A DNA stretch of 26,237 bases from a virus (IMGVR_UViG_3300033076_000563:1-26237), one strand, 5' to 3'. Counted from the stretch's first letter, positions 1 to 26,237 are shown. The notes: generated by a model not told the origin, from the letters alone. A program made the numbers and translations.

Positions 1-62
1 ATGTCGGAAAGCCGACAATAAGCTCCATCTATGGGGCTATCGTTAAATTGATTTAATCCAGG

Positions 63-90
63 GGAACCTTTCCAGGAACATACCCTCTAA
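63..90 (+). promoter_or_regulatory. sigmaE/AlgU-type (ECF) promoter
   Basis: GGAACCT (63-69), 16-nt spacer, TCTAA (86-90); fits the RpoE/AlgU consensus GAACTT-N16-TCnaA. Confidence 0.6.
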
Positions 91-172
91 TGGGTATCAG
101 GACAACAACGGGGACACACAAGCTAGGGTAGCAAGGGGCAGGTTAGCATCCTGCAAGATTCTCGGATTCTCG

Positions 173-200
173 GGAACCTTTCACCAGGTAGACTGTCAAA
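173..200 (+). promoter_or_regulatory. sigmaE/AlgU-type (ECF) promoter
   Basis: GGAACCT (173-179), 16-nt spacer, TCAAA (196-200, preceded by G). Confidence 0.65.
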
Positions 201-444
201 GGTAGTAGAAGGCAAGATTTCCCGACAATGGTCGGGCGCATGGTAGGCGGGAACATTCGCTGGCGGTCCATGCGGGCTCTTTAGGGCGGGTATCCGCCAA
301 GCAGGTTTGTACCTGCTACAACCTGGAGCAATACCGGTGCGTCCATTGGGGGGATTCCAGCCCCATGCGGGTTAAACGGATTTAACGCCGTTACCTGTAT
401 CGGGCTGGAATTCACCAGCAACCCTAACATAGGAGATTGCAACA

Positions 445-1206
445 ATGGACAACATGCATCAAAACGTGGAAGTCACGCCAATGGCGAAAGCCACGGCTCT
501 TTTCACCGGAATCAGCACTCCGGAAGGAGCATACACTGCGGGAGCGGCGGAAGGTAAGACTTTCGCGAATGCCTCGGAGCGGCTTCGCTCCGCCGTGATG
601 GTGGCGATGGATCAGCCCGAGAACATCCGGGACGAATTCTGCCGTGGTCTAGTGGACGGGCTAAAGTCCGGCGGTCCGACGGGCAAAGTGTACGCCAGCG
701 TGTTCAATCGTATCATCGCAAACATCAAGGGCGGGCACCTGGACAACGTGAAAAAAACCTTGAGCAATCCTGGCGGAATCACGGAACAGGTGAAATCCCT
801 GCCCCTGGGTGCCGACGGACAGCCGCGCAAGACACGACTGTCCAAGGCTACCACTGCCACTCCCAATGCAATTCCGGGAGAACAGCCCAAGGTCGGCCAG
901 AGCGAAAAGTTTGTGTTCAGCTTCGGCGCGTCCTACGTCGACGGAAAGATCAGCTATACGTCGCAGTTCAAGAAGGACGGGCTGTTGAAGGACGATCTGA
1001 TCGGGGCCGCAGTGGAGTTCCTCAAACTCCTCAAAGAGTCGGCCAGTCTGTCGCCGCGGACGATGGAAGCGATCTACACGGCCATCGCGGAAGAAGCGAT
1101 TGCGGTTAGCGATCACTTCGCCAGCCTCAAGGCGGAGCAGAAGGCAATCGAGGGCGAATCCGCGCCCGTCGAAGAAGTGACCGAGATGCACAAAGAGGCG
1201 GCGTAA
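445..1206 (+). CDS. Hypothetical early protein, 253 aa
   Basis: Long GC-rich ORF with an AGGAG ribosome-binding site upstream; no motif recognised. Confidence 0.85.
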   Translation: MDNMHQNVEVTPMAKATALFTGISTPEGAYTAGAAEGKTFANASERLRSAVMVAMDQPENIRDEFCRGLVDGLKSGGPTGKVYASVFNRIIANIKGGHLDNVKKTLSNPGGITEQVKSLPLGADGQPRKTRLSKATTATPNAIPGEQPKVGQSEKFVFSFGASYVDGKISYTSQFKKDGLLKDDLIGAAVEFLKLLKESASLSPRTMEAIYTAIAEEAIAVSDHFASLKAEQKAIEGESAPVEEVTEMHKEAA

Positions 1207-1299
1207 TGCCTCTAGTTGGAGTCTCCCCAGTAGACGCACCGGCGGTTATATCTGTTTAACGGTGCGGGAATGTCTCCCGCCGTTAACCGGAGAAATACC

Positions 1300-1575
1300 A
1301 TGATTCGCGGATTGTTTGTAGTGGAGGATAAGGTTCTGTCCTGGGATGTGTTGGATGCTGAAACGGTCAAGTACACCGTTCAGGACAGTCTCTCAGGCAT
1401 GATCGCAGAAGTTCAATGCTCGGCCCAGATTTTCGGGCTGGCGATGGCGATCTGCATCGGGGATTGGGATGCACTCCCGTTCGACGAGTCGGATATGGTG
1501 GTCGGAACGGTCAATGAAATCATGCCCAAGGATGAGAAGGGGCGGCCCATCATGGAACTTCGCTGGATTCCGTAG
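1300..1575 (+). CDS. Hypothetical early protein, about 91 aa
   Basis: ORF 1270..1575; GGAG precedes the ATG at 1300, taken as the likely start. Confidence 0.75.
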   Translation: MIRGLFVVEDKVLSWDVLDAETVKYTVQDSLSGMIAEVQCSAQIFGLAMAICIGDWDALPFDESDMVVGTVNEIMPKDEKGRPIMELRWIP

Positions 1576-1673
1576 CAATCGGACGGCGCCCATTGGTGAC
1601 AGTGGGCACCGTTAAACGGGTATAACCGATATGAAGCGGGAACGGCAATCTTCGATTGCTCACCCGCGAAGCG

Positions 1674-1701
1674 GGAACTTTTTCCAGGATAAGCTGTCTA
1701 A
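1674..1701 (+). promoter_or_regulatory. sigmaE/AlgU-type (ECF) promoter just upstream of the hammerhead
   Basis: GGAACTT (1674-1680), 16-nt spacer, TCTAA (1697-1701, preceded by G). Confidence 0.7.
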
Positions 1702-1720
1702 TCTTTATAGCGGGAAGAAT

Positions 1721-1779
1721 CGCGTTCTGATGAGCCCGATGGGGCGAAACGGGTTAAATCTGTATAACCCGTAAACGCG
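1721..1779 (+). ncRNA. Type I hammerhead ribozyme
   Basis: Stem I CGCGTT (1721-26)/AACGCG (1774-79); core CTGATGA (1727-33); stem II GCCC-gatg-GGGC (1734-45); GAAA (1746-49); stem III ACGGGTTA (1749-56)/TAACCCGT (1765-72); GUA cleavage triplet ending at 1773. Confidence 0.93.
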
Positions 1780-1860
1780 GAGCAGCCCAAGGGCATGGGT
1801 ACGGGTATGTGCGAATTAGCCATAGCACACAAAGCTCGCCGGAAGTGCGTAACCGGCATT

Positions 1861-2000
1861 TATACCGATTTAACCGGCTCCGCCGCACAACGAATCCGCA
1901 GGATATGTGGATTGTAATCGACGGCCCAATGTGTACCGGGCGTGAAATGCGGTAGCAATTGGGCGTCAGCCCGCGAAAGGGGGCCGGTTAAATGGGTATA
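1861..2000 (+). ncRNA. Putative structured RNA (multi-stem junction), family unknown
   Basis: Closing helix 1861-1881/1980-2000 (19 Watson-Crick, 1 G-U, 1 mismatch) encloses a hairpin at 1893-1913 and an interrupted hairpin at 1920-1967; no convincing ORF. Confidence 0.5.
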
Positions 2001-2204
2001 ATCGGATGTAACGCGTAGGAGAGCGCGAGGATAGGCGCTTTAGTAGCACCGGACTGATAAACCGATAAGCTACCGGATGAGGTTTGTCCGAAATGAAATC
2101 CGCGGAACCCCAACCACAGAAAAATGGGGCGTGTCCAAGCCGGGCACGGATAGGGTTATATCCGTATAATCTTATCCGTACCCGGTTAATCGGGTCAAAA
2201 ACTT

Positions 2205-2234
2205 GCCTGGATGGTGAAATTGGTAAACACAACG
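2205..2234 (+). pseudogene. 5' fragment of a canonical tRNA-Leu
   Basis: GCCTGGA-TG-GTG-AAATTGGTAAA-CAC-A-ACG gives the acceptor 5' strand, a Leu-type D arm and the start of an anticodon stem, then switches abruptly to AT-rich sequence. Confidence 0.7.
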
Positions 2235-2256
2235 TGTATTATATATGGTTTAATGG

Positions 2257-2285
2257 TTAACACAAATCGTTAAGTCATATATAAT
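2257..2285 (+). promoter_or_regulatory. sigma70-type promoter for tRNA-Leu/HNH
   Basis: TTAACA (2257-62), 17-nt spacer, TATAAT (2280-85), ending 9 nt before the tRNA. Confidence 0.6.
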
Positions 2286-2294
2286 ATAGTTAAT

Positions 2295-2380
2295 GCTCCC
2301 GTGATCTAGTGGCAAATAGGCACAGCCGGCGGACTTAAAATCCGTGATTTTTCCCGGTTCGACTCCGGGCGGGAGTACCA
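2295..2380 (+). tRNA. tRNA-Leu (anticodon UAA), atypical
   Basis: Acceptor GCTCCCG/CGGGAGT, discriminator A, encoded CCA; anticodon arm GCGGA-CT-TAA-AA-TCCGT; T arm CCCGG-TTCGACT-CCGGG; enlarged D region and only a 7-nt variable region. Confidence 0.85.
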
Positions 2381-2399
2381 AAATTAAAGGGATATAATA

Positions 2400-2819
2400 A
2401 TGAAAATATACGGACCATATTTAAGGAAAGATAAACGAAAGATGATGGTTATTGTACGAGATGATGGGAGTAAAACTTCCATATCTTATGCACGCCATCT
2501 AATGCAACAGCATTTAGGAAGGGTTTTAGAAAAACACGAGCATGTAGATCATATTAACGACGATCTAACAGACGATAGAATTGAGAATTTACAAATTCTA
2601 TCCCAAAAAGAAAACAATATAAAATCAGCTCGTAGAAATCCGAGAAAACTTTACAGCTTTTATTGCCCTTGTTGCGGCAAACCATCTGTAAAGTATTTAA
2701 ATGAAGTTAATAATAACCGAAAACGAGGAAGTGCTGGGCCATTTTGTTCCAGAAAATGTGCTGGTAAATTTATGTATAGGCGGGCCGTTAGCTCAGTTGG
2801 GAGAGCAGGCGACTCATAA
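2400..2819 (+). CDS. HNH homing endonuclease with C-terminal Cys motif
   Basis: HVDHINDDLTDDRIENLQIL..N is an HNH_3-type motif; CPCC...FCSRKC at the C terminus; free-standing between tRNA genes. Confidence 0.9.
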   Translation: MKIYGPYLRKDKRKMMVIVRDDGSKTSISYARHLMQQHLGRVLEKHEHVDHINDDLTDDRIENLQILSQKENNIKSARRNPRKLYSFYCPCCGKPSVKYLNEVNNNRKRGSAGPFCSRKCAGKFMYRRAVSSVGRAGDS

Positions 2820-2857
2820 TCGCTTGGTCGCTGGTTCAAGTCCAGCACGGCCCACCA
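2782..2857 (+). tRNA. tRNA-Ile2 (anticodon CAU, lysidine type)
   Basis: 76-nt cloverleaf with CCA; the body GGCGACTCATAATCGCTTGGTCGCTGGTTCAAGTCCAGCA is ileX-like rather than elongator or initiator Met-like. Confidence 0.9.
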
Positions 2858-2885
2858 ACCAATCATAGGAGATTTTAAGCAGTAG

Positions 2886-3134
2886 ATGAAAACACCAACA
2901 TTCGGACATAAACAACTTGTATACATTTACAATCTTGCAGTAGAAGAATGGCAAATGTATAGTCAATGTAGAGATTTGCCTGATCCTCATTTTGCAATGG
3001 ATCATTTTTCTAGGTGCGAAGCTTATGTTGATATGTTGGAAAACATAACCGTATTCCATACGGGTATGGGCTTAGATTTACGTCGAAACGGACTTAAGGA
3101 TAGATTAAACAGCTTTAACGGTTTTGCCAAGTGA
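2886..3134 (+). CDS. Hypothetical protein, 82 aa
   Basis: ORF following the tRNA; AGGAG upstream but rather distant. Confidence 0.65.
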   Translation: MKTPTFGHKQLVYIYNLAVEEWQMYSQCRDLPDPHFAMDHFSRCEAYVDMLENITVFHTGMGLDLRRNGLKDRLNSFNGFAK

Positions 3135-3167
3135 CCGGGAATACTTGGCGCTAGATGGAGATAATCC

Positions 3168-3359
3168 ATGAACAACGAACAGTTGTGTAAGCTAGTGCAG
3201 GCGGAATACCGGGCGGCTAAGATTCGCCTGAATTCCATTCACCTGGGAATGAAGCGATTCCCGCACCTGCGCGCCGATCAGGTTGTGGAGCGCGATCAAC
3301 GGATGGTTTCCAAATGGAGGAAACAACAGGAGGCAAAGGCAGAACATGGCATTCGGTAG
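3168..3359 (+). CDS. Hypothetical basic protein, 63 aa
   Basis: GGAG ribosome-binding site; overlaps the start of the next gene. Confidence 0.7.
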   Translation: MNNEQLCKLVQAEYRAAKIRLNSIHLGMKRFPHLRADQVVERDQRMVSKWRKQQEAKAEHGIR

Positions 3360-3570
3360 ATATACCGGGTACACTCCGGCCCAATGTCGCTCCGCGTATC
3401 CGGGCCAGGGCAAGGCATTTCGGAATCCCGAGCTTGTCGCAATGGATAAAGAGCGGGAATTCCGGGCAAATATCCAGGAGATTGCGGCTGTGGAGAAGTC
3501 TCTTGGGCTTGACAAACCCAAAAAGAAGGGGGTGGAATACCGGAGATACGGACGGGTTTACAAGAAGTAG
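3346..3570 (+). CDS. Hypothetical basic protein, about 74 aa (MAFGRYTGY...)
   Basis: In-frame ATG at 3346 within ORF 3283..3570; ends just before a terminator. Confidence 0.65.
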   Translation: MAFGRYTGYTPAQCRSAYPGQGKAFRNPELVAMDKEREFRANIQEIAAVEKSLGLDKPKKKGVEYRRYGRVYKK

Positions 3571-3588
3571 TTGCCATTAAATCTGTAT

Positions 3589-3622
3589 AACGGCTGCCCT
3601 TTATCGGGTGGCCGTTTTTTTT
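3589..3622 (+). terminator. Rho-independent terminator closing the early region
   Basis: AACGGCTGCCC/GGGTGGCCGTT stem followed by a long T run. Confidence 0.85.
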
Positions 3623-3632
3623 GGAGAAATAA

Positions 3633-3860
3633 ATGAAACAACTTACTGTCCAGGAAGCACTTGAGTTTTATAAATCTGAAAAATGGAAAACAATGTCACA
3701 AAAAGAAATTGCTCTTTTTCAAATGCAACAAGAGATGTGTTGTATTCCTTTTAGAGTTTTTCACAAAGCTGTTGAGGATACTGTGGGACATGCTGTTCTC
3801 ACACATGAGTTACATAAAAATCACGACATTCTTTTGAAAGAAATAAAGGAAGCGAAATGA
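3633..3860 (+). CDS. Hypothetical phage protein, 75 aa
   Basis: GGAG ribosome-binding site; ATGA coupling to the next gene. Confidence 0.8.
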   Translation: MKQLTVQEALEFYKSEKWKTMSQKEIALFQMQQEMCCIPFRVFHKAVEDTVGHAVLTHELHKNHDILLKEIKEAK

Positions 3861-4066
3861 ACATCGGGGCAACTATGGTTGTGGATTTTTATCCGGAATA
3901 TGGACTTCCAACACAATACTATCATACCACATGGGGAAAAGAGACACGCGAAGAAGCATTAAATAGAATTAAAAATCAAGAATACGGCTATGCTGTTCGC
4001 GATATTAGTATTATTCCTGATTTTGATCCTAATTCTTCAATTCCGCAGGTAGGAAGCTATGTTTGA
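3857..4066 (+). CDS. Hypothetical protein, 69 aa
   Basis: AAGGA ribosome-binding site and ATGA overlap with the previous gene. Confidence 0.7.
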   Translation: MNIGATMVVDFYPEYGLPTQYYHTTWGKETREEALNRIKNQEYGYAVRDISIIPDFDPNSSIPQVGSYV

Positions 4067-4104
4067 ATCCTTTCCGAAGATTCCAAGGCTTGAGAACGAG
4101 AGCA

Positions 4105-4737
4105 ATGAAACTAGCCGTTCTTGATTACAATACAAAGGGATATAATGTACTCAAAGGTTTTTCATTCGTTGCGTGTAGGGACTTGGAAGATGTTGAACGA
4201 GCCAAGCCCGATGCCATTCTATTTGCTGGTGGTGTGGACATTAATCCTGCTATATATCATTCCGTAGCGTCTAGTTACACAGAACGTCCGGATAAGAAAC
4301 GAGATGAATTTGAACTTGAGGTAATTAAACGCTATCCAAAACTCCCAAAGATATGTATCTGCCGAGGAATGCAACTAATGTGGGCCGCGGCTGGTGGGAA
4401 ACTCATTCAGCATGTCGATGGACACCTAGTATCTCATATGATTGACACCTACGATAGTGGCTGCATTCCGAGTAATAGTGCCCACCATCAAATGGTTTTA
4501 GTTCCAGAAAAAGATACTTTATGTGAAGTGCTGGCAAAAACAAGCCATAAGCTATCCGACCCGTATAAAGGATATTTATTGGAGGATGATTTAGTTATAA
4601 AAGATGTTGATGAAGTGGAGTCTATTTACATTCCTTCTTTTAACGCTTTTTGTATACAAGGACACCCAGAATGGCTACCGTTCAATCATCCGCTGAATCT
4701 GTGGGTAAACAAGCAAATAAAAAAATATCTTATTTAA
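4105..4737 (+). CDS. Class I glutamine amidotransferase / peptidase C26 (gamma-glutamyl hydrolase-like)
   Basis: GGVDINP, nucleophile ICRGMQ, HHQ and QGHPE motifs. Start is the ATG at 4105 or the TTG at 4063. Confidence 0.92.
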   Translation: MKLAVLDYNTKGYNVLKGFSFVACRDLEDVERAKPDAILFAGGVDINPAIYHSVASSYTERPDKKRDEFELEVIKRYPKLPKICICRGMQLMWAAAGGKLIQHVDGHLVSHMIDTYDSGCIPSNSAHHQMVLVPEKDTLCEVLAKTSHKLSDPYKGYLLEDDLVIKDVDEVESIYIPSFNAFCIQGHPEWLPFNHPLNLWVNKQIKKYLI

Positions 4738-5051
4738 ATCTAGATAGTGAACTTCCTGAGCATAATTTACTATTTGACTATGAGGAAATGCCAAATACAT
4801 GCTCAATGGCGGAATTAACTTTACAGCAGATTTCATGGTTACATGATTTCGATATAAATAAAATAGATTTTACACATTATGAATTAAGAAAAAGTAATCA
4901 CAAATATAAGGCTATTCTTTATAATTGCGATATGCCTCTGGATCATAGTATTCATGGGTTTTTTATCCGTTCAGGATTTACTCGTGTATTTGACTACTAC
5001 GGAAACGAGAAAAAACGTGTTTATGTTTATATTAGGAGAACTGGAAAATGA
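4650..5051 (+). CDS. Hypothetical protein (start uncertain)
   Basis: Fills the gap in the operon; ATGA coupling to the next gene. Confidence 0.55.
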   Translation: MYTRTPRMATVQSSAESVGKQANKKISYLNLDSELPEHNLLFDYEEMPNTCSMAELTLQQISWLHDFDINKIDFTHYELRKSNHKYKAILYNCDMPLDHSIHGFFIRSGFTRVFDYYGNEKKRVYVYIRRTGK

Positions 5052-5890
5052 AATTAAACGCTGTCGGTGCTGATGTTGAACTGTTTCTGCAAGATGAATA
5101 CGGAAATCCGATTACTGCGATTCGTAAGTTCGGAGGAACAAAACAGCGTCCCAAACAGATGTTTGGAATGCCTCCTGGATTCTTCATTCAGGAAGATAAT
5201 GTAATGGCGGAGTTCAACATACCGCCAGTAAATAATCCGGACGAATTCCACAACAATATTAAAAGTGCCGTAAACTGGATTGAAAATGTAGCGGCAGCAA
5301 AGGATTTACACATTAACATCGCATCGTTAATGCGATTTAAGCTCAAACAGTTGCAATCCACGCAAGCACAGCATGTAGGATGCGAGCCAGACTATAATGT
5401 TTGGACAATGTCAGAGAATCCTCGGGTAAATTCAGATAGTCTTAAAGATGTTCGTACTTGTGGCGGACATATACACATCACTACCGATGATCCTGATTTG
5501 TCTGTTAACGATACGTTAAATCTAATTAAGGCTTGTGATTTCACTATCGGAATTGCTTCTGTGTTTTGGGAATCTGATGCTAGTCGTAAGGAGCATGGTT
5601 ACGGTAAAGCTGGATCATTCCGATTCAAACAGTATGGACCGTCTATGTGGAAAGGGGTGGAATATCGTACCCCCTCGAATTATTGGGTAGCTGGCGAGTT
5701 TCCAAAACTAATTTTCCGTGAAGTGGAATCCGCAATTGCTTTAGCATCGAACAAAAATTTCCCGGATGTGGCTGAGCATTTTAAACTGGGAGTCATTAAC
5801 GCAATTAATAATCACATGAAAGACACAGCATTCTACATTCGTAAACAAATGCTTGGAATCTTCCCTAACGAATATTGTGCCAATATTTAA
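5048..5890 (+). CDS. phiEco32-like COOH.NH2 ligase type 2 (glutamine synthetase-like fold)
   Basis: GADVELFL, QEDNVMAEFNIPP, GCEPDYN, GGHIH, YGKAGSFR and GVEYRTPSNYW motifs. Confidence 0.92.
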   Translation: MKLNAVGADVELFLQDEYGNPITAIRKFGGTKQRPKQMFGMPPGFFIQEDNVMAEFNIPPVNNPDEFHNNIKSAVNWIENVAAAKDLHINIASLMRFKLKQLQSTQAQHVGCEPDYNVWTMSENPRVNSDSLKDVRTCGGHIHITTDDPDLSVNDTLNLIKACDFTIGIASVFWESDASRKEHGYGKAGSFRFKQYGPSMWKGVEYRTPSNYWVAGEFPKLIFREVESAIALASNKNFPDVAEHFKLGVINAINNHMKDTAFYIRKQMLGIFPNEYCANI

Positions 5891-5892
5891 TT

Positions 5893-6693
5893 ATGCAAAC
5901 TGCCGCTGAGTTTTTTACAAAGCAAGGGTTATTTGGAGTAAATGATTTAAATAAGTGGTGCACACATGGTTATGCCTATATAACGCCAATTGATAAAGAA
6001 AAAGTATTTAAATATTTATCAAACACACTATCAATAAAAAGACTAGAAGATGTTTTTGGAAATTCAGGCGCCTATGTATATGTCGGGGGTCATTTTGCTC
6101 ACAAAAGTGACCATTTAATAGTAACTAGTGTGAATTTTTTAGTCGGTGACTATAACATAGTTGGATGTGAGGTTAACGTTTTAGATTTTGAATGGATGTT
6201 TAATAAATATCCAGATAGCGGTTACTGGACATATAGTAATACTAAAGACCCCACAAAAGAAAGTATTGTTCTAATTAAGAGGACGGGGCATCGTAAATTT
6301 AAGAAAATTATAGAGGGGAACTATAATCTTCATTTCTTAAATATAACTGTTCCATATTTTAAAGCAATGCTAAATAGGAGTACTGTTGATTATGTGGGTG
6401 CGTTAGCTGATACTTATTACGCACATGTAGATCAAAAATTTCTAGATTATGAAAAATTCTTGATCTTTAATAAGGGTTTCCAATCAAACTCCACATTATC
6501 TGGAATTAAAGATAAGTATTTACATGTAGTCAACAAGGACTGGCTAATTACTCTAGGGCTAATGGGAACAACTAAATATGATTTATATTATAATGAAATT
6601 TTGGCCGCACATTTAGATGAGAACTTTAATCCTGTATTAATTAACATTCCATCATTAGCACAAGAGATTTCTGATCTTCCTAAAGGAATTTAA
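5893..6693 (+). CDS. Hypothetical protein within the amidoligase cluster
   Basis: About 266-aa ORF, in-frame ATG right after the upstream stop. Confidence 0.8.
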   Translation: MQTAAEFFTKQGLFGVNDLNKWCTHGYAYITPIDKEKVFKYLSNTLSIKRLEDVFGNSGAYVYVGGHFAHKSDHLIVTSVNFLVGDYNIVGCEVNVLDFEWMFNKYPDSGYWTYSNTKDPTKESIVLIKRTGHRKFKKIIEGNYNLHFLNITVPYFKAMLNRSTVDYVGALADTYYAHVDQKFLDYEKFLIFNKGFQSNSTLSGIKDKYLHVVNKDWLITLGLMGTTKYDLYYNEILAAHLDENFNPVLINIPSLAQEISDLPKGI

Positions 6694-6696
6694 AAG

Positions 6697-7863
6697 ATGA
6701 AGAAGTTTCGTGATATTTATAGTTTTACGCCAATACAAATAAAAAGAGTTACCGAGAATCTAAAATCTACAAAGTTAATCCATAGGTTTGTTACGTACAA
6801 ACCAAAGAACTTTGGTATTGTTGGTGTAGAGATTGAAGTTGAAGGAGTTCCTTGTAAAATAGGAAGTCCAGAAGACTATAAACCTATACATGCACCTGTT
6901 CCATATGCATGGGCAGGAAAAGAGGATGGAAGTCTTCGCAACTATGGTATTGAATATGTATCAGTTCCTATTCGTAATTGGGAATTACCAGTAGCTTTAG
7001 AATTATTAGCTCAACATCTTGAGGCTTGTCCAACACATGATTTCTCACCTCGCTGCGGTACTCATTTCCATGTAAATGTTCGAGATTTCACTGATGAAGA
7101 TTTAACATACTTCTTGATGTATTATATGATTTATGAGAAGTTCTTTTTTCATCTGGCTGGAAAGGAGCGCCTTAACAGTTATCATTGCGCCCCATTAACT
7201 CAGGTATATATTCGTGAGTATTTATTAGAGATTCTAGGTATTCCACAGAATGATGATGCATATGCTCACGCAGATAAGTTCTCTGGGTGGCATAAATATA
7301 CATCTCTAAACTTATCCTCTATCCCTCGATTTGGTACATTAGAAGTACGACTACTTCCAGGGGGTTATGATTGGAATAAATTATGTGAATTCGTGGACTT
7401 AATTTTACAACTTAGAAATTATATTATCAAAACGGATAAAAAAACTCTACGAGAAGATATTATTAACCTCAACAGTTACAGTAATTATTATACTTTAACT
7501 CTTAAAGTATTTAACGATTTATTTGCAGCATTACCGAAGTTAGATTATCATGCAACAATGAGAGATGCTGTATGTATAAGCAAAACATTATGTCATATTA
7601 TCGACGAAACTAACAAAGACAAAACACATGCTATAATCACAATTACTCAATTAAAAGGTTCGTATATTGAAGAAAAGTCCGTAGCATACCAGAGATATCT
7701 ACAAAAATGCAAAGCATTTGGGGCCGTTCAAAAACCTCAGAAACCTAAGAAAGTAATGACTACTGATGAAATGTTAAAGGCATTCTCAACGTCATCATCG
7801 TTTACAATTGATGAATATTATTCAAATCCAATTGATGTTGGAACTCCTGCGGGGAACGAATAA
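6697..7863 (+). CDS. Putative amidoligase (Amidoligase_2-type)
   Basis: GVEIEVE, EDGSLR, GIEYVS, CGTHFHVNV, KYTSLNL and GTLEVR motifs. Confidence 0.9.
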   Translation: MKKFRDIYSFTPIQIKRVTENLKSTKLIHRFVTYKPKNFGIVGVEIEVEGVPCKIGSPEDYKPIHAPVPYAWAGKEDGSLRNYGIEYVSVPIRNWELPVALELLAQHLEACPTHDFSPRCGTHFHVNVRDFTDEDLTYFLMYYMIYEKFFFHLAGKERLNSYHCAPLTQVYIREYLLEILGIPQNDDAYAHADKFSGWHKYTSLNLSSIPRFGTLEVRLLPGGYDWNKLCEFVDLILQLRNYIIKTDKKTLREDIINLNSYSNYYTLTLKVFNDLFAALPKLDYHATMRDAVCISKTLCHIIDETNKDKTHAIITITQLKGSYIEEKSVAYQRYLQKCKAFGAVQKPQKPKKVMTTDEMLKAFSTSSSFTIDEYYSNPIDVGTPAGNE

Positions 7864-7866
7864 ATC

Positions 7867-9567
7867 ATGTGTGGAATTGTTGGAGTAATTAATCATAGTA
7901 ACACAAAAGATTTAACCGGAAACCAATTAACCATATTTGAGGAACTTTTATTTGCTAATGAGCTTCGAGGGAAAGACAGTACTGGCATCATGTTAGGTAC
8001 AGACGCAGGGCGTGTACGTATCTTGAAACATGCACAACCGGCAAGTCGTTTTCTTAAAGAGGAACATTACCTTAAATGGTTTGATAAATATGTAGTTAAA
8101 AATAAAAATCATTGTATTTTTGGACATAATCGTCTAGCTACCGTAGGTAAGGTAACATCTAAAAATGCACATCCCTTTAATGAAGGGAATATCACCTTGA
8201 TGCACAATGGCTCGCATAAATCTGTATTCACAGAATTTAAAGATGATATTCCCGATAGTATTAAGGCAGATGTGGATAGTCATGCTGTAGCATATCTAAT
8301 TGATAAATATGGATTAGAGGAATATTTAAAGAAAAGTAAGACACTGCCGGAGGCTGCTTTTGTTTTCTTCGACGCAAAAGATAAATCTATTAACATCTAT
8401 AGGAATTATGCACGACCGTTAAATTTCTTTAAGGATTATCGTGGTGTATATTACATTGCATCCGAAGAACAGATGCTTAAATGGATTTTAGGAAGGAATA
8501 AAATTACTGGTAAGCTTGACGTAGAACAATTCAAGCCTTATCATCTATATAAAATGGGAATAGATGCAGATGAATTTACGGTAACAGAAATTAAGCATAC
8601 ATATAGTAATACTAATAATTATTATGATTCCGATTATGCTGGAAATCATGGCTTTGGTTTTTCCAGTGGATATCACCACAAATCTGCCAGCAATGGTGAT
8701 AATTATAAGTGGCGTAGTCCAGTAACTAAAGTAGAAGAAATTGGATGTAAAATAGCTAAAGATTTAGGAGAAATTATCCTAATCTTAGATGGCTCCTCTT
8801 ATATGAAGTGTGCACCAAACAACCAAGTTATGTATGTATCTTGGAATGAGTACAATAATATTTCACACGAACACAAGTCGTATATTGAGCCCGCAACCGT
8901 AGACGGACGTGAGGGAGTAAAGGAAGCAAAAGAAAAGAATGCTTATGTATTCAAGGAATGTAATAGCGTACCTTACGAATTTACACCCTATGGATTTATA
9001 AGAATTCTTCGTAATACTGAGAAAATTGAAACTATTTCTGAGCATTATTTCAAGAAAGGATTGCTTGAAAGTAAGCCTCTAGTTATTGTTAATGAGAAGC
9101 CTGCACAAGTAAAACAGGAGGGTTCCAAAAGAAGCACCAAATATCAAATGTTGGATGCGTTACATTTTAAACCTCCCGTTGATAAAACATATAATAGAGG
9201 GGATTTCATAGAATTCTTTGTGGAATCCCTGAATGTGATTGATAAGGAGGAATCTATTGTAAGAATTATAGGAACTAATCCAGAACTTGATAGCAATAAT
9301 TACGTTAATAATATTGTAGTGTCTATTAACTTAAAGAAGATGTTCGGTGAGGCTATGTCAGAGCATCAATTTCAGGAGATATTTCCAGCAGACTCCTTTA
9401 TGAGAGCTAAAATCTTATCTATTGTTGAGAGTATTCCCGATGAGAAGTCTCCAGGAAGGGAATACAAGATGTTTATTGACCCTACATCTATAGAGTATTT
9501 AGATGTTACAGAAGTTAAACCTGGAACAGATGGTTTTTGTTCCGTTACAGACTTGTTCACGAGGTAA
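7867..9567 (+). CDS. Class II (Ntn) glutamine amidotransferase with a long C-terminal extension
   Basis: N-terminal MCGIVG, then RGKDSTG, GHNRLAT, NAHPF, HNG and VDS motifs. Confidence 0.93.
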   Translation: MCGIVGVINHSNTKDLTGNQLTIFEELLFANELRGKDSTGIMLGTDAGRVRILKHAQPASRFLKEEHYLKWFDKYVVKNKNHCIFGHNRLATVGKVTSKNAHPFNEGNITLMHNGSHKSVFTEFKDDIPDSIKADVDSHAVAYLIDKYGLEEYLKKSKTLPEAAFVFFDAKDKSINIYRNYARPLNFFKDYRGVYYIASEEQMLKWILGRNKITGKLDVEQFKPYHLYKMGIDADEFTVTEIKHTYSNTNNYYDSDYAGNHGFGFSSGYHHKSASNGDNYKWRSPVTKVEEIGCKIAKDLGEIILILDGSSYMKCAPNNQVMYVSWNEYNNISHEHKSYIEPATVDGREGVKEAKEKNAYVFKECNSVPYEFTPYGFIRILRNTEKIETISEHYFKKGLLESKPLVIVNEKPAQVKQEGSKRSTKYQMLDALHFKPPVDKTYNRGDFIEFFVESLNVIDKEESIVRIIGTNPELDSNNYVNNIVVSINLKKMFGEAMSEHQFQEIFPADSFMRAKILSIVESIPDEKSPGREYKMFIDPTSIEYLDVTEVKPGTDGFCSVTDLFTR

Positions 9568-9569
9568 AT

Positions 9570-10265
9570 ATGCAAATTCAGATAATTAGCCATACGTCAC
9601 AGCCTTCCGAATCGGTAGAACGATTGGAGAAGGAATTAAACGTAGATAAGAAAGTAGTTATCCTTAACTACGGCAAGTGTGTATCAAAAATTAAGCAATA
9701 CGAGTTCTTTAAAACAGAACTTATTCCTCATCCGGAATGGACCACGTCATTAGGCAGTGCTATGCACTATCTAATTAATGGTGAGTGGAAGAAACTAGTA
9801 GCACGGCGTAGGATTAAGAGTCAAACTGGGAATGGAACAATGATCTTTACCGATGCATATTTAATGGAGAAAGAAGATGAATTAAATCCATTTAAAGTAT
9901 TTACCAAATACATCCCAAAGAAACGAGAGTTTCGTGTTAACATCTTCAAAGATACGATTGTTAACATTCGAGAGAAAGTGCGTAAAGCTGGAGCTACTGG
10001 TCTTACAGAAATTCGTAGCCAAAGTAATGGATATACTACTGTAAAGCTACAGAGCCCAGCACCAGCAGGTATTGAGGAGCTTGCATTACGTGCCTCTAAG
10101 GTATCATCTTCCGACTTCAAAGGTGTAGATATTGGCTATAACCAACTAAAGAATCTGTTGTTTGTCCTTGAGGTTAACAGTGGTCCTTCGATTGAGGGAT
10201 CGTCTGTTAAAGAGTATGCACAAGCTATTACTGAATTTGTTAAGGAGGTATCTAATAATGGTTAA
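9570..10265 (+). CDS. ATP-grasp enzyme (RimK-like)
   Basis: FTKYIPKKREFRV, GVDI and VLEVNSGPS motifs; GAGG precedes the ATG at 9570. Confidence 0.9.
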   Translation: MQIQIISHTSQPSESVERLEKELNVDKKVVILNYGKCVSKIKQYEFFKTELIPHPEWTTSLGSAMHYLINGEWKKLVARRRIKSQTGNGTMIFTDAYLMEKEDELNPFKVFTKYIPKKREFRVNIFKDTIVNIREKVRKAGATGLTEIRSQSNGYTTVKLQSPAPAGIEELALRASKVSSSDFKGVDIGYNQLKNLLFVLEVNSGPSIEGSSVKEYAQAITEFVKEVSNNG

Positions 10266-10944
10266 AGTTAACTTCGCAAAAGATAAGTATTACTCCGAGA
10301 TTTTTCAGATCACGGATGTTAAATTCTCTTTTGTTCACAAAGAGAACGACTCCACTTTTACGGAACTTTTTTGTCGTGCTAAGTGTCGTGATTTCCTCGG
10401 GGATGTAATCTATGGTGTTAAATACTCTATGCCTACTACCATATATGGATTTAAATGGGAGGGGGATAAACACACAATTGATCCGGATGCGTGTCGTTTG
10501 CTTGTACAATTTCCAGATAAATTGACAAAAAATATTTTCCTTTCTCAGAAAGATGAGTGGGGGATTCTTTGGAATATTATTGATGACATACAAGATAAAC
10601 CTCTATGTATCATCGTTGAGGCTGAACCGAAGTGGCAGGAACGTGTCTATATGATCTCACTTCTAACACTATTAATCAAGCTTTCTACATATAATGAGGA
10701 AGATCGTCCTCTTGCAGGGAATGAACTTACTTATATAAACCACTTACCAAATCTTCGTAAAATTATAGATAACCTGGATAAAATTCCCTATGTGAATGCT
10801 TCCGGGTACGAAAATGAAACTAAAGTAAGTATTGTTAAAATTCATGATCAATCTGGAGTAGTTTCTATTTTTGGTAATGGTCCATATATTAAAAATAATA
10901 ATGTTTATCGTGACTATGCTAAAGAGTTAGGTCTAGTAGCATGA
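10258..10944 (+). CDS. Hypothetical protein adjoining the amidoligase cluster
   Basis: Strong TAAGGAGG ribosome-binding site before the ATG at 10258; contains a CRDFLGD motif. Confidence 0.85.
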   Translation: MVKVNFAKDKYYSEIFQITDVKFSFVHKENDSTFTELFCRAKCRDFLGDVIYGVKYSMPTTIYGFKWEGDKHTIDPDACRLLVQFPDKLTKNIFLSQKDEWGILWNIIDDIQDKPLCIIVEAEPKWQERVYMISLLTLLIKLSTYNEEDRPLAGNELTYINHLPNLRKIIDNLDKIPYVNASGYENETKVSIVKIHDQSGVVSIFGNGPYIKNNNVYRDYAKELGLVA

Positions 10945-11150
10945 GTAGATGTAAAAGCTGCGATGTAATACTAACCGAGTCCGATCTTCGTCGAAAAGCA
11001 CCGATCTCCGGCGAATATATGGATTTATGTAAACGATGTAGTGATGTGGTAATTGCTGATTTATCGGAGGATATGGACGAAGATCACTACAAATCAAATG
11101 AGTTTGGGTGTATTCACTATGAAACCGAAGATAGAAGCGAGGATATATGA
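10941..11150 (+). CDS. Small Zn-finger-like protein with acidic tail
   Basis: CKSC...CKRC; ATGA coupling with the upstream gene. Confidence 0.75.
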   Translation: MSRCKSCDVILTESDLRRKAPISGEYMDLCKRCSDVVIADLSEDMDEDHYKSNEFGCIHYETEDRSEDI

Positions 11151-11418
11151 CAAACAAGGGCGACTCGTTGGACGTGGAAATAACTCTTACACTAAATCTC
11201 ACCCATTGCAAGCACGATATGCCGAACTCGTGGGACAATCCCAGCGAGTATTTCTTCACGCGGAAATTCAAGCAATCATACGGGCCAGAGGACGGGGATA
11301 TAAAATCATTGTTGAGAGACGCAATAAAGAAGGTTGCCTCAGAAATGCAAAACCATGCCCAATCTGTGAACTTGCAATTAAAGAAGCCGGAATCAAGTAC
11401 GTCGAATACAGCGTATAG
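11119..11418 (+). CDS. Cytidine/dCMP deaminase-superfamily protein
   Basis: GNN, HAE and PCPIC zinc-binding motifs; ends AGIKYVEYS. Confidence 0.85.
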   Translation: MKPKIEARIYDKQGRLVGRGNNSYTKSHPLQARYAELVGQSQRVFLHAEIQAIIRARGRGYKIIVERRNKEGCLRNAKPCPICELAIKEAGIKYVEYSV

Positions 11419-11512
11419 CGATCCGGAACATGGGTTTAACAATCCAGTTAGTATTGAGAAGATTGGAGCAGAAGTATACAACAAAGCTTTTAAATATAAC
11501 GAGGAGTGGTGA
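11147..11512 (+). CDS. Possible overprinted ORF overlapping the deaminase
   Basis: 121 aa; ATGA-coupled to the upstream stop, GAGGA upstream, and ends next to the following gene start. Confidence 0.3.
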   Translation: MTNKGDSLDVEITLTLNLTHCKHDMPNSWDNPSEYFFTRKFKQSYGPEDGDIKSLLRDAIKKVASEMQNHAQSVNLQLKKPESSTSNTAYSDPEHGFNNPVSIEKIGAEVYNKAFKYNEEW

Positions 11513-11514
11513 TT

Positions 11515-11715
11515 ATGAAATTTCCAGAGGGCTCGTATAACCAAAGACGTGCACAAGTTGAAAAAATATTGGAAGATTTAGGTATTGAATTGCAAATAGG
11601 TGGATGCGGTTGTTGTGGTTCCCCTTGGGTAGAGTTTAAATATAAAGGGGAACTTTTATTAGATGATGATAATGTATCATTGGAAACCAACAGTGTACAA
11701 AATCTATCACTTTGA
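11515..11715 (+). CDS. Hypothetical protein with GCGCCG motif
   Basis: GAGGAG ribosome-binding site. Confidence 0.75.
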   Translation: MKFPEGSYNQRRAQVEKILEDLGIELQIGGCGCCGSPWVEFKYKGELLLDDDNVSLETNSVQNLSL

Positions 11716-11736
11716 CCCACTGAAAAGGAGTTATAA

Positions 11737-11994
11737 ATGGACTGTAAAGACGGCGTTGTGGTTGCTGAACCATGTGTGGTTCCTACCTTATCCAAAGAGG
11801 AGTGCATGTTCTACGGAGACCCATTCTATGACACATGGGTCGGCTCCGGATACGGAGAATCCTACGCCACCATCCTACCCCATCAAATGATGAAGCTGCA
11901 TAAGGAGGGGAAAGCATACTATGATTCTAATCTGGACGTATTTTATGTTGATAGTGTGCGGTTTAATTTCGTCGGCGGAGGAGAGCAACGATGA
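11737..11994 (+). CDS. Hypothetical protein, 85 aa
   Basis: AAGGAG ribosome-binding site. Confidence 0.75.
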   Translation: MDCKDGVVVAEPCVVPTLSKEECMFYGDPFYDTWVGSGYGESYATILPHQMMKLHKEGKAYYDSNLDVFYVDSVRFNFVGGGEQR

Positions 11995-12314
11995 AAGTTC
12001 CATACATTGACTGTGGTGATGGTTGGCTTAAACTTATAGACCCCCTCATTGAAGAATGCAATAAACGTGGAGTGCATATTGCACAGATTAAAGAGAAGTT
12101 TGGTACTCTAAGATTCTATATTCATGGTGGTGATGAGGAGTTATATAATTTAATTGATAAAGCGGAAATGGAATCAGCCCATATTTGTGAAGTATGTGGT
12201 GATCCTGGTGAGTTCACTAGTTATGGATGGATTAAAACTCTGTGCCCACTCCATGCAAAGGAACGAGAGGCTCACTGGAAAGCAAGACAAGAAAGGATGA
12301 AACCACAACTATGA
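11991..12314 (+). CDS. Conserved phage hypothetical protein
   Basis: GW...QIKEKFGTLRFY...CEVCG...GWIKTLC pattern recalled from many phages; function unknown. Confidence 0.8.
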   Translation: MKVPYIDCGDGWLKLIDPLIEECNKRGVHIAQIKEKFGTLRFYIHGGDEELYNLIDKAEMESAHICEVCGDPGEFTSYGWIKTLCPLHAKEREAHWKARQERMKPQL

Positions 12315-12529
12315 AACTCTATGACGTACCGGGTAACAGTTTCGTTCGTATTCTAGATGAGAACACAAAAGTTCCCATCGTATCAAAAGAAACTCCGAAC
12401 GGAACTATTCTAAAGTTCCATCATGTTGACGGTATGTATAGTTATTGTCGAACAAAAGACGGTAACGTCATACATCCAGCAGCGTGGACAGAGGTGGAAA
12501 TTGTAGAGGGATTTGATGAACGATCTTGA
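12311..12529 (+). CDS. Hypothetical protein (MKLYDVP...)
   Basis: ATGA-coupled start at 12311. Confidence 0.75.
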   Translation: MKLYDVPGNSFVRILDENTKVPIVSKETPNGTILKFHHVDGMYSYCRTKDGNVIHPAAWTEVEIVEGFDERS

Positions 12530-12764
12530 GTATTATCATCAAGCATTAAAGGACGACCCTTCTGGTAATGTTTGTTCTTTTTGTGGTAAAGATAATGATT
12601 TTTGGGATGACTGTGGGTGGTTTTATATTAAACCTACTGTTACCATTGTAATAGAAGATGAGATAATTGTTTCACAGTTAGAGTTAGGGCCTTGTTGTAA
12701 GGCGTGTTGGAAAGGACCATTAGGACAGTCTCATATAAAAAGATATGGATTGAGTGAACGATGA
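12516..12764 (+). CDS. Hypothetical Cys-rich protein
   Basis: GAGG ribosome-binding site; CSFC...CKAC. Confidence 0.7.
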   Translation: MNDLEYYHQALKDDPSGNVCSFCGKDNDFWDDCGWFYIKPTVTIVIEDEIIVSQLELGPCCKACWKGPLGQSHIKRYGLSER

Positions 12765-13516
12765 ATGATGTACTATTCTTACACCACGAACCTTGTCCTC
12801 AATGTGGTTCCCGTGATAACTTAGGAGTATGGAGTGATGGACACAAATGGTGTTTTGGATGTAACTACTACGAGCCTGGGGGCGTTGAGAGCATTCGTTC
12901 GAGAATGGAGCAACAATCTGATCGAACATCCATTAGAACAGGAGTATCTTTACCATCTGACTATACAACCAGTATCCCAAAGCAAGGAAGAGATTGGTTA
13001 AAAAAGTATTACTTGACAGATAAAGAGATATATGATAATAGGATTGGTTGGTCCCAAACCGGGTGGTTTCTAACAAAGAAAGAGCAACAGATTGCTCCCC
13101 TTTTGATTCTACCCGTGTTTGGTGACAGCCAACTGCTTATGTGGCAAGGTCGCAATTTCGGCACAGTTGGGCCCAAGTACCTTACCTTCGGAAATAAAGC
13201 CGTATACGACGTTGTACGCGGTTCTAGAGGCATATCTGATTCGATATGTATCACCGAAGATAAGGTATCGGCTATCAAGGTGGGTCGATATGTGGATTCT
13301 ATGCCTGCCTATGGATCATTTCTCAACATGGAACAACTCATACATCTGTCTAAGGGGTATGATAACTTGCTTATTTGGTTGGATCATGATAAACTTAAGG
13401 AGTCACATAGGCTTGCGAAGAGGGCTGGATTTATGTTCAAGAATGTACGAGTGATTGATAGTCACTATGATCCGAAGGATTATATGGACGATGAGATTAA
13501 GGAGTATTTGCAATGA
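12761..13516 (+). CDS. DNA primase (T7 gp4-like Zn ribbon plus TOPRIM)
   Basis: CPQCGSRDNL...DGHKWCFGC, KY, ITEDKVSA, WLDHD and DPKD motifs. Confidence 0.92.
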   Translation: MNDVLFLHHEPCPQCGSRDNLGVWSDGHKWCFGCNYYEPGGVESIRSRMEQQSDRTSIRTGVSLPSDYTTSIPKQGRDWLKKYYLTDKEIYDNRIGWSQTGWFLTKKEQQIAPLLILPVFGDSQLLMWQGRNFGTVGPKYLTFGNKAVYDVVRGSRGISDSICITEDKVSAIKVGRYVDSMPAYGSFLNMEQLIHLSKGYDNLLIWLDHDKLKESHRLAKRAGFMFKNVRVIDSHYDPKDYMDDEIKEYLQ

Positions 13517-13719
13517 TTCAGACAGATAAATTTAGAGATACAAACGAAAGGTTTATATTTCAAGGAGGTAGTATGTTCGCTAAAAATATTGCAAATGAAA
13601 TAGACTATTTACGTTCCCGCGTCGCGGAACTGGAGGCGGCGCTGGAGGAGGCGCTGCGGCGCTACCGGGCGCTGCTGCCGGCGTGCAGGCCGAGGAGCTG
13701 CGCCGAGGAGGGTGCGTAA
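13513..13719 (+). CDS. Hypothetical chimeric protein with coiled-coil tail
   Basis: ATGA-coupled; AT-rich 5' half and GC-rich 3' half (LRSRVAELEAALE). Confidence 0.65.
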   Translation: MIQTDKFRDTNERFIFQGGSMFAKNIANEIDYLRSRVAELEAALEEALRRYRALLPACRPRSCAEEGA

Positions 13720-13915
13720 TGGCTTACCGTGATTACATCATCTGCCCCGAATGTGAATGCAAACTGATCTACGATGGCAGCGACGCTATTCGCGAAAACC
13801 TGGAGGAGCGGTGGGGAGACCCAAAGTTGTCCACGTACACGGTAAGCATTCTGTGTCCAGACTGCGTTGGGAAACTCCGCGCCCGCGTGGCGGAACTGGA
13901 GGAGGTGCTGGAGGA
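13616..13915 (+). repeat. 34-bp imperfect direct repeat (13616-13649 and 13882-13915)
   Basis: cccgcgtcgcggaactggaggcggcgctggagga versus cccgcgtggcggaactggaggaggtgctggagga, 31 of 34 identical. Confidence 0.85.
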
Positions 13916-14000
13916 TGTCCGCGACGATCTTGGAGAGGGTCTGAACATCAGTCCGGCCGCGAAAGATGCCGTCTTGACCGCACTGGAGACGAAGCCATGA
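13719..14000 (+). CDS. Hypothetical Zn-finger/coiled-coil protein, GC-rich
   Basis: GGAGG ribosome-binding site, TAATG coupling; CPEC...CPDC followed by LRARVAELE. Confidence 0.8.
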   Translation: MAYRDYIICPECECKLIYDGSDAIRENLEERWGDPKLSTYTVSILCPDCVGKLRARVAELEEVLEDVRDDLGEGLNISPAAKDAVLTALETKP

Positions 14001-14197
14001 AAGTATATATTACCTATGATGAGTGGTATCCGTTCCCCTTTATTGATTCTGTTGATGAGTTTGAAAAGAACTGGGGTTATCAATTAGATAATCCCAAAGA
14101 AATTACGGAGGATTTATATCTAGAATACAAAGCTGCCTATAAAGCTATGAAGAATGTGACAAGAAAAGTAGAAGAGGTTTATAAAGAGCCCACTTGA
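13997..14197 (+). CDS. Hypothetical protein, about 66 aa
   Basis: GGAG ribosome-binding site and ATGA coupling at 13997. Confidence 0.7.
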   Translation: MKVYITYDEWYPFPFIDSVDEFEKNWGYQLDNPKEITEDLYLEYKAAYKAMKNVTRKVEEVYKEPT

Positions 14198-14222
14198 CAA
14201 TGATAACTAAAGAATATATACT
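14194..14222 (+). promoter_or_regulatory. Near-consensus sigma70 promoter overlapping the helicase start
   Basis: TTGACA (14194-99), 17-nt spacer, TATACT (14217-22). Confidence 0.7.
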
Positions 14223-15465
14223 CTTATTATATTTATTAAATAAATATAACTATAATAATTATAATAAATATATTAATTATAATTATATAAAGAAAGAATA
14301 TATAGATTTATATAAATTATATATTACTCTTAAAGAACTATGGGAGGTTGTTCCTCCTGAAAAGGAACAACTCTCCCTACAAGAATTGCATGTGTTCTTT
14401 GACACATGCTATCCGGCTCTTTCGCAAAGCGAGAAGGCCGGTATTGATCTTCTATTCGATACCTTAGCAGGTATCCAACTAGATGCGTCTGTTGTGGATT
14501 CTATTGTTCAGACGCATCGGGAGCAAGCGCAAGCTAATGAGCTTGCTTCACTCGCGTATGATGTTTCCGTCGGCAAGGCCGACTATACTTCCTTTAGGGA
14601 AAGGTTTCTTGACTATGAAAAGACTTCTCCGATATTGGTCTCGGAAAATCCATTCGTGGAAGATGGATTGGATGAACTATATACTGATACGTACAATAAA
14701 CCAGGTGTTAAATTCCCAATTATCACTCTACGAAAAATGCTTGGATCGCTACGACAGGGCGACTTTGGCTTCATTTTTACTAGACCAGAAGTTGGAAAAA
14801 CAACTTTCCTCGCGCATATTGGAAGCTTCTTTGCTAATCAAATTGACCGACCACTTCTTCACTTTAACAATGAAGAGGAAGGACGGAAAATTCAGATACG
14901 TTACTATCAAGCTGCTCTAGGTGTAACAGTAAACCAATTGTTCTCTAATCGTAAAGCTAACGAGGAGGCGTATAGAAATTACACCAAGGACAACATCAAG
15001 ATTTACGATAGTGCTGCTCTATCTAAACATGAGATAGAGGATATCTGTGAGAAGTTTAACCCTGCTGTAATTTTTATAGACAGCATAGATAAGATTAAAG
15101 GATTTAACGATGACCGAGACGATCTCGTTTACAAAGCCATATATCAATGGGCTAGGGAGCTTGCTAAAAGATATGGCCCCGTCGTTGGCGCGTGCCATGC
15201 GTCTGTCTCTGCCGAAGGAAAAAAGTGGTTGGAAATGGATGACGTTGCGTATGCTAAAACAGCTAAGCAAGGAGAGGCTGACTGGATACTTGGAATTGGA
15301 CAATCGCATGACCTTGGTATGGAATCCGTCCGTCATCTCCATCTTTGTAAAAACAAATTACTCGGGGATGCAGATATGGTGGAGACCTATAGACATGGAC
15401 GCTTTGATGTCCGCATATTCCCCGAAATCGCGCAATATGGAGACATTGTGGAGTTCGATGAATGA
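14200..15465 (+). CDS. Replicative DnaB-like (SF4) helicase
   Basis: Walker A RPEVGKTT, NEE, Walker B IFIDSIDK, KQGEADWI and KNK motifs. Confidence 0.93.
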   Translation: MITKEYILLLYLLNKYNYNNYNKYINYNYIKKEYIDLYKLYITLKELWEVVPPEKEQLSLQELHVFFDTCYPALSQSEKAGIDLLFDTLAGIQLDASVVDSIVQTHREQAQANELASLAYDVSVGKADYTSFRERFLDYEKTSPILVSENPFVEDGLDELYTDTYNKPGVKFPIITLRKMLGSLRQGDFGFIFTRPEVGKTTFLAHIGSFFANQIDRPLLHFNNEEEGRKIQIRYYQAALGVTVNQLFSNRKANEEAYRNYTKDNIKIYDSAALSKHEIEDICEKFNPAVIFIDSIDKIKGFNDDRDDLVYKAIYQWARELAKRYGPVVGACHASVSAEGKKWLEMDDVAYAKTAKQGEADWILGIGQSHDLGMESVRHLHLCKNKLLGDADMVETYRHGRFDVRIFPEIAQYGDIVEFDE

Positions 15466-15647
15466 AAACAGAAGTTACTAGAAGTCAATTATTAGGCTGC
15501 GTACGAGTAATGCAAGATGCTGAATCTATGTTAGGAGAATATATAGGGCAACTAGAGGAACATCCAACAGAGACGTTAAAGTATAGTGAGGTTATGTGGT
15601 ATCTAAAATATGTTCGAGATATGTTAGCCGACAGTATCGATGAATAA
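15462..15647 (+). CDS. Hypothetical protein, 61 aa
   Basis: Overlaps both neighbouring genes. Confidence 0.7.
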   Translation: MKTEVTRSQLLGCVRVMQDAESMLGEYIGQLEEHPTETLKYSEVMWYLKYVRDMLADSIDE

Positions 15648-16818
15648 CATCTTCGTATTCGATTGTGAAACAACAGGAGCTATCCGTAATAAGGGTCATC
15701 CGTTTGATCCACGGAATAAGTTGTGTACTTTAACTTGGTTAATTCCGGAAGAATTAGATAAGTCATCATGGTGTTGGGATATAGAATATACAGCATTACC
15801 TTACGGGAAATCTATTGAAGTTCTTCAAGGCAAGATATTAAACTCAAAGGTAATCGTAGGATTCAATCTCAAATTTGACGTACATTGGGGGCGACGTTAT
15901 GGTTTAGATTTCAGCGGTAAGAAATGGTGGGATTGTCAGATAGCACACTTCATTCTCACTAACCAAACACATCCTTATCCTTCTCTAGATGAGGTGGCGA
16001 GCTACTATGGACTACCTGCAAAACTTGATAAAGTCCGTGTCGATTATTGGGATCAAGGCATTGATACGGATGCCGTGCCGTGGGAGATTCTTAAAGAATA
16101 CGCGGAGCAAGATGTTGATCTTACTTATCAGATTTATTTGCGTCAGATTGTGCAAGCAAAAGAATCTGGAAAGTTGGCGCTTATTGAGTTGGCAATGGAG
16201 GATTGTATCACATTTGAGGAAATGGAATTCAACGGGTTTAAATACGACTTCGAGTTATCCAAGAAGAAAGCAATTGAATGTCTCGAAAAGATTAGTACAT
16301 ATCAAAAGACATTAAATAGTCTTGGTCCATATGAGGAACTTACTTGGACTAATGAGCAAATCTCTGCTGTACTTTACGGTGGTACTGTAACATTTGATTA
16401 CCAAGAGGATTTCTTATTTGTGTATAAGAATCCAAAGAAGGAGCCTGTATGGAAGAAAAGATGGAGGACCCGTGATGTTGTGTTTCCTCGATTAGTTGAG
16501 CCACTTAATGGTAGTGAGATGAAGAAAGAGGGTATCTTTGCTACCGATGAAAAGACACTTCGCTCTATTAAACCGAATGGTCTAGCTAAACAGATTATAT
16601 ATAACATTCTATTAATTCGTGAACAGGAGAAATTGAATGGGACCTACTACTCCGGTCTGGTGGAGAAAGCACAAGAGTTCGGGTGGGATGATGGGTATAT
16701 TCACGGTCAGCTTAATCAGTGTGTTGCCCGGACTGGTCGTAGTGCTTCTAGCAATCCTAATCTTCAAAATATTGCTGGTGATGTTAAAGAGTGTTTCGTG
16801 AGTCGTTATGCTAATTGA
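15640..16818 (+). CDS. polA: Family A DNA polymerase, N-terminal part (3'-5' exonuclease and thumb)
   Basis: ExoI DCET, ExoII GFNLKFD, ExoIII YAEQD; ARTGRSASSNPNLQNI near the C terminus. Confidence 0.92.
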   Translation: MNNIFVFDCETTGAIRNKGHPFDPRNKLCTLTWLIPEELDKSSWCWDIEYTALPYGKSIEVLQGKILNSKVIVGFNLKFDVHWGRRYGLDFSGKKWWDCQIAHFILTNQTHPYPSLDEVASYYGLPAKLDKVRVDYWDQGIDTDAVPWEILKEYAEQDVDLTYQIYLRQIVQAKESGKLALIELAMEDCITFEEMEFNGFKYDFELSKKKAIECLEKISTYQKTLNSLGPYEELTWTNEQISAVLYGGTVTFDYQEDFLFVYKNPKKEPVWKKRWRTRDVVFPRLVEPLNGSEMKKEGIFATDEKTLRSIKPNGLAKQIIYNILLIREQEKLNGTYYSGLVEKAQEFGWDDGYIHGQLNQCVARTGRSASSNPNLQNIAGDVKECFVSRYAN

Positions 16819-17536
16819 AGCCGATGCATCTGGACTGGAATGGAGGACGTATGTATTCTTATCGCAAGACTATGAAGGGTTACAAGAGATCATTAAGGGT
16901 GAAGACATACATTCCAATAATCAAAAATACTTTAAACTGCCGGAACGTCTTGTTGCTAAGAAGTTCTTATTTCGTGGTATTTACCGCGGACCCGCTTGGT
17001 CTTACGCCAATGATCCTGAATTCTCTCACGTCTCCAAGTCGGAAAAGTTTTGGCAAAAAATTATTGATGCGTTCTTTGAAAAATACTATGGGCTTGCTGA
17101 AATTCAAAAGCAATATCTCGAAGAAGTATCTAGAACCGGTAAACTTGTTGTTAAATCAACCGGTCGTACCTATGAGTTTAACAATTATGGGACGAAAGAT
17201 TCGTCGAGATATGTTGGTGGCTATAAAGTATCTGAGATTGTCAACTATCCAAACCAAGGGATGGGGGACACGGTCATGGCTATCGCACGCACATCTGCGC
17301 GTAAGAGGTTGGCGTCGATTGCCTCTTGTAAGTTAGTTGATTCTGTTCACGATTCTATTATTGTTGACACACCGGAGGAAACATGCGATAATGTTAGTAC
17401 CACTCTGATTAAATGCTTTAACGATGTACCACTAAACTTTAAGAGACACTTTGGCGTTGATTGGAATGTCCCCATTGATGCCGAGATTAAAGTTGGAAAA
17501 GACTGGGGACATATGACAAAGATGAAAGGGCATTAA
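16808..17536 (+). CDS. polA: Family A DNA polymerase, C-terminal catalytic part
   Basis: Motif A DASGLEWR, motif B RLVAKKFLFRGIY, NYPNQG and motif C VHDS. Confidence 0.92.
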   Translation: MLIEADASGLEWRTYVFLSQDYEGLQEIIKGEDIHSNNQKYFKLPERLVAKKFLFRGIYRGPAWSYANDPEFSHVSKSEKFWQKIIDAFFEKYYGLAEIQKQYLEEVSRTGKLVVKSTGRTYEFNNYGTKDSSRYVGGYKVSEIVNYPNQGMGDTVMAIARTSARKRLASIASCKLVDSVHDSIIVDTPEETCDNVSTTLIKCFNDVPLNFKRHFGVDWNVPIDAEIKVGKDWGHMTKMKGH

Positions 17537-17539
17537 TAA

Positions 17540-18025
17540 ATGCAAATTACTATTCGTAGTATTAGTGAGGTATCTTCTCAGAAGAAGGGTAAGTCTTTTT
17601 GGAAGCAGTACGAGCTTGAATATACAGGAGATCAGGGTGACAAGAAACGCACCATGCGTTCCTTTGAAGGTGACGGCAAAGCATTCAACGAAATTCTTAA
17701 CATGGAAGTAGGTGATGTTGTCGATGTATCAGTTAAAAAGGAGGGGGATTACTGGGTCTGGACCGGTGCTACGAAAGTTAATAAGGCATCAGCAGCTAGT
17801 GCGCCAACGACTACGAAAGGCGGTTCTTGGGAAACTGCGGAAGAACGTGAATGGAATCGTATTCGCATTGGTCGTCAAGCTGCACTTAATACGGCAGTGG
17901 CTATCCTCAAGAATGATGGGAAAGCACTAGACCTCGCTGTTGTGATTGATGTTGCTGCACAACTTGAGGATTGGGTACAGCGTAGTGATGATCCGTCCAT
18001 GTTCCAACAAGAGGATATTCAGTAG
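17540..18025 (+). CDS. Hypothetical protein, possibly ssDNA-binding
   Basis: Beta-rich N terminus, acidic C-terminal tail, located between polymerase and exonuclease; function inferred from context only. Confidence 0.55.
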   Translation: MQITIRSISEVSSQKKGKSFWKQYELEYTGDQGDKKRTMRSFEGDGKAFNEILNMEVGDVVDVSVKKEGDYWVWTGATKVNKASAASAPTTTKGGSWETAEEREWNRIRIGRQAALNTAVAILKNDGKALDLAVVIDVAAQLEDWVQRSDDPSMFQQEDIQ

Positions 18026-18768
18026 TGATAGCTCTAATTGACGGTGATGTTCTTGTTTACGTGATTGGTTTCTCCTCTCAAACTACTGATAAAGAGAATG
18101 ACTGTATTATTCCGGAAGAAGAGTGGATTGCCAAGGCACGTATGGATACGCAGATTAAAAATATCCAACAGATAACAGGTGCCAATGACTATAAAATTTA
18201 CTTATCTGATAGCAAGAACAATTTCCGGAAGCAACTCTTTCCTTTGTACAAAGCTAATCGTACACAAGAGAAGCCGTTTCACTATGAGTTGCTAATCAAT
18301 TATCTTCTAGATGTATACGATACGGAGGTGGCCTTTGACCAAGAGGCGGACGACGCACTAGGTATCCATCAATGCCAGAATCCTGATACGATTATCTGCT
18401 CCATTGACAAAGACCTATTGCAAATCCCAGGTAAACACTATGACTTCCGCAAAGATGTATTCCACAGCATTAAACCCACCGAAGGACTCTATCGTTTCTA
18501 CAAACAAATTCTTGTTGGAGATTCGACGGATAACATCACGCCAGCTACAGGGCTCTCGTGTCCTGGTGTCGGCGAAAAACGGGCTGCTGCTGTTCTTGAA
18601 GGATGTACGAACGAATCGGAATACTTTGCTGCCGTAAAGGATATGTACTTTAAGAAAGTATCTGGAACAGAGCAAGAGATTCTAGATCGTTTGTTACTGA
18701 CTGGACAACTCCTTAAAATTAGAACAAAACCGGAGGAGCTTTGGAGTTTCCCCATTATATCAAATTAA
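18025..18768 (+). CDS. 5'-3' exonuclease / flap endonuclease (T7 gp6-like)
   Basis: IDGD, YKANR, EADD, DKDL, GDSTDNI and GVGEK motifs. Confidence 0.93.
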   Translation: MIALIDGDVLVYVIGFSSQTTDKENDCIIPEEEWIAKARMDTQIKNIQQITGANDYKIYLSDSKNNFRKQLFPLYKANRTQEKPFHYELLINYLLDVYDTEVAFDQEADDALGIHQCQNPDTIICSIDKDLLQIPGKHYDFRKDVFHSIKPTEGLYRFYKQILVGDSTDNITPATGLSCPGVGEKRAAAVLEGCTNESEYFAAVKDMYFKKVSGTEQEILDRLLLTGQLLKIRTKPEELWSFPIISN

Positions 18769-18962
18769 AATGTGGTGCACTTGCAACAATCTACGATGAT
18801 GTTGGAGTTGGTGACAAGCCCTTAGTTGGGGCTTACTTGACTAGGCATAAGGATCATAATGAATGGATTCCTATATCATGGTCACGGGAGGGTAAGTACA
18901 ACCCCTCTTTAAAATCAACCAACCTGGATTTTAACCTTGAGGAATTTAAAGAAGCCTGCTAA
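18741..18962 (+). CDS. Hypothetical protein, 73 aa
   Basis: GGAGG ribosome-binding site before a TTG start. Confidence 0.7.
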   Translation: MEFPHYIKLKCGALATIYDDVGVGDKPLVGAYLTRHKDHNEWIPISWSREGKYNPSLKSTNLDFNLEEFKEAC

Positions 18963-19368
18963 ACTACAAGACTGGAAGACTCTTGGTTACAAATCGAAAT
19001 GGGAGTTCTCGGTAGCACAACAGCTAGAAGATAACAATCTTCCAAACTTGTATGAGACTGTAAAGTTATCCTACACTATACCGGAAACACAACACTCATA
19101 CAAACCGGATTTCCCATTTAAAGATTCTGGTATATACATAGAAGCTAAAGGTAAGTTTGATGCCACAGATAGGCGCAAACACCTATTACTAAAAGAACAA
19201 TATCCAGACACTCTCATCTGCATCGTATTTCAGAATGCTAATGTGAAACTACGAAAAGGCAGCCCCACCTCTTATGGGCAATGGTGTGAGAAACATGGTA
19301 TTGAGTATTCCAATAAAATAATTAAAAAGGAATGGATTGATGCAATTAACAAACTTTCGTCTAAATGA
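18937..19368 (+). CDS. T7 endonuclease I-like Holliday junction resolvase
   Basis: YKSKWE, YKPDF, IEAKG and DRRKHLL motifs. Confidence 0.9.
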   Translation: MRNLKKPAKLQDWKTLGYKSKWEFSVAQQLEDNNLPNLYETVKLSYTIPETQHSYKPDFPFKDSGIYIEAKGKFDATDRRKHLLLKEQYPDTLICIVFQNANVKLRKGSPTSYGQWCEKHGIEYSNKIIKKEWIDAINKLSSK

Positions 19369-19594
19369 AGAGGGGCATCCTGTATTTGATGCAACCTTCA
19401 ATAAAGAAGAACATAACTATCTACTGATGGTTGCTCTTGGTGTGCTTATTCAAGCAGGTATTGCTAACATGAAGATTCTATCTGCAACTGCGGAGACTAT
19501 TGCACAAATGGAAGAGGCAGCAGAGGCAAGCCCACAAGCTGTGTTTGATTTTAATATTGACTTGGAAAATATTAAACCTGCGGGGAATGCATAA
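19340..19594 (+). CDS. Hypothetical protein, about 84 aa
   Basis: AAGGA ribosome-binding site; TAATG coupling to the next gene. Confidence 0.7.
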   Translation: MQLTNFRLNEEGHPVFDATFNKEEHNYLLMVALGVLIQAGIANMKILSATAETIAQMEEAAEASPQAVFDFNIDLENIKPAGNA

Positions 19595-20157
19595 TGCAAA
19601 TAGACCCACAACGGTATCTTGATTTAGTAGAAGGCGCTGATAAACTAGCCTTCGTAGATATAGAAGCGACTGGATTAAAAGGTGACTACAACTCTGTCTT
19701 GGTGGTTAGTATTAAACCTTATAAACAATCTCCTTATAGTTTTAGTATCAAGCAAGTTGGCAACGATCAGCGAGTTCTTCGAGAAGCAGCCGAAGCATTG
19801 GAAGACTACGATTGCTGGGTCACGTACTACGGTAGCGGCTTCGATATACCTATGCTTAATACTCGTCTGCTCAAATGGGATCGGCCTCCTCTTGTTAAAC
19901 GCCATCATATCGACATGTACTACAAACTAAAGAGTCATATCCTTACTGGTCGTAGGTCGCAGGGACACCTGCTTAATTGGCTAGGTACGGATGAACAGAA
20001 GTTATCTGTGACTCCTAACGCTTGGAGTGAGATGGGATACAAGGTAGACGAGCATCTCCCACTTATGATTGAACGATGTGAGTCTGATGTAAGGGGACTA
20101 CAAGCTCTCTACGAACGTACTCGTCATTTAATCCGTGATATTAAGGTGTATAATTAA
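19594..20157 (+). CDS. Stand-alone DEDD / RNase H-like 3'-5' exonuclease
   Basis: VDIEATG, YYGSGFDIP and CESDV motifs. Confidence 0.85.
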   Translation: MQIDPQRYLDLVEGADKLAFVDIEATGLKGDYNSVLVVSIKPYKQSPYSFSIKQVGNDQRVLREAAEALEDYDCWVTYYGSGFDIPMLNTRLLKWDRPPLVKRHHIDMYYKLKSHILTGRRSQGHLLNWLGTDEQKLSVTPNAWSEMGYKVDEHLPLMIERCESDVRGLQALYERTRHLIRDIKVYN

Positions 20158-20158
20158 A

Positions 20159-20362
20159 ATGGAAATCAAAAAGGTTGAAAGGAAAATCTATGATGTATTC
20201 CTCGGAAACGGATGGGATAACTGGAGCCGCGTCAGCGTACAAGGATCAGGTCCAACAAGCAAGCTTTGGGTTATTAAAGGAGACAAACTTAGCGGGAATC
20301 AGTTGGAAGACGTTAAATCCAGAATTATCGACTATGAGACCAACCTATTACAAGCGGGGTAA
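20159..20362 (+). CDS. Hypothetical protein, about 67 aa
   Basis: AAGG upstream; ATG immediately after the previous stop. Confidence 0.7.
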   Translation: MEIKKVERKIYDVFLGNGWDNWSRVSVQGSGPTSKLWVIKGDKLSGNQLEDVKSRIIDYETNLLQAG

Positions 20363-20708
20363 CATAGAGGCGTTTGACGTTATTGACGCATGGGACCTGG
20401 ACTTCTATCTAGGTAACGTGATTAAATATATTTGTAGAGCTGGATATAAAACAAAAGAACCACACACTGACTTAATGAAAGCAAAGGAATATCTTGAACA
20501 TGCTATTAAGAAGCATAATCCTAACGTGTCTCTTGACACTGCCTATGATCACTACAACGAGTGCAGAGCCGAAGAGTATCGAATGTATGAATCACAGCCT
20601 GTTCGCGTACAGTGCAGCACTGGCACGCGACCGTGGGATGCCAGTGGGAACATACCAACTCAACCTATCGACTATCATTCGGGAACATCCGGAGTTAGGG
20701 GTAAGTGA
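20334..20708 (+). CDS. DUF3310-type protein (T7 gp1.7 nucleotide kinase-like)
   Basis: YYKRGNIEAFDVI...FYLGNVIKYICRAGYK...DLMKAKEYL. Confidence 0.82.
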   Translation: MRPTYYKRGNIEAFDVIDAWDLDFYLGNVIKYICRAGYKTKEPHTDLMKAKEYLEHAIKKHNPNVSLDTAYDHYNECRAEEYRMYESQPVRVQCSTGTRPWDASGNIPTQPIDYHSGTSGVRGK

Positions 20709-20832
20709 GGACGATCAGAACTATATGTTACGTCTAGCTTCCCAAGTATATACGGAGTTAGCACACCTTACCCCTGACCAAGTAAAGGTATTGGTGTTTA
20801 CTACATGCGGAAAGGCAGGTAGTCGGATGTGA
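20500..20832 (+). CDS. Putative exported protein
   Basis: AAGGA ribosome-binding site; signal-peptide-like N terminus MLLRSIILTCLLTLPMITTTSA; two further Cys residues. Confidence 0.65.
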   Translation: MLLRSIILTCLLTLPMITTTSAEPKSIECMNHSLFAYSAALARDRGMPVGTYQLNLSTIIREHPELGVSEDDQNYMLRLASQVYTELAHLTPDQVKVLVFTTCGKAGSRM

Positions 20833-20987
20833 TTACTCAATACGAACTGGAGGAACGTCTCATCCGAGAGGATGAGACCGTTCTTCTCGAACTCCTAGAC
20901 CTCAATAGTGAGGATATTGTCAATGCATTTAAAGACAAGATAGAAGAGAGATTCTTCTATATAGTTAAAGAACTAGAATTGGAGTAG
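20829..20987 (+). CDS. Small acidic hypothetical protein, 52 aa (absent from the ORF track)
   Basis: GTGA-coupled start; reads MITQYELEERLIREDETVLLELLDLNSEDIVNAFKDKIEERFFYIVKELELE. Confidence 0.7.
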   Translation: MITQYELEERLIREDETVLLELLDLNSEDIVNAFKDKIEERFFYIVKELELE

Positions 20988-21050
20988 TGAATGGTAAGAA
21001 ATCAAGGGAGAACACACATGCTGCAAGTGTTCATAGGATCATAAATAAAT

Positions 21051-22919
21051 ATGTTTAATGATTTTAGTAAGTACATTCATTTAAGCAGATACGCTAGATG
21101 GAATGAGGTGGAGAATCGACGTGAAACATGGGAGGAAACTGTTGGGAGATATATTAGCTTTTTTCAGTCTAGGTTTGGTGATCTTTATCCTAGCGATATT
21201 ATTCGAGAAGCTATTTTATCTCTAGATGTTATGCCCTCTATGCGGGCCCTAATGACTGCTGGTCCTGCATTAGCAAGGGATAACATTGCTGGATACAACT
21301 GTTCCTATATTACAATCAACCATCCCCGTGCCTTTGATGAGGTTATGTACATCCTCATGTGCGGTACTGGTGTTGGTTTCTCTTGTGAAAGGCAATATGT
21401 AAATGAACTCCCAATCATCGCCGAATCCTTCTACGACTCCGACACAACAATCGTTGTTACCGATAGCCGTATTGGATGGGCAACTAGCTACCGTGAACTC
21501 ATTAGTCTCTTATATTCGGGGAAAGTACCTAAATGGGACTTATCTAGAGTGCGACCTGCTGGAGCTATCCTCAAAACTTTTGGAGGTCGCGCTTCTGGCC
21601 CAGGACCTCTGGATGAGTTGTTTAAATTTACAATCGCAACATTCAAAGCTGCAAAAGGACGTAAGTTAAATAGTCTGGAGGTACATGATCTTGTCTGTAA
21701 AATCGCTGATATTGTTGTCGTGGGTGGGGTACGGAGGTCTGCTCTTATCTCATTATCTAACCTCACTGATGAAAGGCTACGATCTGCTAAGGCCGGAGCG
21801 TGGTGGGAGGACTCTCCGCAACGGGCTCTTGCTAACAATAGCGTGGCTTACACTGAGCATCCTGACGCTGGTATATTTCTAAAGGAATGGTTGAATCTAT
21901 ATGAGTCTAAGTCCGGGGAACGAGGAATATTTAATAGAGTTGCAGCAACTCGTAAAGCTCGTGAGACAGATAGACGTGATCCTGACTATGATTTTGGAAC
22001 AAATCCGTGCGGAGAAATCATCCTCCGCCCCAACGGATTGTGTAATTTGTCTGAGGCAGTTATCCGACCTGACGACAGCTTTGAAAGAATCAAATATAAA
22101 GTCGGGATTGCAACAATCATTGGCACGTTTCAATCGACTCTTACAGACTTCCGATATGTGCGATCTGTGTGGAGCAAAAACTGCGAAGAAGAGCGGCTGC
22201 TCGGAGTAAGTCTTACTGGTATCATGGATCATCCAGACTTACAAAAACAAATCAGTTTTGGTTCTTTGAGGGCACTACGACAACATGCGATTGATACTAA
22301 TCTGGTATGGGCTACTAAGCTTGGGATTAATCCCTCAACTTCTATTACATGCGTCAAGCCCAGTGGAACTGTTAGTCAATTGGTTGGTTGCTCTAGTGGC
22401 ATACACCCTGCTTACAGTAAGCATTATATACGTACTGTACGCTCAGATATCAAAGACCCAATAACCACATTCCTCATTGATCAAGGAGTACCTAGCGAAC
22501 AGGATGTTACTAACCCACAAAATGTAGTATTCAGCTTTCCAATGAAAGCTCCGGACGGGGCAGTTACTCGTAACGATGTTACTGCTCTAGAACAACTAGA
22601 ACATTATAAAATATTCCGGGATAATTGGTGTGAGCATAATCCTTCTATTACTGTGTATTACCATCCTAGTGAGATACTGGAGATAGGGGCCTGGGTATAT
22701 AAGAACTTCGATAATCTAGGAGGTATTTCATTTCTACCACATAGCGATCATGTGTATCGACAAGCTCCGTATCAGGAGATTACAGAAGATGAGTACAACA
22801 AAAGAGTCGCTACATTCCCCGCCATTGATTGGAACAAATTTCAAGCGTATGAGAAATCCAATACGGGCACAGGTGGATACCACGAGTTGGCCTGTCATGG
22901 GGGAGTCTGCGAGTTATAA
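21051..22919 (+). CDS. nrdJ: Class II (adenosylcobalamin-dependent) ribonucleotide reductase
   Basis: PSMR, YNC, GGVRRSA, TNPCGE, CNL, KPSGT and C-terminal CHGGVCEL; no beta-subunit gene nearby. Confidence 0.92.
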   Translation: MFNDFSKYIHLSRYARWNEVENRRETWEETVGRYISFFQSRFGDLYPSDIIREAILSLDVMPSMRALMTAGPALARDNIAGYNCSYITINHPRAFDEVMYILMCGTGVGFSCERQYVNELPIIAESFYDSDTTIVVTDSRIGWATSYRELISLLYSGKVPKWDLSRVRPAGAILKTFGGRASGPGPLDELFKFTIATFKAAKGRKLNSLEVHDLVCKIADIVVVGGVRRSALISLSNLTDERLRSAKAGAWWEDSPQRALANNSVAYTEHPDAGIFLKEWLNLYESKSGERGIFNRVAATRKARETDRRDPDYDFGTNPCGEIILRPNGLCNLSEAVIRPDDSFERIKYKVGIATIIGTFQSTLTDFRYVRSVWSKNCEEERLLGVSLTGIMDHPDLQKQISFGSLRALRQHAIDTNLVWATKLGINPSTSITCVKPSGTVSQLVGCSSGIHPAYSKHYIRTVRSDIKDPITTFLIDQGVPSEQDVTNPQNVVFSFPMKAPDGAVTRNDVTALEQLEHYKIFRDNWCEHNPSITVYYHPSEILEIGAWVYKNFDNLGGISFLPHSDHVYRQAPYQEITEDEYNKRVATFPAIDWNKFQAYEKSNTGTGGYHELACHGGVCEL

Positions 22920-22930
22920 GGGATATATAG

Positions 22931-23320
22931 TTGTCTACACAATCCCCAAAAACAAAACAAGTTCTAGCGGAGGAGTTCTGTAATAGTGGAGTAATGTTAT
23001 TCGAGGCGAACAAAAGAAAATTGGGCCTTTCTCTTATGGAGAAGGCCCTTTCTCTTGATCCGGATAACGATACGATACGGTGTAACTATGTTAGCATGTT
23101 AAACCAATGTGGCTATAATCCAAAGGCTATACGATTCGCAGAGAGTGGTAATATATCCGATAGGATGGGTGCTATATTAGTCATATGCTACAGTGAGCTA
23201 GCCGACTTTGATAGTATGATGTTTTACGTTAAACAACTTAGCTTTATGCAGAAAGATGAAACTACAAAACCTAAATATCCTCGGGAAGACTTTCCAATTG
23301 AAATCCGTTACACCGGCTGA
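22931..23320 (+). CDS. Hypothetical protein with TPR-like helices
   Basis: G....EKALSLDPDN...NY pattern typical of TPR repeats. Confidence 0.6.
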   Translation: MSTQSPKTKQVLAEEFCNSGVMLFEANKRKLGLSLMEKALSLDPDNDTIRCNYVSMLNQCGYNPKAIRFAESGNISDRMGAILVICYSELADFDSMMFYVKQLSFMQKDETTKPKYPREDFPIEIRYTG

Positions 23321-23558
23321 TCTGGATTTATATGCTCCTGCTTCTATCGGGGCAACACGGTATAACGAATGTCTTATTAAATATCTAGATAATATTAAGG
23401 GAGATGAACTACGCGATACGCTACTACACGAAACAATACATGCCATCGACTACATAGCACAGATAGGACTCGAAGAAAAACAGGTCCACGCCCTAGCAAG
23501 CCTCCTCCTGTGCGTCCTCAAAGATAACAAAGAGTTTTCAAGGTGGCTTATTAAATGA
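23256..23558 (+). CDS. Small HExxH metallopeptidase-like protein
   Basis: TLLHETIHAI followed by EEKQV. Confidence 0.75.
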   Translation: MKLQNLNILGKTFQLKSVTPADLDLYAPASIGATRYNECLIKYLDNIKGDELRDTLLHETIHAIDYIAQIGLEEKQVHALASLLLCVLKDNKEFSRWLIK

Positions 23559-24112
23559 AGGTATTAATTGCCTGTGAGTATAGTGGACGAGTACGTGATG
23601 CTTTTATTAAAAAAGGACATGATGCTATGTCGTGTGACTTATTACCAACCGAAACTCCAGGACCTCACTATCAAGGGAATGTGCTTGATATACTAGAAGA
23701 CGGTTGGGATTTAATGATTGCACATCCACCCTGTACTCATTTAGCAGTCAGTGGTGCTAGGTGGTTTAAAGATAAACTAGAAGAGCAAGCAGAGGCATTA
23801 TGGTTTGTAGATTGTTTATTCTATGCACCAATAGATAGAATTTGTATTGAGAATCCAGTTAGTATTATTTCTACATGGTTTAGAAAACCAGATCAAATCA
23901 TACAACCGTGGATGTTTGGTGATTCCTATCAAAAGAAAACATGTTTATGGTTAAAAAATTTACCTAAATTAAAACCTACTAAAGTTGTAGACCCTGGGGA
24001 ATTTGTTATACATGGTGGAAAAAAGATACCTAAGTGGTACTCTAATAGAGAGTTAAAAAGAGATAAAACTTTTCAAGGTATTGCATTAGCTATGGCTGAA
24101 CAATGGGGATAA
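23555..24112 (+). CDS. Short C5-cytosine DNA methyltransferase-like protein
   Basis: VLIACEYSG (variant motif I), HPPCT (catalytic PC), ENP and KKTCLW motifs. Confidence 0.78.
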   Translation: MKVLIACEYSGRVRDAFIKKGHDAMSCDLLPTETPGPHYQGNVLDILEDGWDLMIAHPPCTHLAVSGARWFKDKLEEQAEALWFVDCLFYAPIDRICIENPVSIISTWFRKPDQIIQPWMFGDSYQKKTCLWLKNLPKLKPTKVVDPGEFVIHGGKKIPKWYSNRELKRDKTFQGIALAMAEQWG

Positions 24113-24141
24113 AAGAGAAGGGGCCTTTCGGCCCCTTTTCT
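24113..24141. terminator. Bidirectional terminator between convergent modules
   Basis: GAAGGGGCC-tttc-GGCCCCTTTT hairpin with A-rich and T-rich flanks between two stop codons. Confidence 0.85.
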
Positions 24142-26236
24142 ATCTTCCTGTCTCCTGACGTATCTGTTTTCGTTTTCTAGCTACGTCGTCAAACATCTCC
24201 GCTTCAACTAAATCCCTTCCTGTAAGCTTCTTCGATCTAGTCTTATCTCCCATAACAGCCCTCTCAGATGGGGTTGTTACCTTTCCCTTTTTAAGGGATT
24301 CAATCTTATTTTTAATATCTTCTGGTTTACCTCCAAGCTCACCAAATGTCTGTAGGTCTTCCTTTGACACAGGTTCTCCATACATAAACGCCTGTGCTAT
24401 ACTATTCATAAGAGATTGTTTAATCTGTTTACGGGACTCGTCGTACTGTTTAAGATGACGGCTCTTGGATTGGTAAGCAAACTCATCTAGTCCTTTAACT
24501 CCCCAAGCACGAGAGGATTCAGTTGGTTTAGTCTCGGACGGGGATACGGGCCACTGTCCCTCCAAATCTTTATAGGGACTTGGAACCATAACACCGCCAC
24601 TTGCTGGGTCTTTGGATGCATACCTCGGATTAAACTCCATAGTCGTACTGTATAACCAGTTAGGTAGCCAAGTACGTCCCATTAGTAATTCCGGGGCACG
24701 ATCAGACGGGCTAGATAGTTTATCACTAACTGCCTTACCTGTATCCATTAACGACTGAATACCAATCGGCATACCAGAAGCAGTCTCAATTAAGTTCGGT
24801 GCCATTACAGAACCACCTACCCACTTACCCGTTAAAGAGGAAGGTACTCCAAACTTTAACCAGTCGGGTATGTTTTTACTTTCAAGAATAGCTAGGGATA
24901 ATGGTTTGATTGGTGTTGGGTCAAGCCGCCCTTTGCCAACAAAAGTGTCAAAGGTCTTGAGCCAGTTGATAAACTTAATGATGTTATCACTGTCGTTGAT
25001 AAGAATCTCACCTACTAGACCAGCAAACAGTCCTTGCATTGCTACGAAGTCAATTAAGGGCCCGGTCTTTGATGGATCGTGGAAACCTCCCTCTATTGCA
25101 TGCAGAGTTAAATCCTTTAACGTACCTATATATTGATGTAGGAAGGATTTAAACGGACGTAGAAACTCACCAGCAATACCGGCTTGGTTATACATCATGG
25201 GTTGAGAGGAGCGAGTATAATCATTCATGATGCGCTCGGTGTGCTTAGCAACAGCATCCCAATCCATGTCTGTGAAGTCTTTAATTTTCTTACCATTCAT
25301 AGATTGCTCGAATCGTGAGGACATAAGTGTAGCAATTACACGGGCACGTTCCTCTGAAATCTCCGATAAGAATTTATTAGTCTTAGATACTGCGTTAAGA
25401 CTCTCTTTTATCGGATGACGTTTCCATCCCTCACCAGTAATCCAATGTCCCTCTAGTGTAATGTCGTTAATAAGTGCTGGGTCAATAAGACTGCGTTCAT
25501 GTCCTGCCTTCTGAATTATCTCCTTTACTTCGGGATCACGAGTCCATGTAAACCAATCCTTGTATGCCTGTAGTAATGCATACTTTGAGGAGAACATAGA
25601 CTTCCCTCGTTGCTGGGCATTCATGGCTAATGTGGAACCACCAAACAATTCTGCTTGGAAATAGTTACCGGCAGCAAACAGTACGTTACCTAGTAGCTTA
25701 ACGCTTACTAGGAACTGGTTAAGGTGACGAACACTCTGCGTTAACCGTTGATAGGTAGCTCCTCCACCAAGGTTGCGGAGCATAGATGCTTCGCTCTTAT
25801 CAAAGGCAATAGGATTCCCATAACGATTCTCTACGAAGTCTTGAGCAATCTGCATCTCATTTGGATGCTCATTAGCAAACTCACGATCTTGTGTTAGTTC
25901 GTTATACTTATTAAGGAATTCTTTCTTAGCAAGGAAACCAGCAGCTTTGTTAATGTATGCCTCATAGGCATGTTGCATTGCTTCGGCACGCGCTAGTGGT
26001 GTGGGTTCTTTTGATCCTATATACCCACCTACACCTTTACGCCATTCCATATGCGTCTTGAACTTGTTAGCTTTGGTAGCCCTATCCATAATACTACGGA
26101 TAGCTTCGTTCTCCTTAGCTCCCCGTGCGTATTGAAACCATAGGTTCGGATCAAGTAGATCGGCATTAAACATCTTAAGGGAAGTATTCTGTACTGCAGT
26201 TGTATAGTCCCCCTCTCCACGTTTAGTAGCAGAGTC
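24140..26236 (-). CDS. C-terminal part of a large, probably internal virion (ejection) protein; 5' end outside the window
   Basis: The frame stays open upstream of the ATG at 26173 to the window edge (DSATKRGEGDY...). Function is inferred from size, helical character and position at the end of the opposite-strand module. Confidence 0.65.
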   Translation of the reverse strand, partial: DSATKRGEGDYTTAVQNTSLKMFNADLLDPNLWFQYARGAKENEAIRSIMDRATKANKFKTHMEWRKGVGGYIGSKEPTPLARAEAMQHAYEAYINKAAGFLAKKEFLNKYNELTQDREFANEHPNEMQIAQDFVENRYGNPIAFDKSEASMLRNLGGGATYQRLTQSVRHLNQFLVSVKLLGNVLFAAGNYFQAELFGGSTLAMNAQQRGKSMFSSKYALLQAYKDWFTWTRDPEVKEIIQKAGHERSLIDPALINDITLEGHWITGEGWKRHPIKESLNAVSKTNKFLSEISEERARVIATLMSSRFEQSMNGKKIKDFTDMDWDAVAKHTERIMNDYTRSSQPMMYNQAGIAGEFLRPFKSFLHQYIGTLKDLTLHAIEGGFHDPSKTGPLIDFVAMQGLFAGLVGEILINDSDNIIKFINWLKTFDTFVGKGRLDPTPIKPLSLAILESKNIPDWLKFGVPSSLTGKWVGGSVMAPNLIETASGMPIGIQSLMDTGKAVSDKLSSPSDRAPELLMGRTWLPNWLYSTTMEFNPRYASKDPASGGVMVPSPYKDLEGQWPVSPSETKPTESSRAWGVKGLDEFAYQSKSRHLKQYDESRKQIKQSLMNSIAQAFMYGEPVSKEDLQTFGELGGKPEDIKNKIESLKKGKVTTPSERAVMGDKTRSKKLTGRDLVEAEMFDDVARKRKQIRQETGR

Positions 26237-26237
26237 G

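Follow-up and report, generated by a model that had tools for sequence, protein, structure and literature searches.

The DNA analysed here, hereafter the window, is a single 26.2-kb contig of an uncultured phage (IMGVR_UViG_3300033076_000563:1-26237; 26,237 nt). It encodes a glutamine amidotransferase, a COOH.NH2 ligase, an amidoligase, a primase, a DnaB-like helicase, a split DNA polymerase and a class II ribonucleotide reductase, and the best GenBank matches of the helicase (41-47%) are in MW202697, the Methylophilales phages MEP401/402 and Alcaligenes phage QDWS535. MEP402 is classified under Zobellviridae, and the replication and amidoligase module is common to the window and to phages of the LUZ24, PaP3 and phiEco32 types. 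Given this gene set and these matches, the window is, judging from its sequence, the early and replication arm of a Zobellviridae/LUZ24-like podophage. A relative known from its proteins only (63-65% identity) lies on a 53-kb JGI contig, and therefore about half of the phage genome probably lies outside the window. Near-identical pieces of the window occur in two metagenomes, one from seawater and one labelled marine (runs X2 and X4). Three genomes of this lineage have been seen, none of them cultured, and the listed sequencing runs with matching sequence include no RNA run and are silent on expression. GC content is 52-60% in the first 2 kb and 30-45% in most of the remainder. The features of the early region are as follows.

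43-3590, palindrome TTAWA-N4-TWTAA, 11 copies (at 43, 372, 1246, 1612, 1754, 1860, 1988, 2156, 2384, 3105 and 3577)
63-90 and 173-200, plus strand, sigma-E-type promoter motifs P1 and P2, ahead of ORF1
334-1242, plus strand, motif-free helix of 25-28 bp (334-359/1217-1242) enclosing ORF1
445-1206, plus strand, ORF1, orphan protein
1243-1628, plus strand, helix of 21-23 bp (1243-1265/1606-1628) between two palindrome copies, with ORF2 inside
1300-1575, plus strand, ORF2
1674-1701, plus strand, sigma-E (ECF)-type promoter motif P3 (GGAACTT-16 nt-TCTAA), predicted +1 near 1707
1720-1780, plus strand, type I hammerhead, predicted cut after A1773; stem I 1720-1726/1774-1780, stem II 1734-1745, stem III 1749-1772; core 1727-1733 (CUGAUGA) and 1746-1749 (GAAA), GUA triplet 1771-1773
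1774-2294, plus strand, non-coding leader from the cut site to the first full acceptor stem, 521 nt (about 617 nt in a relative)
1860-2001, plus strand, long-range helix of 21-22 bp (1860-1881/1980-2001) formed by two palindrome copies
2087-2187, plus strand, invariant block (2087-2184) with a terminal 22-bp hairpin, palindrome 2156-2169 forming its cap
2205-2233, plus strand, 29-nt piece from the 5' end of a tRNA-Leu gene, with acceptor strand and D arm; a shorter remnant in the relative
2231-2291, plus strand, AT-rich hairpin with sigma-70-like promoter TTAACA-17-TATAAT (2257-2285, 11/12), absent from the relative
2295-2380, plus strand, aberrant tRNA-Leu(UAA)-like gene with CCA end
2400-2819, plus strand, HNH endonuclease gene, 139 aa, overlapping tRNA-Ile2, not aligned in the relative's contig
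2782-2857, plus strand, canonical tRNA-Ile2(CAU), called tRNA-Met by ARAGORN
3589-3623, plus strand, intrinsic-terminator-like hairpin with T-run, likely end of the early unit

The motif GGAACYT-16-TCWAA occurs three times in the window (63, 173 and 1674), always on the plus strand, where 0.01 copies are expected, and none of 100 shuffles reached three. The -35 element of P3 is the full GGAACTTTT of the E. coli sigma-E logo, its spacer has the preferred 16 nt, and its -10 element, TCTAA, is one change away from the E. coli consensus TCAAA. The E. coli consensus combines a -35 GGAACTTTT, a 16-nt spacer and a 5/6-nt discriminator (PMC1312014, in the text available), and therefore a start near 1707, as proposed in an earlier, sequence-only reading of this locus, is a fair prediction. 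P1-P3 might be read by the host RpoE or by a phage sigma factor; no sigma factor was seen among the 19 and 27 ORFs scanned in the window, which is probably half a genome. QDWS535 has a similar sigma-E-type site ahead of a late-strand gene. No account of sigma-E-driven phage early promoters was found in the literature searched, which included few subscription journals.

A terminator-like hairpin at 1663-1675 has a T-run that overlaps the -35 element of P3. The next strong terminator-like site on the plus strand is 3589-3616, and none lies on that strand between 1707 and 2295. The only strong sigma-70-like site in 1-4200 is that at 2257-2285, directly preceding the first tRNA-like gene; the other five of the six matches in this region score 9 and are no more frequent than in shuffles. 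With this 11/12 site of its own the tRNA need not depend on P3, an observation that counts against the processing role favoured below.

All positions of the hammerhead core are canonical (CUGANGA, GAAA and NUH), and its stems are 7, 4 and 8 bp long, with stem I open and palindrome 1754-1767 inside stem III. The ribozyme lies about 20 nt from the predicted ECF-type start, and a cut at 1773, the position that had also been named from the sequence, would remove the first ~67 bases. A relaxed hammerhead descriptor gave no match in 100 shuffled windows and recovers the LUZ24 ribozyme (2415) and the PaP3 ribozyme (44106, minus strand); in five closer GenBank records (one covered for 50 of its 65 kb) and one further record it found no hammerhead. 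Descriptor and Rfam searches yield only one ribozyme in the window. The Rfam score is below gathering (29.2 versus 48.5 bits; 19.8 versus 56.3 in the type I topology), and the RAGATH-1 model aligns to the hammerhead in the type I topology. Rfam likewise misses the PaP3 ribozyme, which was assayed as active (PMC3088659, in part), and the sub-threshold score thus weakens the subfamily assignment only. For each of six transcript lengths the active fold is predicted to lie 2.6-4.9 kcal/mol above the minimum, which also weighs against the favoured role, and inspection revealed no tertiary interaction or pseudoknot linking stems I and II, including loop II-stem I.

The sequence after the cut had been described as about 430 nt of hairpin-rich non-coding RNA. 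Its overall fold is indeed strong (1774-2205, z -5.6, 0/100 shuffles), but this value is due to only two palindrome-bearing helices, at 1860-2001 (z -6.4) and 2138-2187 (z -7.0), and the leader really measures 521 nt. The segments 1781-1859 (z 0.0), 1882-1979 (z -1.5) and 2002-2137 (z -0.7) fold weakly, about 310 of 430 nt fold like shuffles, and other early non-coding parts fold comparably (207-444, z -5.2; 1576-1673, z -4.4). The 5' arm of the 1860-2001 helix can instead pair with the hammerhead at 1740-1767 (-27.1 versus -42.0 kcal/mol). The 51 nt at 2087-2137, invariant in the relative, do not fold strongly. A 6-bp pairing is predicted (p 0.91) between the new 5' end (1776-1781) and 2099-2104 of the invariant block. 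The leader matches no Rfam family. Covariance models of GOLLD and ROOL, large tRNA-linked phage non-coding RNAs, gave no match at E up to 10 in 150-2300. Open frames on the plus strand of the leader are short (up to 58 aa) and none is supported. Within the leader, 1947-2004 is similar to 1567-1628, the 3' end of the ORF2 cassette. A role as a CsrA/Rsm sponge was considered and rejected, since GGA motifs are not enriched (11 versus 10.7 expected).

The repeated palindromes that the sequence-only reading had treated as a feature of the leader RNA turn out to run through the whole 3.6-kb early region. The window holds 15 copies against 0.44 expected, and its first 3.65 kb hold 11 against 0.013 expected, spaced at roughly one per intergenic gap. 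Of these 11, the leader between cut site and tRNA contains three, and a fourth is in hammerhead stem III. Two pairs of copies form long-range helices, one around ORF2 and one within the leader. Stems of at least 18 bp number at least nine on the plus strand and at least three on the minus strand among those listed for 1-3700, and none on the plus strand of 3701-14000. In six arm pairs chosen from among the top-ranked repeats, plus-strand G.U pairs outnumber A.C by 15 to 3 (p 0.004). The confinement of the stems to the early region and their preference for the plus strand, together with the G.U excess, point to selection on RNA.

Other properties of the palindrome point to a DNA site, namely three copies (43, 2384 and 3105) that fold at only 0 to -0.5 kcal/mol, the fixed 4-nt spacer, and the different RNA shapes produced by hairpin and long-range copies. 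In the relative, copy 372 keeps both half-sites, and its 4-nt spacer and flanks are changed. We put at about an even chance that the palindrome is the site of a dimeric DNA-binding protein that has been reused as an RNA pairing module; that it is purely an RNA-processing signal seems possible, with a lesser probability. The 21-28 bp helices do reach the ~22 bp of an RNase III helix. The proximal box of RNase III has G-C at position 1 and A-U/U-A at 2 and 4 (PMC1540722, in part), and in the palindrome-centred register, the one register scanned, and by hand, these E. coli rules are broken, with A-U at position 1 and G.U or G-C/C-G at position 4. Unrelated IMG/VR phages carry a similar palindrome, GTTATA-N4-TATAAC, around promoter-like sites; by analogy this hints, without proof, that such palindromes are operators. 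Boxes of the CRP/FNR family (5-4-5 geometry) we take to be a possible lead. Integron attC, Zur, CtrA, Xer and IHF sites did not fit in spacing. ORF1 was rejected as a candidate palindrome-binding protein, given that it belongs to no family, that its low-confidence model has no structural match and that it bears no likeness to LUZ24 gp2; it has one true relative among 1.84 billion representatives. The search with the ORF2 protein gave no usable match. An obelisk-like reading of the ORF1 mRNA was likewise set aside, as its fold exceeds that of shuffles only modestly (z -2.6) and the primase gene behaves similarly (-2.0).

The tRNA genes reported to follow the leader are of unequal quality. tRNA-Ile2(CAU) stands as a canonical gene, with an Ile2-type body, a CAU anticodon and 92% identity to E. 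coli tRNA-Ile; a search of GTDB with it for a clue to the host gave no matches. The candidate at 2205 proved to be a 29-nt fragment. The stretch from 2204 matches phiKZ-type records annotated as tRNA-Leu, but it is followed by no T arm of its own, the window's T-arm motifs being limited to those at 2356 and 2833; a split or intron-containing tRNA was rejected, the fragment having no acceptor partner beside a T arm. The tRNA-Leu(UAA)-like gene has a 7-bp acceptor stem, a T arm, a CCA end and a 7-nt anticodon loop. It carries 8 extra nt in its 5' half before the anticodon arm, so that the anticodon loop starts at nt 40 and not 32, and in place of a long variable arm it has an unpaired variable region of 7 nt. 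ARAGORN misses the gene by default and misreads its anticodon when relaxed, and its Rfam score (26.8 bits) is below gathering. This structurally abnormal tRNA may not be charged. An acceptor stem and T arm should suffice for RNase P. Since 2205 is only a fragment, the first RNase P site would be 2295 and the leader 521 nt long, and the defined product of about 430 nt proposed earlier gives way to one of 521 nt, or about 617 nt in the relative, where two internal segments are replaced. Nor is 1674-2857 a single non-coding unit, as the HNH gene precedes and overlaps tRNA-Ile2. No ribozyme match was found after either tRNA (Rfam and sequence inspection).

The two anticodons read TTA and ATA. These codons are absent from ORF1 and ORF2 (TTA 0/24 Leu, ATA 0/21 Ile; GC3 0.72) and frequent in 17 downstream genes (125/414 Leu and 76/364 Ile; GC3 0.33), a contrast that follows from the general difference in GC3. 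This origin of the codon contrast, the abnormal Leu tRNA and the Ile2 tRNA not seen in the relative are points against the processing role favoured below.

Conservation was assessed in one relative, represented by one 3347-nt contig of one run (X6), among four of ten matching runs that were aligned. At 763-1631 the relative has 103/869 differences and 23 gaps, against which the promoter and hammerhead (1637-1784, 7/148 differences, binomial P 0.0025), the block 2087-2184 (0/98, P 4e-6) and tRNA-Leu (2286-2383, 0/98, P 4e-6) stand out; 1832-2001 has 13/170 differences and 19 gaps. P3, the hammerhead, two blocks of the leader and the first tRNA gene are thus better conserved than neighbouring coding DNA, and their order and strand, as well as their co-conservation in this one contig, bear out what had been claimed. 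The unit of P3, hammerhead, leader and odd tRNA, kept with variable length, is apparently under purifying selection. Between the conserved blocks, segments of 47, 85 and 101 nt are replaced by 92, 200 and 18 nt, respectively. The 101-nt segment is the AT-rich hairpin with the sigma-70-like site; in the relative, P3 is the only promoter visible for the tRNA, which may therefore rely on read-through from P3. Two of the joints sit at edges of palindrome copies (2001 and 2383). From 2383 to 3251 the relative's contig is spanned by undetermined letters, and the HNH gene and tRNA-Ile2 are not visible there; 60-323, with P1 and P2, is unaligned. Two further observations touch the favoured role unfavourably: a mere leader does not explain the invariant 2087-2137, and the conservation comes from one contig.

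Searches beyond this relative returned no homologue by blastn of 1640-2210 and 1-460 against GenBank phages, nor with the ORF1 sequence or alignment in the IMG/VR, JGI and GTDB collections. Of the DNA patterns run against IMG/VR, two had no matches, one had 5, none a hammerhead, and one had 23, none related; a pattern run against JGI contigs had 31 matches, none with a hammerhead core. How common the layout is was surveyed by a pattern scan of 4 of the 64 parts of IMG/VR, which gave 130 loci, reduced to 72 (54 full hammerheads and 18 incomplete) after duplicates and loci with <600 nt downstream were dropped. Same-strand tRNAs lie within 1.2 kb downstream of 2/54 full hammerheads and 0/18 incomplete matches, so the layout is less singular than first supposed. 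No sigma-E-like site lies within 130 nt upstream of any of the 54. A hammerhead before tRNAs thus recurs at a few per cent, and it is the ECF promoter that distinguishes the present locus. In the literature covered, with few subscription journals, a unit of ECF promoter, hammerhead, leader and tRNA is not described.

Taken together, the motifs, their order, the codon contrast and the conservation in one relative suggest to us, at slightly better than even probability, that the ribozyme processes the 5' end of an early transcript that supplies tRNAs. The locus would be the second transcription unit of the early region. Host polymerase would start at P3. Cleavage by the hammerhead would remove the first ~67 bases, and the remaining RNA, with its 5'-OH end, would extend through the structured leader into the tRNA genes, by read-through that passes 2295 and reaches the terminator near 3620. 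RNase P would then release the tRNAs, which are likely to meet the demand for UUA and AUA decoding in the AT-rich phage genes. Decay by RNase E and RppH depends on a 5'-monophosphate, for which a 5'-OH end is a poor entry, and the processed RNA may thus live longer. The transcription from P3, the self-cleavage, the read-through, the RNase P release and the longer RNA life are steps that we infer. The leader is most likely a segment for processing and control, constructed in the manner of the early region as a whole, and not one discrete RNA, given that its strong helices consist of the 14-bp palindrome found also around ORF2 and at intervals across 3.6 kb.

In the sequence-only proposal, with its ends corrected, the same cuts would instead yield a single stable non-coding RNA with a 5'-OH end, either ~520 nt long or reduced to a core that ends near 2190, with a function of its own such as that of a host-protein decoy. 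Purifying selection on the leader blocks, including 51 invariant nt with no strong fold, the predicted pairing of the new 5' end with the invariant block and the lack of an Rfam match are consistent with such an RNA. It is nevertheless unlikely, given the difference of ~100 nt in length and the two replaced segments in the relative, the ~310/430 nt that fold no better than shuffles and the same architecture around ORF1 and ORF2; the 5' pairing spans just 6 bp, GGA motifs occur at the expected frequency, and 22-bp helices would attract RNase III cleavage. About as unlikely is a chance adjacency of two modules, where P3, hammerhead and leader are an emptied or RNA-only cassette and the tRNAs arrived later by HNH-driven exchange with their own promoter. 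The likeness of 1947-2004 to the end of the ORF2 cassette and the joints at palindrome edges would fit this, as would the repeated insertion suggested by the tRNA-Leu remnant, the HNH gene and the sigma-70-like site, and promoter-plus-stem-loop cassettes drive shuffling in T4-type phages (PMC2839356, in part). However, hammerhead, leader blocks and tRNA stay linked in the relative even though the internal promoter is missing there, and the plus strand has no terminator-like site between P3 and the tRNA.

We regard as doubtful a composite in which a host envelope-stress sigma factor gates the early programme, the ~520-nt 5'-OH RNA titrates a host protein through its palindrome-built helices (a dsRNA nuclease or a repressor that binds the 14-bp palindrome in the phage DNA), a strand swap among hammerhead 1740-1767, 1860-1887 and 1980-2001 switches the ribozyme, and a non-canonical tRNA-Leu is delivered by that transcript too. 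Circularisation of the released RNA by an RtcB-type ligase, also put forward in the sequence-only reading, is highly improbable, as RtcB requires a 2',3'-cyclic or 3'-phosphate end. The hammerhead cut does give a 5'-OH end of the kind RtcB accepts (PMC4787814, in part), but after cleavage by RNase P the leader would end in a 3'-OH (PMC6765202, in part) and the proposal fails for this reason. A second ribozyme was not found in the window, no ligase appears among the 19 and 27 ORFs scanned (the window being probably half a genome), and Perreault et al. saw no circles from tandem prophage hammerheads (PMC3088659, in the text available).

For most hammerheads of bacteria and phages the function is still unsettled (PMC6765202, in part). 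Ribozyme processing of a tRNA-supplying transcript could be examined compactly at the present locus, where a strain with RpoE should read the promoter, the ribozyme lies 20 nt from the start and tRNA offers a read-out. Unusual features are the sigma-E-type promoters heading a phage early region, the palindrome that serves as both a fixed-spacing DNA motif and an RNA pairing module around whole genes, and the conserved tRNA-Leu with an 8-nt insertion. The rarity of the lineage limits the reach of the finding.

From the perspective of known systems, the early region shares several traits with others. RNase III processing stems are known in T7 early RNA and in rRNA operons, and like them the present 21-27 bp helices lie between or around genes of an early transcript; the motif differs in breaking the proximal-box rules in its own register and, in hairpin copies, in placing its centre in the tetraloop. 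The PeSL cassettes of T4-type phages also combine repeated intergenic stem-loops, a plastic early region and orphan genes, but they contain sigma-70 promoters and local terminator hairpins (PMC2839356, in part). The pairing of the present palindromes spans 100-900 nt, with no link to sigma-70 sites: with one strong site in 1-4200, a sigma-70 promoter is not joined to each stem-loop. Gammaproteobacterial sigma-E (RpoE) promoters share the -35 GGAACTT, the 16-nt spacer and the TCWAA -10 (PMC1312014, in part), whereas here three copies head a lytic-type phage early region.

The theta ribozymes described in gut phages are likewise self-cleaving and in cis with phage tRNA genes, but they have an HDV-like fold and sit at the tRNA 3' trailer (PMC10879173, in part). 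The present hammerhead has neither trait; it lies 521 nt upstream of the tRNA and could generate neither tRNA end. In the haloviruses HF1/HF2 the HHphage hammerhead cut also sets the 5' end of an early polycistronic transcript, which in HF2 lies at most 3 nt from the cut; as far as described there, the helicase gene follows 13 nt after the ribozyme, the host is archaeal, and there is no tRNA or long leader (PMC3088659, in part). Closest in kind are LUZ24 and PaP3, which have type I hammerheads in their early regions (Perreault et al. 2011, PMC3088659, in part). The available text on the LUZ24 transcript maps (PMC10914365) makes no mention of ribozymes. Type I topology, early-strand location and a related replication and amidoligase module are shared, but in those phages the ribozyme lies between two early genes, the promoters are sigma-70 and the tRNAs are elsewhere, whereas in the present locus an ECF-type start lies ~20 nt before the ribozyme, which is followed by a non-coding leader and tRNAs.

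All three promoter motifs of the early region (window 63-200 and 1674-1701) belong to the sigma-E type and carry CCAGG inside the spacer, and a strong sigma-70 site is absent upstream of ORF1 in the window. If true, the reading of a phage early region by an envelope-stress sigma factor would be unusual. In Alcaligenes phage QDWS535, a sigma-E-like site closely resembling the motif at 1674-1701 lies upstream of a late-strand gene (L041 48693-48720).

The first early genes compared were as follows.

Window 445-1206: ORF1
L008 1208-1762: gp2 of phage LUZ24
L002 832-1363: first ORF

The first early proteins ORF1, P0002, LUZ24 gp2 and that of L002 end in EAA or LAA, which resembles a C-terminal ClpXP degron. 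Relatedness between ORF1 and LUZ24 gp2 was not detectable, though both share this type of ending.

One tRNA-like gene is itself unusual.

Window 2295-2380: gene resembling tRNA-Leu(UAA), lengthened by an 8-nt insertion

It looks like two tRNA 5' halves fused with each other. Despite this appearance, it is unchanged in the one relative (run X6).

Hammerheads also occur in other phages. On the minus strand of locus L111, a type I hammerhead (its core at 1201 when the locus is reversed) lies against a tRNA-Tyr gene, with the cut site at or adjoining that gene's 5' end; given this position, the ribozyme may substitute for RNase P there. In locus L082, a hammerhead lies 110 nt upstream of three tRNAs. 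PaP3 has a second core resembling a hammerhead at the end of its genome (L001, minus strand, near 45444); the PMC3088659 primer table labels it a potential type III, and it failed the descriptor used here.

In unrelated phages, GTTATA-N4-TATAAC palindrome pairs, ~130 nt apart, lie on both sides of sigma-70-like promoters; in one of the two locus groups the pairs directly follow a tRNA cluster.

L047, L050, L053, L066: palindrome pairs
L057, L061, L063, L064: palindrome pairs

A very AT-rich patch at the helicase gene start (window 14200-14300), found likewise ahead of the helicase in QDWS535 (L041 near 31750), is a candidate replication origin. Between primase and helicase, a 61% GC patch with two small ORFs (13513-14000), surrounded by AT-rich DNA, is likely a recent insertion.

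Long helices are predicted around both early ORFs.

Window 334-1628: enclosing helices of 21-28 bp, 5' UTR paired with 3' UTR, one around ORF1 and one around ORF2

The two adjoin at 1242/1243, and in enclosing the ORFs they resemble rRNA processing stems.
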